Of a DNA stretch of 64,000 nucleotides, positions 1 to 64,000 are shown one piece after another. Both the position numbers and the translations under genes were made by a program. A model generated the notes under the pieces. That model worked only from the letters and a program-made list of their open reading frames with translations. It was not told the DNA's origin and ran no database searches. Origin of the DNA: Candidatus Hydrogenedentota bacterium (GTDB lineage Bacteria > Hydrogenedentota > Hydrogenedentia > Hydrogenedentales > SLHB01); the NCBI GenBank assembly GCA_963668025.2, contig CAXXTH010000023.1, positions 256,001 through 320,000 on the forward strand. The letters are read 5' to 3'. Numbering within the stretch: position 1 is the stretch's first letter; the number at the start of each line of letters is the position of its first letter.

Positions 1-875
1 GCTATGGGAAAATCGCACACCGCTTCGATGGAGCCGCCTCCATCCGCAACCCGGCGCATTGTTTGAATTGGAATCCATTGGGTGCCGCCAGGTGCGCGTT
101 GGAGAACATGCACCTCGAACGCCGCCGATGCCGTGCGACGATTATGGACGCGCAGGCGTACGCTGGCGCGCTCGCCCGCATGAACCGTTGCATATTCGGC
201 AGTAAACGGCCCGGCTTGCAGGCCCGATGTATGCCGATGTCCAATGCTCTGCAGCAGGCTTAGCCATGCCGCAGGCTCCATCGCTTCAGCAGGCGCATCA
301 AAAAAGAAGCCATAGAATTGGCTGCCGCCGAAGCGCTTCCCCACGAGCGAAGGAGCGTAGTAACTCATTAAAACGCCCGGATATCCGGCGGGCTGTCCGA
401 AACGGTCGTAGGCCGTGAGGATGGGCAGCAATTCCGCCCGCGCTTCTTCGTCGATATTGTGTTTCGGGAATTCCTGGGGCGGGCGTATATACGCGCCATA
501 CGCGCGGGCCTTGGAGAATGTGTAAGTGTCGAGCGGAAGCGGCGTATCCCCGGCGGTTCTGATCTCATGCGGCGCTGCGCCGCATGAGAACGCGCCGAGC
601 CATAGCTCGGACGGCAATTTATCGGGCGGGCCGATCCATACGCAATCGCCGCCCGCCGCCATATGCGCCACCAGCGCCTGCGGCTCGAAGGCGCTCGATG
701 GAACAATCGCGTATTCCGCGTCGAGCTTGCCTTCCAGGCCATGGGCCAGCGCGTCATCGGCCACCAAGAATATGCGTTGTTCCGTTCCAAGCATCTCACT
801 CGCTCCCGCCCACGCTGGGCATGCCGCCGCCACTCCGCAAAATAGGATCGTCAGTAAATGGGAGGTATGGACCAT
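1..875 (-). CDS. Secreted hypothetical protein, runs off the window start (partial)
   Basis: Read by hand; absent from the ORF track because it has no stop in the window. ATG at 875 after AAGAGGT RBS. MVHTSHLLTILFCGVAAACPAWA-GASEMLG... signal peptide; frame open to position 3. Confidence 0.75.
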   Translation of the reverse strand, partial: MVHTSHLLTILFCGVAAACPAWAGASEMLGTEQRIFLVADDALAHGLEGKLDAEYAIVPSSAFEPQALVAHMAAGGDCVWIGPPDKLPSELWLGAFSCGAAPHEIRTAGDTPLPLDTYTFSKARAYGAYIRPPQEFPKHNIDEEARAELLPILTAYDRFGQPAGYPGVLMSYYAPSLVGKRFGGSQFYGFFFDAPAEAMEPAAWLSLLQSIGHRHTSGLQAGPFTAEYATVHAGERASVRLRVHNRRTASAAFEVHVLQRAPGGTQWIPIQTMRRVADGGGSIEAVCDFPI

Positions 876-945
876 GGCGCACCTCTTGTTTCATGGTTGT
901 GAAGGCGGCAAGCGCAATAACTTGCCGCCGTTGCCTACTTTTTTC

Positions 946-2889
946 TCAGTGGTTGGGCACTCCCGCCGTGCAGTTATCATTGCAAGGGGCGCGCCAATAG
1001 GCGGGAAGCTGTAATTTTGCGACTATTTCGGGGGTAAGCGCGTTCAACACAAACGTTCCGAAAATGGGATTCCCGCCAAGGTCGTCTTTGAACGCCTGGA
1101 AGGCTTTCAGAAATGCCTTTTCCGTACGGGCTTTGGACATATTCAGATAATGCCGCTGTCCCTTCACGTAGCCATCCAGCCAATCACGGCTGGCGTAGAG
1201 GTGCTGGCTGTCCTTGAGCTTTTCCCACACCTTTTCGGCGTGTGTAATGGCTTTGCCTCGTTCGCGATACGTTTTGGCTTGATCCATAGTCTCGAAGGCC
1301 TGTAGAAATTCCACGAAAAGCGGATAGGCTTCGCCTTTGGCCATGGTGGCGGCATAGGCTTTCAACAGTTCATCCGCCGAGCCGCCCGCATAGAGTTCAT
1401 GGGCTACGCCGTACTGAATGGGGAATGTAATGGGCGGGTAGTGGTCGTACAGCGTGCATTCTTCGAGCCCTGTTTCCCGCACATGGCCCATGCGCTGCGC
1501 GATGAGATGGAATTGGAACGGCATGAAAAGGTAAGCGGACTCGCCAGGATAACCCAGGAAACTGTATATGAATCCATTGCGCGCGAATTGGTTCGGGTCC
1601 ACGAGGCCATTGTACATGTTGGTGATCTCGGCCTCACAACTGTCCACGATCGGCACTTTCTTCGGGCCAAATTGGTCCGTCACGCGCTGCAAGAATTCCT
1701 TCACGAAGGCGTCCCGTTCTTCCGCCGTGAAGGGGATGCCCTTATCTTTATAATCCGGGAAGCACCAGGTGGGCCAGAGCACGGCTTGCATTTCTGCTCC
1801 CGGGCTGATGTTCTTGGCCAGGTCCGCGACCAGCATCAATTGGCTGAACAGCATCTCCGCCTGCCGGGGTTTGCACTCCTCGCAGAAACAGCCTGCGGGA
1901 TCATAGAACCACACGAGATATCCATCAACCGGCGCGAAGTATTCCATCTCGAATTGGGCGACGCGCTTGGCTGCTTCGCGGACTTCGGGTTTGTTCCAAC
2001 ACAATCCGCCATGCCCTGGTTTTTCACTGTACCAGCCCACACCTCGGAATTGCTCCGGATTCTCGCCGAGCAGCGTGGTGTCGAAGTAGGCCGGGGTCAG
2101 TTGGTGGTAAATCTCGAATCCCCGCCGCCTGGCGTAATCGAAGAAATAACGGATATTCGTGTGCATTCGCATGTTTGCTGCGTTGAGGGCCTCATTTGTG
2201 CCCGGATATAGGTAGAAGGGGTACGCCTGCCAGAACGATAAGCGAGAATAGCACGCCTCGATTAGTAAATCCGCTTGCTTTTCCAATGCCTCATGCGACA
2301 TACATTCCAGCGCAATCGCGGGATTGCGGCCAGAATCAAGATTCACATATAAGGTGCGATTGGCGACGGCGGGCGACTGATAGATTGGCGCATCGGGCGC
2401 ATCGAACCGCCATGCGCCATCCACGATGTCCAGACGCCGCAATAATTCGCCTAGGGCGTAACTCAATCCCAGCGTTGCGCGAGGCGTTTGCTCCGTACTT
2501 GCGCCTAGCGCCAGAATGGAAGGCGTTTCGCCGGATTCCACGGCGATGCAGTAGCTTTGCGCACGCGGATCCGCCGCCTCCGGCCAGGTGTGGCCGCCGG
2601 ACACTGCCGCGAAGCGTGCAGGCTCCGATGCCGCCGTGCCAATACGGATGCACGCCTGGCCCGTGGCGTCTTCGCTCCATACCTCCGGAAGCTCGCGGCC
2701 CGTAAATTCCTTCACGCGCATGTTGAATCGCTGCACGGCCAGGCGTTCGGCTTCGGTGGCGCTGCCCGCATGTACAATGCGCAATCCATCGAGCGGGACG
2801 ATTGCCGCCTGCGCTAGGCCGAAGGGAAGTAATGCAAGCGCTGCTAGAAATAGGATGGTGCGGATTCGCATCATGGATGGCATAGACAC
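946..2889 (-). CDS. Secreted uncharacterised glycoside-hydrolase-like protein (paralog 1 of 3)
   Basis: 647 aa ORF with signal peptide (LALLPFGLAQA), a GH20/GH67-N-like first domain (inferred) and a WFYDPAGCFCEEC motif shared with 14489 and 19782. Confidence 0.7.
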   Translation of the reverse strand: MSMPSMMRIRTILFLAALALLPFGLAQAAIVPLDGLRIVHAGSATEAERLAVQRFNMRVKEFTGRELPEVWSEDATGQACIRIGTAASEPARFAAVSGGHTWPEAADPRAQSYCIAVESGETPSILALGASTEQTPRATLGLSYALGELLRRLDIVDGAWRFDAPDAPIYQSPAVANRTLYVNLDSGRNPAIALECMSHEALEKQADLLIEACYSRLSFWQAYPFYLYPGTNEALNAANMRMHTNIRYFFDYARRRGFEIYHQLTPAYFDTTLLGENPEQFRGVGWYSEKPGHGGLCWNKPEVREAAKRVAQFEMEYFAPVDGYLVWFYDPAGCFCEECKPRQAEMLFSQLMLVADLAKNISPGAEMQAVLWPTWCFPDYKDKGIPFTAEERDAFVKEFLQRVTDQFGPKKVPIVDSCEAEITNMYNGLVDPNQFARNGFIYSFLGYPGESAYLFMPFQFHLIAQRMGHVRETGLEECTLYDHYPPITFPIQYGVAHELYAGGSADELLKAYAATMAKGEAYPLFVEFLQAFETMDQAKTYRERGKAITHAEKVWEKLKDSQHLYASRDWLDGYVKGQRHYLNMSKARTEKAFLKAFQAFKDDLGGNPIFGTFVLNALTPEIVAKLQLPAYWRAPCNDNCTAGVPNH

Positions 2890-3030
2890 CTCTTTTCTAG
2901 GAATGCCCTGGTTGATTAGTCCGAATAACTGTATCGACTCACGTCTTGTGTATCGACCAAATTTAGAGTATCATGAATCCGCCGTGCTGTCAATGGTGGA
3001 TGCTAAGCGATTTACAGGAGTCAAACGAGG

Positions 3031-4239
3031 ATGAACGCGAGAGTGGAATCGGTTCCGTTGAATTGGGAAGGCATTGATACGACTCCCGCCTGGCGGCGAA
3101 TTCGTAAATTGGTGTATCGGGAAGGCCTGCCCAATTTCGTGCCCGTCGAGATTGGCATTGGGCCGTGGTACGCCTGCAAGTTGCTCGGCGCGACCACTAT
3201 CGACCTGGTTCATGGCAATCCCACGCCTAAAGAGACGATGCTCGAAGCGTATCGCCGCTACGGTTATGATCCGTGGCTGTGGGCGACACCGTCAGTCTGG
3301 TATGAGAGCGCCTGGCAGGGCGATGGCGAGGAGCCCCAGGTGGAAACGGTTATCGAGGCCGATACGCCGGAAGAGCACCGCACGCGGTGCGTGTTGCGCA
3401 CACCGCTGGGCCCGCTCGAATGGCGTTGCCGGACCATCCTGGGCCAGCCAACGGTTCAGACAGAAATGCCTATAAAAGAGCCGGAGCGGGACTGGCCCCG
3501 GTATCGCTATTGGATGGGCGAGTCGCGGCGATATCCGGATCTGCTATCCGTGGATCTGGAAATGCTGGGGCGTGGCGCCAGTGGCCCAGGCGCTACGCTG
3601 CCTATCGCTTGGTGGCAATACATGCGGGAGGGCGACATGATGGCCGTCACGATGGACCTGATCGAACGGCCAGATTTTATGCGGGAGGTGTTCGCCTGGT
3701 ATACCGAACGCTGCCTGGAGGAGTTGCGCGCCATTCTCAACACCCGAAACCGGGTGCTGATGGACATGTTTTTCCTTCAAGGCTCCGGTTCGTCGCTGAG
3801 CCTCAGCTCGCTCGATTTCTTCGAGGCGTATGACCTGCCGTTTATTCAAGCCGTCACCCGCCTTACAAAAGAAGCGGGCGTGCCCTCGCATTTACATGTA
3901 TGCGGGCGGTCGTTCGAGATTGTCGAGCGGTGTTTCGAGCACACGGACCTGGATGTCATGGAGCCCCTCGAACCGCATCCGGGAGGTAATTGCGATTTGC
4001 GGGAGGTGAAGCGGCGTTTCGGGAAGAAGCTGATCTTGAAAGGCAATCTCAATACGTTCGGCCTGCTGGCGCGCGGCACGGTGGCGCAGGTCCGAGAAGC
4101 GGCGCGGCGCGCCCTCGACGACGCCATGGAAGGCGGCGGTTTCTGGCTTGCCACGGGGGACCAAACGCCCGGCGATGCGCCCGAGGAAAACCTGGTGGCT
4201 ATGATCGAGACCGCTCGGGAGTATGGCCGTTACGGATGA
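3031..4239 (+). CDS. Uroporphyrinogen decarboxylase / MtaA-CmuA family TIM-barrel protein
   Basis: HLHVCG, EPLEPHPGGNCDLREVKRRFGKKLILKGNLN, GGGFWLATGDQ...PEENL motifs; GAGG RBS. Confidence 0.85.
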   Translation: MNARVESVPLNWEGIDTTPAWRRIRKLVYREGLPNFVPVEIGIGPWYACKLLGATTIDLVHGNPTPKETMLEAYRRYGYDPWLWATPSVWYESAWQGDGEEPQVETVIEADTPEEHRTRCVLRTPLGPLEWRCRTILGQPTVQTEMPIKEPERDWPRYRYWMGESRRYPDLLSVDLEMLGRGASGPGATLPIAWWQYMREGDMMAVTMDLIERPDFMREVFAWYTERCLEELRAILNTRNRVLMDMFFLQGSGSSLSLSSLDFFEAYDLPFIQAVTRLTKEAGVPSHLHVCGRSFEIVERCFEHTDLDVMEPLEPHPGGNCDLREVKRRFGKKLILKGNLNTFGLLARGTVAQVREAARRALDDAMEGGGFWLATGDQTPGDAPEENLVAMIETAREYGRYG

Positions 4240-4240
4240 C

Positions 4241-4868
4241 CTACGCGTCCGGGAAGGTATAGACGAGTTTGCGCTCGATGCGATGCGTGCCGTCGGCGAT
4301 GGTGATCTCGATATCGCCCACATATTGGAATCCCATTTTCTGATACAGGTGGAAACCCGCGCCATTTTTGGGATTGGTGGTTAGTTCGATCCCCTTGCGC
4401 CCGGCGGCTTTGGCCGCGCCGATGAGCGTTTGCATGGAGAGATGCCCGAGTTTTTTGCCATGAAATTCGTCCGCGATGGCGATGCCCAGTTCCGGGATGT
4501 CATGGCCAAATTTCCATAGGAAGCTATGTCCGATGATGGCGTCTTCCCGCCAGATATGGGTACATGGCGCATTCATGGCGCTCGACCGCATCCAAAAGCG
4601 TCTTCCAGAGCGCTGTCGAGTTTGCCATCCATCGGATAAGGCGCGAAGAGAAACAGGCTGTCCTCGCTGAGGCCTTTGCAGGAACGCTTTTAGGGCAGCA
4701 TGGTCCGCCTTGGCCGCCGCGCGCACGGTGATGGGGGCCTGCGTTTTGCCAATCCGCCTCGATACACAAATTCCACGGCGTATCGCCGGAGATGCCCAGG
4801 ATGTCCGCGTTGTGTTTAATTGTAGGATCTCCACTCAACTGGGCCTGGATTGCCTGTACAAGGTCCAT
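4241..4868 (-). CDS. GNAT family N-acetyltransferase (frameshifted in this sequence)
   Basis: C-terminal frame has ELGIAIADEFHGKKLG and N.AGFHLYQKMGF. The probable start is ATG 4868 (MDLVQAIQ) with a GGGAG RBS in another frame. Confidence 0.7.
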
Positions 4869-5987
4869 TTATTTGTCTCCCATACTTGCGGGTATTAATT
4901 CTTGTGGGGGAATGGGTAGTGGATTCCCGGACGACCAAGTTCGGGATAATCACGATTTCCCGGGCGATTCGCGCGCCGGCGGGATTCTCGATGCCCGCAA
5001 GGAGATATTCACCCGCCCGGCGGCCGATTTGGTTCTCATATTGTTCAACGGTCGTCAACGGCACATCCAAATACTGCGCCGCCGTCACATTGTCATATCC
5101 GATCAAGGAGACAATCTTCGGGGATGCGGGTAGCCGTTTGCACGCAGCATATGCATCACTTGCATGGCGATCATGTCGTTCGATGCAAAAACCGCCGTGA
5201 ACTTGCCCGTGGAGAAAAACCGCAGAAAATCCTTGCGGATTTTCATGTGCATGTCCGCCAAATAAACAGTGTTCGTCCGAAAACGGAATTCCGGCATGAT
5301 GCAGCGTATCCCGGAATCCCGAAATGCGCCGGGAGGTCACTTGTGGCGAATAGACGCAGGCGATCCGTTTATGCCCCAGGAACGCAAGATGAAGCCGCCG
5401 CGTCCGCACCGCCCTTATAATGATCGCAACTAATCACCGTCGCGCGGTTTGCAAGGCTTGGCCTGCAAAAATCGACCGCCACTACAGGCACATCGGGCAC
5501 GCATTCTTCCGGTATGTCCAGTGTGGTTTCAATACGAGATCATGAACACCCCGGCCACCCGGTTCTCGATTTTTATCCGTTCAAGGACTTCCTGCTCCCT
5601 GGGCGACTTTTCCGTCCCGTGCAGGTGAGTTCCGAGACGACCCCCTGCGTGCGAAGGCAGCGCTCGAGATTGCCAATGACCTCGACATTGAATGGATTTT
5701 CCATGTCGGGGACAATGACCGCTACGGTCTTGCGGTCCAATGCCAGAATGGCTTCATTGCTGCGGTTGGTGACCAAATGTGCCCCGGCCATGTTCGCGGC
5801 GCACGATGCCCTCTGTTTCAAGGGCCGCCAGCGCATGAACCGCCGTGACCTTGCTGACGCCATATTTATCAATGAGTTCCGAGATCGAATCCACCTTGGA
5901 ACCTGGCATCACCCGCCCTTCTTTGATATCCTGCAAAATGGCGTTTTTGATCTGTAAATATTTGGGAACCGCGTTTTTTCGTTCCAA
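4816..5987 (-). CDS. AraR-like transcriptional regulator (GntR HTH + LacI-type sensor), split by several frameshifts
   Basis: 5754-5987 PKYLQIK...YGVSKVTAVHALAALETEGIVRREHGRGTF (GntR wHTH). Later frames give TVAVIVPDMENPF, LGHKRIA, FTAVFASNDMIA, SLIGYDN...PLTTVEQ and PNLVVRES (LacI-type domain). Confidence 0.8.
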
Positions 5988-6255
5988 CAGGTGTCTCCCT
6001 CACGCCCAAGTGTTTGGGCTGTGAGCCATGCTTTTTTTGACTGTACCGATACTCTGTCTTGGAACGATAACACGTAGCCAGTTTTGATTTCAACGCGGTG
6101 CGGCATCCGAGATCGCCAGATAAGGTTATGGCATCATACTTTTCTCGAACAGTTTCTCCGCACATTCGAAAATGAACTACATTTTTCTCGCCGAGATTTT
6201 ATGATCGGTGCCCCCATGGTGAAAGAGGTTTCGTACGAAAATCCGCATAAAATCT

Positions 6256-6395
6256 GTAGGGTGGGGCTTGCCCCACCGTTCAAGGGAGGAGTCCATCAAA
6301 ATATCCAGCAAGGATTGCAAGACGTAACAAATAGATATACTTTGGTTTACACGGGAAATTTTCAAAAGAAAACGTCATTTTTGAAGGTAGTAATA
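6256..6395 (+). repeat. GTAG-family REP (GTAGGGTGGGGCTTGCCCCACC) with ~140 bp extended homology to 14230-14370
   Basis: Identical 22-mer palindrome at 6256, 14230 and 24763; TTTACACGGGAAAT lies ~90 bp downstream in copies 1 and 2. Confidence 0.8.
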
Positions 6396-6523
6396 CAAGG
6401 CGCGTAGAACGTGTAAGCTTGCCAAAACCATACCCGTGTTGGGATATGCACTTTGCAAGCACTGCGTACTACGCGCCTCTTCACCACAAACACATCATGC
6501 CACTAAATGCGAGACAGCATGCT

Positions 6524-7738
6524 TTAGATCCAGCTTCGATCCCGCATGGCTTCAATCACTTCGCTTAATGCAATCGCCTGGGCGGCCGTGCGGCAGGACA
6601 CCTTTTTATCGCCTACCATATCCACAATGCGCTCGAATGCTGGGGTCAGCGTCTCTTTAATGGTGCAATACGTATCTTGTTTGCGCGTAACGCTGCCGGA
6701 TTTGGCATTGCGCCATTCGACATACGAGGCAATCACGCCGCCCGCATTGGCTAGAATATCGGGGACAACGGGGATGTTTTTGCTGGCCAGGATTTCGTCC
6801 GCTTCTGGCGTGATGGGCCCGTTCGCGCCTTCGACAATGAGTTTGGCGCGGACCGATTGCGCATTGTCCGCCGTGATTTGTTTTTCCATTGCCGCGGGGA
6901 CGAGTATGTCGGTGTCCAACGCCAGCAGTTCGCGGTTGGATATCGTGCTGCCGCCGATGTCGGTAACGCCGATCTCTTTGCCCGTGAGATTCCAAAGGGC
7001 GTCGAAATTCACGCCTTTTTCGTCATATACGCCGCCGTTGATATCGGAAACCGCCACGATGCGCGCGCCCGCTTCATGCAGGAAATGGACGGTCCAACGT
7101 CCCACATTGCCAAATCCTTGGACGGCTACCCGCTTGCCCTCGAGGGGCCTGGCGCTGGAATCATTCCATAACCATGCCGCGCCCAAGGCGCACGTATGGG
7201 CCACGCCGTTTCCGGTGGCTTCGTTGCGCCCGGGTAGGCCGCCAACGCGGGGCGGCTTGCCGGTCACTACTTCAGGCCGGTCGAAACGGCCGTAGATGAC
7301 GGCCATGTCCGTGGCGTCCGTACCCATGTCAGGCGCGGGAATGTAGACGCCATGTTCGAGTTCGAGGTGGAGCATGTGGCAATACTCACGCATCACGGCG
7401 GTCTTCTCGAAGCGCGTCAGTGTGGATGGATCGAGGGATATGCCCGATTTCCCGCCTCCGAACGGCAAGCCCACGAGGGATGATTTGTAGGTCATCCGTT
7501 CGGCGAGATCCCGGGTGCAGTTAATGCCCACGCTAGGCGACATGCGGATGCCCCCCTTCGCGGGCCCACGCGCAAGGCTGTGGTAGACTACATAGCAGTC
7601 TGCTTCAATAATTCGATCTGTGTGGACGCGCAAAGAAATGCTGCAATAGATTTCTTTCTCGCTGTGTTCGAGCAGGCGGCGGGCGCTTGCGGGAACGTTG
7701 ATGACGTGGCTTAGTGTTTCGAAGTCGAGAACGGGCAT
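6524..7738 (-). CDS. Glu/Leu/Phe/Val dehydrogenase (glutamate dehydrogenase-like)
   Basis: GPAKGGIR, GGGKSG, PAPDMGT, VAVQGFGNVG, EGANGP, PDILANAGGV; GGAGG RBS. Confidence 0.92.
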   Translation of the reverse strand: MPVLDFETLSHVINVPASARRLLEHSEKEIYCSISLRVHTDRIIEADCYVVYHSLARGPAKGGIRMSPSVGINCTRDLAERMTYKSSLVGLPFGGGKSGISLDPSTLTRFEKTAVMREYCHMLHLELEHGVYIPAPDMGTDATDMAVIYGRFDRPEVVTGKPPRVGGLPGRNEATGNGVAHTCALGAAWLWNDSSARPLEGKRVAVQGFGNVGRWTVHFLHEAGARIVAVSDINGGVYDEKGVNFDALWNLTGKEIGVTDIGGSTISNRELLALDTDILVPAAMEKQITADNAQSVRAKLIVEGANGPITPEADEILASKNIPVVPDILANAGGVIASYVEWRNAKSGSVTRKQDTYCTIKETLTPAFERIVDMVGDKKVSCRTAAQAIALSEVIEAMRDRSWI

Positions 7739-7834
7739 AAAACTATCCTCCGTATTTGGACAGGAAACAATAACGGCGGCCGCTTCGACAAAAGGGCCGC
7801 CGCACGTTTTCTGTCAGGCTAAGGCTCCGTGTGA

Positions 7835-9205
7835 TTATTTCACGTAACCGAACTCTTTTTCCACTTCCGAGATGGCTTCCTCGAGGATGGCGATGCCCTT
7901 GAGGGCCAGGCTCTCGGATATGCACAGGGGAGGCGCCAAACGCAGTTTCCCTTTTGGCGTAATGGTGAGCATGCCCCGGTTCATGGTTCGGAGGAAAACT
8001 TCCTTGCCTTCTTTATCCGCGGCCTTCTTCGTTTCGCGGTCTTGGACCAATTCCACGGTAATCAATAAGCCCAGCCCGCGCACATCGCCAATGAGCGGAT
8101 GCTTGTCTTTCATCGCATTAAGCTTATCGAGCAGCACCGCGCCCACTTTCGCGGCGTTCTCGACGACGTTGTCTTCTTCCATGGCCTCGATATGGGCCAG
8201 CGTGGCCGCCACGGCCAGGGGATTGCCGCCGAAGCTGGTCGAACCGCCGCTCGAGTTCGCAAACGGCTTGGACTCGATGATCTCATCCCGCGAGATAAGC
8301 GCGCCGACGGGGAAGCCGCAGCCCATGCCTTTGCCCATGAGCAGGATATCCGGCTCGACGCCGAAATGCTCGATGGCGAACCATTTGCCCGTGCGCCCAA
8401 AGCCGGTCAGCACTTCGTCAATGATGAGCAGGCAGCCGATTTTTTCGCAGAAGGCTTTCAGCTTCTTGAACCAGTCTAGGGGTGGGATCACGGTTCCGCC
8501 GGACCCCTGGACAGGCTCGGCGATAATGGCCGCCACCTTATCCACGACGCAGACATTGACGTATTTTTCGAGGAAATCGATGTATTGATCAGACGAGAAT
8601 TCGCCGCCGAGGCTGGGGCGGTAGCGGTTGGGATGGGGCACGAGGTGATAGCCAGGGGCCATCGGGCCAAAGCCCTTGCGGAATCCGGTTCCTTCCACTC
8701 CAAGTGCGCCGAGGGTCTTGCCGTGGAAATCATTCCAGAACGAAATGATCTCCGTGCCGCCCGTGAAGGATTTGGCAAGGCGGAAGGCCGCTTCCACGGT
8801 CTCCGTGCCGCCCGAATACAGTTGGGTGCGTTTGAGGCGGCCTGGTGACAGTTCGGCCAGTTTTTTGCAGAGTTTCCAGCGGTCCGGCACGGCATGGTCA
8901 TGCACATTCATGAGCTTGGCCGCTTGTTTGGAAAGCGCCTCGACCACCTTGGGATGGCAATGCCCCGCATTGGTCATCACGACGCCCGAGCTAAAATCGA
9001 TGTAGACATTCCCGTCCACGTCTTTCAGATACGGGCCGAAGCCCTCCTCGAGCACCAGGCGGCTCGTGTTGGTCGAGCCAGAAAGCCCTGGCGATATGTA
9101 TTCGGCCTCCTTGGCCCAAATCTCCAAAGACTTGGGGCCGGGGGACGCCGTCACCATGTGAGGGGCTTGGTCTTCACGCAGTGTTTTCAGATCGATGCTT
9201 TGCAT
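7835..9205 (-). CDS. Class III PLP-dependent aminotransferase
   Basis: DVDGNVYIDF, FHGKT, EPVQGSGG, LIIDEVLTGFGRTG, GKGMG, TSFGGNP; start set at ATG 9205 after AAAGGAG. Confidence 0.92.
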   Translation of the reverse strand: MQSIDLKTLREDQAPHMVTASPGPKSLEIWAKEAEYISPGLSGSTNTSRLVLEEGFGPYLKDVDGNVYIDFSSGVVMTNAGHCHPKVVEALSKQAAKLMNVHDHAVPDRWKLCKKLAELSPGRLKRTQLYSGGTETVEAAFRLAKSFTGGTEIISFWNDFHGKTLGALGVEGTGFRKGFGPMAPGYHLVPHPNRYRPSLGGEFSSDQYIDFLEKYVNVCVVDKVAAIIAEPVQGSGGTVIPPLDWFKKLKAFCEKIGCLLIIDEVLTGFGRTGKWFAIEHFGVEPDILLMGKGMGCGFPVGALISRDEIIESKPFANSSGGSTSFGGNPLAVAATLAHIEAMEEDNVVENAAKVGAVLLDKLNAMKDKHPLIGDVRGLGLLITVELVQDRETKKAADKEGKEVFLRTMNRGMLTITPKGKLRLAPPLCISESLALKGIAILEEAISEVEKEFGYVK

Positions 9206-9251
9206 TCCAAAGACTCCTTTGTTATCCCGATTAGCGCGCCTATCTATGGCG

Positions 9252-10832
9252 CTATGCTCCACTTGATGCGAGGGCTTGGCCCGCCGTGCGCCAGGCTGGG
9301 CCCTTGCCAATCGCCGCGCCTTCCATAGGAGGGCATTTCGCCATGGAGCCGGATACCATCCGCTCCATCAACTCATCAAATCGCTTGTAGTTTGGCGCAT
9401 ACAAGCGATGGTTTTCTTCGTTATAGGGGGCCAAATGCACTTTGGGCGCCATGGCGGACGCGGCTTCGAGCACGCCGCTGTACAGCCCCGCGCCAGCGGC
9501 GGCCAGCACGGCCGCTCCAAGCGCGCCCACCTCGAGTTCATCCACCCGGCCCTGGGGAAGGCCCAGCACATCGCCGATAATGCCGCGCCACATGCTGCTC
9601 ACGGCCCCCCCGGCCACCACGCGCACCGATTTCACGGAAATATCCATGGCGTTGAGCACTTCGACATTTTCGCGGATGCTATACGCCACGCCCTCGAGAA
9701 TGGCCCGGTATATATGCGCTTGGGTATGGGAGAGGTTCAGCCCGTAAATGGCCCCCTTCATTTCAGGATCCCAATACGGCGCACCGCTGCCGCCAAAATG
9801 CGGGCAAAAGAGAATGCCGTCTGAGCCTGCGGGAATCGCCGCCGCCTTTTTATCCATATTGCGGTAATACGAGCCATTGTGTTCGGGCGCAAAGGTGTCG
9901 CGCCACCAGCGCAGCACCACGCCGGTCGTCATGATCGGCGCTTGGATCATCCAAAGCCCTGGCGCGACATGCATCGAGGTGGTCACCCGGCGCTCCAGAT
10001 CGACCAAAGGCCGGTTGCAGCACGTCTCCACCATAGTGGCCGTACCGAGCGACACCAGCAGCGTATCGGAGTCCACAACGCCCGCGCCCAATGCGCTGCA
10101 GCTCTGGTCAAATCCGCCCAGCATGACCGGCGTGCCTGCGAGCAAGCCGGTGGAGGTGGCCGCTTCCGCCGTGATAGCGCCTGCTGGCGAGCCGGACGCC
10201 CCTAAAGCGGGCAGTTGGCTTCGCGAAACGCCTACGGCGTCCAGTATGGGATCGCTCCAATCCAAGCGGGAGACATCAAACATCTGAGTGCGGCTCGCCG
10301 TGGAATGATCCGAGATGATCTCGCCGGTAAGGCGGAAAAATAAATAGTCTCCGGTGCATACATAATACGCCGCTTGGGCAGCCGTCTCGGGCTCATACTC
10401 CATCAGCCAGCGCAACATGCCTTGAGTCCAGCCCGGATAGTCTTGAAGCCCCGTGATTGCGAACAGTTCTTGACTGGATAAGCCCAGCGGGCGCTCCACG
10501 GCGGGCGAACGCCGGTCGAGCCAGGAGATGGCTGGCCGGAGGGGCTTCAAGTCGCCGCCCAAAGCGGCTACGGAACTCCCCTGGGAAGAGATGCTGAGCC
10601 CGGCCACTTTTCCCGGCTTGATGCCGGTGATATCCAGCACCTCGCGCACCGTTTCCGCCAAAGCGCGCCACCAGTCTTCGGTGTCTTGTTCCGCCGCATC
10701 CGGTGTGGGATGGCGCAGCGGATACTCGCGATAGGCGCACGCTTGGCGGCGTCCCTTGCAATCAAAAATCAGCGATTTGAGGCCAGTGGTTCCAGCGTCA
10801 ATGCCGATGATATAGGTTTCTTCTCTGTTCAT
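9252..10832 (-). CDS. FGGY-family carbohydrate kinase (xylulokinase-like)
   Basis: IGIDAGTTGLK, WLDRR, SDHSTASRT, GGFDQ, RAILEGVAY, VAGGA. Confidence 0.9.
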   Translation of the reverse strand: MNREETYIIGIDAGTTGLKSLIFDCKGRRQACAYREYPLRHPTPDAAEQDTEDWWRALAETVREVLDITGIKPGKVAGLSISSQGSSVAALGGDLKPLRPAISWLDRRSPAVERPLGLSSQELFAITGLQDYPGWTQGMLRWLMEYEPETAAQAAYYVCTGDYLFFRLTGEIISDHSTASRTQMFDVSRLDWSDPILDAVGVSRSQLPALGASGSPAGAITAEAATSTGLLAGTPVMLGGFDQSCSALGAGVVDSDTLLVSLGTATMVETCCNRPLVDLERRVTTSMHVAPGLWMIQAPIMTTGVVLRWWRDTFAPEHNGSYYRNMDKKAAAIPAGSDGILFCPHFGGSGAPYWDPEMKGAIYGLNLSHTQAHIYRAILEGVAYSIRENVEVLNAMDISVKSVRVVAGGAVSSMWRGIIGDVLGLPQGRVDELEVGALGAAVLAAAGAGLYSGVLEAASAMAPKVHLAPYNEENHRLYAPNYKRFDELMERMVSGSMAKCPPMEGAAIGKGPAWRTAGQALASSGA

Positions 10833-10997
10833 TCGAAATCTTCTTTATTCCTCGATTTAGCTCATGCCTGCACGCGCATACGAAAATGCAAGCGTATCGT
10901 GAATGGAACCCGTACCGCATAAGTAGCGACCGTTAATGCAGTTGCGATGGATGGCCGGGGCTGCTTGCCGTTCGCCTTACTCTATCGCAACAATCAA

Positions 10998-11027
10998 AGT
11001 ATATCATGACTGTTGGCCCAATGTCAA
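10998..11027 (-). promoter_or_regulatory. Sigma70-type promoter for the kinase-aminotransferase-dehydrogenase operon
   Basis: Minus strand reads TTGACA-18 nt-(TGA)TATACT; an operator-like TCTATCGCAACA lies at 10981. Confidence 0.6.
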
Positions 11028-11133
11028 TGCTTTTGATAGATAGAGTTCAATAAACTCGTATGCTGGTTCGGAACAGAAACGGCCGCTTCCTTGATAGGAA
11101 GCAGCCGTTTGCGGTGAAAGATTTCCGAGGGCC

Positions 11134-12225
11134 TCAGCCATATCCGCCCGCGCGGCAGAAGTCCGTCAGCGCCCACCGGGCGGCCGGGGTGAGATTCGAC
11201 GGGGCAAGCTTCGTGTCTGATGTGATGGTGATGCAAGGCACTTTGCTCTGGAACCGGAGGAATTCCACATGTCCATCCATATACAACACATTCGAGCCGC
11301 TTGGAATATGGTTGAACGAGGCGGCGGTGTTGGCTCCACCCGCGACCCATCCGCTCGTATCCGCCCAATGATCCCACATGACAGGCAGGGTGCTTTGGCC
11401 AACGCTGCCGGAAGCGGGATTATTGATGTCGGTGATGAAGAACCGTTCGACGCCTTCGCGAAGGCGGTGGTAGGTTGTGGGCAGGTAATTGCCGTCATCA
11501 TCGGCCCACTGGGTGCTATACTGTGCGCCTTTGCCTTTTCCTAGCGCATAGGAATTGGGATACCGGCCAAAGTCTTTGCGGATATAGGTCCAATCCGCAG
11601 GGCCGTTGCAGGCCGTGATGTCGGCGGTAGCCACATATCCCTCGTTGGCGGCGGTACCTTGTACAAAATCAGGCGAATTGGCGTATGCCCAGCCAATACC
11701 GTAGTAAATATCCACGATTTGGCCCATGGTTTTGCATGCATACGGCATGTAGATGTAGGATACGGGCCATGATAAAATCGCATTGCGGATTGCTGTGCTT
11801 TGCCAAGAGCTTCCCGTTATTTCTTTTACTTGGGCTGTTATATCCGTTTCGATGCCCACGGTGCTTTTAAAGCCCTCTGCAGCGCTGCCATTCCACATAG
11901 GCGGTTTGGTGTCGCGCGAGTCCGATGGGCAAATCATGATGGCGGCGTCATTCCAATAATCCGGAAATAATGCTTCCGCATCTACGCCCATTGTCCAGGC
12001 GAATGCGCCCGGCCGAAAACCGGGGCCTTCGGGGAATAGGCTTTTGTTTTCCCCCGAATACATCTTGAAAATGATGCCCCATTGCTTCAAATTGCTTGCA
12101 CAAGAAGCGCGCCGGGCCGCTTCCCGCGCCCGGGCGAGAGCGGGCAGCAGGATGGCCGCCAGTATGGCGATAATGGCAATCACCACGAGCAGCTCGATTA
12201 GTGTGAAACCTCTCCTTCTTCTCAT
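11134..12225 (-). CDS. DUF1559 / prepilin-type N-terminal cleavage-methylation protein with H-X9-DG motif
   Basis: MRRRRG^[29 protein letters not shown]...SNLKQ; C-terminal [17 protein letters not shown]; AGGAGG RBS. Confidence 0.92.
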
Positions 12226-12382
12226 TTTCAGCCTCCTTCTTGGGTTGTTTGGCGGCCCCTCTCTCTCCGTCATGACAATATGAGTCCAGATCTGGGAGCC
12301 ATTTTGGGAACATATCTTCAAATGGAATCTCGTAACCCTAGCGAATCATGAAGATCATGTTAAACTGTATTAGCCGTGTTTA

Positions 12383-12411
12383 AGTCTATCATTTCTGTTG
12401 CCGCTTGTCAA
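12383..12411 (-). promoter_or_regulatory. Sigma70-type promoter of the leftward DUF1559 gene
   Basis: TTGACA-17 nt-TAGACT with TGn extension on the minus strand. Confidence 0.6.
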
Positions 12412-12706
12412 TGCCTTTTAAGGCGGCTGTCTCGGTAAACGCAACAAGCAGGATGATCGCTCGATCTATATATTCTACGAATAGTTTACCTGAATTTATG
12501 CCAGGCCGTCAGAATGAAGATAGGCATGGGGAGGTTAATTTTCCGAAATACTGTCAGATTTCATAAGATTTTTACCTTATTATGGGTTTTTGCTGTATGT
12601 AGCAGCGGATTGGGGAATATATAAAGGGCATTCATTCCTTCCGCAAAACCTATAATTCCTCCACTCCAAGCTTCTGATGAGTTCTTTCATCTGGTATATA
12701 ATTCCC

Positions 12707-12735
12707 TTGACACAATCGATACTCTGGTATAGGAT
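12707..12735 (+). promoter_or_regulatory. Sigma70-type promoter of the rightward DUF1559 gene, with an operator-like ATCGATAC in the spacer
   Basis: TTGACA-caatcgatactctggta (17 nt)-TAGGAT. Confidence 0.65.
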
Positions 12736-12973
12736 ATAGAATGTGTTCAGTGCAAAATTCACGGAAAAGTAGAATGCGCCTGTAGTGGCGATGGCCTTAT
12801 ATCTGCATTTTTGAGTTTCTATATATAGACTGTTGGCCGTTTCACTATATCTAGGACGCCGTTCCCCCGCTGGAGGAGGAGGATAGACGGCAAATCACAT
12901 CCAATCATCTACAGCATGTGATTCATCGAGTCTCGCTTATAAGAGTTTCTTCACATGGGAGGAGGCAAATCGG

Positions 12974-14062
12974 ATGACTCAAAAAGGATTCACGCTCATT
13001 GAACTGTTGGTAGTGATTGCCATTATTGCGATACTTGCGGCAATTTTGCTACCGGCATTAGCCCGGGCGCGGGAAGCGGCCCGCCGCGCCTCTTGCGCCA
13101 GCAACCTCAAGCAATTCGGCGTTATATTCAAGATGTATTCAAACGAGAACAAGGGCAAATTCCCGCCGATGGCGGACGTGTCCCGGATCCCACCCACCTG
13201 GCAAATGGGTGGTTACATGCTGGGATTTGACGGTGGCGAGTTGTACCCTGATTATTGGAATGATCCGTCGATTGCGCGGTGTCCATCCGATGCGGCAGGC
13301 GATTATGTCGGCACGGACATGTTTAAAATGGAATCCGACTTTACGGAGATGATTAGCCGCGTATCCAAGTCTGCTACTGGCACTGCGGATGCGAAGAAGT
13401 ATTGTATCGAGTCTCTCCTTTCCGTGCCGATCTCTTATTGTTATCTTGGCTATCTGATGACAACAGAATCCCAAATCGCGGATTATGCCTGGTCGAAAGC
13501 CATGTTCTGGATTCCGTCATCAAATTCTAAAATCATGGGAAGCACGGTATGCACGTTTACAAGCATTGACATCTCCGCGGTAGATGCATCGGCATGCGGA
13601 ACGGGCGCCTACACGTGTTCCTGCAAATTGCCGGAAACGGTGAAGTCTCTCTACAAGGGGGCTGGGTTTAAAGACAACGATGGAACGACCGCCCTTCCTG
13701 ACAACTATATCTCTCTGAAGGAAGGCGTCGAACGTTTCCGCATCACGGATATCAATAATCCTGCGTCGGGAGCCACCGGGCAAAGCACATTGCCCGTCAT
13801 GTGGGACGCATATGTGAACAGCGCCACCCATGCGGCCACTGTTCTTGGGCGGGGAGATACTGGCATTCCCCGGTTTAACCACGTACCGAGCGGCTCGAAT
13901 GTCCTGTATATGGATGGCCATGTGGCATTCGCCCGGTTGAACACGGCCGTGCCCATCCGTACCGAATTTCTGGTCACCTCGTTGGCGGGTACGCTTATTG
14001 CCGAAATGAATAAACAGAATTATTGGCAATGGACGCTCTCGTATATGGGCGGCATGGGGTAA
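12974..14062 (+). CDS. DUF1559 / prepilin-type N-terminal cleavage-methylation protein with H-X9-DG motif
   Basis: MTQKG^FTLIELLVV...; [16 protein letters not shown]; [17 protein letters not shown]; GGAGG RBS. Confidence 0.92.
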
Positions 14063-14192
14063 TGCCGTGGCATGTAATACCTGCGCGGTCCAGCCCTATA
14101 TGGGTCATGCGAGGAGCGTCGTATGAATGCGGGCAAGAGAATCCCTAGAAGGCTTAGCGCGGCATGGCCGCAACCAAAGATCCGGATTCAGG

Positions 14193-14370
14193 ACCACTAA
14201 ACATACTCAATACACTAAAATTTTGAGGGGTAGGGTGGGGCTTGCCCCACCGTTCAAAGGATTCATCGACCAAAATACTATGAAAAGTCGTAGGTTCTAA
14301 CTAGTTAAAATATATTGATTTACACGGGAAATCCTCGCAAGAAAACAACGTTTTGCCAGATAGTAGTACG
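14193..14370 (+). repeat. Composite intergenic repeat (CACTAAA-type array + GTAG REP)
   Basis: The upstream ACCACTAAACATACTCAATACACTAAAA resembles 24727-24754; REP at 14230-14251; the downstream part resembles 6280-6395. Confidence 0.75.
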
Positions 14371-14488
14371 AATAGCGGAATGACCGCGATGCGTAGCCAG
14401 GGATGCCCGCGCTATTACCGGGCATACCCGGCGGGACTAACCTGGCGGTTCGCAAGGTGGTGTAGACCATGAACGATCGGAGTGGGAT

Positions 14489-16429
14489 ATGATCGCGGCA
14501 TTCATGTGCATATTGGCGGGATTTGGTGCGGAAGAGGAATCGTTCGTCCCTATCGAAGGCATGACTCTCGTGGGGCCAGTCATGCCTGGCGAGGCCGTGA
14601 CGCTTGCCATTACGCATTTTACTGCCGAAGTGGCCCGCATGACGGGACAGGCCCTTCCTGTGATGTTTGGAGCCGCGCCTGCCGATGGGCGCGTACTCAT
14701 CGTTGGCAATCGGAGCGATTCCGCTGCCGCCCTGATACGGACCGAAGGCGTTCAACGTGATGACGACATCGCCAAGCAGTCATACCAAATAAGCCTGCTT
14801 CAGCGAGAGCCGGGCCGCATTCTCGCGGCAGGACTTGGAGACACCGGTACGGCGCGCGGCTACCTCGGGCTTAGTTATGCGCTGGGCGAACTGCTGCGCC
14901 GGCTCGACCTCCGCGATGGCCGCTGGGGCTTCACATTGCCGGCGGAGCCCATCGTCTCTTCACCCAAAATGCCGAACCGCTCCCTGTACATCATGAACAG
15001 CGCGAGTTGGTCGGCGGCGGGACTGTCGTTGGATTATGAAGATAAAGCGGCAATCGAGGCCTATGTCAATGCGATTATAGACGCGCGTTATTCTCGAATT
15101 AGCCTTTGGCAGTGGTATCATATCTACCTCTACCCCGGTAATTTTGACGAGCGCCGCGCCGACAACCAGCGGATTCATCGAGGAATGCGGCATCTTTTCG
15201 AGTACGCCCGGCGTCGCGGGCTCGAAGCCTACCACATGCTCACGCCGATTCACGCCAATCCCGATCTCCTCCCCAACGACCCAAAGTTCGCCGCTACGGG
15301 CTACTACGGCCGGACGAGCATTTGCTGGTCGCAGCCCGAGGGGCGGGCGATGGCGCGGAATGTCGCGCAGCACGAAATGGAGTACTACGGGCCGGTCGAC
15401 GGATATATCGTCTGGTTCTATGATCCAGGTGGCTGTTTCTGCGCGGACTGCCGTAAAAACCAGGGCAAGAATTTGTTCGAGCAGTTGATGCTCGTGAGCG
15501 ATCTTGCGAAAACCATCAGCCCCGGAGCGCAGTTAGAAGCATGCCTGTGGCCGACTTGGTGTTTCCACGAGCCTCAATGGGGTATTAACTTTCCACGGGA
15601 GGATGTGAAGGCCTTTGTACACGAGTTTCTGGAGAAGGCCCTCGCGCAGTTTGGCCCGCGCAATCTTACCATTATGGATAGCTGTGACAGCTCTTTTACG
15701 AATTATGAATTCGTGATCTATGATGGTACGGTGAAACCGGACGAGTTCAAGCGTAATGCATTCATGCATCGGGTTCTCGGCACGCCTGGCGAAGCGTCCT
15801 ATCCGTTCTCGCCGTTCAAATTCCGGTATATCGCGGATGTCATGGGCATGGCTCGAGGCCGTGGACTCGAGGAAGCCTTGTTCAGCGCCATCTACATCGG
15901 CAGCACGTTCCCGTCGGTTTTTGCCTGCGCGGATACGCTGTGGGAAGACGATGCTGCCTCGGAGGCGACACTGCGGCGTTGCGCGGCAAGCATGGCCAAA
16001 GGCGAGGCGCTGGAGCCATTCGTGGCGGCGCTAACGGCGCTGGAGGATCTCGACGAAGCCAAAACCTACGCCGCCAAAGATGCCGCCTTGGTTCGTGCGG
16101 AGACTGCTTGGAAGGCGGTCGAGGCAAGTTCGCATTTCTACGCGCGTAAGGATTGGATGAGCGGCTACCTCGAAGCGCATCGCCGGTATCTTGAGATGGC
16201 TCGGGCGAAAGACGAGGAGGCTTACGCTCGTGAATTCGAGTTGTTTCGTAAGAATGTGGGAGCGTATCCCATGTATGCCGATTATGTCCGTACAACGTTT
16301 ACAGCGGAATTATGCGGCAAGATGCATGTGCCCGGTTATTGGCGTGGAGCAGTGGGAGACACGAGCACGATCGGCTCAGACGGCGCGGAGCTGCAGAAAT
16401 GGATTGGCGTGCCTGACGCGAAGCTATAA
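14489..16429 (+). CDS. Secreted uncharacterised glycoside-hydrolase-like protein (paralog 2 of 3)
   Basis: Full-length similarity to 946-2889: LGLSYALGELLRRLD, YARRRG, HEMEYYGPVDGYIVWFYDPGGCFCADC, LWPTWCF, MAKGEA. Confidence 0.75.
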   Translation: MIAAFMCILAGFGAEEESFVPIEGMTLVGPVMPGEAVTLAITHFTAEVARMTGQALPVMFGAAPADGRVLIVGNRSDSAAALIRTEGVQRDDDIAKQSYQISLLQREPGRILAAGLGDTGTARGYLGLSYALGELLRRLDLRDGRWGFTLPAEPIVSSPKMPNRSLYIMNSASWSAAGLSLDYEDKAAIEAYVNAIIDARYSRISLWQWYHIYLYPGNFDERRADNQRIHRGMRHLFEYARRRGLEAYHMLTPIHANPDLLPNDPKFAATGYYGRTSICWSQPEGRAMARNVAQHEMEYYGPVDGYIVWFYDPGGCFCADCRKNQGKNLFEQLMLVSDLAKTISPGAQLEACLWPTWCFHEPQWGINFPREDVKAFVHEFLEKALAQFGPRNLTIMDSCDSSFTNYEFVIYDGTVKPDEFKRNAFMHRVLGTPGEASYPFSPFKFRYIADVMGMARGRGLEEALFSAIYIGSTFPSVFACADTLWEDDAASEATLRRCAASMAKGEALEPFVAALTALEDLDEAKTYAAKDAALVRAETAWKAVEASSHFYARKDWMSGYLEAHRRYLEMARAKDEEAYAREFELFRKNVGAYPMYADYVRTTFTAELCGKMHVPGYWRGAVGDTSTIGSDGAELQKWIGVPDAKL

Positions 16430-16583
16430 CCAACGGTGAGAGAAACCGTCTCTAGCGCCGAGGCTCTAAATTCTGGCCGGGAAACGCATGCGGAATGCGA
16501 TGTTTTATTGGGGTATTGCGGTGTTGACTAGATGCAATGACTTGATGAGGCTCAAGTAACTGGCTGCTGGCGTGGCGCGCATG

Positions 16584-16628
16584 GTCTATCGATACACTAT
16601 TGACGAAGTCTAGGAATCATGATACACT
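16584..16628 (+). promoter_or_regulatory. Promoter plus operator (GTCTATCGATACACTA-TTGACG-17-TACACT)
   Basis: The 21 bp GTCTATCGATACACTATTGAC is identical at 16584 and 18166; both have an extended -10 TGnTACACT at 17 nt spacing. Confidence 0.75.
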
Positions 16629-16751
16629 TAGTGTTGCTATCGTTCCTTGTTGCCTGTGCAGTAGTTTAAAAATGCGTATTGTGCAGAAACAGAATAGTTG
16701 TTAAGAGAGAGTGGGGAAGGGTACGTAAAACTAACAAAAGGAGGGTTGATT

Positions 16752-17942
16752 ATGAAAGCGACCATATTATGCGTAGTTATGGCTTTCGTATTGTTGAGCT
16801 CCGCCATTGCGTTCGCTCAGCCGGGGCCGACAGGGGATGTAACCGTGCCCACCACGTATTGGCATGCCATTGCCGGATTCGCGAACACCACTCCCGTGGC
16901 GGATGGCGTGATAAGCGCGGGAGAATATAACTCGGTTCCACTCGAAGTCACCAAGGCGCTGATGCAAGCCTCTCCAACAGGAGTGCTCTGGACATACGAT
17001 GACACGACGTATACCGGCGATGCGGACTGGTCATTGAAAGTCTATTTTTCCTGGGACTGGGAGAATTTCTACATCGGGTATGACGTGACGGATGATATCG
17101 TTCGTTTTCCGAGTGATTGGGAAAACCAGTGGAATTCCTCGTACCATGACAGTATCGATATTCTGTACGATTTATTTGGCGCCGAATCAGCCGATGTGAT
17201 CGGGGCGGAGGGCCTTTGGAAGATCATCGGCATGTGGTGGCTCACTGGCGGTCGCAGCGACGGCACGACGAACACCTTCGGGAATCCCATCAATTATGGG
17301 CGCTGGAATTATGAAGGTTCGGCGTTATTTGGCACGGATGGAGATTACGGCCCCAGCGGCTGGACCTGTGAGACTGCGGAGAAAACGGGCGGCTACATCA
17401 TGGAGATGATCGTGCCGTGGTCCAAGTTCTCGTTTGCCAGCACCAATGGCACCAATTACGCCTATACGCCCGCATTGAACAACCGTATCGGTTTTTCGTT
17501 TTGGGCGTTTGATGGCGAAGGCGAGGCGGAGCGGAGTTTCGAGGCGGTTTGCCTCACGAACAGCCCCGTTCATGTCGGATTTGATTGCTGGAGCGATCCG
17601 CCGACTTATGCGGATTTAATACTGGGCGGCGTAACGATTCCGGGCGGCGAGACGGTAGTGCCGGATGTGTCCGCACTGAATCAAGCTGATGCAACGGCGG
17701 CCCTTGAAGCGGCGGGCTATGTCGTGCAAGTCGAGCAGGAACCTAGTGACACCGTGGCGGCGGGCGGCGTGATCCGCACGGAACCGGCGTCAGGCACGGC
17801 ATTGGCGTCTGGTGAGACCGTCACCCTGGTTATTTCGACTGGCGCAGCGGGTAGCGTGCCAGCGGCGGGCTTAATCGGGTTGGCGCTCATAGGCGGCGCA
17901 TGCCTAGCTGGCGCAACGGCCAAATTACGCAAAGGCAAATAG
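16752..17942 (+). CDS. Secreted CBM9/DOMON-like sugar-binding protein with PASTA domain and C-terminal sorting tail
   Basis: Signal peptide; ADGVISAGEY, SWDWENFYIGYDVTDD, GYIMEMIVPW (CBM9-like); VPDVSALNQADATAALEAAG (PASTA); VPAAG-TM-KLRKGK. Confidence 0.8.
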   Translation: MKATILCVVMAFVLLSSAIAFAQPGPTGDVTVPTTYWHAIAGFANTTPVADGVISAGEYNSVPLEVTKALMQASPTGVLWTYDDTTYTGDADWSLKVYFSWDWENFYIGYDVTDDIVRFPSDWENQWNSSYHDSIDILYDLFGAESADVIGAEGLWKIIGMWWLTGGRSDGTTNTFGNPINYGRWNYEGSALFGTDGDYGPSGWTCETAEKTGGYIMEMIVPWSKFSFASTNGTNYAYTPALNNRIGFSFWAFDGEGEAERSFEAVCLTNSPVHVGFDCWSDPPTYADLILGGVTIPGGETVVPDVSALNQADATAALEAAGYVVQVEQEPSDTVAAGGVIRTEPASGTALASGETVTLVISTGAAGSVPAAGLIGLALIGGACLAGATAKLRKGK

Positions 17943-17965
17943 CCAAAAGGCATTTTCGAGTAATG

Positions 17966-18003
17966 AGCGGCCTCGGGGTTTGGACCTCCGGGGCCGCTTT
18001 CTT
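17966..18003 (+). terminator. Intrinsic terminator
   Basis: AGCGGCCTCGGGG...CTCCGGGGCCGCT followed by TTCTT; a paralogous hairpin follows the next gene. Confidence 0.7.
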
Positions 18004-18165
18004 ATTATCCGGCAATTCGGGAAACCGGTTGCATGTTTCTTCTGGAAGTTTTTACGGATGGATGGAAATCCAGTTGATGCTTTGTGTCTAACTGTTCCCA
18101 TTATTTACGCATTTCGAGATGCTCTCACTTTTCGATGGAAAAGCCATTTTGTATGAGATTGTTTA

Positions 18166-18210
18166 GTCTATCGATACACTATTGACTTTCGTTTAATGTC
18201 GTGATACACT
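18166..18210 (+). promoter_or_regulatory. Promoter plus operator (duplicate of 16584)
   Basis: GTCTATCGATACACTA-TTGACT-17 nt-TACACT. Confidence 0.75.
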
Positions 18211-18336
18211 TTATTCTGTTTCGGGTATCGTTTATCCGATGAGGGGTTTGAATATGGTTAATCTGCTGTAACAGAAAGACTGTAGTGAGAGAGTAGAGAA
18301 ATGTAAAATGTAATGAACAATGAGGAGGAATCGACA

Positions 18337-19524
18337 ATGAGAACAGCATTACTCAGTGTAGCTATGGCCTTCTTACTGATGGGCTCCACCATCGCCTTTG
18401 CGCAAGCGGGGCCGACAGGGGATGTGACCGTGCCAACCACATACTGGCATGCAATCGCCGGATTCGCGAACACCACGCCCGTGGCGGACGGGGCGATTGG
18501 TGCTGGCGAATATAATGCAGTCCCGCTTGAAGTGACCAAAGCGCTGTTGCAGGGGGCTCCCGCCACCAATGTGTGGACGTTCGATGACACCACGTATTCC
18601 GGCGATGCAGACTGGTCGATGAAGATCTATTATACGTGGGATTGGACCAATATCTATATCGCATATGATGTCACCGATGACGTACTGCATTTTACGGATA
18701 ATTGGGACGCCCAATGGAATTCTGCTTACTATGATAAATTCCAATTTCTATATGATTTGTATGGAGCGCTTTCGTATGAGGATGGCGGCTACGGAATGTT
18801 TAAGATCGATGGCGTATGGTTCCTCGCGGGCGGGCGCAGTGATGGCGCCACCAGCACGGTCGGGCAAGTGATCAATTACGGCCGTGGCGACTGGGAAGGC
18901 TCGGCAGCGTTTGGTTCGGATGGCGCAGGCGGCCCGGGAAGCTGGACTTGCGTAGCGGCGGCCAAGACGGGCGGGTATATCATCGAGATGATCGTACCGT
19001 GGGCCAAATTCGCGTTTAGCAGCACCAATGGAACCAGCTATTCCTATACTCCTGCGCTGAATAACCGTATCGGGATTGCTTTCCAGGCCTATGATAGTGA
19101 CGGCACAGATGATTACAGTTTCGAGTTGGTTGGTCTCACTAATAGCACCGCCCATATAGGAAATGATGTCTGGGCAGACGCTCCAAATTTCGCGGATGTG
19201 GTGCTGGGCGGCGTGACCATTCCTGGCGGCCCAGTCGTAGTGCCCGATGTGTCGGCGATGAATCAAGCCGATGCGACGGCGGCCCTCGAAGCCGCTGGGT
19301 ATGTGGTGGCAGTGGAGCAGGAAGCCAGCGACACCGTAGCGGCGGGCGGCGTGATTCGCACGGAACCGGCATCGGGCACGGCATTGGCCGAAGGTGAAAC
19401 CGTCACTTTGGTGATCTCGACAGGTTCCGCGAGTGATGTGCCAGCGGCTGGCCTGATGGGCTTAGTGCTCTTGGGCGGCGTATGCGTGGCTGGCGCAACG
19501 GCCAAACTGCGCAAGCGGAAATAA
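18337..19524 (+). CDS. Secreted CBM9/DOMON-like + PASTA protein, tandem paralog of 16752-17942
   Basis: Near-identical stretches (GPTGDVTVPTTYWHAIAGFANTTPVADG; PASTA domain); GAGGAGG RBS; VPAAG-TM-KLRKRK tail. Confidence 0.8.
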   Translation: MRTALLSVAMAFLLMGSTIAFAQAGPTGDVTVPTTYWHAIAGFANTTPVADGAIGAGEYNAVPLEVTKALLQGAPATNVWTFDDTTYSGDADWSMKIYYTWDWTNIYIAYDVTDDVLHFTDNWDAQWNSAYYDKFQFLYDLYGALSYEDGGYGMFKIDGVWFLAGGRSDGATSTVGQVINYGRGDWEGSAAFGSDGAGGPGSWTCVAAAKTGGYIIEMIVPWAKFAFSSTNGTSYSYTPALNNRIGIAFQAYDSDGTDDYSFELVGLTNSTAHIGNDVWADAPNFADVVLGGVTIPGGPVVVPDVSAMNQADATAALEAAGYVVAVEQEASDTVAAGGVIRTEPASGTALAEGETVTLVISTGSASDVPAAGLMGLVLLGGVCVAGATAKLRKRK

Positions 19525-19556
19525 TACGCGCGTGGTATCTAATCCATGAGTAATAG

Positions 19557-19594
19557 GCGGCCTCGGGGGCGAGGGCCTCCGGGGCCGCTGTTTT
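19557..19594 (+). terminator. Intrinsic terminator
   Basis: GCGGCCTCGGGGGC...CCTCCGGGGCCGC followed by TGTTTT. Confidence 0.7.
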
Positions 19595-19619
19595 AAAGTG
19601 ATTCAAGATTTTACTAGCC

Positions 19620-19646
19620 GTAGCATGGGCGTCCCGCCCATGCTAC
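19620..19646. repeat. GTAG-type REP palindrome GTAGCATGGGCGTCCCGCCCATGCTAC
   Basis: Near-perfect palindrome; the same family occurs as an inverted doublet at 24854-24901. Confidence 0.7.
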
Positions 19647-19781
19647 GAGAGAGTAGAAGCCGTTTGCCGGGCTTCATCCGATCTTGAAACGCCCATGAAT
19701 GTCAGCATTTTATTTGTAGAGAGATGAAAGCCTTTGTCTTTTGCCCGCGCGCTGGGTCTGTATACAGCGAAGGAACTATCT

Positions 19782-22229
19782 GTGATTAAGAAACTCGGCT
19801 TCATTCTATTAATGGCGATGGGCCTTCTTGCACCCATCTATCCTTGCGAGGCCTTGTCCGGCGAGACGCTCTCCCTTGACGGGGCCAATTGGGCGGGCGA
19901 CGCCAACATGACCGGCGGCCTGGACGCTGGAATGGCGGGTGACGCCGATGCGCTGGTCGCATCGGGCAGCGGGTATTCGAGCTATCCTACCACCTACGAT
20001 TTTGCGATCACGCTTGCGGAAGAGTATAGCCGGAGTCCCTATGTCGAATTTACCATTGGCTTCCGTTTGAATAGCATGCAAACATCCATAGGTATCGTGA
20101 AATGGGATGGTGTTCCGCTGTGCGTGTGCCACGCCAATGATGCCGTCGAGCAATTGGGCGCGAAACGGGTGCGGGTGGCCACCTCGGAATTCGATGTATC
20201 GGCGGGCGGGCATGTGCTGACGGTCGAGGCCGTGGACACGCCTGAAAATACCTACGACTTTTTTGAAGTCGACGCGGTTCAAGTGTTGCGGGTGGGACCT
20301 GCGCTTCCCGCTGCGCCTGTTCCCGCCGCCACCTGGTTAATTGTCCGGGGCGGCGATGAATCCGAAGCGGAATTGCTTAATATAGAGAAGCTGCAAGAGG
20401 AGATGACGGGCCTGCTGGGCTCCTCGCCGGAAGTGGTATCGGCTGGCGAACTGAGTGATGTGCAGAAAACCAGCAATAGCCTAGTTTTAGTGGGCACATA
20501 TGGCCGCAATGCTTTGAGCAAGGCGCTGCTGGACGCCGAAGGCCACCCGGCTCCCTTTGCTTCGGACGCCGCCTTTGTGCAGGAGCAAGGCTACATTGCT
20601 GGCGCATATCCCAGCTATTACGCCCCTCGCCAGAAAGTAATACTAGCCACGGGCTGGGATACCCTCGGGTCGGTTTTCGCTATCTCGCATTTGCGCACGA
20701 ACCTGCAAAACAGCGGTGATGGGCTGTATCTAGCCGCTGAGGGGAACGCGTCGAATCTCACGTCCGTATATAACGAATACCGCCCGGATGTGGCGAGGCG
20801 CGGGGTGTACTACAACATCGCCTATGGCATCAGCTTTGGCAAGCTGACGCCGGACAACTGGAATGCGTCGGACTGGGAGTATTGGGTGGACCAGTTAGTG
20901 GCTGCGCAATTGACCCATGTTGAGTTTTATATCTGGGGCAATGCGGAACTCGATTACCCCTATTCAACGGTCAACGCCACGCGCAACCATACTATGCGGC
21001 TGGCGCTGCAACACATGATCACCTACGCCCATAGCCGCGGCATGAAGGTGGTCTATCATTTCAGTCCAGGGATTATACCCTCGGATATTTATGGCGCGAA
21101 CAAGAGCGTGGGCAATTTCGCCGGAACGAGCGATTATGCCACGGCGGGCTACCCCTGTCCGTGCCCCGCAGATACGTCGCTATTGAGTTATAAAGGCCAT
21201 ACGTGGAACAACGCGATGGACCTTATTACGGATATTTTCCGGACGCAGATCGAGTATTTCGCCGAAGCCGACGAATTCCGCATGTGGTTTTATGATCCGG
21301 GCGGCTGCTGGTGTTCGGATGCGAAAAATGGATGCAAGAGCCATCAGGTGGAGCGCTTGATGACCCATGTCCAGACGTTTTTCCCGATTGTCCAGGCGAA
21401 CAATCCCGATGCGCGTTTCAGCGTGAGCACATGGCCGATCTGGCTGCTCGAAAATGGGGCCTATATTGGATACGCCTACGGCAACACGTTCCTCACTCAA
21501 CTCAAGACATATGCCCAAAGCCAAGATGCACTCGACCGGTTCGATGTAGCGGACACGCTGGCGTCTGAGAGTTCGTTTGTACCAGAAGGCATTTCAAAAG
21601 GTTTTGGCGGCGAGGGTTTCTTATTCGAGACCAATATCGAGACGGCATACCCCTTCTTGAATCCGCTGCTCGCCTTCACCAATGGGCTTATTGACCGGGG
21701 CGTGGGATGGGGATGCTCGGAGATGCATTTCCATCGCAACGAAGAAGGCTCGAAATATCCGATGTCGTTCTTCCTCGGACAGCGCATGTGGGATCATGAG
21801 CGTTCCGATTCGGATGTGACGATGGCGTATGCGCGCTGGATCGCCAATACGAATCCTACGTCCGCCCAGGAACTGCAACAAGCGTTTGTGCTGATGGATT
21901 CGTTCCATTACGACGGCTCCTCTTCGCAGGATATGACCGCCAAAGGCGCGCAAATCCGCGATTTAGTCGTCTCAGCCGTAGGCAGGCTTTCGGCGGAACG
22001 CCAGGCGAAGTTGGAATTTCTTACCACCACGGCGAAAGTGCTTGCCCTTTATGGAGAAGCCGCGGAAAATCCAGGCAATAGCACATTGTTGGATACGCTA
22101 TTCGCGTCTTATCGCACGGTGTTGGGCGAATCGGCCGCGTTCGCCCCGTTTTACCCATATGCCAGCCGCGCACGGTTTGACCAGCATGTTTCCTGGCTGC
22201 GGGCGGGATGGCGGAGCGCAGGTTTCTAA
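19782..22229 (+). CDS. Secreted uncharacterised glycoside-hydrolase-like protein with extra N-terminal beta-sandwich (paralog 3 of 3)
   Basis: Signal peptide after a probable GTG start (the ORF extends to 19734); YAHSRGMKV, QIEYFAEADEFRMWFYDPGGCWC, STWPIW motifs match the two paralogs. Confidence 0.7.
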   Translation: MIKKLGFILLMAMGLLAPIYPCEALSGETLSLDGANWAGDANMTGGLDAGMAGDADALVASGSGYSSYPTTYDFAITLAEEYSRSPYVEFTIGFRLNSMQTSIGIVKWDGVPLCVCHANDAVEQLGAKRVRVATSEFDVSAGGHVLTVEAVDTPENTYDFFEVDAVQVLRVGPALPAAPVPAATWLIVRGGDESEAELLNIEKLQEEMTGLLGSSPEVVSAGELSDVQKTSNSLVLVGTYGRNALSKALLDAEGHPAPFASDAAFVQEQGYIAGAYPSYYAPRQKVILATGWDTLGSVFAISHLRTNLQNSGDGLYLAAEGNASNLTSVYNEYRPDVARRGVYYNIAYGISFGKLTPDNWNASDWEYWVDQLVAAQLTHVEFYIWGNAELDYPYSTVNATRNHTMRLALQHMITYAHSRGMKVVYHFSPGIIPSDIYGANKSVGNFAGTSDYATAGYPCPCPADTSLLSYKGHTWNNAMDLITDIFRTQIEYFAEADEFRMWFYDPGGCWCSDAKNGCKSHQVERLMTHVQTFFPIVQANNPDARFSVSTWPIWLLENGAYIGYAYGNTFLTQLKTYAQSQDALDRFDVADTLASESSFVPEGISKGFGGEGFLFETNIETAYPFLNPLLAFTNGLIDRGVGWGCSEMHFHRNEEGSKYPMSFFLGQRMWDHERSDSDVTMAYARWIANTNPTSAQELQQAFVLMDSFHYDGSSSQDMTAKGAQIRDLVVSAVGRLSAERQAKLEFLTTTAKVLALYGEAAENPGNSTLLDTLFASYRTVLGESAAFAPFYPYASRARFDQHVSWLRAGWRSAGF

Positions 22230-23504
22230 ATGAACATGCATCACATCAGGGCAGGATATATACACATGAAAACGATACAAGCCACGGCTCTACGGACAAC
22301 ATGGATGCGCTGGGTGGTTCTTGGCATAGTGGCATGTGGAGCGCTGTGCGCTCATGCCCAAGAAGGTGGAATGCTGCTGGATCCTTCTGGCAATCCCGCC
22401 ATGGACGCCGTTGTCACCGCACCCGGCACGGGCGGCCTCATCGCCGCCTGGAGCGCATACGACGGGTCGTGGTTCCGTGTGAAGGCCCGCGTGTCCAACG
22501 ACGGCGGCCAGGCCTGGAATGACCCTGTCCAATTATCGTCTGGAGAGCTGGACGCTTATTATCCGGCTATCGTTTCGGAAGGCGGAATGGCATACATCGC
22601 GTGGGCCGATACCGATGGCGCGAAATATGGCCAAGTCATGGCATGCGCCAGCTCCGACTCGGGCGCTACCTGGAGTGCGCCATATGCCGTATCGGACTCT
22701 GCTCCCGGCGTATCCCATCTCCGGCTGGCTGCGCAAGGTGCAACCGCGTGGCTGGTATGGACGGATTGCAGCTCGGGCGTATCCAATGTGATGGCGGCTT
22801 CAACCACTAACAGCGGCGCTTCGTGGTCATCGCCGCAGGCCGTGGCGGCCAGCGCGAAGCCTTGCCGTTATCCCAGCGTGGCGATGAAAGGCGGCGCGGC
22901 GCATTTGGTATGGGAGCAATGGGGCGCACAAGCGCCCGAGATCGCATACGCCAGCAAGACCGGCAACGACGCATGGACCACGCCCGTTTTGCTGAGCGCC
23001 GATGACCGGTGGGCGTCCGAGAGCCCTACGATTGCGGCCAACGCGGAAGACCTTTTCGTTGCATGGCGGCAGGATTCCGCTGACGTCTCCGTGATTAGCT
23101 TTACCCGTCTCCGTAATGGCCAGCCACTATGGGATATGCCCGTGGCGCTCGCGGCGGGCGCATCGAGCAGCTATCCCGAACTGGCTGCAACCGGCCAGCG
23201 TATCGTGCTGGCATACGAGCGTGAAGGGCAGGCGATGCTCCTGGAGAGCCTTGACGCAGGGGATGCCTGGGGCGAATCACAGGCGGTATCGGAATCGGGC
23301 TGGAACGGGCTTGCTCGTATCTGTTTAGGCCCGGTTTATTACTATATGACATGGACACAAGAAGCGGATGGAACCGTCCGCTTGGCGGTGGATCCCATGG
23401 GCGCTACGCCGGATATGCCTGCGGCGGCCGTGGCGGGGGCCGCATTATTGCTGGCCCTCATGGGCGCGCTGGGATGGCGTTTCAGCCGCCAGACAGGACG
23501 TTAA
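22230..23504 (+). CDS. BNR/Asp-box (sialidase-like beta-propeller) secreted protein with C-terminal sorting tail
   Basis: SNDGGQAW, SSDSGATW, TTNSGASW, SLDAGDAW Asp-boxes; MPAAA-TM-WRFSRQTGR tail. Confidence 0.8.
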   Translation: MNMHHIRAGYIHMKTIQATALRTTWMRWVVLGIVACGALCAHAQEGGMLLDPSGNPAMDAVVTAPGTGGLIAAWSAYDGSWFRVKARVSNDGGQAWNDPVQLSSGELDAYYPAIVSEGGMAYIAWADTDGAKYGQVMACASSDSGATWSAPYAVSDSAPGVSHLRLAAQGATAWLVWTDCSSGVSNVMAASTTNSGASWSSPQAVAASAKPCRYPSVAMKGGAAHLVWEQWGAQAPEIAYASKTGNDAWTTPVLLSADDRWASESPTIAANAEDLFVAWRQDSADVSVISFTRLRNGQPLWDMPVALAAGASSSYPELAATGQRIVLAYEREGQAMLLESLDAGDAWGESQAVSESGWNGLARICLGPVYYYMTWTQEADGTVRLAVDPMGATPDMPAAAVAGAALLLALMGALGWRFSRQTGR

Positions 23505-23523
23505 CTGTATTAGGAGAACACAA

Positions 23524-24561
23524 ATGCCTACTATGAAACAAGTGGTGATCACCGCGCAGCGCACCATCGAGATCCAAGAGATCGAACGGCCCAAGGCGGT
23601 TCCTGGCTCCGTGTTGATTCGTGTGTGTTATTCGGGCATCTGCGGCACGGATTTGATGAATTACCGGGGCGATTTTGTCTGGGGCCGGGCGGGATATCCA
23701 AAGGTTCCCGGCCACGAGCTTTCCGGCATCATTGAAGCCGTGGGCGAAGGCGTCACGGGCTTCCAGCCGGGCGACCGCGTCGTGCCGGAATGCACCATCG
23801 GCTGCGGCGTCTGTGGCTATTGTAAAGCGGGTAACTACAGCCTATGCAAGAACCGCCTTAAATACTCGAATGGCGGCATGGCCGAGTACGTGGCCATTCC
23901 CGCGAAGGCAGTGCATCATTTACCCGAAAACACGTCTCTGCAAGATGGCGCATTGATTGAACCCGTGGCCGTGGGCTGCAATGCCGCCCTCAAAGCCGGG
24001 AATGTATTTGGCAAATATGTCGGCGTCATCGGCGGCGGCACCATCGGCCTGGGCGCATTGATGACGCTCCAGCTCAACGGCGCGGCGAAATCCTTTATAT
24101 TCGAGCTGGTGGACGAACGCATCGAGCTGGCCAAACAGCTCGGGGCCACGATGGGCATCAATAGCAAGCAGGTCGAGCCGAAACAGGCTGTGCTGGACGC
24201 AACGCAAGGCCACTGCCTTGACGCCGTCATCGTAGCCAGCGCGGGCACCGCGAAGACCCTCGGCCTGGCGCTCGAGGTATTGGCGATGCAAGGCGTTGTC
24301 GTCGTGGTCGGCCTAAGCGGCGGCCAGCTCTCGCAATTCGACGCCGACGACCTGTGCGACAAAGAGGCGAGCATCGTGGGCAGCCACTCGAGCCCCGGCA
24401 TCTGGGAGCAACTCATCAACGCCATCGGCGCGGGACGTTATCCCCTTGGCCCATTGACGAGCCATGTGTTCCCGCTGGAGCAAGGCGCGGAAGCCTTCCG
24501 CGTGCTCGATGATCCCACTCAGCCCACGCAAAAAGTGCTGCTGGAAGCCTCCAAAGGATAA
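23524..24561 (+). CDS. Zinc-binding alcohol/sugar dehydrogenase (MDR family)
   Basis: GICGTD, GHE, CGVCGYC...C, GGGTIG; AGGAG RBS before ATG 23524. Confidence 0.92.
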   Translation: MPTMKQVVITAQRTIEIQEIERPKAVPGSVLIRVCYSGICGTDLMNYRGDFVWGRAGYPKVPGHELSGIIEAVGEGVTGFQPGDRVVPECTIGCGVCGYCKAGNYSLCKNRLKYSNGGMAEYVAIPAKAVHHLPENTSLQDGALIEPVAVGCNAALKAGNVFGKYVGVIGGGTIGLGALMTLQLNGAAKSFIFELVDERIELAKQLGATMGINSKQVEPKQAVLDATQGHCLDAVIVASAGTAKTLGLALEVLAMQGVVVVVGLSGGQLSQFDADDLCDKEASIVGSHSSPGIWEQLINAIGAGRYPLGPLTSHVFPLEQGAEAFRVLDDPTQPTQKVLLEASKG

Positions 24562-24570
24562 GAATGCATG

Positions 24571-24615
24571 AACGCTCATCGCCTTGGCCAAGACCAAGGC
24601 GATGAGCGTTGTTTT
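24571..24615 (+). terminator. Intrinsic terminator (17 bp perfect stem)
   Basis: AACGCTCATCGCCTTGG-ccaaga-CCAAGGCGATGAGCGTT followed by GTTTT. Confidence 0.75.
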
Positions 24616-24726
24616 GAAATGATGACCATCTCAATTCGTCGTATTCGTTATGGTGAACAATCTCAACCAAAACAGCCATGACGAGCATAGCGCTGAGTAG
24701 CCGCGACTAAGGATCAATATTCAAAG

Positions 24727-24901
24727 ACCACGAAATACACTAAATGCACTAAAATTTGAAGGGTAGGGTGGGGCTTGCCCCACCGTTCAAAGGATGCATC
24801 TCCTGCCTCATGATAAAGAAAGCCGTTATAGCTAAAAGAAATATGCGCTTCTCGTAGCATGGCCGTCCCGGCCATGCGCATGGGCGGGACGCCCATGCTA
24901 C
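24727..24901. repeat. REP cluster: CACGAAA/CACTAAA array, GTAG REP (24763-24784) and inverted GTAGCATGG doublet (24854-24901)
   Basis: Direct matches to the elements at 14193-14261 and 19620-19646. Confidence 0.75.
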
Positions 24902-25001
24902 GGGATCTCATTAAAGTTGCATATACGGTGGTTAAGATCCCGTACAGGAACGGGCCCACACCATCATCAACGGCTCCAAAGCGCCGTGCGGCGCGAACGA
25001 A

Positions 25002-26780
25002 CTACTCTTCGACCATCGTAATAGAATCCACCGATGTTTTTCCGGCCAGCGCCGCGCCTCCCCAGAGCCTGCCCACGTCTACTCGGAACTGCGTGATGGT
25101 GTCTTTCCAGGCTTCATTGTCTTGGGTCTCGATGACATACCGGACGTATTTACGCGAATTGGGTTTCTGGCCGATGTTGATGACTTTGTTGTTCGCGCCC
25201 CAGGCGGCGTCTTTGTCCGTGATCCAATAAAGATCAATGCCGTTCGCATTGGATTCATTCTTGAGGCATACCGCCACCTTGTCCACGCATCGGGCGTTTA
25301 TCGTGAGCCCCGCTGGACTCAGCATGAATGCGTCCGAGCGGTCCGTATTGAACTCGCCGCAAACGGCATGGATATCTCCATCGTTTGTGAGTGCGGTTTT
25401 GCTCATGCCTTCCATGGTCCAGCCTTCCAGCGAAGCGCCATCAAAGAGATAATTCTTCCCACGGCCCAGCGCCTCGGATTCTCCCACGAAGAATGTGCGC
25501 GTGAGCGTGCGCAACGGGGCGCTTTCACCCGATGGCAATGGATGCGCCACCGTAAATATGCCGGTAATGCTGTCCAAGGCGGGCCTGTTGCCGCCATTCG
25601 GTGTTACGAACGCCAGCTTCACCCGCTGCTCCGACTGGGGGGCCAGTTTCACATCGAGCGAACCCGGCAACAGGGCGAGCGTGGCGGTAGGCGTCATGAG
25701 CGCGTTCATACTTACTTCCACCCTCGAGTCGTTCCGCAATATAAGCATGGCGCTGCCATTTCCTGAATCGGAGTAGGCGGGAAGGGAGAAGGCTACATCC
25801 ACATTGTTTTTGACGCCTTGTAGTTTCATGACGCTTTCACAATCCTTGCTCAAAATGAAATCATCTTTTAGAATCCCATCGAGCGTGAGATTCACGATAT
25901 CGGGCTTGCCGCCATTCATCGCCACCCACATCACCTGGTCAACCGCGCCATAGGTGGTGCCCCAGAAATCCTTCATGCCGCCGGTCACCCCTAATGTGTA
26001 GTACTCCAACCCGTTGACATCATGTTTGCCGTACATATGATTGTGCCCGGCAATGACCGTATGCGGTTTACCCTCGAGCAGCTTCTCGATGGGCTCCCAG
26101 AGGTCGGGCCGGGCCTCGGGGCATTTCGCCCAAATCGGGCGGTGCATGAAGGCGAAGATCCAGCGCGGATTCGGATTTTCCTCGAGTGCGCGCTTGATCA
26201 TATCCATCTGCGCCTCGCTGATGGAACTCCAGCTATCGGTGCGGTAGGGATCTTCCGTGTTGAGGCAAAGAAACAGCACATCCTTATATACAAATGAATA
26301 GAAGCTTTTACCGAAACGTGTGCGCCAAATCTCTTCCTGCTTCGTGGAACTCATATCATGGTTGCCCGGCACCCGGAAGAAGGGCATGGTGAATTGATTC
26401 GCCATTGCGTCAAATTCATCCCATTGCCGCACCAGCTCCGCTTCATCCGGCAGATACCCTTGAACGAGATCCCCCACACTCATGACGAACTCGGGATGCA
26501 GCAGATTGAGTTTTTGAACAGCGTCTTCGAAAACGCCTGGCCGGAACCCAGCGGTCCGGTCCGCCACGATGGCGAATTGAAAGTCCTGTGGATCGTTATC
26601 GAAATTCAGGTTGGTCCAGGGGGCAGGGGCCGTCGTTTTTTCCAGGTTAGTGACAGAATGGGAAGAAAAAGTGTTGCAAGATGCCATGGATACAACTAAA
26701 ACGGCGAACAGGGCGATATGGCTACACTTGTTTGTCAATTCCGGCATGACGGCTCGCCTCCTCCTTTTGTTACTTTCCAT
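25002..26780 (-). CDS. Calcineurin-like metallophosphoesterase lipoprotein with C-terminal beta-sandwich domains
   Basis: Lipobox-like SMASC; VADRT, VGDLV, PGNHD, FMHRP, AGHNH motifs. Confidence 0.85.
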   Translation of the reverse strand: MESNKRRRRAVMPELTNKCSHIALFAVLVVSMASCNTFSSHSVTNLEKTTAPAPWTNLNFDNDPQDFQFAIVADRTAGFRPGVFEDAVQKLNLLHPEFVMSVGDLVQGYLPDEAELVRQWDEFDAMANQFTMPFFRVPGNHDMSSTKQEEIWRTRFGKSFYSFVYKDVLFLCLNTEDPYRTDSWSSISEAQMDMIKRALEENPNPRWIFAFMHRPIWAKCPEARPDLWEPIEKLLEGKPHTVIAGHNHMYGKHDVNGLEYYTLGVTGGMKDFWGTTYGAVDQVMWVAMNGGKPDIVNLTLDGILKDDFILSKDCESVMKLQGVKNNVDVAFSLPAYSDSGNGSAMLILRNDSRVEVSMNALMTPTATLALLPGSLDVKLAPQSEQRVKLAFVTPNGGNRPALDSITGIFTVAHPLPSGESAPLRTLTRTFFVGESEALGRGKNYLFDGASLEGWTMEGMSKTALTNDGDIHAVCGEFNTDRSDAFMLSPAGLTINARCVDKVAVCLKNESNANGIDLYWITDKDAAWGANNKVINIGQKPNSRKYVRYVIETQDNEAWKDTITQFRVDVGRLWGGAALAGKTSVDSITMVEE

Positions 26781-27256
26781 GATTTTTAATCAGTTATATT
26801 AGCGTTATATTTTTCACTATATAACATATTCTAGTAAAAGGCAACGTCTCTAGATGGATTTCGCACAATGATGTTTGTTCTTAATATATAATATGTTATA
26901 AGGATTTGAAGCTCATCTTGTATTTGATAATGCCAGAATATACCAAATATTTCGCAAGTGATAGAATGTTTAAATGCATGTATTTTCACTATATTTTTCA
27001 TAAAGTAAATTTTACCTGTCCTTACGAGTTATTGACGCACCTCAAAAGAATTGAATCACTGTGGAGTATCGTTAACTATCAAGGAAAGCAGGCGAGCCAG
27101 GCTTCCAGTAATCCAGCGCATGCAACTTTTCGTGGCGTCCGGTAATATTATTGACACTCGATGGCGTATGCCCCCGCATTGAATCCTGAGGAACGGAATC
27201 GAGCGCTTGCCAGTGATAGGATTATTTAAAGGCTTATTTTCTATATAAATAAAAAA

Positions 27257-27757
27257 ATGGGTTATTTGGGTATGCTAAGTTACAAGAAACATATGGGCCA
27301 TATGGCCAAAATCACGTTGGTTGCCGTGCTTCTCGTCACGTGTACGCCGGGATGCGTGATGCGCGCGTGTTATAAATCGGCGTTCCGATTTGAAGGAAAG
27401 CTGGTGAACCAATGTGGACAATCCATATCCGGCGGCGATGTCTATTTCGGTTCCTGTGCTCCACAAGCGAAAGACGGAGAAAAGGCGACGCCATGGGGTC
27501 AGACCGCCGCCGATGGCGCTTTTTCGGTTTGCACAGAAAGATTCTGGTATTCGCATAAATACCTGATCTTAACACCGGAAATATGGTTATTTCGACTAGA
27601 TAAGGATCTTGCTTTTCCTCTTACTTTCGAGAAGCCTGGCTATGAAATCTTTGACATCCGTGTTTCCGAGAAAGACGGCGTATCCGATGGCAGCGGCACT
27701 ATCGTCTTTCGCTTGGGTGAATTGACCATGAAGCAAGTTGCAGCCCTCAAAAACTGA
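27257..27757 (+). CDS. Hypothetical small lipoprotein (carboxypeptidase-regulatory-like fold possible)
   Basis: 166 aa ORF; hydrophobic stretch then TPGC; GKLVNQCGQSISG...TAADGAF pattern; true start may be downstream. Confidence 0.55.
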   Translation: MGYLGMLSYKKHMGHMAKITLVAVLLVTCTPGCVMRACYKSAFRFEGKLVNQCGQSISGGDVYFGSCAPQAKDGEKATPWGQTAADGAFSVCTERFWYSHKYLILTPEIWLFRLDKDLAFPLTFEKPGYEIFDIRVSEKDGVSDGSGTIVFRLGELTMKQVAALKN

Positions 27758-27759
27758 TT

Positions 27760-27880
27760 TTTCAACACAAAGGCACGAAGACACAAAGGGATAAATGGTA
27801 TTGAGTTTGGATTAAATCCGTGTCATCTGTGTCATCAGTGGTAGAAAATCTTCGTGTTCTTCGTGCCCGTCGTGGTGAAA
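27760..27880. repeat. Imperfect inverted repeat of the CACGAAG/ACACAAAG low-complexity family
   Basis: TTCAACACAAAGGCACGAAGACACAAAG versus the reverse complement of CTTCGTGTTCTTCGTGCCCGTCGTGGTGAAA; internal ATCCGTGTCATCTGTGTCATCAGTGG. Confidence 0.6.
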
Positions 27881-27941
27881 GAATCCGGTTCGTCACACCC
27901 AGCGATAGCCCACTGCTTCCCGCCTATGTTATGCTCCCTGC

Positions 27942-29852
27942 ATGGATACGGTTACCCGCGTAGAGAGCATCGAGCGGCTCGATTTTGGCGATTCGCCCGA
28001 TCAGCGCAAGAGCCCCGAGGAATTCCTCAAGACCTTTGACTTGGCGGACGTGCCGACGTCGCCGGGCTGCTATCTCATGCGCGACCTCAAAGATCGTGTG
28101 ATCTATGTGGGCAAAGCCAACAGCCTGCGCGCGCGCGTGCGGGCGTATATCAACGAGAGCGACACGCGCTACCGCGTGAAGTTTCTCATGCAGCGCGTAG
28201 CCCATATCGACTTCCTCGTGACGCGCAACGAGAAGGAAGCCCTCCTGCTCGAAAACAGCCTCATCAAGGAGCACCGTCCGCGCTATAACGTCCGGTTGAA
28301 GGACGACAAGTCCTATGTCAGCCTTCGGGTGAATGTCCAGCATGATTTTCCCCGCATCACGATCACGCGCCATCTGAAGCGCGACGGGGCGCGCTATTTT
28401 GGCCCCTATTCGAGCGCCCGTGATGTCCGCGAGACCTTGCGCCAGCTTCAGCGCGTGTTTCCGTTGCGTACGTGCCCCGACGCCGTCCTGCGGAGCCGCG
28501 CCCGGCCTTGCTTGTATCACCAAATGGGACAGTGTTCCGCGCCGTGCGTGGGCTATATCGGCCGGGAGGCCTACGCGGAAATCGTCAAGCAGGCCGTCAT
28601 GGTGATCGAGGGCCGGAGCGATGAACTCGAAAAACTGCTCCTTGAACGCATCCAGGAATTGGCGGACCGGCTCGAATTCGAGCAGGCCGCCGCGCTACGC
28701 GACCGCGTGTTCGCCTTACGGAAGACCCTCGAACGGCAGCGCACGGTCCAAAATAGTGAAGCGGGCGACCGCGATGTGTTCGGCCTGTATCTCGATGGCC
28801 GGTTCAGCGAGATCCAAGTGCTTTTTTATCGCGGGGGGCGTATGACGGGCGGGCGCTCGTTCTCGTTCAATCACCGCGAGATGCCCATGGAGGAAGTGCT
28901 AAGCTCGTTCCTGCTGCAATATTACTCGGAGACCGCCGCGCCGCCATCGGAAATCCTCCTCCCGCTTCCGCTGGATGCTATGGACGCACTCCAGGAAATC
29001 CTGCACGAACAGCACGGCGAACGGGTGGCGCTGTTGCATCCCCAGCGCGGTGCGAAGCGCGACCTTGTGGACCTTGCCAATCGGAACGCCAAGAGCAGTT
29101 TCGAGGAGAAGCGCCTCGCGGAGCGGGCCGCCGCGGATACGCTCGAACAGGTGAAGGAATCGCTGGACCTTGCGCGCACGCCCCAGCGCATCGAGTGTTT
29201 CGACATCTCGACCATCCAGGGTGAAAAGTCCGTGGGGTCCATGGTGGCGTTCACGGGCGGCGTTCCCGACAAGGCGCGCTACCGCCGATACGCCATCAAG
29301 CAGGTCGAAGGGCAGGACGATTTCGCCATGATGCGGGAAGTCCTCATGCGCCGTTATACGCGGGCCGTTGCGGAGGATGACAAGCCGGACTTGGTGCTCA
29401 TCGATGGCGGCAAAGGCCAGCTCAACGTGGCGGGGGCAGTGCTGCGCGACTTGGGCATCGACGACCTTGACCTTGCGTCCATCGCCAAGTCCCGCGCACT
29501 CGAGGAAGGCGGCCATTCTCCCGAACGCTTTTTCCGTCCGGGGCGCATGAACCCGATCATCCTGCCGCAGAACAGCCCCGTGGTCCATCTCCTCGCGCGG
29601 GTGCGCGACGAGGCCCACCGCTTCGCCATCACGTACCATCGCAAGCGCCGTTCCGCCGCCACGCTGCGTACGGCCCTCGTGGACATTCCAGGCGTCGGCC
29701 CCAAACGGGCGCAGGCCTTGCTGAAAGCGTTAGGCTCGGTTGCCCGCGTGCGTGAGGCGTCCATCGAGGAGATCGCCTCCGTTCCCGGTTTCAGCGAGAT
29801 CCTGGCCCGGACCGTCCTCGAGCATCTCAAGCCGAAGACAGCGGAACGCTAA
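27942..29852 (+). CDS. uvrC: Excinuclease ABC subunit C
   Basis: GIY-YIG (PGCYLM...IYVGKA), UVR domain, RIECFDIS, LIDGGKGQL, RDEAHRFA, HhH IPGVGPKR. Confidence 0.97.
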   Translation: MDTVTRVESIERLDFGDSPDQRKSPEEFLKTFDLADVPTSPGCYLMRDLKDRVIYVGKANSLRARVRAYINESDTRYRVKFLMQRVAHIDFLVTRNEKEALLLENSLIKEHRPRYNVRLKDDKSYVSLRVNVQHDFPRITITRHLKRDGARYFGPYSSARDVRETLRQLQRVFPLRTCPDAVLRSRARPCLYHQMGQCSAPCVGYIGREAYAEIVKQAVMVIEGRSDELEKLLLERIQELADRLEFEQAAALRDRVFALRKTLERQRTVQNSEAGDRDVFGLYLDGRFSEIQVLFYRGGRMTGGRSFSFNHREMPMEEVLSSFLLQYYSETAAPPSEILLPLPLDAMDALQEILHEQHGERVALLHPQRGAKRDLVDLANRNAKSSFEEKRLAERAAADTLEQVKESLDLARTPQRIECFDISTIQGEKSVGSMVAFTGGVPDKARYRRYAIKQVEGQDDFAMMREVLMRRYTRAVAEDDKPDLVLIDGGKGQLNVAGAVLRDLGIDDLDLASIAKSRALEEGGHSPERFFRPGRMNPIILPQNSPVVHLLARVRDEAHRFAITYHRKRRSAATLRTALVDIPGVGPKRAQALLKALGSVARVREASIEEIASVPGFSEILARTVLEHLKPKTAER

Positions 29853-29886
29853 CCGGAGCTGGTTCGAAAAAACAGTTTTTCCGGAA

Positions 29887-30837
29887 TTATTCGGCAGGCT
29901 GGATATTTTCCAATGGCTGGACATTGCCCCGCACGATTTGCCGGACGCCACTGGGGGCGGCCCATTTCACGGCGTTGTAGATTACTTTCAGCACATTTTC
30001 ATCATAGTAAATAGGAAATGTTTCGTGGCCCGGCCGGAAATAGAAAATCTTGCCTAGGCCGCGATGCCAGCAGCAGCCGCTTCGGAACACTTCACCTCCC
30101 TGGAACCAGCTCACAAACACCAACTCATCGGGCTTGGGGATATCAAAGTGCTCACCGTACATTTCCGTGTGAGGCAGCTCGAAATATGGGGGCAAGCCAT
30201 CCGCGATGGGGTGCGCCGGGTCCACAACCCACAGGCGTTCTTTTTCCCCCATCTCACGCCAATTCACATCGCAGCTTGTTCCCATAAACCTCTTGAACAT
30301 CTTGGAGCCTTGCGCGCTATGCAGCGCGATGAAGCCCATGCCTTGCGCCGTCACCCGTTGATACACCCGCTCGACATGCTCGTCGGTCACATCGTAGTTT
30401 CCCACATGGCCCCACCACGTTATGACATCCGTGTTGTTCAGGATTGCTTCACTTAATCCTTGTTCCTCGTCGTCTATCTCGGATACATGGACCGATGCGA
30501 TGCCTTTCTGCTTTTCGAGATACTGCGCGATTTGGTATCCCATCCCCTGCGGATAGACTTTTTTTGCCGCCTCGTCCTTCTTTTCATGAATCCCTTCATT
30601 CCATACGGTCACTCGAATCCCGTTCACTTCAGGACCGTTCGGTTTTGCTTCGGCTTGGCTTTGGGGAACACTTTGATTGTCCGCCGGCGCCGCGCCAAGC
30701 TCAGTCGTTGCTTTGGCATCACTCGCTTGGGCTGTTGGCGCATTATTCTGTACTTCCGTTTGCGCGTTTATCGGACTTGTCAGGCAACACACCGCAGCCG
30801 CCACCAGGATTGCAGCCAATATGCTCCAATAACGCAT
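29887..30837 (-). CDS. ThuA (trehalose utilisation) domain protein with signal peptide
   Basis: VTVWNEGIHE, VYPQGM, DVITWWGH, GFIALHS, EMYGEHFDIP, GGEVFRSG, FYFRPGHET. Confidence 0.9.
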   Translation of the reverse strand: MRYWSILAAILVAAAVCCLTSPINAQTEVQNNAPTAQASDAKATTELGAAPADNQSVPQSQAEAKPNGPEVNGIRVTVWNEGIHEKKDEAAKKVYPQGMGYQIAQYLEKQKGIASVHVSEIDDEEQGLSEAILNNTDVITWWGHVGNYDVTDEHVERVYQRVTAQGMGFIALHSAQGSKMFKRFMGTSCDVNWREMGEKERLWVVDPAHPIADGLPPYFELPHTEMYGEHFDIPKPDELVFVSWFQGGEVFRSGCCWHRGLGKIFYFRPGHETFPIYYDENVLKVIYNAVKWAAPSGVRQIVRGNVQPLENIQPAE

Positions 30838-31249
30838 TTCTTTTCCCTCCAAGCTTTAGTGTTCCGTTATGGATTAATATTACTGTTTATATAATTAGGG
30901 CATCACTATTTCTTCTTGGTGTGTGTTTTAATTTTACCGGATTCGCGAGTGTTTCATGCCCAACGATATATGTGCATGCACCTGCGAACCTACCGCGCCT
31001 TGTACTCTAAAAACCGCTTTTGGGCCTGTTGTAAATGGCTACAACCAAATCCCTTCTCAAGGGCATGCTTATTAAGTATACTCAGTATGCCCAGACAAGG
31101 GCGGGAACACAAGCACTTTTTTACGTAACGTCCCATTTTTTCTTACACCTGCTCGAAGTGGAGTCATAAGCTTCTTTCAGGCCAGGTATTACGGGAAGAC
31201 ACTTCCATTCCATACAAAGACTTCTTTGCCTTTTGGCGGAGAAAGGCGG

Positions 31250-31969
31250 CTATGCTCCCATCGCGATCACCTGTTGTGTCGCGTGGGCGCGGGAGAGCAG
31301 GGGCGTGATGAGATCGGTCCATCGTGGCGCTTGGTCGAGGATGCGTGCGTCGGAAGTCGCGACGATGGCCTGGACCAAGCAGAGGCGCGCATCCACGCCG
31401 TTAGCCAGTTCCACTTCCCATGGCCAGCCGTTTTGTGATGCAAGTTCTTCGAGCATTTGTTTCAGGCGTCCGCTGTTGGACACGGGCGCATCGAATAGCC
31501 AATGGACGTGCGTGGGGGCGCATTCGGCCAGGAATGCGCCGATAAGATTGAGGGCGCCGAGGGTTTCCTCGACGCGGCGATAAGAGCCGTGGACACTGGC
31601 CATATCGCGCACGCACCCGTCGCGTCCGCGAAGCAGCACGCCGTCTGACAACATGCTCTCGGCTATGATGAGCAGGTTATAACCATCGATATACAGCGTC
31701 TGTCCGTTCAAGGCCTCAAATGGAATGCGCCGTGCGGCGCGCCCATCACGGGCGGCGTCCGAGCAGGCGGCGCGCATGACCGCTTGGCGCTGGCGTACGG
31801 CGAGCTGGTAATGATCGCCCACCAAGGTGCTGGCGGCATCGGCGGCGTAGCCCCGTGTGAAGAGGAACGATAGGTCCGCTACCGCTTCGCGCAATATCGG
31901 TATCCATTTGGGGCTGAACAAAGCATCGTCTTGTGGATGCCGCCCGCGATGCCGTTGTCTGGCATACAT
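31250..31969 (-). CDS. DUF434 domain protein
   Basis: RHRGRHPQD, LVGDHYQL..RQR, IDGYNLLI, GRDGCVRDMA, FDAPVSNSG. Confidence 0.85.
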   Translation of the reverse strand: MYARQRHRGRHPQDDALFSPKWIPILREAVADLSFLFTRGYAADAASTLVGDHYQLAVRQRQAVMRAACSDAARDGRAARRIPFEALNGQTLYIDGYNLLIIAESMLSDGVLLRGRDGCVRDMASVHGSYRRVEETLGALNLIGAFLAECAPTHVHWLFDAPVSNSGRLKQMLEELASQNGWPWEVELANGVDARLCLVQAIVATSDARILDQAPRWTDLITPLLSRAHATQQVIAMGA

Positions 31970-31985
31970 TATGAAAGCCTCGGCG

Positions 31986-33302
31986 TCATGGATGGCCTTC
32001 GCCTGCGCCTCCATGGCGTGGGGCAAATGGGGTGTCCCCTGTAATCAAGCGGGCAGCGCGGTTTCTGGTCAAGTAGCCCCATGCCCACTGGATGAAGACC
32101 AGTATGCGATCTTCAAATTGGACAAGGCTCATCAAATGGACGAAGAGCCACATGAGCCACGCCAGCCGCCCCGACAGCTCCACTCCCGCGATATGCGCCA
32201 CGGCCGCTGAGCGGCCGATAGTGGCCATCGAGCCTAAATTGATGTAATGAAAAGGCTTCACGGGCCTGCCGGATAGGCGCTTGGCGATGGTGCGGGCCAC
32301 AAATTCGCCTTGCTGGATGGCCACGGGCGCGATGCCGGGTAAGTGGCTTCCATCACGAGCTTGGGCAATCGCAAGATCACCAATCACGAAAACCTCGGGA
32401 TGGCCCTGGACGGTGAGTTCCGGCCCCACGGGAATGCGCCCGGCGCGATCCGTCTCGATGCCGATGTGTTCGGCGATGCGCTTCCCCAGCGGCGATGCCT
32501 GGATGCCAGCGGCCCACACCACGGTGCGGGCGGGAATCACTTCCTCCTTACCCGTCTTTTCGTTCTTCAATGTGATGTTTTTATCGCTAATGTGCGTTAC
32601 GGAAGTGTTATCCAGAACTGTTGCTCCTAAGGCAGCCAGTTGGGATTCGGCTTTTCTGGATAGTTTGGGCGAGTAAGGAGGCAAGATGCGTCCATCGCGT
32701 TCAACAAGAATAATACGCGCTTCGGACGGATTGATATGGCGGAATTCGTGGAGCAGCGTATGGTGCGCGATTTCGCAGAGCGCCCCCGCCATTTCCACGC
32801 CCGTAGGGCCGCCGCCGACAATGACAAAAGTCAGAAGGGCGCGGATGGCCTCGGGATTGGTTTCCCGTTCGGCTGCTTCGAAAGCCATAAGAATACGGCG
32901 GCGTATGTCAGTGGCGTCTTCAATGGTTTTAAGGCCAGGTGCGAAGGCTTCCCATTCATCGTGCCCGAAGTATTGGTGGCTGGCGCCCGAAGCGACTATG
33001 AGCGTATCGTACGGCAACTCCCCGTCGGTGAGCAGCAGGCGCTGGTTATCGAGGTCTACATCCACTGCTTCGCCCATGATGGCTTCCGTGTTTCGCTGGC
33101 GTTTGAGAATGCTGCGCAGCGGTGCTGCGATATTAGCGGGTGAGAGCCCTCCTGTCGCCACTTGGTACAAGAGCGGCTGGAACAGGTGGTAATTGCGCCG
33201 ATCGACGACGGTTACCTGGACAGGCGCATGCTTCAGGTGCTGCGCGGCGTGTAGGCCGCCAAAGCCGCCTCCCACAATGATGACTTTGTGCTGCTTTTCC
33301 AC
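31986..33302 (-). CDS. ndh: Type II NADH dehydrogenase (FAD-dependent)
   Basis: IVGGGFGG, FQPLLYQVATG, GLKTIEDA, VGGGPTGVE, WAAG, GSMATIGR. Confidence 0.92.
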   Translation of the reverse strand: MEKQHKVIIVGGGFGGLHAAQHLKHAPVQVTVVDRRNYHLFQPLLYQVATGGLSPANIAAPLRSILKRQRNTEAIMGEAVDVDLDNQRLLLTDGELPYDTLIVASGASHQYFGHDEWEAFAPGLKTIEDATDIRRRILMAFEAAERETNPEAIRALLTFVIVGGGPTGVEMAGALCEIAHHTLLHEFRHINPSEARIILVERDGRILPPYSPKLSRKAESQLAALGATVLDNTSVTHISDKNITLKNEKTGKEEVIPARTVVWAAGIQASPLGKRIAEHIGIETDRAGRIPVGPELTVQGHPEVFVIGDLAIAQARDGSHLPGIAPVAIQQGEFVARTIAKRLSGRPVKPFHYINLGSMATIGRSAAVAHIAGVELSGRLAWLMWLFVHLMSLVQFEDRILVFIQWAWGYLTRNRAARLITGDTPFAPRHGGAGEGHP

Positions 33303-33326
33303 CGATTTGTTCCTTATCTCCAGGTG

Positions 33327-34451
33327 TTACAAGCCGGGCAGTATCTTCTCGATGCCTTCGCCCGCCACATACGCTACGAAGGCGACGCCGAGGCCGACGA
33401 TGAACATGTCGATGCCGCTGCGGAGGATGCCGCGTCCCGTGAAGACACTGCGCGCCGCGCCCACGCCGAAATGGGCCAGCATGGAGATGATGAATGAAAT
33501 GATGGCCGCCGTGCGTGTGCTGAAGAAAAAGAAAGGCATTACAGGAATGAACGCCCCAATAGCCGTCGAGATGCCCGTGACCATGGCCTCGCGCATGGGC
33601 GAACTATAGTCCGCGCCGATCTTGAGTTCTTCACGCACCATTTCTTCGAGGGCGCGCTCGGGATCGCCCATGATGCCTTTGGCGAGGGCGCGCGCCTGTT
33701 CCGGCTCCATGCCCTTGGCCTCGTAGAGCAGCGCAAGCTCTTCCTCTTCGAGTTCGGGCATGAGGCGGATTTCCTCGCGCTCGGTGGCGATCTCGTGTTC
33801 GAAGACTTCGCGCTCGCTCTTGGCTGCGAGGTAGCCGGAAGAACCCATGGACAAGGAATCGGCGATGACGCCCGCCGCGCCTGAGAGGATGATGTGGGCC
33901 ACGGTGAAATTCGCACCCACGATGCCGGCCACGAGTCCGAAGTTGGCCGTCAGGCCGTCGTTGAATCCATAGACTACGTTACGCAGAAAACCGCCCGAGG
34001 CCATGCTATGCCACGATTCCTCGCCGGATGCGCCCTCGATTTCTTGCAGCACGCGCGCGTGCTCGGCGGATTCCCGGGCGAGTTTGAGGGCGGTGGTTTT
34101 CGTGCCCTCTCCGGAACTATGCCGGTGCAGCGCCATATAGCCTTTCACTTCGCGGCCCTCGCCCTTCGTCAACTCGCGGAGCAGGATGCCGGGGCCGAAC
34201 CGCCTGGCCAGCCACACCATGAGCCGGGCGCGCGCCGTGGGAGGCGGGACGGAGGCGTCGGAGCCGTTGGCGCGCAGCATGTCCCGCCATATGGCAATAT
34301 GGCGTTTCTCGACTTCCGCCAGGCGCTCGAAGGCCTTGGCGCGTTTGGGCTCAGCGTCGAGGGCCGCCAGCTCATGATATAAGTACGCCGCATCCACTTC
34401 CTCGCGCAGATGCCGCCGCCAGGTTTCGAGCGTTTTAGGGGCAATACTCAT
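33327..34451 (-). CDS. Rubrerythrin-like + VIT1/CCC1 transporter (MbfA-like iron exporter)
   Basis: EVDAAYLY...EKRH and ESAEH N-domain; LRNVVYGFNDGL and SMGSSGYLAAKSE VIT1 motifs. Confidence 0.88.
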   Translation of the reverse strand: MSIAPKTLETWRRHLREEVDAAYLYHELAALDAEPKRAKAFERLAEVEKRHIAIWRDMLRANGSDASVPPPTARARLMVWLARRFGPGILLRELTKGEGREVKGYMALHRHSSGEGTKTTALKLARESAEHARVLQEIEGASGEESWHSMASGGFLRNVVYGFNDGLTANFGLVAGIVGANFTVAHIILSGAAGVIADSLSMGSSGYLAAKSEREVFEHEIATEREEIRLMPELEEEELALLYEAKGMEPEQARALAKGIMGDPERALEEMVREELKIGADYSSPMREAMVTGISTAIGAFIPVMPFFFFSTRTAAIISFIISMLAHFGVGAARSVFTGRGILRSGIDMFIVGLGVAFVAYVAGEGIEKILPGL

Positions 34452-34724
34452 CAGACACACTCCATGGGGCCTTGAAAGGAACCCCACTATTTTTGAAAGA
34501 ATTCCTCTCTCTGATTTATATGGAATATCTTACGCTGGAAAGTGCTATGCAATCGAATCTGTTTGGGCGGCGAGAAGATTGCCGTACAGGCGTATTCTCC
34601 GAAAAAGACGAGGCCGTTCTTCCTCTTACTGGATTTTAGTACAGTTCTTTTTTGTTACAAAGATCGCCATACTTTAGCTTCCGTGGAATTAGGGCTTTGC
34701 CAACATGAATGGGGAGGGGCACAC

Positions 34725-35846
34725 ATGTGTGTTTTAAAGGGAATATTGTTCGCTGCAAGCATACTTGCATCCGCTGCCGCCAGCGCTCAGGGTGTATCGT
34801 GGTATGCGTGTTTCTATTCCACCGCAGTATCGGGAACGGACTCCATCGGTTTTGAAGAGCCTGCGTATGTGGCGGGAGGGACTCTGCCATCGCCCTGGAT
34901 CGTCGCGCATGACGGACATTGGGAGGTTTCCACGCAACAGCCCGCCAGCGGACTGCAATGCTTGGCGCTTGGTTGCTATCAGGATGAATACTCGATCTCG
35001 GTGGTAGAAACTCGATACCCGCTGGACATCTCGTCCGCCACGAAGAGCTTGGATGTAGATATCGCACTCTTGCCGACGGCATATGCACCGGGCACCTATG
35101 ATCCTGGCTTCTTGTCAAATGGCGCAATCACGGTGTATACGGGCGGCACTTATGTGATTGGCGTGGAATTCGAGACGGTAAAGCCCGCTTCCACACCTTT
35201 TGAAGCCAGCCATCGCAAATTAACCGCATCTTTTGATTCCCTTTCTACAAATATCCAACGTGAGATGGTATGGGTTGCCGGATATTATGGAATCCACGTA
35301 CATTTTGATTACACCAACATGACCGCCACATTGCGTATCGAGCCGCCTGCGGGAGATGCCTATGAAGAGACCGTTTCCGATATAGAGCTTCCAGGTGGAA
35401 GCAACAATTTTGTGCGGCTCTTTGGTTCAACCGCATCATTGGATTATATCAGCGCCCGGGCGAATTTTGACGATCTGACGATATCTATTGATACCGGCGT
35501 ATTGGTCGTGAATATTGAACCAGCCGAAGCCCGGGAGGACGGTGTCATGTGGTGCGTGGATGGCGGAGCGTGGCAATACAGCGGGGCCTCCGTGAGCGGC
35601 CTTTCCGAGGGCGAGCATACCGTTACATTCAAACCAGTTGGAGAGTGGGAATTGGAGCCGATGCAGATTACGATCCAAGCGGGCAAAACTACTACGGAAA
35701 CTGCTGGGCCGTTGCTTCTCCCCATTTCCATGGGAGCTTTGGCGGTGGTTGTCATGGTGCTGGCCATAGCTGGATGGCGCATGGGAAACGCGCACACGTA
35801 TAACCACAAAACGGTTAGTGTGTGTCATCGGCGGGGAACCGCTTAA
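34725..35846 (+). CDS. Secreted surface protein with C-terminal TM/sorting tail
   Basis: Signal peptide (AAASA); GVLVVNIEPAEA...W.VDGGAWQYSG...GEHTVTFK domain; LPISMG-TM-WR tail. Confidence 0.65.
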   Translation: MCVLKGILFAASILASAAASAQGVSWYACFYSTAVSGTDSIGFEEPAYVAGGTLPSPWIVAHDGHWEVSTQQPASGLQCLALGCYQDEYSISVVETRYPLDISSATKSLDVDIALLPTAYAPGTYDPGFLSNGAITVYTGGTYVIGVEFETVKPASTPFEASHRKLTASFDSLSTNIQREMVWVAGYYGIHVHFDYTNMTATLRIEPPAGDAYEETVSDIELPGGSNNFVRLFGSTASLDYISARANFDDLTISIDTGVLVVNIEPAEAREDGVMWCVDGGAWQYSGASVSGLSEGEHTVTFKPVGEWELEPMQITIQAGKTTTETAGPLLLPISMGALAVVVMVLAIAGWRMGNAHTYNHKTVSVCHRRGTA

Positions 35847-36663
35847 GCTCGCTCCACTGGAAGGTCCATTCGGGTATGTACAACGGTGTGCTGGGATCCA
35901 GTTTATACCAGGCTCCAAAGCTTGGCGATTGCAGATTGCGCAAGACATGGGCCTCTTGCGCGGGCATGAATCCCTGCACCAGGAGAAACACGCCCGCCCC
36001 GGTATCCGGCGCGGTGGCCATGTCGGCGACGAGGACGGCGTGACCCGGCGAGCCGGGTGCGACGAAAAAGTCTCCGATGGCGAGTTGCGAAGGCTGCGAC
36101 ACGGATTCGGCTTCTTTATCGAGGGAGCGGGTGCTCGCGTAAGTGAACACGAAATCGAGGTATTGGCGCAAGGTTTGATGCGTATGTGAAGGTGGGGCAT
36201 CTTTGCGCCATTCAATAAAATTGCCTTGAACATGGGGGCGTGCGCCGTCCGCCCATCGCTCGAAGGGGGCGTCCGTGCCGTTGCTCAATAAAAAATGGAT
36301 ACGGTCGAATGCGCTTAGGCTAAATAGGTATTCACCCCGCAGCCGCATGATGGTGTCGGCGCATTGCTGGAGATCCTTCTTACCCACGTCCATTGCCACG
36401 ACCGCCGCATGCGCGTCTTGCCGTTGTTTGGGCTGGCCGGTATGCAACAAGACCTCAGGAGCGCCTGGCCGCAATGGAAGCCCTCGCAGCCATTCCGCAA
36501 AGGAGCCAGGCGCCACAACGGTGCGAGTATAACCTTTAGGCGGAGTGAAGCGCTGGCCGATGGTGTCTCCGGGATTCGCTTCGTTTATCCATGGATATGC
36601 CGGGCGAGCCTCTGTTTGTGAAAAGGCTATCCAGCAGCAAAAGAACAGCGCATATGAGCCCAT
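35815..36663 (-). CDS. DUF4846 domain protein
   Basis: RFTPPKGY, SFAEWLRGLPL, DVGKKDLQQCADTIMRLRGEY, GSPGHA, LVQGFMPAQ. Confidence 0.88.
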   Translation of the reverse strand: MGSYALFFCCWIAFSQTEARPAYPWINEANPGDTIGQRFTPPKGYTRTVVAPGSFAEWLRGLPLRPGAPEVLLHTGQPKQRQDAHAAVVAMDVGKKDLQQCADTIMRLRGEYLFSLSAFDRIHFLLSNGTDAPFERWADGARPHVQGNFIEWRKDAPPSHTHQTLRQYLDFVFTYASTRSLDKEAESVSQPSQLAIGDFFVAPGSPGHAVLVADMATAPDTGAGVFLLVQGFMPAQEAHVLRNLQSPSFGAWYKLDPSTPLYIPEWTFQWSELKRFPADDTH

Positions 36664-36950
36664 GCCTTTTCCCTTTCTCTTGTAGCAATATACCGAGCCG
36701 CACGGCTTTTTTTGTGCCAGGTTCCGTGAAACTGTTCAAACAAGCTCAACGAAGGCTGCCGGGCGGTTGCCCTGCCGTCGAGCCTGCCTATATAGTGTAA
36801 GGGAAATAGATGACAAATTGTACATATAATGAAGAATTAATCCTTATATATGGTATTTTAGTTGCATGGCCTGTGTCTAGCGGGCGGTTGTGAAGACCAA
36901 ATGATGTGGCGGAACTACGCAAGAGAAAGTACGAAAAACGCATTTATCTC

Positions 36951-36980
36951 TTGACAATACATCATCTTGTGGGTAATAAT
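36951..36980 (+). promoter_or_regulatory. Possible sigma70 promoter of the polysaccharide genes
   Basis: TTGACA followed after 17-18 nt by TAATAAT. Confidence 0.45.
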
Positions 36981-37093
36981 GCTCTTGGTACAGGATAAAG
37001 TGTTTTTCGTGATTGCGTTCGATGGGTAACGCTAGACTCCATGCGTATCGAGCGCATAAGGGGGCTATTCATGAGCGACCAGGCGCTGGCCAC

Positions 37094-38200
37094 ATGAGGA
37101 TCGCTATTTTGGGCACGCGTGGTATTCCCGCCAATTATGGCGGCTTCGAGACCTTCGCGGAAGAATTGAGCGTCCGTCTTGCCGCGCGGGGCCATGATGT
37201 GGCCGTATACTGCCGTAAAGCCAACCAGAAAGAGCCGTTGACGCAGTATAATGGCGTCAAACTGGTCGTGCTGCCGAGCATTCACACGAAATACCTGGAT
37301 ACCCTTTCCCATACGTTTTTTTCGACGATTCATCTGCTGTTTCACCGGGTGGATGTGGCGTATTACTGTAATTCCGCCAATAGCTGTTTTTTGCCGCTGC
37401 CTCGCTTGGCGGGCATCAAGACCATATTAAATACGGATGGGCTCGAATGGGAACGGGCCAAATGGAATTGGATGGGGAAGACGTTTTACCGGCTGTCGGA
37501 ATATCTGGCGGCTTGGTTTGCGCAAATGCTGGTGTCCGACTCTTGCGTTATCCAGCGCTATTATAAGGAGAAGTTTCTGCGGGAGAGTGAATTTGTCGCG
37601 TATGGGGCCGATATAGTGGAACGAGGGTTTGGCCGGGAATTATTGAAGAACTTAGGCGTCGAACCGGAAGATTATTTTCTGTTCGTGAGCCGCCTCGAGC
37701 CGGAGAATAATGCCCATATTGTCGTCGAGGCGTTTGAGCGGGTACAAACCGGCAAGAAGCTCCTTATCGTCGGCAGCGCCCCCTTCGCGGGTGAGTATAT
37801 CGCTAAGCTGCATTCGACAACGGACGCGCGTATTATATTTACGGGCGGCTTGTATGGAGATATGTATAAAGCCCTTCGGGCCAACGCCTATGTGTATGTA
37901 AACGCGATGGAAGTGGGGGGAACGCATCCGGCGATTCTCGAAGCGATGGGTGCGGGAAATTGTGTTCTGGTGAGTGATATTGCGTACAATGCAGAGGCGG
38001 TCGCCGACGCGGGGGCTACGTTCCGAAACAAGGATGCGGAAGATCTGCGCGAGAAGATGCAGTGGCTCGTGGAGCATCCCGAGGAAGTCGAACAGTATAG
38101 GCATGGCGCTGTCGAGCGGGTGCGTTCCACGTACTCCTGGACACGTGTCGTGGACGAGTATGAGCGCCTGTTCGGCCAATTGGTATCGGGCAGCAACTGA
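37094..38200 (+). CDS. Glycosyltransferase family 4 (DUF1972 N-terminus)
   Basis: MRIAILGTRGIPANYGGFETFAEEL, DGLEWERAKW, SRLEPENN, EVGGTHPAILEAM. Confidence 0.92.
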   Translation: MRIAILGTRGIPANYGGFETFAEELSVRLAARGHDVAVYCRKANQKEPLTQYNGVKLVVLPSIHTKYLDTLSHTFFSTIHLLFHRVDVAYYCNSANSCFLPLPRLAGIKTILNTDGLEWERAKWNWMGKTFYRLSEYLAAWFAQMLVSDSCVIQRYYKEKFLRESEFVAYGADIVERGFGRELLKNLGVEPEDYFLFVSRLEPENNAHIVVEAFERVQTGKKLLIVGSAPFAGEYIAKLHSTTDARIIFTGGLYGDMYKALRANAYVYVNAMEVGGTHPAILEAMGAGNCVLVSDIAYNAEAVADAGATFRNKDAEDLREKMQWLVEHPEEVEQYRHGAVERVRSTYSWTRVVDEYERLFGQLVSGSN

Positions 38201-39220
38201 GTGCGCAAGGAAGAGAGGCATGTGAAGATGCAAGGGGCATTCGACTGGAAAGAGCGCAAGGTTTTAGTGACAGGCGCTGGCGGATTCATCGGAAGCCATC
38301 TCACGGAGCGCCTGCTAACAATGGGCGCACATGTGCGCGGCATGGTGCATGGCAACATGCGCGGCAGCATCGGCCATTTGGCGGCGGTGCCCAAGCATCT
38401 TACGGAGAACCTCGAAATATATGACGGCAGTATGCGGGACGGGGCCTTCGTGCGCGAAGCCACGATCGGCGTTGATACGGTGTTTCATCTAGCAGCGGTC
38501 ACGAGCGTGCGCTATTCCTACTCGAATCCAGATGAAACCGTGGTCACTAACGTCATGGGCACGCTGAATGTCTGTAATGCATGCCGACACGAGCATGTGC
38601 GGCGGCTGGTCCATACGTCATCGGCGGGCGTATATGGCTCCTCGGAAAATAACGAGCCCATTCGCGAGACGCATCCGACCCGGGCGTATAATCCCTATAC
38701 CGCGTCCAAATTGGCGGCGGACAACGTAGTGGAGAGTTTTCATTTATCTTATGATGTGGCGGTGTCCATCTGCCGCATTTTTAATGTATATGGCCCCCGA
38801 GTGGGCCGCTTTCTGGTGATCCCAACGATCGTGCAGCAGCTCATGCGCGGCACCGAACTGCGGCTGGGCGACCTTACGCCTACGCGGAATTATACCTACG
38901 TGGATGATATCGCGGCGGCCTTTATGCGCATGGCGGAAGAAGATAGTGTGGTGGGCGAGGTGGTGAATTTTGGTTCGCCTAATGCGATCACGATCGGAGA
39001 ACTGGCGCGGCTTATTGCAAAGCTGATGAATAAAGAGGTGGATATCCAGCTCGATCCAAGCCGGCTGCGGCCCGCGAAAAGTGAGATTTACCGGGTGGTG
39101 GCTGACGCATCGAAGGCGCAGAAGCTACTTGGCTGGGAACCGCTGACGAATCTCGAGACCGGCCTGAAGCGGACCATCGAGTGGATAATGAATGTGGGAT
39201 ACGAAGATGTGCGCGTCTAG
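38201..39220 (+). CDS. NAD-dependent nucleotide-sugar epimerase/dehydratase
   Basis: VLVTGAGGFIGSHL, YTASK, FNVYGP; start may be 38222 or 38228. Confidence 0.92.
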   Translation: MRKEERHVKMQGAFDWKERKVLVTGAGGFIGSHLTERLLTMGAHVRGMVHGNMRGSIGHLAAVPKHLTENLEIYDGSMRDGAFVREATIGVDTVFHLAAVTSVRYSYSNPDETVVTNVMGTLNVCNACRHEHVRRLVHTSSAGVYGSSENNEPIRETHPTRAYNPYTASKLAADNVVESFHLSYDVAVSICRIFNVYGPRVGRFLVIPTIVQQLMRGTELRLGDLTPTRNYTYVDDIAAAFMRMAEEDSVVGEVVNFGSPNAITIGELARLIAKLMNKEVDIQLDPSRLRPAKSEIYRVVADASKAQKLLGWEPLTNLETGLKRTIEWIMNVGYEDVRV

Positions 39221-39238
39221 CCCGCATATTCGAGTAAA

Positions 39239-40258
39239 ATGCGCGAACCGCTCCGGGGTGGAATGCTCTCCCATCCTTGTACGACGCGCTGTAATCTGTA
39301 TAATACGGCCATGGTGGGACAGCGCCACAACGCCTGTACAAGGCTGCAATGTGGCAAAATGGGATTATTGAACGTGGCGATGCCGTGGAAACAAATCGTG
39401 GCGATGGGCATAGGCTGTGCGGCCTTATGCCTGCTCGGGTTTTCCGCTGCTTCCGAAGGCGTTCGCTATCACGGCATTCAACTGGATGATCAGCACCATC
39501 TGGTGATTGAGCAGCGGGAAGGCGGATTCATGCGCATTGGCGTGCGCGCCCGCACCCGCACGGAAGGCGGCCTCGAACCCGAAAACGTGCAGCTTGAAGA
39601 AGGCAAGCCCGAAACTGGCCGTCTCGAACAGGTGGAATTTATAGTGGAGGTCCGGTCCCAGATTATGAAACCGGCCGCCCCCAATTATTTTCAAAGCCAT
39701 GGGCAGACCTATCTCATTACGGTTGAGAGCTTGATGAAAGAGGTTCCATATTATTCCGCCCATGTCGTATCCGCGCGGGATGCGCGGACCGAATTGGCCG
39801 TTGAATTGCAGATACTCCGGGCGAATACGGACGGAATCCGGCAATTGGCCTTGTTCTGGGCCACGCCGATCGTATTGGCGGAATATAAGAATGTGGGTTT
39901 GATGCCTGCGCCGGTCTTCAAGACCGTGGAAGCCAGTACGGGCGGCAGCCTCCGAACCAAGCCGGACTCTCTCGAACGGCGTTCGCTGCCAGGAGGCCGC
40001 CAAATAGGGCCTACGGCAGGTTTTACGAACCGCCAGCCGCTTACAGGCATGGCGCGGGCGAAGGCCATGGCAACGGAACGGCGCGCGGGCGGGCCGACGG
40101 AACGCGCGGGCGCGGGTTCGTACCGGCCTGATGTGGTGCGTTCTGGCAACATTAAACCGGATTACCGCCCCGGCGGCATGCGCGTTGAAGAACCGGTTTC
40201 CGGCAAGGAACGGACAGGCGGGCATACTGCTTTTGCTTCGGGGGGAAACCCAGAATGA
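39239..40258 (+). CDS. Hypothetical exported protein (true start probably ~39359-39380)
   Basis: Long ORF in operon orientation; signal-like GIGCAALCLLGFSAA; low-complexity C-terminus. Confidence 0.55.
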   Translation: MREPLRGGMLSHPCTTRCNLYNTAMVGQRHNACTRLQCGKMGLLNVAMPWKQIVAMGIGCAALCLLGFSAASEGVRYHGIQLDDQHHLVIEQREGGFMRIGVRARTRTEGGLEPENVQLEEGKPETGRLEQVEFIVEVRSQIMKPAAPNYFQSHGQTYLITVESLMKEVPYYSAHVVSARDARTELAVELQILRANTDGIRQLALFWATPIVLAEYKNVGLMPAPVFKTVEASTGGSLRTKPDSLERRSLPGGRQIGPTAGFTNRQPLTGMARAKAMATERRAGGPTERAGAGSYRPDVVRSGNIKPDYRPGGMRVEEPVSGKERTGGHTAFASGGNPE

Positions 40259-40337
40259 ATACACGAAAAAGCTGGCGGGAAGCCAGTTTTTACCTATAAA
40301 ACAGCGGCCGGAATGAAACGATTGGTTTAAACGCCAC

Positions 40338-41723
40338 GTGCGACATGGATTCGGGAGGCTAGGCCAGATGAAACCGTATGGCAACAAGAGGATGGCATGG
40401 TATGGTGTCTGCCTGTTGGCATTCGCGCTTGCAGGCTGCCATGCTACAAACAGCACCATCCTGCTCGACCCGCAAGGGGAAGATATTACGGTGACGCCGG
40501 AGGAGATCCGCGAGTATAGCGGCCCAGACGCGCCTTACCTGCTGACCGTGGGCGACGAGGCGAATATCACATTCCGCGCGAAGGATTACCAATCCGACAA
40601 GCCGTCATGGGATTACCGCATCGAAGTCGGCGACAGCATGGAAGTCCGCCTGAGCGAAGAGATCGGCAGCCGTGCGGATTACAAGATTGACGCAGGCGAT
40701 CTTGTCGGCATCTCGTTCCTGAACAACTGGTCGCTCAATGTGACGCGCACGGTGCGCCCCGATGGGTATGTGACTTTCGAGAACATCGGCGATGTCATGG
40801 CGGGCGGTAAAACGGCCAAGGAACTCGAGGCGGAAGTCACCGAGTTATATAAACAAACGGGCCTCATCGAGGGTGATCCGAATATCTCGATCACCATCGA
40901 GTTCACCAATCCCGACCGGCTCGAGAATATGAGCCGCGACTTGGTGGTGCGTCCCGATGGTAAAATCCGCATCCCGGGCGTAAAAAATGATATCCAAGTA
41001 GCGGGCCTTACCGTGGATGAGGCGTGCAAAGCCGTGCAACAAGAATCCTCGACCATGCTGCGCAATGCCCCCGTGGTGAGCATGGTCATTTTCCCCTTCA
41101 TCAATAACGCCCTTGCGGCCATGAACGGCGTATATAAAGTGCGGCCTGACGGCAAAATCTCGATCCCCCGCATTGGCGATGTCCAGGTGGCGGGATATAG
41201 CACCGATGAAGTGCGCGAGGCGCTAGTGGACGCCTGCACGGGGCTGCTGCACAATCCGGTCGAGCCGGGAGTAACCGTCGTGACGGCCACCGGTGCCCGC
41301 ATCTATATAGGCGGCGAGGTGGACCGGCCAGGCGTGTATCCGCTCGAGGCGACGCCTACCGCCTTGCAAGCCATTATTATGGCGCAAGGCCCGAATGACC
41401 GTTCGAGGCTCAATAGCGTGCTTGTCATCCGGCGCAATCCCAATGGCAAGCCGTATGTCTTCAAGACCAACCTGCACCTGGCCTTCGAAGGCCATACGGA
41501 AAACGACATTGAGCTGCGCTCGTATGATGTCGTTTATGTGCCCAAGAAGCTGATATCGCGCGCGAACCTGTTCGTGAAGCAGTACATCGACGATATCGTG
41601 CCCTTCGACAATACGCTGGGCGTGACGGGCAGCTACTATATGAATGAGCAGCGCACGCGCTCGAAGGCCAGGACGTTCAATTATACGACGGGCGTTAATG
41701 TGATACCGGGCTTTAATCAATAA
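40338..41723 (+). CDS. Polysaccharide biosynthesis/export (Wza/GumB-like) lipoprotein
   Basis: Lipobox LAGC; repeated VRPDG.I...GD..VAG motifs; SLBB domain IYIGGEVDRPG; L.SYDVVYVP. Confidence 0.88.
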   Translation: MRHGFGRLGQMKPYGNKRMAWYGVCLLAFALAGCHATNSTILLDPQGEDITVTPEEIREYSGPDAPYLLTVGDEANITFRAKDYQSDKPSWDYRIEVGDSMEVRLSEEIGSRADYKIDAGDLVGISFLNNWSLNVTRTVRPDGYVTFENIGDVMAGGKTAKELEAEVTELYKQTGLIEGDPNISITIEFTNPDRLENMSRDLVVRPDGKIRIPGVKNDIQVAGLTVDEACKAVQQESSTMLRNAPVVSMVIFPFINNALAAMNGVYKVRPDGKISIPRIGDVQVAGYSTDEVREALVDACTGLLHNPVEPGVTVVTATGARIYIGGEVDRPGVYPLEATPTALQAIIMAQGPNDRSRLNSVLVIRRNPNGKPYVFKTNLHLAFEGHTENDIELRSYDVVYVPKKLISRANLFVKQYIDDIVPFDNTLGVTGSYYMNEQRTRSKARTFNYTTGVNVIPGFNQ

Positions 41724-41795
41724 TGAAGCGCGCACGCGGGACGAGAGGCAACAGGCGGCCGTGCACGCGGACGGCGGCGATAGAGGGATAGGCAA

Positions 41796-43785
41796 ATGGA
41801 TCAGCGGCAGATTTTCTTGCGAGACATCCTGACCACACTGTTCAAACGGAAACTGTTTATTATCCTATTCGTCGTGGCGGTTTTCGCGCTGGTGTTCGTG
41901 GGCAACTATATATGGCCGCCCACGTACGAGTCCATGGCGAAGGTCCAAGTGACCCGAGGCCGGGGAAACGACGACCGTCGATGTGAGCGTGCTTGGGCAA
42001 AAAAATATGATGCCCACGCCGCAACTCTCGACATATGACGTAAACACTGTCATTGACCTCGTATATAGCAGCGATGTGCTGCGCAAAGGTCGTCCAAGAT
42101 ACCGGCCTTGCCGAGGGCATGACGGGTGGGATCATGCAGATGGTCCGGCGCAGCATTCGCGACTTGCAATATGTCTTGCGGTTCAAGACGCCTCCCGACG
42201 CGGTGTCGGAGGCCGCCGAAGAACTGCGTGACGCCATTTTTGTCGAGCCGGTAAAAGATTCGTATGCCTTGGATATTCGCGTACACATGGTCCGGGCTGA
42301 ACTTGCCAAAAAGTGCTCGAATCGCTTATTAAGCAATTCGAGTCCAAGCATAAAGAAGTCTACAGCACCAAAAAAGTCGGCGATTATTTTGATGAGCAGA
42401 TCATTCGCACAAAAGAACAGCTCGAAGCCTCGCAAAAGGCCCTCGAAGAGTTCCGCATCAAGAATTCCGTAGTTTCGCTCGATGCCGAGCGGGATCTGCT
42501 CGTGGATGAATACACCAAGGCCAAGAGGCTCCTCGATCAATTGACCCGCCTCGAGGCGACCGCCCAGGCTCTAGAGGGCGACGCCGCTGATCAAGCCATC
42601 ATGGAAGCGCTGTCACAGAAGACCGAGCACACCGTGGTGACGGAAATCCAGTTGCGCCTATTCGATAAAGTGGTCGAGCGCAACCAAATGGTGAAATCAC
42701 TGGGGCCGAAGCATCCCCGGGTCATTGGCATTAAGCAGGAGATTAGCGAATTAAACGTCCAATCTGCGCAACGCCATCACTAATGTGCGCAACGAGACCC
42801 AAGCGAAGATGGTGGATATTGACGCGCGCATGGTTGAAATCAACAAGCTGATAGGCGAGCTCGATAATCTCGTTCGGGAAGAGAAGCTGGCGGCGGACGC
42901 CTACGAGCTGTATAGCCAGCGCCGCGAGGAAGCCCGCGTCTATGACGCCATGAGCGAGCAAGGCATTTCCAGCATTCAGATCACCTCATCGCCCCACCTT
43001 GCCCGACAATCCAATCAGCCCCCGCCGCCTCTTCAATCTGTTCATGGCGCTCATTGGAGGATTTATCGGGGGATTGGCCATCGCGTTCTTTATCGATTAC
43101 CTGGATCATGGGCTCAAGACCCCGGAAGATGTCGAATACTACCTGAAAGTCCCACCCCTGGCGTCGTTCTGGCGTTCCTCCTATGACCAGCTCGATCCTA
43201 GCCAGACCCAGCGTTTGAGCGCCTTGTTCGAGCATGGAGAGGGCGTGGCCATGACCGTGGTGGCGAGTTCAATAAAAGGAGAAGGCTCTCTTCGCGTGGC
43301 GCGCGCGCTGGCGGAATCGCAGTCGGACGATCCGGACGCGCGTACGCTGCTGGTGGACTTCATGGGCGGACGGCCAAGATGAACGCCCTGGCGGGCGCGG
43401 CATTCTCGAAGTGCTCGAGGGTGAATGCAGTTTGCGGGACGTTATGGCGGAAAGCGGCAATCTATTGGTGGTCGGCCGGGGCAGCCGGGCGGAATGCCCC
43501 GCATACTTGTGGAAATCAGACCGCATGAAAGCCATGTTTGAAGGCCTGCGGGGTGATTTTGACCGGATCATCGTGCATGTGCCGCCCATTCTGGCGTCGC
43601 ACGACGCGTTGAACATGGCCCGGTATGCGGACAATATGTTATTGGTGATCAAAGCCGATAGCACCCGCCGGGAAGTGGTGCAGCGCGCCATGGACACCCT
43701 TGGCAATACGAGAAGTAAAGTGGTTGGGGCGGTGCTGATGGACCGCAAACAGGTGATCCCGCGGTTTGTGTATCGCTGGATCTGA
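41796..43785 (+). CDS. Wzc/GumC-like polysaccharide co-polymerase with degenerate kinase domain, split by frameshifts
   Basis: LRDILTTLFKRK-TM-PPTYES; coiled coil with GPKHPRV; PISPRRLFNL-TM-DYLDH; C-terminal P-loop-like domain ending VGAVL; spread over about six reading frames. Confidence 0.8.
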
Positions 43786-44120
43786 TAATGGCCGCTAACA
43801 GGTGTTTTTGGGGGGATCCGCCGAAGGTGGATTCCCCCAAGATGTTTATACGGGGAATGAAGGTTCGAGGCGGTCCTGGCACGCGTTTTTGTTTATAGCC
43901 TAGCCATTCCGGCGTTTGTTTCGTTATACTGGCCTTGCGGTTTGTTGTGCGGAAATGGCTGCCCTATCCAGGCGTTTTCCCATGAAATAGCCTGCACAAG
44001 AAGCAATCAGGAGCATGTTTTTGTGATGTTTTGCCTATTTGCTTGTAGATTACATCAAGTGGACTGGATATGCGCAAGAGGGCCGCGCCGAAATGTCTGT
44101 ACGCCCAGCGGAGGCAGCAA

Positions 44121-44710
44121 GTGACTCTCCCTGTACGAACAGACGAAGAGCTTATGTCTCAATTGCGGGATGGCGACTCCGCGGCGCTGGCTGAGCTGGT
44201 GCGCATATATCAGAACGATATTTTCCGGTTTTGTGTGCATTATGTAAAAGATGTGGAGCTGGCTCGCGAGATGGCGCAGGAAACATTCATACGGGTGTAT
44301 GTGGCCCGGGGGCGCTTTGATAGCGCCCGGAAGTTCCGCCCATGGCTCCTTGTGCATCGCGCGTAATTTGTGCTTGAATGAGATCAAGCGGCGAAAAACG
44401 GTTCCCATGGAATCGTTCGAGGAATATGTGGCCGCCGCTCATACGAATAGGGAAGAGCCGCTGGGTATGGCCAGCAGCGCTCCGGACACGGAACTCATGG
44501 CGCAGGAGCGCGAGGGAAATGCTCGCCGCCGCCATCGAAAGCCTGGATGCGGAGTCACGTGAAATCGTGGTGTTGCGCTTTTTTGAACAGCTTTCGGCGC
44601 GTGAGATTGCCGATATAGTGGGGGGGACGGAAGGGGCCGTGCGCACACGGCTTCACCGGATTTTGAAAGGGCTTCGCGACCGGTACGCCGGGGCGAAGCA
44701 GAATTTGTGA
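44121..44710 (+). CDS. ECF-family RNA polymerase sigma factor (two frameshifts in this sequence)
   Basis: TDEELM...GDSAALAELVRIYQ, AQETFIRV, FRPWL|IARNLCLN, REIVVLRFFEQLSAREIADIV...VRTRLHR; GGAGG RBS before GTG 44121. Confidence 0.88.
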
Positions 44711-46450
44711 TGAATACGACTGGGGACAATTATTTCGAGGAACTCGCCGCGCATCTCATGGGCGCGCTTTGAAGGTGGGCAATGCCGCGCCTTCGAGGAG
44801 AAACTGCGCCAATCAGAAGAGATGCAGGCGGATTATGCCTGGTTAAAGCAGCTTTTTGAAGATGCCCGCGTGTTAAAAGACGCTTATGAACGCGATCTTC
44901 CCGAAATGAACCTCGCTGATAACGTAGTGGCGATGGCCGCTTTGCGCGAGGAGACGGAATTTGGCGTGGACTATTCCCGTTTGGCGGATATAGCTTTAGG
45001 CCAGGCCTCGCCTTGGGATGAACAAGACGCCCTTGAAACGAGCCCGCATGCTTCGGCCTTGGACGCGGAAAAAGCTTGGGTGGAAGAGGTGGCGAACGGC
45101 TTAACCGGGCTTGCCTGTTCTTATAAGCAGACACTGCCGAAAATCGATATAACCGATTCTGTAATGCGCGCGATTGCAGGGGAAGCACATGCGGAGCCTC
45201 GAGTTTCTTTTCGCGCCCGCTTAATCTCGCGCCGTGCGAGAATCCTCTCCTGGGCCAGCCTGGCGGCGGCGGCTTCTATTCTCATGGCGGCTGGATTCAT
45301 TGCAAGCCTGATGCCGGATGGAGAGCTAGGCGCGCCAAAAGAGATGGCAAGCAATGTACATGGCAGCCATAATCCTCAAGACGTGCTGGCGGGCCTCTCA
45401 GAAGCATATGAAAACCTGCACAGGCCGTATTTGTCTGAGCCGAACACTATATTGGAAGAGGTTCCTGAGCCCGATATGAGCGCCTTGACGTTCACGCAAG
45501 TGGCTGATGCGGCGCGCAAATGGGGTTCTGATCCCGTTTCGCGGCGTCAAATACAGCAGTGGGCGGCTCTGACGGCGAATGAGGCCCGGTCCCTTATAGA
45601 TGGGGGGCAAGCGCCTGCCGGGGCGGTCATCGCGGCGGCGGCGTCATTGCCTTCTTCTGAGCAGGCAGCGGCGATGTATGCCGTTATCGGCTACCTCAAA
45701 GACCAGCCCGCCGCCCAATTCGCCCTGGCCCGCGCCCAACAGGAATCAAAACAAGCGCCGGAAGTCACGCAGAAAAGCTTGGAAACCTTGAGCGCGCTGG
45801 ACCCGGATAATGCGTTATCGTATTACTTGCAGGCGCGCATGCTGTTGGAAGCTGGAGACGTACAAGGGGCGCTTGAATTACTCGCCCAGGCCCGCCAGCT
45901 CGATTCCGCGACGGCGTACGGGCTCGACTCCGCGCGCTACACCGTGGAAGCGCTTCTCGCCAGCGGATTGGACATTGATACGGCGCGGATGCTGGCTGCT
46001 TTGACTGCGGGGGGTAAACAGTATGAATTTCTTTGCCAATTAGGATATAATCTGTTACAATATGGCCAATCTTTTGAGTCGGCAGGCGATTCAAGCACTG
46101 CGGAAGAGCTCTATCAGTCTGTCCAACGGCTTGGCGAGCAGTTGAATAATGGGGAAACGCTTGTACCGGAACGCCTTGCAGGGCTGGATATGGAACAAGC
46201 AGCCATCACGCTGATGTCTCAAGTATATACCTTGCTTGGGTCAATGGATGGATTGCAGACTCTGGCCACTGAGGCAGTGGAGCTTGTCAGCAGTTTGGAA
46301 TCGCTCAATGCGTTTGTGGAAAGCGTGGATGCGTTTTATGCGTCTGTAACCGATCTAAGCCTGTTCAACTCGTATGCGGATCAAGTGTTAGAGAATGGGC
46401 ATCGGTCCATGCTAGAGGCGTTCCGATCCGGCGCAAGTTCCGTAAGCTAG
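44710..46450 (+). CDS. Putative anti-sigma factor: cytoplasmic N-domain, TM helix, periplasmic TPR-like domain (frameshift near 44770)
   Basis: ATG overlaps the sigma stop (TGATG); MNTTGDNYFEELAAHLMGAL|E...FEEKL joins ORF 44822; TM WASLAAAASILMAAGF; LDPDNALSYYLQARMLLEAGD TPR motif. Confidence 0.7.
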
Positions 46451-46536
46451 ATAATCCAGGCGCAGTCCAATGAACAATAAGAATAGAAACACCGGCGCGG
46501 CCTGGCGGCCTGCGAGGCAAATGGATAATCTGTTAC

Positions 46537-46565
46537 TTGCGTCAACAATAGAAATAGTTCACAAT
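46537..46565 (+). promoter_or_regulatory. Possible promoter of the peptide array
   Basis: TTGCGT-17 nt-CACAAT, about 100 nt upstream of the first peptide. Confidence 0.35.
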
Positions 46566-46664
46566 AGAGTCCATTCGGTTGTAGCTTGCGGCAACGCAAG
46601 AGGCAATAGCGGTTCGGAGAGCTAAGTCAACACAAGTCGGAAGGAGAAGGGAGGTGAACGTAGA

Positions 46665-46817
46665 ATGAAGCACATCCACATGATGTCGGCGGTGAAGCCT
46701 GCCAAGGCGGAAGAGGTCGCATGGGTTCAACTGAAAGACCTCATCGGCTTTACAGCGATTACCAATCAGCAGAGCGAATGGCTTTCGTTGCAGTTGGACA
46801 ATTATCTTCAGAAGTAA
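46665..46817 (+). CDS. Short peptide 1 (50 aa) MKHIHMMSAVKPAKA-EEVAWVQLKDLIGFTAITNQQSEWLSLQLDNYLQK
   Basis: Translated by hand (below the ORF-track cutoff); strong RBS GGGAGGTGA; shared leader motif. Confidence 0.8.
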   Translation: MKHIHMMSAVKPAKAEEVAWVQLKDLIGFTAITNQQSEWLSLQLDNYLQK

Positions 46818-46973
46818 ACACGGAATCAGCTGAGTAGGCTGAGCCGTAGTGCGGAAGAAGAGACTAGGGGTAAACGCATCGCTGGCCATCCCTGGGCTCT
46901 CCTTGAATAGAGCACAACCAATTGAAGTGGGAAAAGCTGGCCAAGTACAGTATTCCGCGAAAGGAATCGGCAG

Positions 46974-47120
46974 ATGAAACACATCAAACCGGTAAACGAG
47001 AAGGCCATTCCGGCCCGCGCTAACATTTTTACTCTTGCGTTGGAAGCAATCGACAAGAGTGATTATCTCAGCGACCTTTGGAACCACGACGGCTCTTTGG
47101 ATCCTGAGGATATTTACTAG
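46974..47120 (+). CDS. Short peptide 2 (48 aa) MKHIKPVNEKAIPARA-NIFTLALEAIDKSDYLSDLWNHDGSLDPEDIY
   Basis: Translated by hand; RBS AAAGGA; shared leader motif. Confidence 0.75.
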   Translation: MKHIKPVNEKAIPARANIFTLALEAIDKSDYLSDLWNHDGSLDPEDIY

Positions 47121-47203
47121 TCACAGCGTGCGCGGGGCGGCCCTGGGCCGTCCCGTACGACATTGAGAAACCATAAGTTATCTGTGCAAGGAGGTGAAGA
47201 CCA

Positions 47204-47416
47204 ATGAAGCACATTACACATGTGACCAAGAAGTCCTCGGTTCCTGCGAAGGCGCAGGTTCTGAATAAAGGCAGTTGGGGTCAAGTTGGCAATTCGTGGG
47301 GCGGGCCGTTCATGGGCACGCTTGGTGCGAATACGCTCGGCGATATCGCTATCGGAATCGCCTCGGTGGCGGAAAAAGCGGGCCTGGTTACCGTGTTTCC
47401 GGACGAGATTCGCTAG
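47204..47416 (+). CDS. Short peptide 3 (70 aa) MKHITHVTKKSSVPAKA-QVLNKGSWGQVGNSWGG...
   Basis: In the ORF track; RBS AAGGAGGTGA; shared leader motif. Confidence 0.8.
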   Translation: MKHITHVTKKSSVPAKAQVLNKGSWGQVGNSWGGPFMGTLGANTLGDIAIGIASVAEKAGLVTVFPDEIR

Positions 47417-47467
47417 AACGTGGGTGGATGCAATGGGCGTCCGCTTTACATAAGGAGGCCGCAAACA

Positions 47468-47602
47468 ATGAAGCATGTAGTGGCAATTGCAAAAATGGTG
47501 CCTGCGAAGGCGGCATGCGATACCAGCCAATACAAAGCCCCTATCGGTTTACCGACCGTGGGTTACAACAGCCCGAAATCGGATTTTCGCGACGATTCCT
47601 GA
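47468..47602 (+). CDS. Short peptide 4 (44 aa) MKHVVAIAKMVPAKA-ACDTSQYKAPIGLPTVGYNSPKSDFRDDS
   Basis: RBS TAAGGAGG before ATG 47468; shared leader motif. Confidence 0.8.
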   Translation: MKHVVAIAKMVPAKAACDTSQYKAPIGLPTVGYNSPKSDFRDDS

Positions 47603-47674
47603 TGACTAGCAGGATGGGTTGCATTATCCGCTACAGCAATTGCCTATTGGCAAAATGCTGGCAATGAATCGTAT

Positions 47675-47713
47675 GAGCCGTAGTGGAAGGAGAATCGCTG
47701 CGGCTCTCTTTTT
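47675..47713 (+). terminator. Intrinsic terminator closing the peptide array
   Basis: GAGCCGTAGTG...CGCTGCGGCTC stem followed by TCTTTTT. Confidence 0.65.
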
Positions 47714-47743
47714 GTCTCTCGAACGAATCGAAATTGGCAGGCC

Positions 47744-48466
47744 ATGCGCAGATCCCGACGCATAGAATTTGAACCTGAATTATCCGCTCTTCTCGGTGGG
47801 CGCACCCGGCGTTTTAAGAAGAACGCGGTATTTCCTCGCTGGATGCTGGGTTTAGTCTTTTTGGCGGCTATAGCCGCCGGATATCTATTATGGGGGCATG
47901 TCTCCTGGCCTTCATTTTTGAGTTTTGATCCTGAAAAAAGGGAATTACTCGAAACAAATCGTGAATTGTGGAAAGCGCTGCAATCGAATAACCTTCCTGT
48001 CGCTGCGAATCTTTTCTTTGATGATGTTTCACCTGCTTCAAACGGCTCCGAGCCGCCTGCGTTATCCCCGGATACGCGTGAGATGCATTTGAGGATGCTC
48101 CAGACCGTGCGGGAGGATTTAACGAACGCGGGTATTGATTGGGCTTCTGCGTTGCCGGTGGCGTTTGCGGGTGTACGTGCGCGTGCGCTTGAACCAGGTA
48201 CGGAAGGCCAGGATGTATCGGTAGCCTTGGGCGAGCTATATATCCGCAGTCTGGATTCGCTTTTCGTTATCGAGCTCAGCACACGCTACAGCGGGAGTGC
48301 GTGCCAGATTGTCGAATTATGGCACTGGGGAAAATCTGATCAGGATCCAGCCGCGCTGCGTGAGTTGCCCGAATCGAAAAAACGTGAGTTTTTATCGGAG
48401 AATTTAGAACCGTCAACCGAGCAAATTCGCTTTGCGGATGTGCGTTCATTATTCGTTTCGTTTTAG
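47744..48466 (+). CDS. Hypothetical single-pass membrane protein
   Basis: 240 aa ORF; basic N-terminus followed by TM WMLGLVFLAAIAAGYLLW. Confidence 0.65.
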   Translation: MRRSRRIEFEPELSALLGGRTRRFKKNAVFPRWMLGLVFLAAIAAGYLLWGHVSWPSFLSFDPEKRELLETNRELWKALQSNNLPVAANLFFDDVSPASNGSEPPALSPDTREMHLRMLQTVREDLTNAGIDWASALPVAFAGVRARALEPGTEGQDVSVALGELYIRSLDSLFVIELSTRYSGSACQIVELWHWGKSDQDPAALRELPESKKREFLSENLEPSTEQIRFADVRSLFVSF

Positions 48467-48675
48467 CAAGATCCGCCGAGTTCACCATATCGCCTTGTAT
48501 TCCTTTTATGCGGATGGTTTCTCATTTCCGAATGCTAATGAAATTTCTTTTTGCCTTCTGATTTGGAGTAATATGGCCTGGATTCGGTGGCCGTTAAAAA
48601 GGACAGGCGATAAGGCCGGATAGAAGGGTTTGCCGCCTAATTGTCCTGGGATTCTGCAAGAAGGGGCCTGCACGC

Positions 48676-49158
48676 ATGATGAAAGTGGAATATATAAATC
48701 CATTCATCGAGTCGGTATATGAATTGTTCTCGACGATGCTCGGAGCTAAAGTATCCCGGGGAAAAGCGGCTATCGCGGAAGGAGAAGGCGAACCGAGCCA
48801 GGTGACCGCGCTCATTGGCTGGAGTGGGCCAGCCCGGGGAACCGTTGCGCTTACGCTTCCAGAGAGCACGGCGCTTGCTTTGGCGGGGCGCTTGCTGTCC
48901 ACTTCCATGGCCCAGGTGGATGAAGAGGTGTTGGACGCCATATCAGAGATCGTGAATATTATCGCAGGCGGGGCCAAGGCGAAATTCTCGGCCAGCCAAG
49001 GTATTGGAACTATCGATCTGAGCTTGCCCACGGTGATCACGGGCGCCCATTATGGAGTTGAGCATCCGTCGCATTCGACCGAAATCGAGGTGCCTTTCAT
49101 CTCGGAAGTAGGCCCGTTCAGCTTGCGCATTACTTTCGAGATGGTTCGCACAAGCTGA
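48676..49158 (+). CDS. cheX: Chemotaxis phosphatase CheX
   Basis: MKVEYINPFI, VTALIGWSG..RG, DAISEIVNIIAGGAK, LSLPTVITG. Confidence 0.9.
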   Translation: MMKVEYINPFIESVYELFSTMLGAKVSRGKAAIAEGEGEPSQVTALIGWSGPARGTVALTLPESTALALAGRLLSTSMAQVDEEVLDAISEIVNIIAGGAKAKFSASQGIGTIDLSLPTVITGAHYGVEHPSHSTEIEVPFISEVGPFSLRITFEMVRTS

Positions 49159-49182
49159 GCCGCTTTTGCTTTCGATGCAGTA

Positions 49183-49989
49183 TCACGCGAATCCTTGCAC
49201 CAATTGGCCGATGATGAGATGCCACCCATCCGCCAGGACGAACACGATAATCTTGAACGGGAGTGACACGAATATGGGGGGAAGCATCATCATGCCCATG
49301 GCCATTAGCGTGCTGGCGACCACCATGTCAATTACCAGGAATGGAATGTAAATGCGGAATCCGATCCAAAACGCCTTACTGAGTTCGCTCACCATGAAAG
49401 CGGGCATGAGCACGGTGGTGGGAATGTCTTCAAACGCATAATCGTCCGTCACATCAATTTTAGCGATGTTAATGAACAAGGCGAGGTCTTTTTCGCGTAC
49501 TTGCCGGAACATGAAATCCCGTATGGGCTCAAGCCCTGCCCGCACCGCATCTTGATAGCCAATCTCTTTATTCATGTATGGCGTGACCGCATTATCATAC
49601 ACTTGCTGGTAGGTGGGGCCCATGATAAAAAACGTCAGAAAAAGCGCAAGCCCCACGAGCACTTGGTTCGGCGGAGATTGCTGGGTGCCCATGGCCTGGC
49701 GTAAAAATCCCAGCACCACGATGATGCGCGTGAATGACGTGGTCATTATGAGTATGGCGGGAGCCAGGGATAAGACTGTCAGGATCAGAAAAACGAGCAG
49801 CGTCCCCTCGATTCGATCCGGCTGCGTCGCGTCCTGCAATCCCGTAAGGGCGCCACGAATCGCATCCGCGCCAGGAGGCGCAGGGGGCTGGCCTTCCGCT
49901 TGGGCGTAGGCGGATGCGCTGGCCAGGAAGAAAAGCGCCACTAGAAGCGCCAGCAATAGGGCGGATAGGGCGCTACGAGTTTGAATCAC
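49183..49989 (-). CDS. fliP: Flagellar export protein FliP
   Basis: LTVLSLAP.ILIMTTSFTRIIVVL..LRQAMGTQQSPPNQ, GMMMLPP..SLPFK; start uncertain (GTG 49989). Confidence 0.95.
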   Translation of the reverse strand: MIQTRSALSALLLALLVALFFLASASAYAQAEGQPPAPPGADAIRGALTGLQDATQPDRIEGTLLVFLILTVLSLAPAILIMTTSFTRIIVVLGFLRQAMGTQQSPPNQVLVGLALFLTFFIMGPTYQQVYDNAVTPYMNKEIGYQDAVRAGLEPIRDFMFRQVREKDLALFINIAKIDVTDDYAFEDIPTTVLMPAFMVSELSKAFWIGFRIYIPFLVIDMVVASTLMAMGMMMLPPIFVSLPFKIIVFVLADGWHLIIGQLVQGFA

Positions 49990-50827
49990 CACCAGATGTG
50001 TCCTTGAGGTATTGTTGAAGGCGCTTAATATCGCCGCGAAGCGCCGTGATGTCCGCATCATCGAGGGAACGGGGCGCTGGTTGCGGCGTGTCGTGGGCCT
50101 TTACGCGGCCAAGTAAAAATGACAGGAAACTCGGAGCGCCCGGTGTGGAAGGGGCGGGGCTTTCCGAACGGTTTTCTGTTGGCGGCACGGCTTCAGAGAT
50201 GTTCGTAGGCGCTGGCTCATTCAACGATTCTGCTTCATAGGAGGACGCTTCGAATTCAGAGACGAGCGATATATGGGATTGGGTGACGCCAATCACGAGC
50301 ACCCGTCCGCCGGTTCGGACAAAGTGGAGGCTGGCGCGCGGTTCAAGGTAAATCCGTCCGATCACTTGGCCTAAGCGCATACCGCCCAGCAGGGCTGAAC
50401 GCCCGCCCATAAGGCGGGGCGCGAAACGGCTGGCCAGGCGTATGCCGTAACCGGATAAGACGATCATCGCCAGTACAATCAAAAATGCGCCTAGCCATTG
50501 TAGAAAACCCCGCGTGGAACTTTGCGGCGCGTTCTGCTCGGTGGCGGCGGCGTTCCCGCCTCGGTTCTGGCCGTTGCGTATTTCCTCGCGCACCGCATTC
50601 ATTTTGGCGGCTTCGCGTTCCATGGTGTCTTTGAGGCTCTTCCCGTCTATATCGGGGACAGGCGGCGTCTCGGTTTGTTCCAGTTCGGATGAAGAGCCGA
50701 CGGCTTCTTGTGGAGAAGCAGGCGGGAGAGGCGCAGGCGTTTCCTCTTGAGCCATAACGCCTTGGGCGAATGCAGCAATAAAAACTAGCCAGGCTAACGC
50801 CGCGATGCTAATAATCCTCGTCCTCAT
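49973..50827 (-). CDS. fliO: Flagellar biosynthesis protein FliO/FliZ
   Basis: Signal/TM segments then VIGRIYLEPRASLHFVRTGGRVLVIGVT; lies between fliN and fliP. Confidence 0.8.
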   Translation of the reverse strand: MRTRIISIAALAWLVFIAAFAQGVMAQEETPAPLPPASPQEAVGSSSELEQTETPPVPDIDGKSLKDTMEREAAKMNAVREEIRNGQNRGGNAAATEQNAPQSSTRGFLQWLGAFLIVLAMIVLSGYGIRLASRFAPRLMGGRSALLGGMRLGQVIGRIYLEPRASLHFVRTGGRVLVIGVTQSHISLVSEFEASSYEAESLNEPAPTNISEAVPPTENRSESPAPSTPGAPSFLSFLLGRVKAHDTPQPAPRSLDDADITALRGDIKRLQQYLKDTSGGDSNS

Positions 50828-51197
50828 CCTCTTCTTCTTCCGTTTCTTCTGCCTTGTCTTCGGTGCCAATGATTTCCCCGATACGCACGTGCAGCGTATC
50901 GCCGATGACAACCACTTCCCCTCTGGCGAGGGGAAGCCCATTGATATAAATGTCGCTCATCTCTCCGGCCAGTTTATCGAGCTGTATAATGGAACCTCGT
51001 TTGAGCTCCAGTATGTCGCGTACAAACATGAGGGATTGGCCGAGATCCGCGGCAATCTGGAGGCACACTTGCCCCAAATCCTCGATATTCAAATGCTGTT
51101 GCGGCGGGCCGGCAACGAGCGTGTTATCGAGGTCTGGCATGGCTTGAGAGCCGCTGATGGTCTGACTGCTTTTTTTATCAGGATTTATCTCTCTCAC
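50808..51197 (-). CDS. fliN: Flagellar motor switch protein FliN
   Basis: SpoA domain ADLGQSLMFVRDILEL..GSIIQLDKLAGE...RGEVVVI. Confidence 0.88.
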   Translation of the reverse strand: MREINPDKKSSQTISGSQAMPDLDNTLVAGPPQQHLNIEDLGQVCLQIAADLGQSLMFVRDILELKRGSIIQLDKLAGEMSDIYINGLPLARGEVVVIGDTLHVRIGEIIGTEDKAEETEEEEDEDEDY

Positions 51198-51217
51198 GTC
51201 GTTGTTTCCATTGCTCT

Positions 51218-51742
51218 CTATTGATCAACCGCCAGGAATTCTTTGTGTGTGACTTTTAGGATGCGGTTTTCGGGATTTTTGCCGCCCTGGATTTGATCCA
51301 GTATTTCGCTACAGCGTAATAATGCTTGCTTTTGGATGTTTTTAAGCAGCATCGGATCATCAAGCTGTTCGCGGGTATGGTGGCTGTGGAGTTCGCGAAG
51401 CTCATCCACAAACCAAGCTTTATTGTTGGTGATAAGATCAGCGGTTGCTTGGTTGGAGCAGTAAAACGAAACGGCGTACATGACCAACGAGGCGGGCAGA
51501 TTGCTGCCTGGCGGCATAACCGCCGTGGTGCTGGCCGAATCAAAGTCTATCCACACGGCGGTAGGTGGAAACTCCGACAGCGCAGGATCAGGTTCTTTTG
51601 GTTTATCTGATAGCATGGGCGCCAGCACCATTTTGTACAATAGCAGCGCTACAATAGCCGCCGCGAGCCCTGCGGATCCAATCATGATGAGCAGGCGAAC
51701 AAGCGAAGAGGATTTCTTTTTGGATGCTGGTTCTTCTGACAT
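51218..51742 (-). CDS. fliL: Flagellar basal-body associated protein FliL
   Basis: N-terminal TM, size, C-terminal ILKVTHKEFLAVDQ, position after motB. Confidence 0.7.
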   Translation of the reverse strand: MSEEPASKKKSSSLVRLLIMIGSAGLAAAIVALLLYKMVLAPMLSDKPKEPDPALSEFPPTAVWIDFDSASTTAVMPPGSNLPASLVMYAVSFYCSNQATADLITNNKAWFVDELRELHSHHTREQLDDPMLLKNIQKQALLRCSEILDQIQGGKNPENRILKVTHKEFLAVDQ

Positions 51743-51748
51743 GCTGTC

Positions 51749-52573
51749 CTACCTTATTTCGTTGGCGTTGGTTCCAATATCGATATCAATGGGCGGGGGG
51801 CCTTTAGGGGCCTCGCCGCCGCCCAATTGGTTGACGCTATCTTCTATCTGTTTTTTCATCTCACCCGGAAATTCACCCCGAATGAACAAATCGACGCGCC
51901 GGTTTTTTTGCCGCCCTTCCTCGGTCTCGTTCGTGGCGATAGGCTGCGAGTCGCCACAGGCGATGGTCTCAAACGCATCTTGTTTGAGTTTTTCCGAACT
52001 GGCCAAAAATGACATCACTGCTTTTGCCCGATTATAGCTCAAATCTAAATTATCGTTGAATTGAGGGGCATTTCGCAATGGGCGATTGTCGGTATGCCCC
52101 CGCACCTCAATAAAGGCCCCAGGGGCTGGTGATAATACCGATGCAACTTGGTTGAGGATACTGCTGGCTTCCGGGAGCAACACGGCGCTGCTGGTATCAA
52201 AAAGGACATTGCTGGGAAGGCTAATCAGCACACCGCCTTGCTCATTATCCATGCCGACCTTAATTTCGCCTGCTAACGCCTTTACGTCAAGCATTTTCTG
52301 GAGGTCGCGGGCCATGCGCTGCATATCTTCCTTAGTGATACGCGATTGCTTGGCGCTAGGCGGCGAGGTGAGAAGCCCGAGCCCTCCTGGGAGCACGCCC
52401 AGTGCGCCGCGCAGAGAAGAAAGGGCCTCTTGAAACTCTTTCTCGTTTATGGAGGAGAAGGAGAGCAGTAAGATGAAGAAGGTGAGCAAAAGGCCCATCA
52501 TATCGCCATAGGTCACCATCCACCCTGGCGCGCCTTCAGGCTGGGCTTGTTCCTTTTTTTTCCGCTCCCCCAT
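51749..52573 (-). CDS. motB: Flagellar stator MotB
   Basis: WMVTYGDMMGLLLTFFILL; OmpA domain GHTDN...LSYNRA...NRRV. Confidence 0.95.
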   Translation of the reverse strand: MGERKKKEQAQPEGAPGWMVTYGDMMGLLLTFFILLLSFSSINEKEFQEALSSLRGALGVLPGGLGLLTSPPSAKQSRITKEDMQRMARDLQKMLDVKALAGEIKVGMDNEQGGVLISLPSNVLFDTSSAVLLPEASSILNQVASVLSPAPGAFIEVRGHTDNRPLRNAPQFNDNLDLSYNRAKAVMSFLASSEKLKQDAFETIACGDSQPIATNETEEGRQKNRRVDLFIRGEFPGEMKKQIEDSVNQLGGGEAPKGPPPIDIDIGTNANEIR

Positions 52574-52583
52574 ACTCAGCGCC

Positions 52584-53354
52584 TCACTTGCCGATGTGAA
52601 TGCGCGCCCGAATTGATGGCGCCACGAAGGCTTTCAGTTTTTGCTCGACCACCCGGGGATTATCTCCGGATTGAATGGATAATATACCTTCGATGATGAC
52701 TTCTTTAAGAAGCAATTCATTGCTTGTTCGGATTTTGAGTTTGCCAGCGGCGGGCAAACAGAACACATTTGCAATGAGGGAGCCGTATAAGGTGGTGATC
52801 ATGGCGGTGGCCATGCCTGCGCCGATGGAAGAAGGGTCATTCAGTGAGACAAGCATTTGAATAAGACCGATCAGCGTGCCGATCATGCCGAATGCGGGCG
52901 CATAAGTGCCCATGGCGATAAGGATGGATTGCCCCATGGCGTGCCGATCCTCCATGAAGGCGAGTTCCGTGGTTAATATGTCCTTGATCAGCTCGGGGGC
53001 GGTGCCATCAATGGCGAGCTGGATGCTATTTTCGAGAAAGGGATCTCCCGCATTGCTTGCGTGGCTTTCTAGGGCAAGTATGCCTTCTCGCCGGGCGATT
53101 GTGGCGAATTGAACCAGTTTCTCAATGACTTGTTGAGGAGCCAGCTCCCTCTGGAGGAATGCATTTTTAACGGAAGCTAACACATTGAGCAAATCGGATA
53201 AGGGATAGTTTATGAGCGTTACGGCAAGGGTGCCTCCACAGGTAATCAGAATAGAAGGAACATCAAAGAAAATTAACGGCGAACCGCCCATTATAATGGC
53301 TGATACGATTAAGCCCACCCCTGCGACTAAACCGATAAGTGTTGCGATATCCAT
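52584..53354 (-). CDS. motA: Flagellar stator MotA (PomA/MotP type)
   Basis: MDIATLIG, ARREGILALE, APAFGMIGTLIGL, TTLYG, IQSGDNP. Confidence 0.95.
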   Translation of the reverse strand: MDIATLIGLVAGVGLIVSAIIMGGSPLIFFDVPSILITCGGTLAVTLINYPLSDLLNVLASVKNAFLQRELAPQQVIEKLVQFATIARREGILALESHASNAGDPFLENSIQLAIDGTAPELIKDILTTELAFMEDRHAMGQSILIAMGTYAPAFGMIGTLIGLIQMLVSLNDPSSIGAGMATAMITTLYGSLIANVFCLPAAGKLKIRTSNELLLKEVIIEGILSIQSGDNPRVVEQKLKAFVAPSIRARIHIGK

Positions 53355-53466
53355 GTGTGCTATAACCTCGTATCAGAACTGGAGCTTCATCCCCTGCCAT
53401 CATGTTGGCCATTCTAACATCTCGCTTCCGCCGCCACAACGTTCCGAATGACTGTAGGTTAACGTT

Positions 53467-53504
53467 TAAAATAAAAAAGCCGGGAGGCGGCTGCCTCCCG
53501 GCTT
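53467..53504 (-). terminator. Intrinsic terminator after flgE
   Basis: Minus strand AAGCCGGGAGGC-agcc-GCCTCCCGGCTT followed by TTTTATTTT. Confidence 0.8.
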
Positions 53505-53526
53505 GAAAGCCGAATCTGTATGTGAA

Positions 53527-55140
53527 TTACCGGACCAAATTGACGGCTTCTTGCAGCAGCGTATCGGCGGTTGTGATGGTGCGGGCGTTTGCCTGATAGC
53601 CGCGCTGGGTGAGGATAAGGTTGCTAAACTCCGTGGCCAGGTCCACATTCGAGCTTTCGAGCGTGCCGCCAGCGATGGAGCCGCGCCCACCCGTGCTGGG
53701 CAGGCCGATTTGGGCTAGGCCTGAGGCGCTTGTTTCCGCGAATTGGTTGTCGCCCGTTCGGACCAGCCCGCCATTATTCGAGAAGGTGGCCGTGGCGACT
53801 TGCCCGACTACGCGGGTAAGGCCGTTCGAGTAAACAGCGTTGATGGTGCCGTCACTCGCGAAATCATAGCTCTCCAAAACGCCGCGAGGATAGCCGTTTT
53901 GGGAGAACACGTCGGCGTCGCTTGTGCCCGAAAGCTGTGTCAAATCACCAAAGTCGAAGGTGAATAGCAGCGGATCTGTGGGAACAGAGGCGCTAGTATC
54001 CACGAAATCAACCGAAACATTGCCCGTGCCGCCCGAGAGGATTTGGCCGTCCGTGCCAAAACGCAAGGTGCCGCCAGCCACTATCGAGCTAATATCCGTA
54101 TCCGAAACGGCGGGCGGGTCATAGGCGGTAAGATTGGTGTCGGACGCCACTTGTGTCATGAGCGAGAAATCCATGTCCATGTTTAATGTGGAACCATCCG
54201 TGAACGTGATATCCACCGTGCCAGTCGTTGTGCCCGAGATGCGGCCATTCGAAGGCGATGTGGAATCAAAGGTCACTGTCCCGCTGCCGGTAATGCTGGA
54301 GGTGGAATCAGCGCTCGATGTGGCATAACTCCAAGTATCCGCGGCGGTCTTTGTGAAGGTGAGGATCACGGAGCGTGTGGTGCCTTCGGAGTCGGTCACT
54401 TCGACGGAGCGTTCGACGGTGTCGCCCACGGCGGCGTCCGCATCCAGGTTGCCCACAAAGTCCGCTTGGTCGCCACTGGCGGCTTTCCAGGTCCATTCAT
54501 TGGTTTCAGGCGCCTTTACGAGCATCAACGTGACTTCCCGTTCCGTACCGAGTGAGTCATATACTTGGACTGTCCGTTCGACGACCGTGCCGACATCCGC
54601 ATCTGAATCCAAGTTTCCAGTGAAGTCTACATTGGAGGTGGCTTCGACAATAGCTGCGCCGCCAACGGGAATCTTGATGTTGGTGATGCCCGATGCGGTG
54701 TCGATCACCCCGTTTTCGTCGGCCAGATAGCCCTGGACATACTGCCCCGTGGAAGGCTCAATGAGATAGCCTTGTGAATTCACTTCGAATGAACCATCGC
54801 GGGTGTAAGTGAGCGAGCCGCCGTCGCTAAGCACGAAAAAGCCATTGCCTTCAATAGCGAGGTCGGTGCTGGTGCCGGTGGTGTTGTAGGAGCCGTTATT
54901 GAAATCGGTGCTGATCGAGCCAGTTTTTACGCCGAGGCCCACTTGTATGGCATTGGTGCCGCCATTGGTCCCGGACGCGCCGCTGGCTCCTTGAAGGGTC
55001 TGGTAGAACACGTCTTCGAATTGGACACTCGAGCTGCGATAGCCGGTCGTGTTGACATTGGCGATGTTATTCGCGATGACATCAAGGCTTTGTTGATGGG
55101 CTTGCAAGCCCGATAAGCCCGTAAATAATGCTGTTCCCAT
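53527..55140 (-). CDS. flgE: Flagellar hook protein FlgE
   Basis: GLSGL...DVIANNIANVNTTGY, DLAIEGNGFF, YTRDGSF, LESSNVDLATEF...QRGYQANAR. Confidence 0.95.
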   Translation of the reverse strand: MGTALFTGLSGLQAHQQSLDVIANNIANVNTTGYRSSSVQFEDVFYQTLQGASGASGTNGGTNAIQVGLGVKTGSISTDFNNGSYNTTGTSTDLAIEGNGFFVLSDGGSLTYTRDGSFEVNSQGYLIEPSTGQYVQGYLADENGVIDTASGITNIKIPVGGAAIVEATSNVDFTGNLDSDADVGTVVERTVQVYDSLGTEREVTLMLVKAPETNEWTWKAASGDQADFVGNLDADAAVGDTVERSVEVTDSEGTTRSVILTFTKTAADTWSYATSSADSTSSITGSGTVTFDSTSPSNGRISGTTTGTVDITFTDGSTLNMDMDFSLMTQVASDTNLTAYDPPAVSDTDISSIVAGGTLRFGTDGQILSGGTGNVSVDFVDTSASVPTDPLLFTFDFGDLTQLSGTSDADVFSQNGYPRGVLESYDFASDGTINAVYSNGLTRVVGQVATATFSNNGGLVRTGDNQFAETSASGLAQIGLPSTGGRGSIAGGTLESSNVDLATEFSNLILTQRGYQANARTITTADTLLQEAVNLVR

Positions 55141-55210
55141 TCTGATTTCCTCCATGCGCCGCATCGGTCATTCAGCGGTGCTTAAGCCTCCCCCGTGGGG
55201 GTCCGGCGGT

Positions 55211-55648
55211 TCATTCCATTGTTTCTGTTGCCGTGGACGCTTTTGCGACCACGACGGCGCTGTCGATGTTCGTGAAGACCGTATCCGCGGTTTCACCGCG
55301 TGGCACGGCCGTTATGATGGTTCTGTTGGGCACGCTGGCCACCAGCGACAAGCCGTCCATGATGAGCAGCGATTCTTTCGAGCCTTTGGCCGCGGCTTCA
55401 TCCAGCGCCCTTGCAATGTCGGCATGGTCGCTGGCGTCGAGGGCGATGCTGCGCTGCACCATGCGCGCGGCGGCATGGGCGGAGAAACGGATGCTCTCCC
55501 TGTTATTCGTATCTGGAGTATCCGAGGGCATAGCCTCGCCGAGGACGCTCGAGAACGAAACGCCTTTGGGCGCAGACCGGTTTCCTGTTGGAGTCCGGGA
55601 GGCGTTATCCCGGATGTTCTTGGATTCGAGTTGTATTTGAGCGACCAT
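55211..55648 (-). CDS. TIGR02530-type flagellar operon protein
   Basis: IRFSAHAAARM..R, AAAKGSKESL, SVPNRTIITA, VFTNIDSAV. Confidence 0.9.
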   Translation of the reverse strand: MVAQIQLESKNIRDNASRTPTGNRSAPKGVSFSSVLGEAMPSDTPDTNNRESIRFSAHAAARMVQRSIALDASDHADIARALDEAAAKGSKESLLIMDGLSLVASVPNRTIITAVPRGETADTVFTNIDSAVVVAKASTATETME

Positions 55649-55652
55649 AGGC

Positions 55653-56285
55653 TTACTCGATCAGTTGAATATCGTCCACGGCGATGGCTTGTTCGCCTAC
55701 GCAGGCGTACGCCACACCATCAGATAAATAAATGCTCTCCACTTCGCCGTTGACGGTTTCTCCCTCCGTATCCGTTCCATAAATGTTTTTTCCAATCAGA
55801 TTACTGGCGCTTACTAGATTTTGCTGGGTCATCGTGGCGGACAACTCTTCAAAGCTCTCATTGAGGTTGGTCATTTGTTCGAGCGCGGAGAATTGGGCCA
55901 GATTGGCGATCATATCCTCATTACTCACCGGATCTAGCGGATCTTGGTATTGCATCTGCGTCACGAGAAGCTGGAGGAATTCATCTTTCCCTAGTTCTGT
56001 GTTTGTGCTTGTTGTTGATGTGGTGTCCGTGTCGGAATCCGTACTTTTTGTCTCGGATGTACTTTTTGTTCCGGATGTACTTGATGAAGAGGAACTATTT
56101 GTCCTGGAGAGGCTCTTTTTTGCTTCTTCAGAAAGGACTTCCTCGGTTTCAGGCTTTTTGCCCTGCAAGCCTCGCAATGTGGCGTTCATGTTTGCCAAGA
56201 GCTTCTGTTGGACTTCTTGCCGCTCTCGTGAAGTGGGGCTTAGCGTGCCGGCCACATTGGAGCGGAATTGCACTAGTGCATTCAT
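55653..56285 (-). CDS. flgD: Flagellar hook capping protein FlgD
   Basis: LGKDEFLQLLVTQMQYQDPLDP...LAQFSALEQMTNLN. Confidence 0.95.
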   Translation of the reverse strand: MNALVQFRSNVAGTLSPTSRERQEVQQKLLANMNATLRGLQGKKPETEEVLSEEAKKSLSRTNSSSSSSTSGTKSTSETKSTDSDTDTTSTTSTNTELGKDEFLQLLVTQMQYQDPLDPVSNEDMIANLAQFSALEQMTNLNESFEELSATMTQQNLVSASNLIGKNIYGTDTEGETVNGEVESIYLSDGVAYACVGEQAIAVDDIQLIE

Positions 56286-56343
56286 GGCATGTTCCTTTCC
56301 TTTCCAGAGACGCCGGATTTCTGATGAAATCTGAGGCGTCTAG

Positions 56344-59214
56344 TTATACGAAGACATTGAGCGCGCCTTCATGGCGGCTGCCGCGCGCCGTGCGCGGTGA
56401 GGAATTGGTTTGCGCTTCTGAATAAAAGGGGCGCGTGTGTGCAGGCATGGATTGGGGCGTTGCGGGAGAGCCTTGGCGGCCCATCGAGCCTGATGTGTCT
56501 TGCCCGGAACTCATCTGGGCGGACACCGAGACGTTTGTCTTATCGATGCCATCCAGCGCCAGATTCTGGCGAAGGTGAGGGGCCTGCGCTTCGAGGAGCT
56601 CTCGAACGCCCGCATTCGAGGAAGCTAGGCGGATGTTCATGGAGTCCTGCGAGTGCGTCACTTCGATGCGGACTTCTCCCAGAGAAGCGGGCGACAGCCG
56701 CACCGTGATGGTTTGTTCGCCGTCCGGAGCCGTGAGGCGTATGCTGCGAATGGCCGTATCGCCCAGTGTTTCCAGTGTGGCGTGTTCGATAATGGGAGCA
56801 GCCGCAGGGACGCTGGTTTGAATAGTAGAGGTGCGCACCTCTATTTGCGAAGGCGGCGCTTGTTGCATTGCGGCAGTTGATGCAGACGCTTCCGGGCTTG
56901 CGGAGGCGTCCATGGATTGGCCTGCAACCGCTCCTGCTTGGGTAATAGGCGCGGTCTGCTTGCTTGGCTCAGTCGATTCTAGTTCGTATTGAGCCCGGCT
57001 TTTTGGCAAGATGCGCACGCTGCTCTCATTTGCCTCTTCTGGGACGGCGTTATCAAGCGTTTCGGAAGAGTCTGTTGTATTGCTTGATGGCGCGGCTTCC
57101 TCTGTAAGTGATGAGCCCGTATCTGAACTCTTGGATTGGGCATTTGCCGTGGCGGTTTCCCCTGTTACTTCAAAGGTTACATTTTCGGTTTCTGCCGCCA
57201 TGTCGTTTTCGACAATATAACTAGCGTTGCTGGCCAGTGGTTTCTGAGATTCCGCAGGCATTTTTACTGCCACCGCCGTCTCCACCGTCTCCGGCTGCGC
57301 CAGATCATCCGCCATTTGCACAATCGTGGATTGAGCTGTGCTGCGGGCGGGCGGCGGTGTTTGCTCGCTGGAGAGTGTTGGGAGAACGGTTTTTTCAGCA
57401 CCGCTAGGGGTTGATGAAGCCGCATCAGGCTCCTTAGCAGCGGAAGGCGTGTCCGCCACCTTGGGCGTAGCGCCGGTGGCCTCGATTTTGGTTTCAACGG
57501 TTTGGTGCGCTGATTTTACCTCTTCAAGAGCTTTTGGAACAGCCTCGCCAGTATTCTGCCCCTGTGCCGCAGGTTGCGTGCTATTTGGTGCGGAACTGGC
57601 AGGGATGGCTTCTTTTTGTGCTGTAGGCTCCGGCGCAGTTGCATTCACGATTTCAACCGTGGAGGAGTCTTGCTGGATATAGACTGCTTCTTCAGCGGGA
57701 GTGGATTCCTTCACTGTTGCTCTTGTTGCTGCTACAGTTGCTTCAGTTGCTATTTTGGGGAGCGCTACGGCGGATTCAACGCTATTTTGTTCCGCAACCA
57801 TTGAAGCTTCTGTATCTGCCACGGGAGTTGCCGCGTTTGCAGCAGGCGTTGTTACTGCATATTTCACTGTGGATTCAGTCTTTTGCACGGGCGTGCTGGC
57901 TGTTGCATCTGTGTCTGCTGCGGGAGTTGCCGCGTTTGCAGCAGGCGTTGTTACTGCATATTTCACTGTGGATTCAGCCTTTTGCACGGGCGTGCTGGCA
58001 GTTGCATCTGTATTTGCTGCGGGAGTTGCCGCGTTTACGGAAGGCGTTGCTACCGTATATTTTACTGTGGATTCAGCCTTTTGCACGGGCGTGCTGGCTG
58101 TTGCATCTGTATTTGCTACGGGAGTTGCCGCATTTACGGAAGGCGTTGCTACCGTATATTTTACTGTGGATTCAGCCTTTTGCACTGGCGTGTTTGCAGT
58201 TGCATCTGTATTTGCTACGGGAGTTGCCGCGTTTGCGGAAGGCGTTGTTACCGCATATTTCACTGTGGATTCAGTCTTTTGCACGGGCGTGTTTGCAGTT
58301 GCATCTGTATTTGCTACGGGAGTTGCCGCGTTTGCGGAAGGCGTTGCCACCGTATATTTTACTGTGGATTCAGCCTTTTGCACGGGCGCGCTTGCAGTTG
58401 CATCCGTTTTCACCGGTATGCTTGCTGGCGTGCCTGTTTCAACCGGCGTTTGCTGAAATGCTGCAATTACCGTTTCCGTGTTGGAGGCTTTTGTTGGATA
58501 TACCGGGGAATATTTTGCGGACGTATTCACCGCGCTTGTTTCTGTTGCTATAGGTGATGGCAGCCGATTGACACCGTCCGGGCTTGATGAGCTGGACGGC
58601 AATACTGCCGCCAACTGAGCCAACTGCCGTGAAGTGCCGCCGGTTTCCGCCAGCCCGGAATCCTCCATTGCGCTGGCATTCTGAAGTGATTCCGCCGCCG
58701 GCATGACTGGCAGGGCGGATGCGGTTTGAACCACTTGTGCGAGAAGCGCTTCGAACTGCTCCCGGCCCATCGGTTCTTTTGACTCGGTGGAACTGGCTGC
58801 TTCTTGTTGTTCCGCCTCGGGACTGGATGGCTGAGAACTTGATAATGCTTTGGCTAGTGCTGAAACCAACGCCGAGGCGCTTGTTTCTTCCGCGCCGCAT
58901 GATTCGATGCCCGCGGCATCAAGCAGTTGCTCCCATAATGCGGCGGCCTGCTCTTCCGGCATGCCTTCCGGGTTCGCTGCGGCTTCCGCCACAATAGCCT
59001 CTAGCGCATGGTTCACTTCTTGTGAAAAACCGGCCAATTCCAGGGATGTGGTGGAATTGGCTAAAGCGGTTGCCGGTTGTGTTTGCTCTGGTCCAAGCAA
59101 GGCCATCAACTCGGAGAGGAATTGCCCTGCTTTTCCTGTGGTGTCTAGCGAGTTCTTGGTTGAACCGCCAGACGCCGCAGCAATTCCAGGCATTAGTAAT
59201 GACGTGATTTGCAC
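56344..59214 (-). CDS. fliK: Flagellar hook-length control protein FliK (~956 aa, internal tandem repeats)
   Basis: C-terminal VRLSPASLGEVRIEV...VRELLE..APHLRQNL; AAAGGAGGTG RBS before GTG 59214; position before flgD. Confidence 0.9.
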   Translation of the reverse strand: MQITSLLMPGIAAASGGSTKNSLDTTGKAGQFLSELMALLGPEQTQPATALANSTTSLELAGFSQEVNHALEAIVAEAAANPEGMPEEQAAALWEQLLDAAGIESCGAEETSASALVSALAKALSSSQPSSPEAEQQEAASSTESKEPMGREQFEALLAQVVQTASALPVMPAAESLQNASAMEDSGLAETGGTSRQLAQLAAVLPSSSSSPDGVNRLPSPIATETSAVNTSAKYSPVYPTKASNTETVIAAFQQTPVETGTPASIPVKTDATASAPVQKAESTVKYTVATPSANAATPVANTDATANTPVQKTESTVKYAVTTPSANAATPVANTDATANTPVQKAESTVKYTVATPSVNAATPVANTDATASTPVQKAESTVKYTVATPSVNAATPAANTDATASTPVQKAESTVKYAVTTPAANAATPAADTDATASTPVQKTESTVKYAVTTPAANAATPVADTEASMVAEQNSVESAVALPKIATEATVAATRATVKESTPAEEAVYIQQDSSTVEIVNATAPEPTAQKEAIPASSAPNSTQPAAQGQNTGEAVPKALEEVKSAHQTVETKIEATGATPKVADTPSAAKEPDAASSTPSGAEKTVLPTLSSEQTPPPARSTAQSTIVQMADDLAQPETVETAVAVKMPAESQKPLASNASYIVENDMAAETENVTFEVTGETATANAQSKSSDTGSSLTEEAAPSSNTTDSSETLDNAVPEEANESSVRILPKSRAQYELESTEPSKQTAPITQAGAVAGQSMDASASPEASASTAAMQQAPPSQIEVRTSTIQTSVPAAAPIIEHATLETLGDTAIRSIRLTAPDGEQTITVRLSPASLGEVRIEVTHSQDSMNIRLASSNAGVRELLEAQAPHLRQNLALDGIDKTNVSVSAQMSSGQDTSGSMGRQGSPATPQSMPAHTRPFYSEAQTNSSPRTARGSRHEGALNVFV
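57811..58406 (-). repeat. Six tandem 99 bp (33 aa) repeats inside fliK
   Basis: CGGGAGTTG at 57822, 57921, 58020, 58119, 58218 and 58317 (period 99); unit ~TDATASTPVQKAESTVKYTVATPSANAATPVAN. Confidence 0.95.
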
Positions 59215-59363
59215 TTGTTTCACCTCCTTTCCAGGTAGATGGTGAGAACGGTTTCGATGCGCACTCCGTTCATGCGCGGATGGGGTGTGATGGAAATACA
59301 ACGATGGATTGGTCTGAGTATTCTTGGCATGGCTGGGGCGGCCATGTTACGACGAGGGAGGGA

Positions 59364-59936
59364 TTATTGTTCGAGATTTTTCAGTTCTTCGAGGAGCGTT
59401 GCTTGCAGCTTCGGCTCATCAATCTTGCTGAGAATGCGCGCCCGTTTTTTTTCGTCTGGGAGTGAATTGAGCAGCTTGGCCGCCTCCCGCGCCCGGTCGG
59501 GCAGATAGGTCTGCAAAATAGCCGCCGCTTTGCTGTCGTCCATGGCGACGAGGGTGTCCGCCATTCGTTTGAGGCCCGCGATTTCATTTTCTTTGGTTTT
59601 TTGATCCACAGGAGGTGGCTGGGATGCGGCATTGGCCGCTTCAAATTTGCCTAATAGGCGTTCGATGTCGGTCTGTACAGTCACCAGGCGTTGTTCGCGT
59701 TCTTGCACCTGTTTTTGTTTTTCTTCGAGCACGCGTTTTTGCTCTTTCATTTCGCGCGAATACACACTGAGGTCATCTTCTTTTGGCTCTTCCGCGGCCA
59801 CTGTTTCGGGTTTCTGGCCTGGGAGCAATTTCTGAAAGGTTTCTTTATTCAGTTGGCCCGTGGCGGATAAAACACCCACGATAGTGCCCACAAAGGCCAG
59901 CAAGAAAATAAGGCCTATTAGGAGGGTGAACTTCAC
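59364..59936 (-). CDS. MotE/FlbB/YlxF-like flagellar protein
   Basis: TM, coiled coil and MgtE_N-like RMADTLVAMDDSKAAAIL; lies between fliJ and fliK. Confidence 0.7.
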   Translation of the reverse strand: MKFTLLIGLIFLLAFVGTIVGVLSATGQLNKETFQKLLPGQKPETVAAEEPKEDDLSVYSREMKEQKRVLEEKQKQVQEREQRLVTVQTDIERLLGKFEAANAASQPPPVDQKTKENEIAGLKRMADTLVAMDDSKAAAILQTYLPDRAREAAKLLNSLPDEKKRARILSKIDEPKLQATLLEELKNLEQ

Positions 59937-60397
59937 GATTCCCGGCTCCTTTCCCGAGCCGCCGCCGAGCGGTTCACGGCGACTTCATCGGATGCTTTCT
60001 GTTCTTCCCCCGCGATAAACGCTTGCAGTTCGTTGATATGGCGTTCTTTCAGGCGTTCTACAATGTGCTTGGCGCGGCTGGCTTTTTCGAGAGTGCGGCG
60101 GCGTTGTTCTTCTTGTTTTCGGAGTACTGCGATCTCCGAGTCTTTCTCGACTGCCCGCCGGGCGAGATGCCGTTCATATAGGTAATAGCGCCCCACGTGG
60201 CTGGCGTCGAATTGCTCGCTCGTGGCGGCGGAGGCTTCAACGAGCGTATGGAATTGTTCGGCTTCGATGTTTTGACGCTCTTCCGCCGCGCGCTGAAGGG
60301 CCAGGCGTGTTTGGGCAAGCTCCTGGGCCTTTTGGTTTTCTTGAAGCTCCCGCACCCGAAGCAAGGTGGCATATCGAAATTGTTTTCGGACCGGCAT
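59933..60397 (-). CDS. fliJ: Flagellar export chaperone FliJ
   Basis: FRYATLLRVRELQE...ERLKER...EEQKASDE; follows fliI. Confidence 0.88.
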   Translation of the reverse strand: MPVRKQFRYATLLRVRELQENQKAQELAQTRLALQRAAEERQNIEAEQFHTLVEASAATSEQFDASHVGRYYLYERHLARRAVEKDSEIAVLRKQEEQRRRTLEKASRAKHIVERLKERHINELQAFIAGEEQKASDEVAVNRSAAARERSRES

Positions 60398-60403
60398 CGG
60401 TTT

Positions 60404-61738
60404 TTACCCCTGCAACGCCCGCGTCATTTGGTTCAAAAGCTGTTCAAACGGCGCCCGATCTTTCAGGCCTTGCTTGAGAAAAGCCCGAATTCCCGGCATG
60501 ATGCGCAGCGCCTTGTCAATCTCCTTGTTGCTGCCGTGGGCGTACGCTCCTATATTCACCAAATCCTCCGCGTCGCGGTAGGTAGCCAGTATGCTGCGTA
60601 TTTCGCCCGCGAGGCGGCGGTGTTCATCCACGGTGACATCCACCATGCACCGGCTGATGCTCTGCAAGACATCCACGGCGGGGTAATGGTTGCGTGAAGC
60701 GAGATCGCGCGACAGCACGATATGGCCATCCAGAATACTGCGTACGGCGTCGCCGATGGGGTCGTTCATGTCGTCGGATTCGACGAGCACGGTGTATATG
60801 CCCGTGATGGTTCCAACGGCGGAAGATCCTGCCCGTTCGAGGAGTTTCGGAAGCAGCGCATACACCGATGGCGGATAGCCGCGCGTGGTGGGCGGTTCGC
60901 CCACGGCCAGCCCTACTTCACGCTGGGCCATGGCGAACCGGGTCACGGAGTCCATCATGAGCATGACATCCGCGCCTTGCTCGCGGAACCATTCCGAGAT
61001 GGCGGTGGCTACATACGCGCCTCGGATGCGCAACAGCGCAGGCTCGTCCGAGGTGGCTACAATGACTATCGAACGCGCCAGGCCTTCAGTGCCTAGATCG
61101 CCCTCGATAAACTCGCGCACTTCGCGCCCACGCTCGCCGATGAGAGCGATGACATTAATATCCGCGTTGGTGTTGCGCGCCATCATTCCGAGGGTTTTGC
61201 TCTTGCCTACGCCGCTGCCGGCCATGATGCCGAGACGCTGGCCTTTGCCGCAAGTGATGCAGGCGTCGATGGACCGGATGCCGGTGGCGATAGGCTCGGT
61301 GATGCGTTTTCGGGAAAGGGCTGGGGGCGCTTGGGCGCGCAGCGGCATTTCCGCTGAGCCGCGAATGAGAGGGCCATTATCGAGCGGGTCACCCATGCTG
61401 CCCAGCACGCGGCCGAGAAGGTCCACGCCCACGCGCACGGTTTGGGGGCGCTTCGTGGGGATAAGGGGGCTTCCGGGCCGTACGCCTTCGATATTGCCGA
61501 GCGCCATCAGCAGCAAATGGCCACTACGAAAACCCACGACTTCGAGAGGCACGCGGCTTGAACCGCCGGAATCGTTTGGCGTCTCGACATAACATAAATC
61601 GCCGATGCGCAAGGGCGGGCCGGTGGCCTCGATGGTGAGGCCCACCACCTGCGTCACCTTGCCATGCACGGCAATGGTGTGGGCGTCCTTGACGCGTTCC
61701 ACGGCGCTGCCGAGGTTATTCAGATTGAGGGGGTTCAA
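60404..61738 (-). CDS. fliI: Flagellar export ATPase FliI
   Basis: GQRLGIMAGSGVGKS, LIGERGREVREF, MDSVTRFAMAQRE, GEPPTTRGYPPS. Confidence 0.97.
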   Translation of the reverse strand: MNPLNLNNLGSAVERVKDAHTIAVHGKVTQVVGLTIEATGPPLRIGDLCYVETPNDSGGSSRVPLEVVGFRSGHLLLMALGNIEGVRPGSPLIPTKRPQTVRVGVDLLGRVLGSMGDPLDNGPLIRGSAEMPLRAQAPPALSRKRITEPIATGIRSIDACITCGKGQRLGIMAGSGVGKSKTLGMMARNTNADINVIALIGERGREVREFIEGDLGTEGLARSIVIVATSDEPALLRIRGAYVATAISEWFREQGADVMLMMDSVTRFAMAQREVGLAVGEPPTTRGYPPSVYALLPKLLERAGSSAVGTITGIYTVLVESDDMNDPIGDAVRSILDGHIVLSRDLASRNHYPAVDVLQSISRCMVDVTVDEHRRLAGEIRSILATYRDAEDLVNIGAYAHGSNKEIDKALRIMPGIRAFLKQGLKDRAPFEQLLNQMTRALQG

Positions 61739-62441
61739 CGGCGATTTCCGATATGCTTTCCAAAATATGGGTTAATTGGGCGTCAAGCTGGGCGTCTACA
61801 AACATGGTGGCGGTCTCCACCGTGCATCCACCCGGAGCGATAGCTTCGTCTGCAATGATCTCTTTGTGATGGACGCCGTCGAAACTATCCAGGAAACCTA
61901 CGGCCTCTTGGTTCAGCATCTCGACATCCCGTGGATTCATATGGATGGTGAGGCGTTCTTTATCCGATAAGTGTTCGAGGATTTCTTGCAGCACGCGCCG
62001 AATAGACTGGGGATCCGCCCAGGCCTCCCGCTTAAGCACCCGGCTCACCACGGCCTTGATGAGGGCCGTGATGTTATCTTGCATTTTCTGGGCGATTTCT
62101 TCCTTGGCCGTTTTCATTTTTTCGGCTGTATCTTGCAAGGCTTGCTGCAACGTGGCGACCGAATCTAGAAATTGTGATTTGCCGGCTTCGATGCCGCGGC
62201 GCATGCCCTCATCGTAGGCTTGGCGCACTTGTAGTTCCGCATCGGCGCGCAACTGGGATATGGTTTCGGCGTTATCGGCCTCGAGGCGTGCGCGGATTTC
62301 TTCAATGGCTTGCTCGTGGCCTGGATCATCGCTGGCGTCATGCTGCGTTGAGGGTGCAGGCATATACACCTCGAGCGCCGCGCGTTCATAGCGCGTGCAG
62401 TTCGAGGGGGCAGCTTGTCCAATTTTTATGATCTTCGCCAT
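61716..62441 (-). CDS. fliH: Flagellar assembly protein FliH
   Basis: AYDEG...G repeats; IHMNPRD; DEAIAPGGCTVET. Confidence 0.9.
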   Translation of the reverse strand: MAKIIKIGQAAPSNCTRYERAALEVYMPAPSTQHDASDDPGHEQAIEEIRARLEADNAETISQLRADAELQVRQAYDEGMRRGIEAGKSQFLDSVATLQQALQDTAEKMKTAKEEIAQKMQDNITALIKAVVSRVLKREAWADPQSIRRVLQEILEHLSDKERLTIHMNPRDVEMLNQEAVGFLDSFDGVHHKEIIADEAIAPGGCTVETATMFVDAQLDAQLTHILESISEIAVEPPQSE

Positions 62442-62474
62442 ACCAGCACTTTGAGTGTAGATGCCCAGGGTTGC

Positions 62475-63527
62475 TTATACGATAATCTCGTCTTCCGAAC
62501 CGCCGCCACGGCCTTGGATGACGATCTCGCCAGCGTCGCCGAGGCGCCGGATGACTTGTACGATTTTCTGTTGGGCTTCTTCGACGTTGCGCAGGCGGAC
62601 GGGCCCCATGAATTCCATCTCTTCCTTGATAAGCTCGCGGGCGCGTTCCGACATATTGCGCATAATTTTTGCGGTGACTTCTTCGTTGGCCACTTTGAGG
62701 GCGAGCGCCAGGTCTTTTTGCTCGAATTCGCGCATGGCCTTCTGGAAGCCGCTATCGTCTACGTAGATCAAGTCGTCGAAGGTGAACATGCGCCGGGAGA
62801 TTTCGTCGGCCAGTTCGGGGTCGCGCTCTTCGATATCGGCCATGATGGATTTTTCGGTGCCGCGTTCGACGCGGTTGAGGATTTCGGCGACTTCCTGGAC
62901 GCCGCCCGCGAAGGTGAAGCCTTGGCTGAACACGCTGGCCATTTTGCGCTCGAGCACGCGCTCGACCTCGCGGACAATTTCGGGCGGCGTGCGGTCCATA
63001 TTCGCGATGCGCATGATGACTTCGGAACGCACATCCTGGGATAACGCGCTGATGACTACGCCAGCGATTTGCGGTTCGAGATGGGCCATGATAAGGGCGA
63101 TGGTCTGGGGATGCTCATCTTGAATGAAACTCACAATCTGGCCGGGGTCGGCGCGCTTCAGGAATTCGAAGGGCACTTCCTGGAGGCTGCTTTGCAGCCG
63201 GGTGAGGACTTCGAGCGCCCGTTCGGGGCCAAGGGCCGTTTCGAGGATGCTCCGCGCGAACTCGATGCCGCCTTGGGTGACATAGCGGTTGGCGAGCATC
63301 ATTTCGTGGAATTCTTCCATGACGCCTTCGCGCACTTCGGGCTCGATAGCGCCCAGGCTGGCGAGGTCGAGGGTGAGCTGTTCGATTTCTTCCTCGTTCA
63401 TCGCCTGAAGGACGCGGCTGGCTGGGGCGGGCCCCAAGCATGCTAACAATACGGCGGCCTTCGTGCGGCCGTCCAGCTTGGCCAGTTTGTCCGGTTTATT
63501 TGGTTTTCCGTTAGTCTTCACTTTCAC
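62475..63527 (-). CDS. fliG: Flagellar motor switch protein FliG
   Basis: GRTKAAVLL, GGIEFA, EHPQTIAL, MFTFDDL, RNMSERA, MGPVRLRNVEEAQ. Confidence 0.97.
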   Translation of the reverse strand: MKVKTNGKPNKPDKLAKLDGRTKAAVLLACLGPAPASRVLQAMNEEEIEQLTLDLASLGAIEPEVREGVMEEFHEMMLANRYVTQGGIEFARSILETALGPERALEVLTRLQSSLQEVPFEFLKRADPGQIVSFIQDEHPQTIALIMAHLEPQIAGVVISALSQDVRSEVIMRIANMDRTPPEIVREVERVLERKMASVFSQGFTFAGGVQEVAEILNRVERGTEKSIMADIEERDPELADEISRRMFTFDDLIYVDDSGFQKAMREFEQKDLALALKVANEEVTAKIMRNMSERARELIKEEMEFMGPVRLRNVEEAQQKIVQVIRRLGDAGEIVIQGRGGGSEDEIIV

Positions 63528-64000
63528 TCATCCAGGCGCGCAATAGCGACGCCACAATCTCAGGCTGCTGTTGTGAGAGGTTTTCCACTTCTTCGGCAAT
63601 GGCGCGTTTGCGCATTTCCTCTTGTGATGGGCCAGAAATCTCGATAGGTTTTTCTTCCTCGACCTCGACCACGGGCGGCGTAATCAGTTTGAAGAGCAGT
63701 CTGCGGATATAAAGGAATAATCCAGCCACCAGGAGCACTTTCAGCGCGGTCAGGCCATATTTGCCATACTGGTTCCAGCGCTGCTGTTTGGCGAAGGTCT
63801 CGGTGGTGGCCAGCGCTTCTTGCAGTTGATCAATCTGGAAGGCCTGGCTCATGACGAAGACATCTTCCGGCTTCGCTTCCGTGCCTACGGCGTTGGCGAT
63901 CATGAGCTGGTAATCGCTGATTTCTTTTTCATTTAACGGGATGTATTTTTTTTCACCCGTTGGATTTCCACTTTCATCGAGAGCCGCTTCGTAGTTGCCA
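63511..64000 (-). CDS. fliF: Flagellar M-ring protein FliF, C-terminal part (runs off the window end)
   Basis: Frame open to the window end (GNYEAALD...KYIPLNEKEI); second TM; PEIVASLLRAWM C-terminus; precedes fliG. Confidence 0.88.
   Translation of the reverse strand, partial: GNYEAALDESGNPTGEKKYIPLNEKEISDYQLMIANAVGTEAKPEDVFVMSQAFQIDQLQEALATTETFAKQQRWNQYGKYGLTALKVLLVAGLFLYIRRLLFKLITPPVVEVEEEKPIEISGPSQEEMRKRAIAEEVENLSQQQPEIVASLLRAWMSESED

Follow-up and report, generated by a model that had tools for sequence, protein, structure and literature searches.

Four tagged small peptides of a Hydrogenedentota-wide family and a candidate cluster for their processing in trans

Four consecutive small ORFs in a Candidatus Hydrogenedentota MAG are members of an unnamed, Hydrogenedentota-wide family of precursor-like small peptides, in which a shared N-terminal tag is followed by a core that differs between paralogues. 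The four peptides are probably satellite RiPP-like precursors that are handled in trans, with modification, cleavage, and export proposed from the homologies of a candidate processing cluster located on another contig of the same genome.

The peptide array and its genes

The window, i.e., the whole 64,000-nucleotide stretch of DNA that was analysed, carries the four ORFs on its + strand, where they span 46665–47602 and encode 44 to 70 aa (Table 1). Each ORF is preceded by its own purine-rich Shine-Dalgarno sequence, the weakest being that of Peptide 2 (AAAGGAA), and the array is closed by a hairpin and T-run within a 118-nt region whose folding z score is −3.9, with 0 of 200 shuffles folding as well. 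The sequence-only reading, which had described four consecutive ORFs with separate Shine-Dalgarno sequences and a single terminator, was accurate on each of these points; its observation that two of the ORFs are absent from the ORF track fits a 60-aa cut-off, since ORFs of 50 and 48 aa fall below it. Alignment of 200 nt upstream of Peptide 1 orthologues from 14 loci showed that the pattern TTGCxT, ∼17 nt, (C/T)A(C/G)AAT is kept, and from this motif the array is predicted to have its own sigma-70-like promoter, with a transcription start predicted near 46572. In the same upstream alignment, the purine-rich block GGAAGGAGAAGGGAGGTGA is kept almost letter for letter across 14 loci from different genera. 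The predicted promoter is of a strong type, and the ribosome-binding block is unusually strong. Rfam yielded no families in the window at gathering thresholds.

Table 1. Features of the peptide array, its upstream neighbours, and the candidate processing cluster. Positions refer to the window unless a contig is given.
Feature	Position	Strand	Remarks
ECF sigma factor gene	44139–44710	+	Conserved upstream neighbour; three frames here (two frameshifts)
Anti-sigma-like membrane protein	44822–46450	+	One TM, long C-terminal domain, weak TPR matches; true start probably near 44711, in another frame
Sigma-70-like promoter of the array (predicted)	46537–46565	+	−35 TTGCGT (46537–46542), 17-nt spacer, −10 CACAAT (46560–46565)
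Nearly invariant purine-rich block GGAAGGAGAAGGGAGGTGA (tandem Shine-Dalgarno), 19 nt	46639–46657	+	7 nt 5′ of the Peptide 1 ATG
Peptide 1 (50 aa)	46665–46817	+	Tag, residues 1–15 (46665–46709); core amphipathic, with Trp, AWVQLKD … WL … DN-x-LQK
Peptide 2 (48 aa)	46974–47120	+	Tag, residues 1–16 (46974–47021); core acidic, C-terminal motif (S/T)-L-D-P-x-D-like
Peptide 3 (70 aa)	47204–47416	+	Tag, residues 1–17 (47204–47254); core Gly/Trp-rich, N-x-L-G-D-I motif and hydrophobic stretch
Peptide 4 (44 aa)	47468–47602	+	Tag, residues 1–15 (47468–47512); core Pro-rich, single Cys; alternative in-frame GTG start at 47420 gives 60 aa
Intrinsic-terminator-like hairpin (12-bp stem) and T-run	47675–47716	+	Closes the array
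Candidate processing cluster	Contig C17:581985–588332		Same genome, other contig than the array

The four ORFs are genuine genes. Tag codons differ mostly synonymously among the four copies (AAG/AAA, CAC/CAT, ATC/ATT, CCT/CCG, and GCC/GCG), indicating that the tag is conserved at the protein level, and orthologues of Peptides 1–3 with conserved cores occur in the same order in related genomes. A comparison of selection on leader and core, as proposed in the sequence-only reading, gave tag/core pN/pS values of 0.42/0.53 (Peptide 1, 19 non-identical orthologues), 0.44/0.55, and 0.38/0.77 in three orthologue groups, all below 1; tag and core are both under protein-level selection. Twelve orthologues of Peptide 2 were aligned, and many more of the same type are present in the protein database, while Peptide 3 has a close database relative, P0033, and its core type fills the third array position in related loci. 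No orthologue with the same core was identified for Peptide 4, and positions 4 to 6 of related arrays hold other cores; Peptide 4 fills the array position that is variable and lineage-specific. The earlier description of a conserved leader with a variable core holds for paralogues, whose cores differ, but not for orthologues, among which the cores of Peptides 1–3 are conserved.

Contigs from RNA libraries (four runs from four studies) cover 46596–47607, although they do not prove transcription because such libraries can contain DNA. One contig of 817 nt, with 5 differences, spans Peptides 2–4, and Peptide 1 is also covered. In the four runs, no contig was detected for the flanks (43800–46595 and 47608–49400), an absence that is unusable for ranking expression. 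Runs containing the window stretch are mostly labelled as wastewater or sludge metagenomes. Very short ORFs overlapped by longer ORFs on the opposite strand (46542–47087 and 47117–47530) might be chance open frames within a non-coding or antisense region, but this is extremely improbable given that orthologues keep the frames, change synonymously, and have pN/pS values below 1, and given also the Shine-Dalgarno sequences, the motif statistics, and RNA-library contigs that cover the array with frame-preserving differences.

The N-terminal tag across the phylum

The tag of the four window peptides conforms to MKH-[IVL]-x-x-[IVLM]-[ST]-…-P-x-x-A, all four beginning with MKH[IV]. The sequence PA[KR]A, which the sequence-only reading gave as the end of the leader, is present in all four window peptides and ends at residue 15–17, but across the family it is P-x-x-A that is conserved at this end, with A-x-A in its place in one subtype. 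When the 10 copies from this genome are aligned, M1, H3, P12, and A15 are the only invariant residues and the similarity stops at the Ala; in wider tag alignments, M1, H3, and P12 are invariant, K2 and A15 are near-invariant, and paralogues are dissimilar after the Ala. His3 is invariant in 56 of 56 aligned members, while position 2 is variable (K or R, and Q, S, V, or M in looser sets). MKH is separated from the Pro by seven to nine residues, with Ser/Thr at position 8 and Lys/Arg at position 9 conserved. Among 185 anchored tags, 87% have Pro at −4, 61% have Ala at −3, and 100% have Ala at −1, percentages that are partly circular because the tags were anchored on the motif itself. Family peptides are about 30 to 75 aa long, of which the first 14 to 17 residues constitute the tag.

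Occurrence of the tag is far above chance. Leader homologues, which the sequence-only reading had suggested seeking in this genome and its relatives, were found: the strict motif M[KR]H[IVLM]-x4–14-PA[KR]A has 7 matches in the 12.29 million six-frame residues of the genome, all of them starts of 44- to 70-aa ORFs with a Shine-Dalgarno sequence, as compared to 0, 0, 0, 0, 1, and 1 matches for six control motifs of permuted residue order. Tag-bearing ORFs in the genome number ∼20, are scattered and all small, and the strict motif is never found on a protein of more than 70 aa. A profile from the 10 copies of this genome produced matches in 39 of 41 related genomes at E ≤ 1, and with a 56-sequence tag profile, 85 of the 135 genomes searched within the phylum matched at E ≤ 0.001 and none of 5 from other phyla did so at E ≤ 1. 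Tag peptides are encoded in many genomic contexts besides sigma/anti-sigma loci, and several copies adjoin envelope genes (e.g., a phosphate-selective porin, LRR lipoproteins, ABC-2 transporters, and an anti-sigma factor with an outside domain).

Neither Pfam nor NCBIfam (the latter at E ≤ 1) gave a match to the window peptides, the literature searched contained no name for the tag family, and every named sequence among 42 database relatives is a “hypothetical protein” of Candidatus Hydrogenedentes, consistent with the earlier proposal of a real but unnamed family. Double-glycine (PCAT-processed), Nif11, and NHLP leaders were rejected as classes for the tag, which has no Gly-Gly at its end and no Pfam or NCBIfam match, including to Nif11/NHLP models; a Sec-type h-region (about 7 to 15 hydrophobic residues) is likewise absent, as read from the sequences.

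A candidate processing cluster and its link to the array

The sequence-only reading had noted no enzyme or transporter beside the array and had placed the machinery elsewhere. The former was confirmed for the array neighbourhood, and the latter is supported by a candidate cluster on contig C17 whose own peptides share the tag. The cluster comprises two stand-alone GNAT acyltransferases, a CPBP/Rce1-like intramembrane protease, a DrrA-like ABC ATPase, an ABC-2-type permease, and the 642-aa protein P0043, with Pfam/NCBIfam matches to GNAT, Rce1-like/CPBP, ABC_tran, and SPASM/peptide-maturase models. A single co-linear copy was detected in this genome by tblastn with the cluster proteins of a relative. 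Just upstream are a tag-bearing 38-aa ORF and a second tag ORF. Of 20 loci, from 20 genomes of eight families, 18 have between 1 and 5 small tag ORFs immediately 5′ of the cluster. The CPBP protease matches PF02517 at 1.3e-12 and 2.6e-09, its gene being found by tblastn in 18 of 20 cluster loci, and the 210-aa GNAT of the cluster resembles amine N-acetyltransferases.

A profile of the P0043 family matched PDB chain 5wgg_A (“Radical SAM domain protein”) at E = 5.7e-52, with profile positions 4–435 aligned to chain residues 5–445; PDB 5WGG is an entry which we take to be CteB. The review PMC8326336 describes the N-terminal RRE of CteB as binding the CteA leader as a β-strand. Residues 1–435 of P0043 are, as judged by this profile alignment, homologous to the SCIFF maturase CteB, the leader-binding RRE region included. 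The CNLRCKYC sequence of CteB faces non-cysteine residues in the P0043 family, CxxxCxxC being present in 0 of 24 members, and CteB-type radical chemistry is therefore not expected of P0043, which is without the radical-SAM cysteine triad. The C-terminal part of P0043 is a fused GNAT that matches RimL/RimJ-type acetyltransferases at about 1e-6. The best NCBIfam matches of P0043 are SCIFF, PapB, QhpD, and nif11-type peptide maturases, all with maturase HMM scores far below curated cut-offs. Assignment of P0043 as a SCIFF maturase or radical SAM-SPASM maturase was rejected on the absence of CxxxCxxC and a TIGR03974 score of 71.5 bits against a cut-off of 425, while the homology itself is clear. 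An intact radical-SAM partner was not found beside the peptides, the nearest of 7 SPASM-domain matches in the genome being 5 to 11 kb from a tag ORF.

Since the array lies on another contig and has no adjacent enzyme or transporter, its link to the cluster rests on the shared tag and on co-occurrence. An HMM from 60 cluster-adjacent tags of other genomes ranked window Peptides 1–4 3rd, 6th, 12th, and 23rd among N-terminally anchored hits in the 330,225 candidate small ORFs of this genome. Of 135 genomes, 123 have a P0043 orthologue, usually as a single match. Tag matches with the 56-sequence profile were obtained in 84 of the 123 genomes with P0043 as compared to 1 of the 12 without, counts that are not phylogenetically independent, 9 of the 12 P0043-lacking genomes belonging to one family and possibly reflecting one or two losses. 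Within family f3, tag matches were present in 4 of 5 genomes with P0043 versus 1 of 9 without, the latter being marginal (E 0.93). One genome (G102, 88% complete) has tag matches and no P0043 match. Another (G034) has P0043 but was not matched by the 10-copy tag profile at E ≤ 1; a pattern search located three tag ORFs by its cluster, indicating that profile searches miss members. The earlier suggestion to look for co-occurring peptidases, transporters, or radical-SAM-type proteins is thus answered by the P0043 cluster, which with its CPBP and ABC-2 genes co-occurs with the tag.

The window peptides display the generic features of RiPP precursors, namely a conserved leader and a distinct core in a short ribosomal peptide, and P0043 represents a co-occurring RRE-domain protein, which for the window peptides would act in trans. 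In the proposed mechanism, the RRE-like domain of P0043 would bind the tag of cluster peptides and of satellite peptides such as the window four, one or more GNAT domains may acylate an amine of the core (the GNAT chemistry being a guess), the tag would be cut off at P-x-x-A or close to it, a step for which the membrane CPBP protease is the prime candidate, and the ABC-2 system would export the product. A more extensive and tentative possibility is a phylum-wide, undescribed RiPP-like system in which a dead radical-SAM maturase serves as leader-binding scaffold, the fused GNAT acylates, CPBP cuts, and ABC-2 exports, with one cluster serving ∼10 to 20 scattered precursor genes per genome, some of which, among them the presumably strongly expressed array of the window, would act as peptide signals coupled to an ECF sigma/anti-sigma-TPR sensor. 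If this is true, an uncultivated phylum would have a new family of precursor peptides together with its processing cluster, as well as a radical-SAM peptide maturase without radical chemistry, apparently kept as a recognition scaffold fused to an acyltransferase. Such a system would be of interest to RiPP enzymology and to genome mining, in which rules based on radical-SAM motifs would miss P0043, and the pattern-searchable tag would allow dozens of unannotated small genes per genome to be annotated at once. The array fixed behind an ECF sigma/anti-sigma pair would furthermore connect small peptides to envelope signalling in a way that can be tested.

Alternative readings and comparison with known systems

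Two alternative explanations concern the nature of the tag. The tag may be a minimal signal peptide that directs Sec or YidC export and is cut after A-x-A by signal peptidase I, with no dedicated maturase. Its basic N-terminus (MKH, with K/R at positions 5 and 9), the location of several copies beside envelope genes, and the resemblance of its end to a classical signal-peptidase c-region (Pro −4, Ala −3, and Ala −1; partly circular, as noted) are consistent with such a role. However, in place of a hydrophobic h-region the tag has 7 to 9 residues with mid Ser/Thr and Lys/Arg, whereas ordinary signal peptides of this genome (e.g., porin N-termini) have a normal h-region; its restriction to proteins of at most 70 aa would be unexpected of a general export signal, and it co-occurs with a dedicated cluster, all of which render this explanation quite unlikely. 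Alternatively, the tag may be retained as an N-terminal module of small cytoplasmic proteins, e.g., as a P0043 docking tag, a degron, or a Met-Lys-His ATCUN-type Cu/Ni site. The ATCUN motif is an amino-terminal X-X-His, for which an invariant His3 with a variable position 2, as seen here, is expected; a Lys in second position should prevent Met1 from being removed. Cores conserved like those of ordinary small proteins, with only the tag in common, would fit an uncleaved docking or regulatory tag equally well. Retention is nonetheless unlikely, as it leaves unexplained the conserved P-x-x-A and sharp loss of similarity after the Ala, the protease and exporter of the cluster, and the travelling of a leader-binding-maturase homologue with the peptides.

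A third explanation concerns the genomic neighbourhood of the array. The ECF sigma factor gene is split, by tblastn with an intact orthologue, into pieces at 44139–44351, 44350–44511, and 44516–44707, the last of which matches Pfam Sigma70_r4_2. At 8 of the loci compared, the sigma and anti-sigma-like genes together immediately precede the peptide array. Sigma loci were gathered via the sigma alignment, the anti-sigma alignment having no stretch conserved enough, and a first contig scan with the anti-sigma protein returned no relative. A 240-aa membrane protein 3′ of the array (47744–48466) belongs to no family and was not counted in the system because it lies behind just one other array. In one lineage the array keeps a fixed place behind the ECF sigma/anti-sigma pair, whose TPR-like domain is extracytoplasmic, so that its products may plausibly act in signalling or at the envelope. 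The array could even be purely local, its products being ligands or partners of the ECF sigma/anti-sigma (TPR) pair, e.g., in an autoinducing loop, with tag likeness reflecting ancestry without shared processing. TPR domains often bind peptides, and the order sigma, anti-sigma, Peptides 1-2-3 is kept in 16 of 62 sigma-orthologue loci (13 of the 45 that extend 3 kb or more downstream, and 3 shorter ones). Such a local role is, however, very unlikely. The sigma/anti-sigma pair is the older element and usually lacks peptides, none being present at 31 of the 45 loci whose flanks are complete; in this genome the sigma gene lies in three frames, and many other contexts also carry tag peptides. The array also has its own predicted sigma-70-like promoter, with no obvious ECF-type motif in the conserved upstream region of the 14-locus alignment. 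An ECF-dependent promoter of the array is disfavoured by the sigma-70-like appearance of the conserved upstream motif.

The preferred reading, that of satellite precursors handled in trans, bears comparison with several known systems. As in SCIFF/ranthipeptide systems (CteA/CteB; TIGR03973 and TIGR03974), short precursors with an N-terminal leader are encoded beside a maturase homologue, P0043 being homologous to CteB over the RRE, barrel, and SPASM regions. SCIFF precursors may also begin with an N-terminal motif similar to the tag, but the searches did not bear this out. PDB sequence searches with the tag profile and a 21-aa tag returned no CteA chain and nothing relevant, and a literature search for the first five residues of the tag together with SCIFF found nothing. 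In contrast to SCIFF, P0043 is without CxxxCxxC and fused to a GNAT, the cluster adds a CPBP protease, extra GNATs, and an ABC-2 exporter, and the window cores contain 0, 0, 0, and 1 Cys (Peptides 1–4) rather than the six of the ∼45-residue SCIFF peptide. The SCIFF precursor HMM TIGR03973 matched no tag ORF in the whole genome, with one unrelated match (E 5.5), and on these Cys counts and this result the window peptides were rejected as SCIFF/ranthipeptide precursors.

The arrangement of ∼20 scattered tag ORFs, one candidate maturase cluster, and diverse cores behind one leader is reminiscent of prochlorosins, in which one maturase serves many scattered precursors with a common leader; unlike prochlorosins, the tag peptides have no Nif11/NHLP match, there is no lanthionine synthetase, and the cores are conserved between genera rather than hypervariable. 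The tag resembles Sec signal peptides cut by signal peptidase I in its basic N-terminus and its Pro and small-x-small (A-x-A) end, but differs in lacking a hydrophobic core and in occurring only on peptides of ≤70 aa in this genome. The CPBP protease MroQ matures AgrD, CPBP proteins occur in bacteriocin loci (NCBIfam NF046050), and one CPBP-family enzyme reportedly removes an N-terminal leader from a signalling peptide. The CPBP protease of the cluster correspondingly shows weak matches to myxosortase, MroQ, and MrtJ models, although the MroQ/myxosortase matches are far below cut-off (14.5 versus 270 bits) and no AgrB-like gene was seen in the cluster. Finally, GNAT-acylated RiPPs include N-acetylated or fatty-acylated peptides, e.g., selidamides. 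The cluster shares with them several GNAT domains, one fused to the putative leader-binding scaffold, while its tag peptides, unlike theirs, are without an NHLP/Nif11 leader and their acylation is putative.

The peptide array and its surroundings

Each of the four consecutive small ORFs in the window is preceded by a purine-rich ribosome-binding site (weakest for peptide 2), starts with MKH[IV] and has PA[KR]A ending at residue 15–17, so that ORF calls and upstream sequences bear out the earlier claim of consecutive short ORFs with their own Shine-Dalgarno sequences and a common leader (hereafter the tag; the remainder is the core). Alignment found nothing common to the four peptides past the tag's final alanine, and differences in their tag DNA are largely synonymous. 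No model in Pfam or NCBIfam matches them, and no Rfam family falls within the window. Stable hairpins lie 3' of ORFs 2 and 3, and the array is closed by one terminator, as had been claimed. A 13-nt string is found twice, at the 5' foot of the hairpin region that follows peptide 1 and at that of the final terminator. A 19-nt purine-rich block, nearly invariant among loci, lies 5' of the array's first ATG.

Features of the array, RNA-library contigs and core types (window positions)
Feature	Position	Strand	Details
Predicted sigma-70-like promoter	46537-46542; 46560-46565		-35 TTGCGT, 17 nt, -10 CACAAT; conserved across loci
Peptide 1 ORF	46665-46817	+	50 aa
Peptide 2 ORF	46974-47120	+	48 aa
Peptide 3 ORF	47204-47416	+	70 aa
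Peptide 4 ORF	47468-47602	+	44 aa
Array-closing hairpin	47675-47716		12 bp + T-run
13-nt string	46840-46852; 47673-47685		TGAGCCGTAGTG…
817-nt RNA-library contig	46794-47607		5 differences
555-nt RNA-library contig	46596-47116		adapter sequence at 5' end
Core type 1			AWV-x-LK-[DN] … WL … DN-x-LQ; related loci
Core type 2			Trp-rich start … LDP-x-D; related loci
Core type 3			G-x-NE-[LI]-G-D, or TDIVVVIG; related loci

Part of the stretch is contained in 23 public runs, 10 of them recorded as RNA. Contigs from four RNA libraries (four studies), compared with 43800-49400, fall on 46596-47607, although such libraries may contain DNA and the contigs are unsuited to ranking expression. Two are shorter than those tabulated and also lie on the array stretch; in a 90%-like contig the differences keep frame and motif (e.g., S8T, A13V, synonymous changes).

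The array is preceded by genes for an ECF sigma factor and for an anti-sigma-like protein, the latter having one transmembrane segment and a TPR-like outside domain. Of 62 sigma-orthologue loci, 16 keep sigma, anti-sigma and array in co-linear order; 13 of these are among the 45 loci whose downstream sequence reaches 3 kb or more, and 3 are shorter loci. No peptides follow the pair in its more distant orthologues; the array therefore joined an older pair in one lineage. The window's sigma gene (44139-44710) changes frame near 44350 and 44512, so that it occupies three frames, and the anti-sigma start apparently lies in another frame (about 44711-44830), reflecting either a pseudogene pair or assembly indel errors. 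Behind a polysaccharide-export gene (40338-41723), ORFs 42313-42783, 42785-43186 and 43276/43411-43785 resemble fragments of a single Wzc-like tyrosine-kinase/P-loop gene, with weak Pfam evidence only (RapZ-like_N); this stretch (42313-43785) may hold further frameshifts. Downstream of the array (48676-59301), a plus-strand CheX-like phosphatase gene precedes a minus-strand flagellar block (fliP, fliO, motB, motA, flgE, flgD, fliK-like); other genomes showed no link between these genes and the peptides.

Distribution and anatomy of the tag family

The strict tag pattern matched 7 times in 12.29 million six-frame residues of the window's genome, always at the very start of a 44–70-aa ORF with a Shine-Dalgarno sequence, as compared to 0–1 matches for each of six permuted-order versions. 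Adding looser copies, three from a small HMM and about eight from a later independent HMM, gives roughly 20 tag-bearing ORFs. In related genomes, the search of small ORFs proposed earlier gave matches in 39 of 41 with a profile of the genome's own 10 copies (E≤1). A 56-sequence profile matched in 85 of 135 genomes of the phylum (E≤0.001) and in none of five from other phyla (E≤1). Against a 5.8-billion-cluster protein collection it retrieved 42 proteins (E≤10), named, where at all, "hypothetical protein" of Candidatus Hydrogenedentes, and none with a Pfam domain. The accessible portions of the literature on Hydrogenedentes RiPPs and on SPASM/GNAT/CPBP precursor peptides contained no description of the family.

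Among 199 non-redundant tag-type ORFs (29–75 aa, median 50) from all fetched loci, position 8 is Ser/Thr in 96% and position 9 Lys/Arg in 62%, figures that, like the motif counts below, describe the family rather than test it because the collecting pattern fixes part of them. The claimed PA(K/R)A ending holds for the window peptides but not family-wide: P-x-x-A occurs within residues 9–22 in 161, only A-x-A in 24 and neither in 14; among the 185 with a motif, 142 have its end at residue 14 or 15.

The core, described in the sequence-only reading as variable, does differ among paralogues, but three types recur in the same order in related genomes, with array positions 4–6 varying. The suggested dN/dS comparison, run as pN/pS, gave tag/core values of 0.42/0.53, 0.44/0.55 and 0.38/0.77 for three orthologue groups, all below 1 and rough because pS is near saturation. 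By these sequence comparisons, the cores are conserved, not hypervariable. One array (L031, G005:C1, about 111300-115000) holds five very short (31–39 aa) tag peptides with Lys/Pro-rich repeat cores (…KPVKPK…) unlike every other core seen. A 54-aa tag-like ORF at G000:C24:31104 (+; G000, the window's genome) has seven core cysteines, the only Cys-rich member seen there, with no radical-SAM gene within 5 kb.

Tag peptides also occur in other contexts. One with a helical "E-S/N-L-L…" core immediately follows a phosphate-selective porin O/P gene at 7 loci in 6 genomes (L002, G000:C18:281839; L004, G000:C10:1116874; L037, L040, L132, L156, L168), in one case before phoU. At 5–6 loci (L003, G000:C18:440069; L038, L134, L137, L158, L160) a two-Cys peptide stands ahead of an LRR lipoprotein and giant VWA/BACON-domain proteins; several of these loci have a sigma-54 enhancer-binding protein (GAF domain) nearby. 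Of L005 (G000:C17:686054) and L006 (G000:C17:873624), one places the peptide just downstream of a 1,602-aa NRPS (C-A-T-TE domains) and the other between AtpI/AtpZ-like genes and an ABC-2/GldG-like transporter.

A candidate processing cluster

Clustering of genes neighbouring tag-bearing ORFs (55 loci) revealed an operon recurring 3' of peptide arrays in four genomes, comprising by Pfam a GNAT, an Rce1-like/CPBP protease, an ABC ATPase, an ABC-2-like permease and a 648-aa protein whose C-terminal part is a GNAT. In the window's genome a single co-linear copy (C17:581985-588332) lies just downstream of two tag-bearing ORFs, in line with the earlier proposal of machinery encoded elsewhere. One to five tag-bearing small ORFs directly precede the first GNAT in 18 of 20 cluster loci (20 genomes, eight families); of the exceptions, L179 has no tag ORF seen and L188 a different or incomplete cluster. 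When an independent HMM, built only from 60 cluster-adjacent tags of other genomes, ranked 330,225 small ORFs of the window's genome, the cluster's own peptide came first and the window peptides 3, 6, 12 and 23 among N-terminally anchored matches.

Genome profiling for co-occurring machinery, also suggested earlier, placed orthologues of P0043, the cluster's 642-aa protein, in 123 of 135 genomes, mostly one match each. Among the 12 genomes lacking it, the 56-sequence profile matches a tag in G102 alone, which is 88% complete, and in family f3 tags match in 4 of 5 genomes with P0043 versus 1 of 9 without, the latter marginally (E 0.93); these counts are phylogenetically non-independent.

Interpretation and comparison with known maturases

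The array might act only locally, in partnership with the TPR domain of the anti-sigma protein, but this we regard as improbable, the least credible of the three main alternatives. Only slightly less doubtful is that the tag is a minimal Sec/signal-peptidase signal. An uncleaved tag, serving in docking, as a degron or in X-X-His metal binding, is unlikely too, if a little less so. The data are consistent with a RiPP-like logic: many scattered precursors carry a common leader, and one processing cluster would supply tailoring enzymes, a protease, an exporter and a maturase homologue that binds the leader. Judging from gene content, the ABC-2 pump may export the products and the CPBP protease may cut at P-x-x-A, the latter step also by the precedent of MroQ, a CPBP protein that acts in AgrD maturation.

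The best NCBIfam matches of P0043 are radical SAM/SPASM peptide maturases (SCIFF maturase 6e-20, PapB, QhpD, nif11-type), all far under cut-offs and mainly in the SPASM part. A profile of its 24-member family matched PDB 5wgg_A (5.7e-52; positions 4-435 vs chain residues 5-445), titled only "Radical SAM domain protein", which we take to be the SCIFF maturase CteB. SCIFF precursors may begin with a motif similar to the tag; the SCIFF precursor HMM matches none of these ORFs, and PDB sequence searches with the tag retrieved no CteA chain. According to a review (PMC8326336), CteB holds the leader of CteA as a β-strand on its N-terminal RRE. The CNLRCKYC of CteB aligns to non-cysteine residues in the P0043 family, and none of the 24 members has CxxxCxxC; four cysteines are conserved in the SPASM part. 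A C-x-C-x-x-C triad in the RRE-like N-terminal domain (residues 24-29 of P0043) is a possible metal site, kept in 21 of 24 members (two others keep two of its cysteines, one none) and without counterpart in the aligned CteB sequence. The C-terminal ~150 residues of P0043 match RimL/RimJ-like acetyltransferases, and the cluster's separate 210-aa GNAT resembles amine N-acetyltransferases. Given the missing radical-SAM cluster and the GNAT fusion, we propose that P0043 may be a recognition scaffold for peptide acylation, the unusual point being a maturase homologue minus its radical-SAM cluster, fused to a GNAT.
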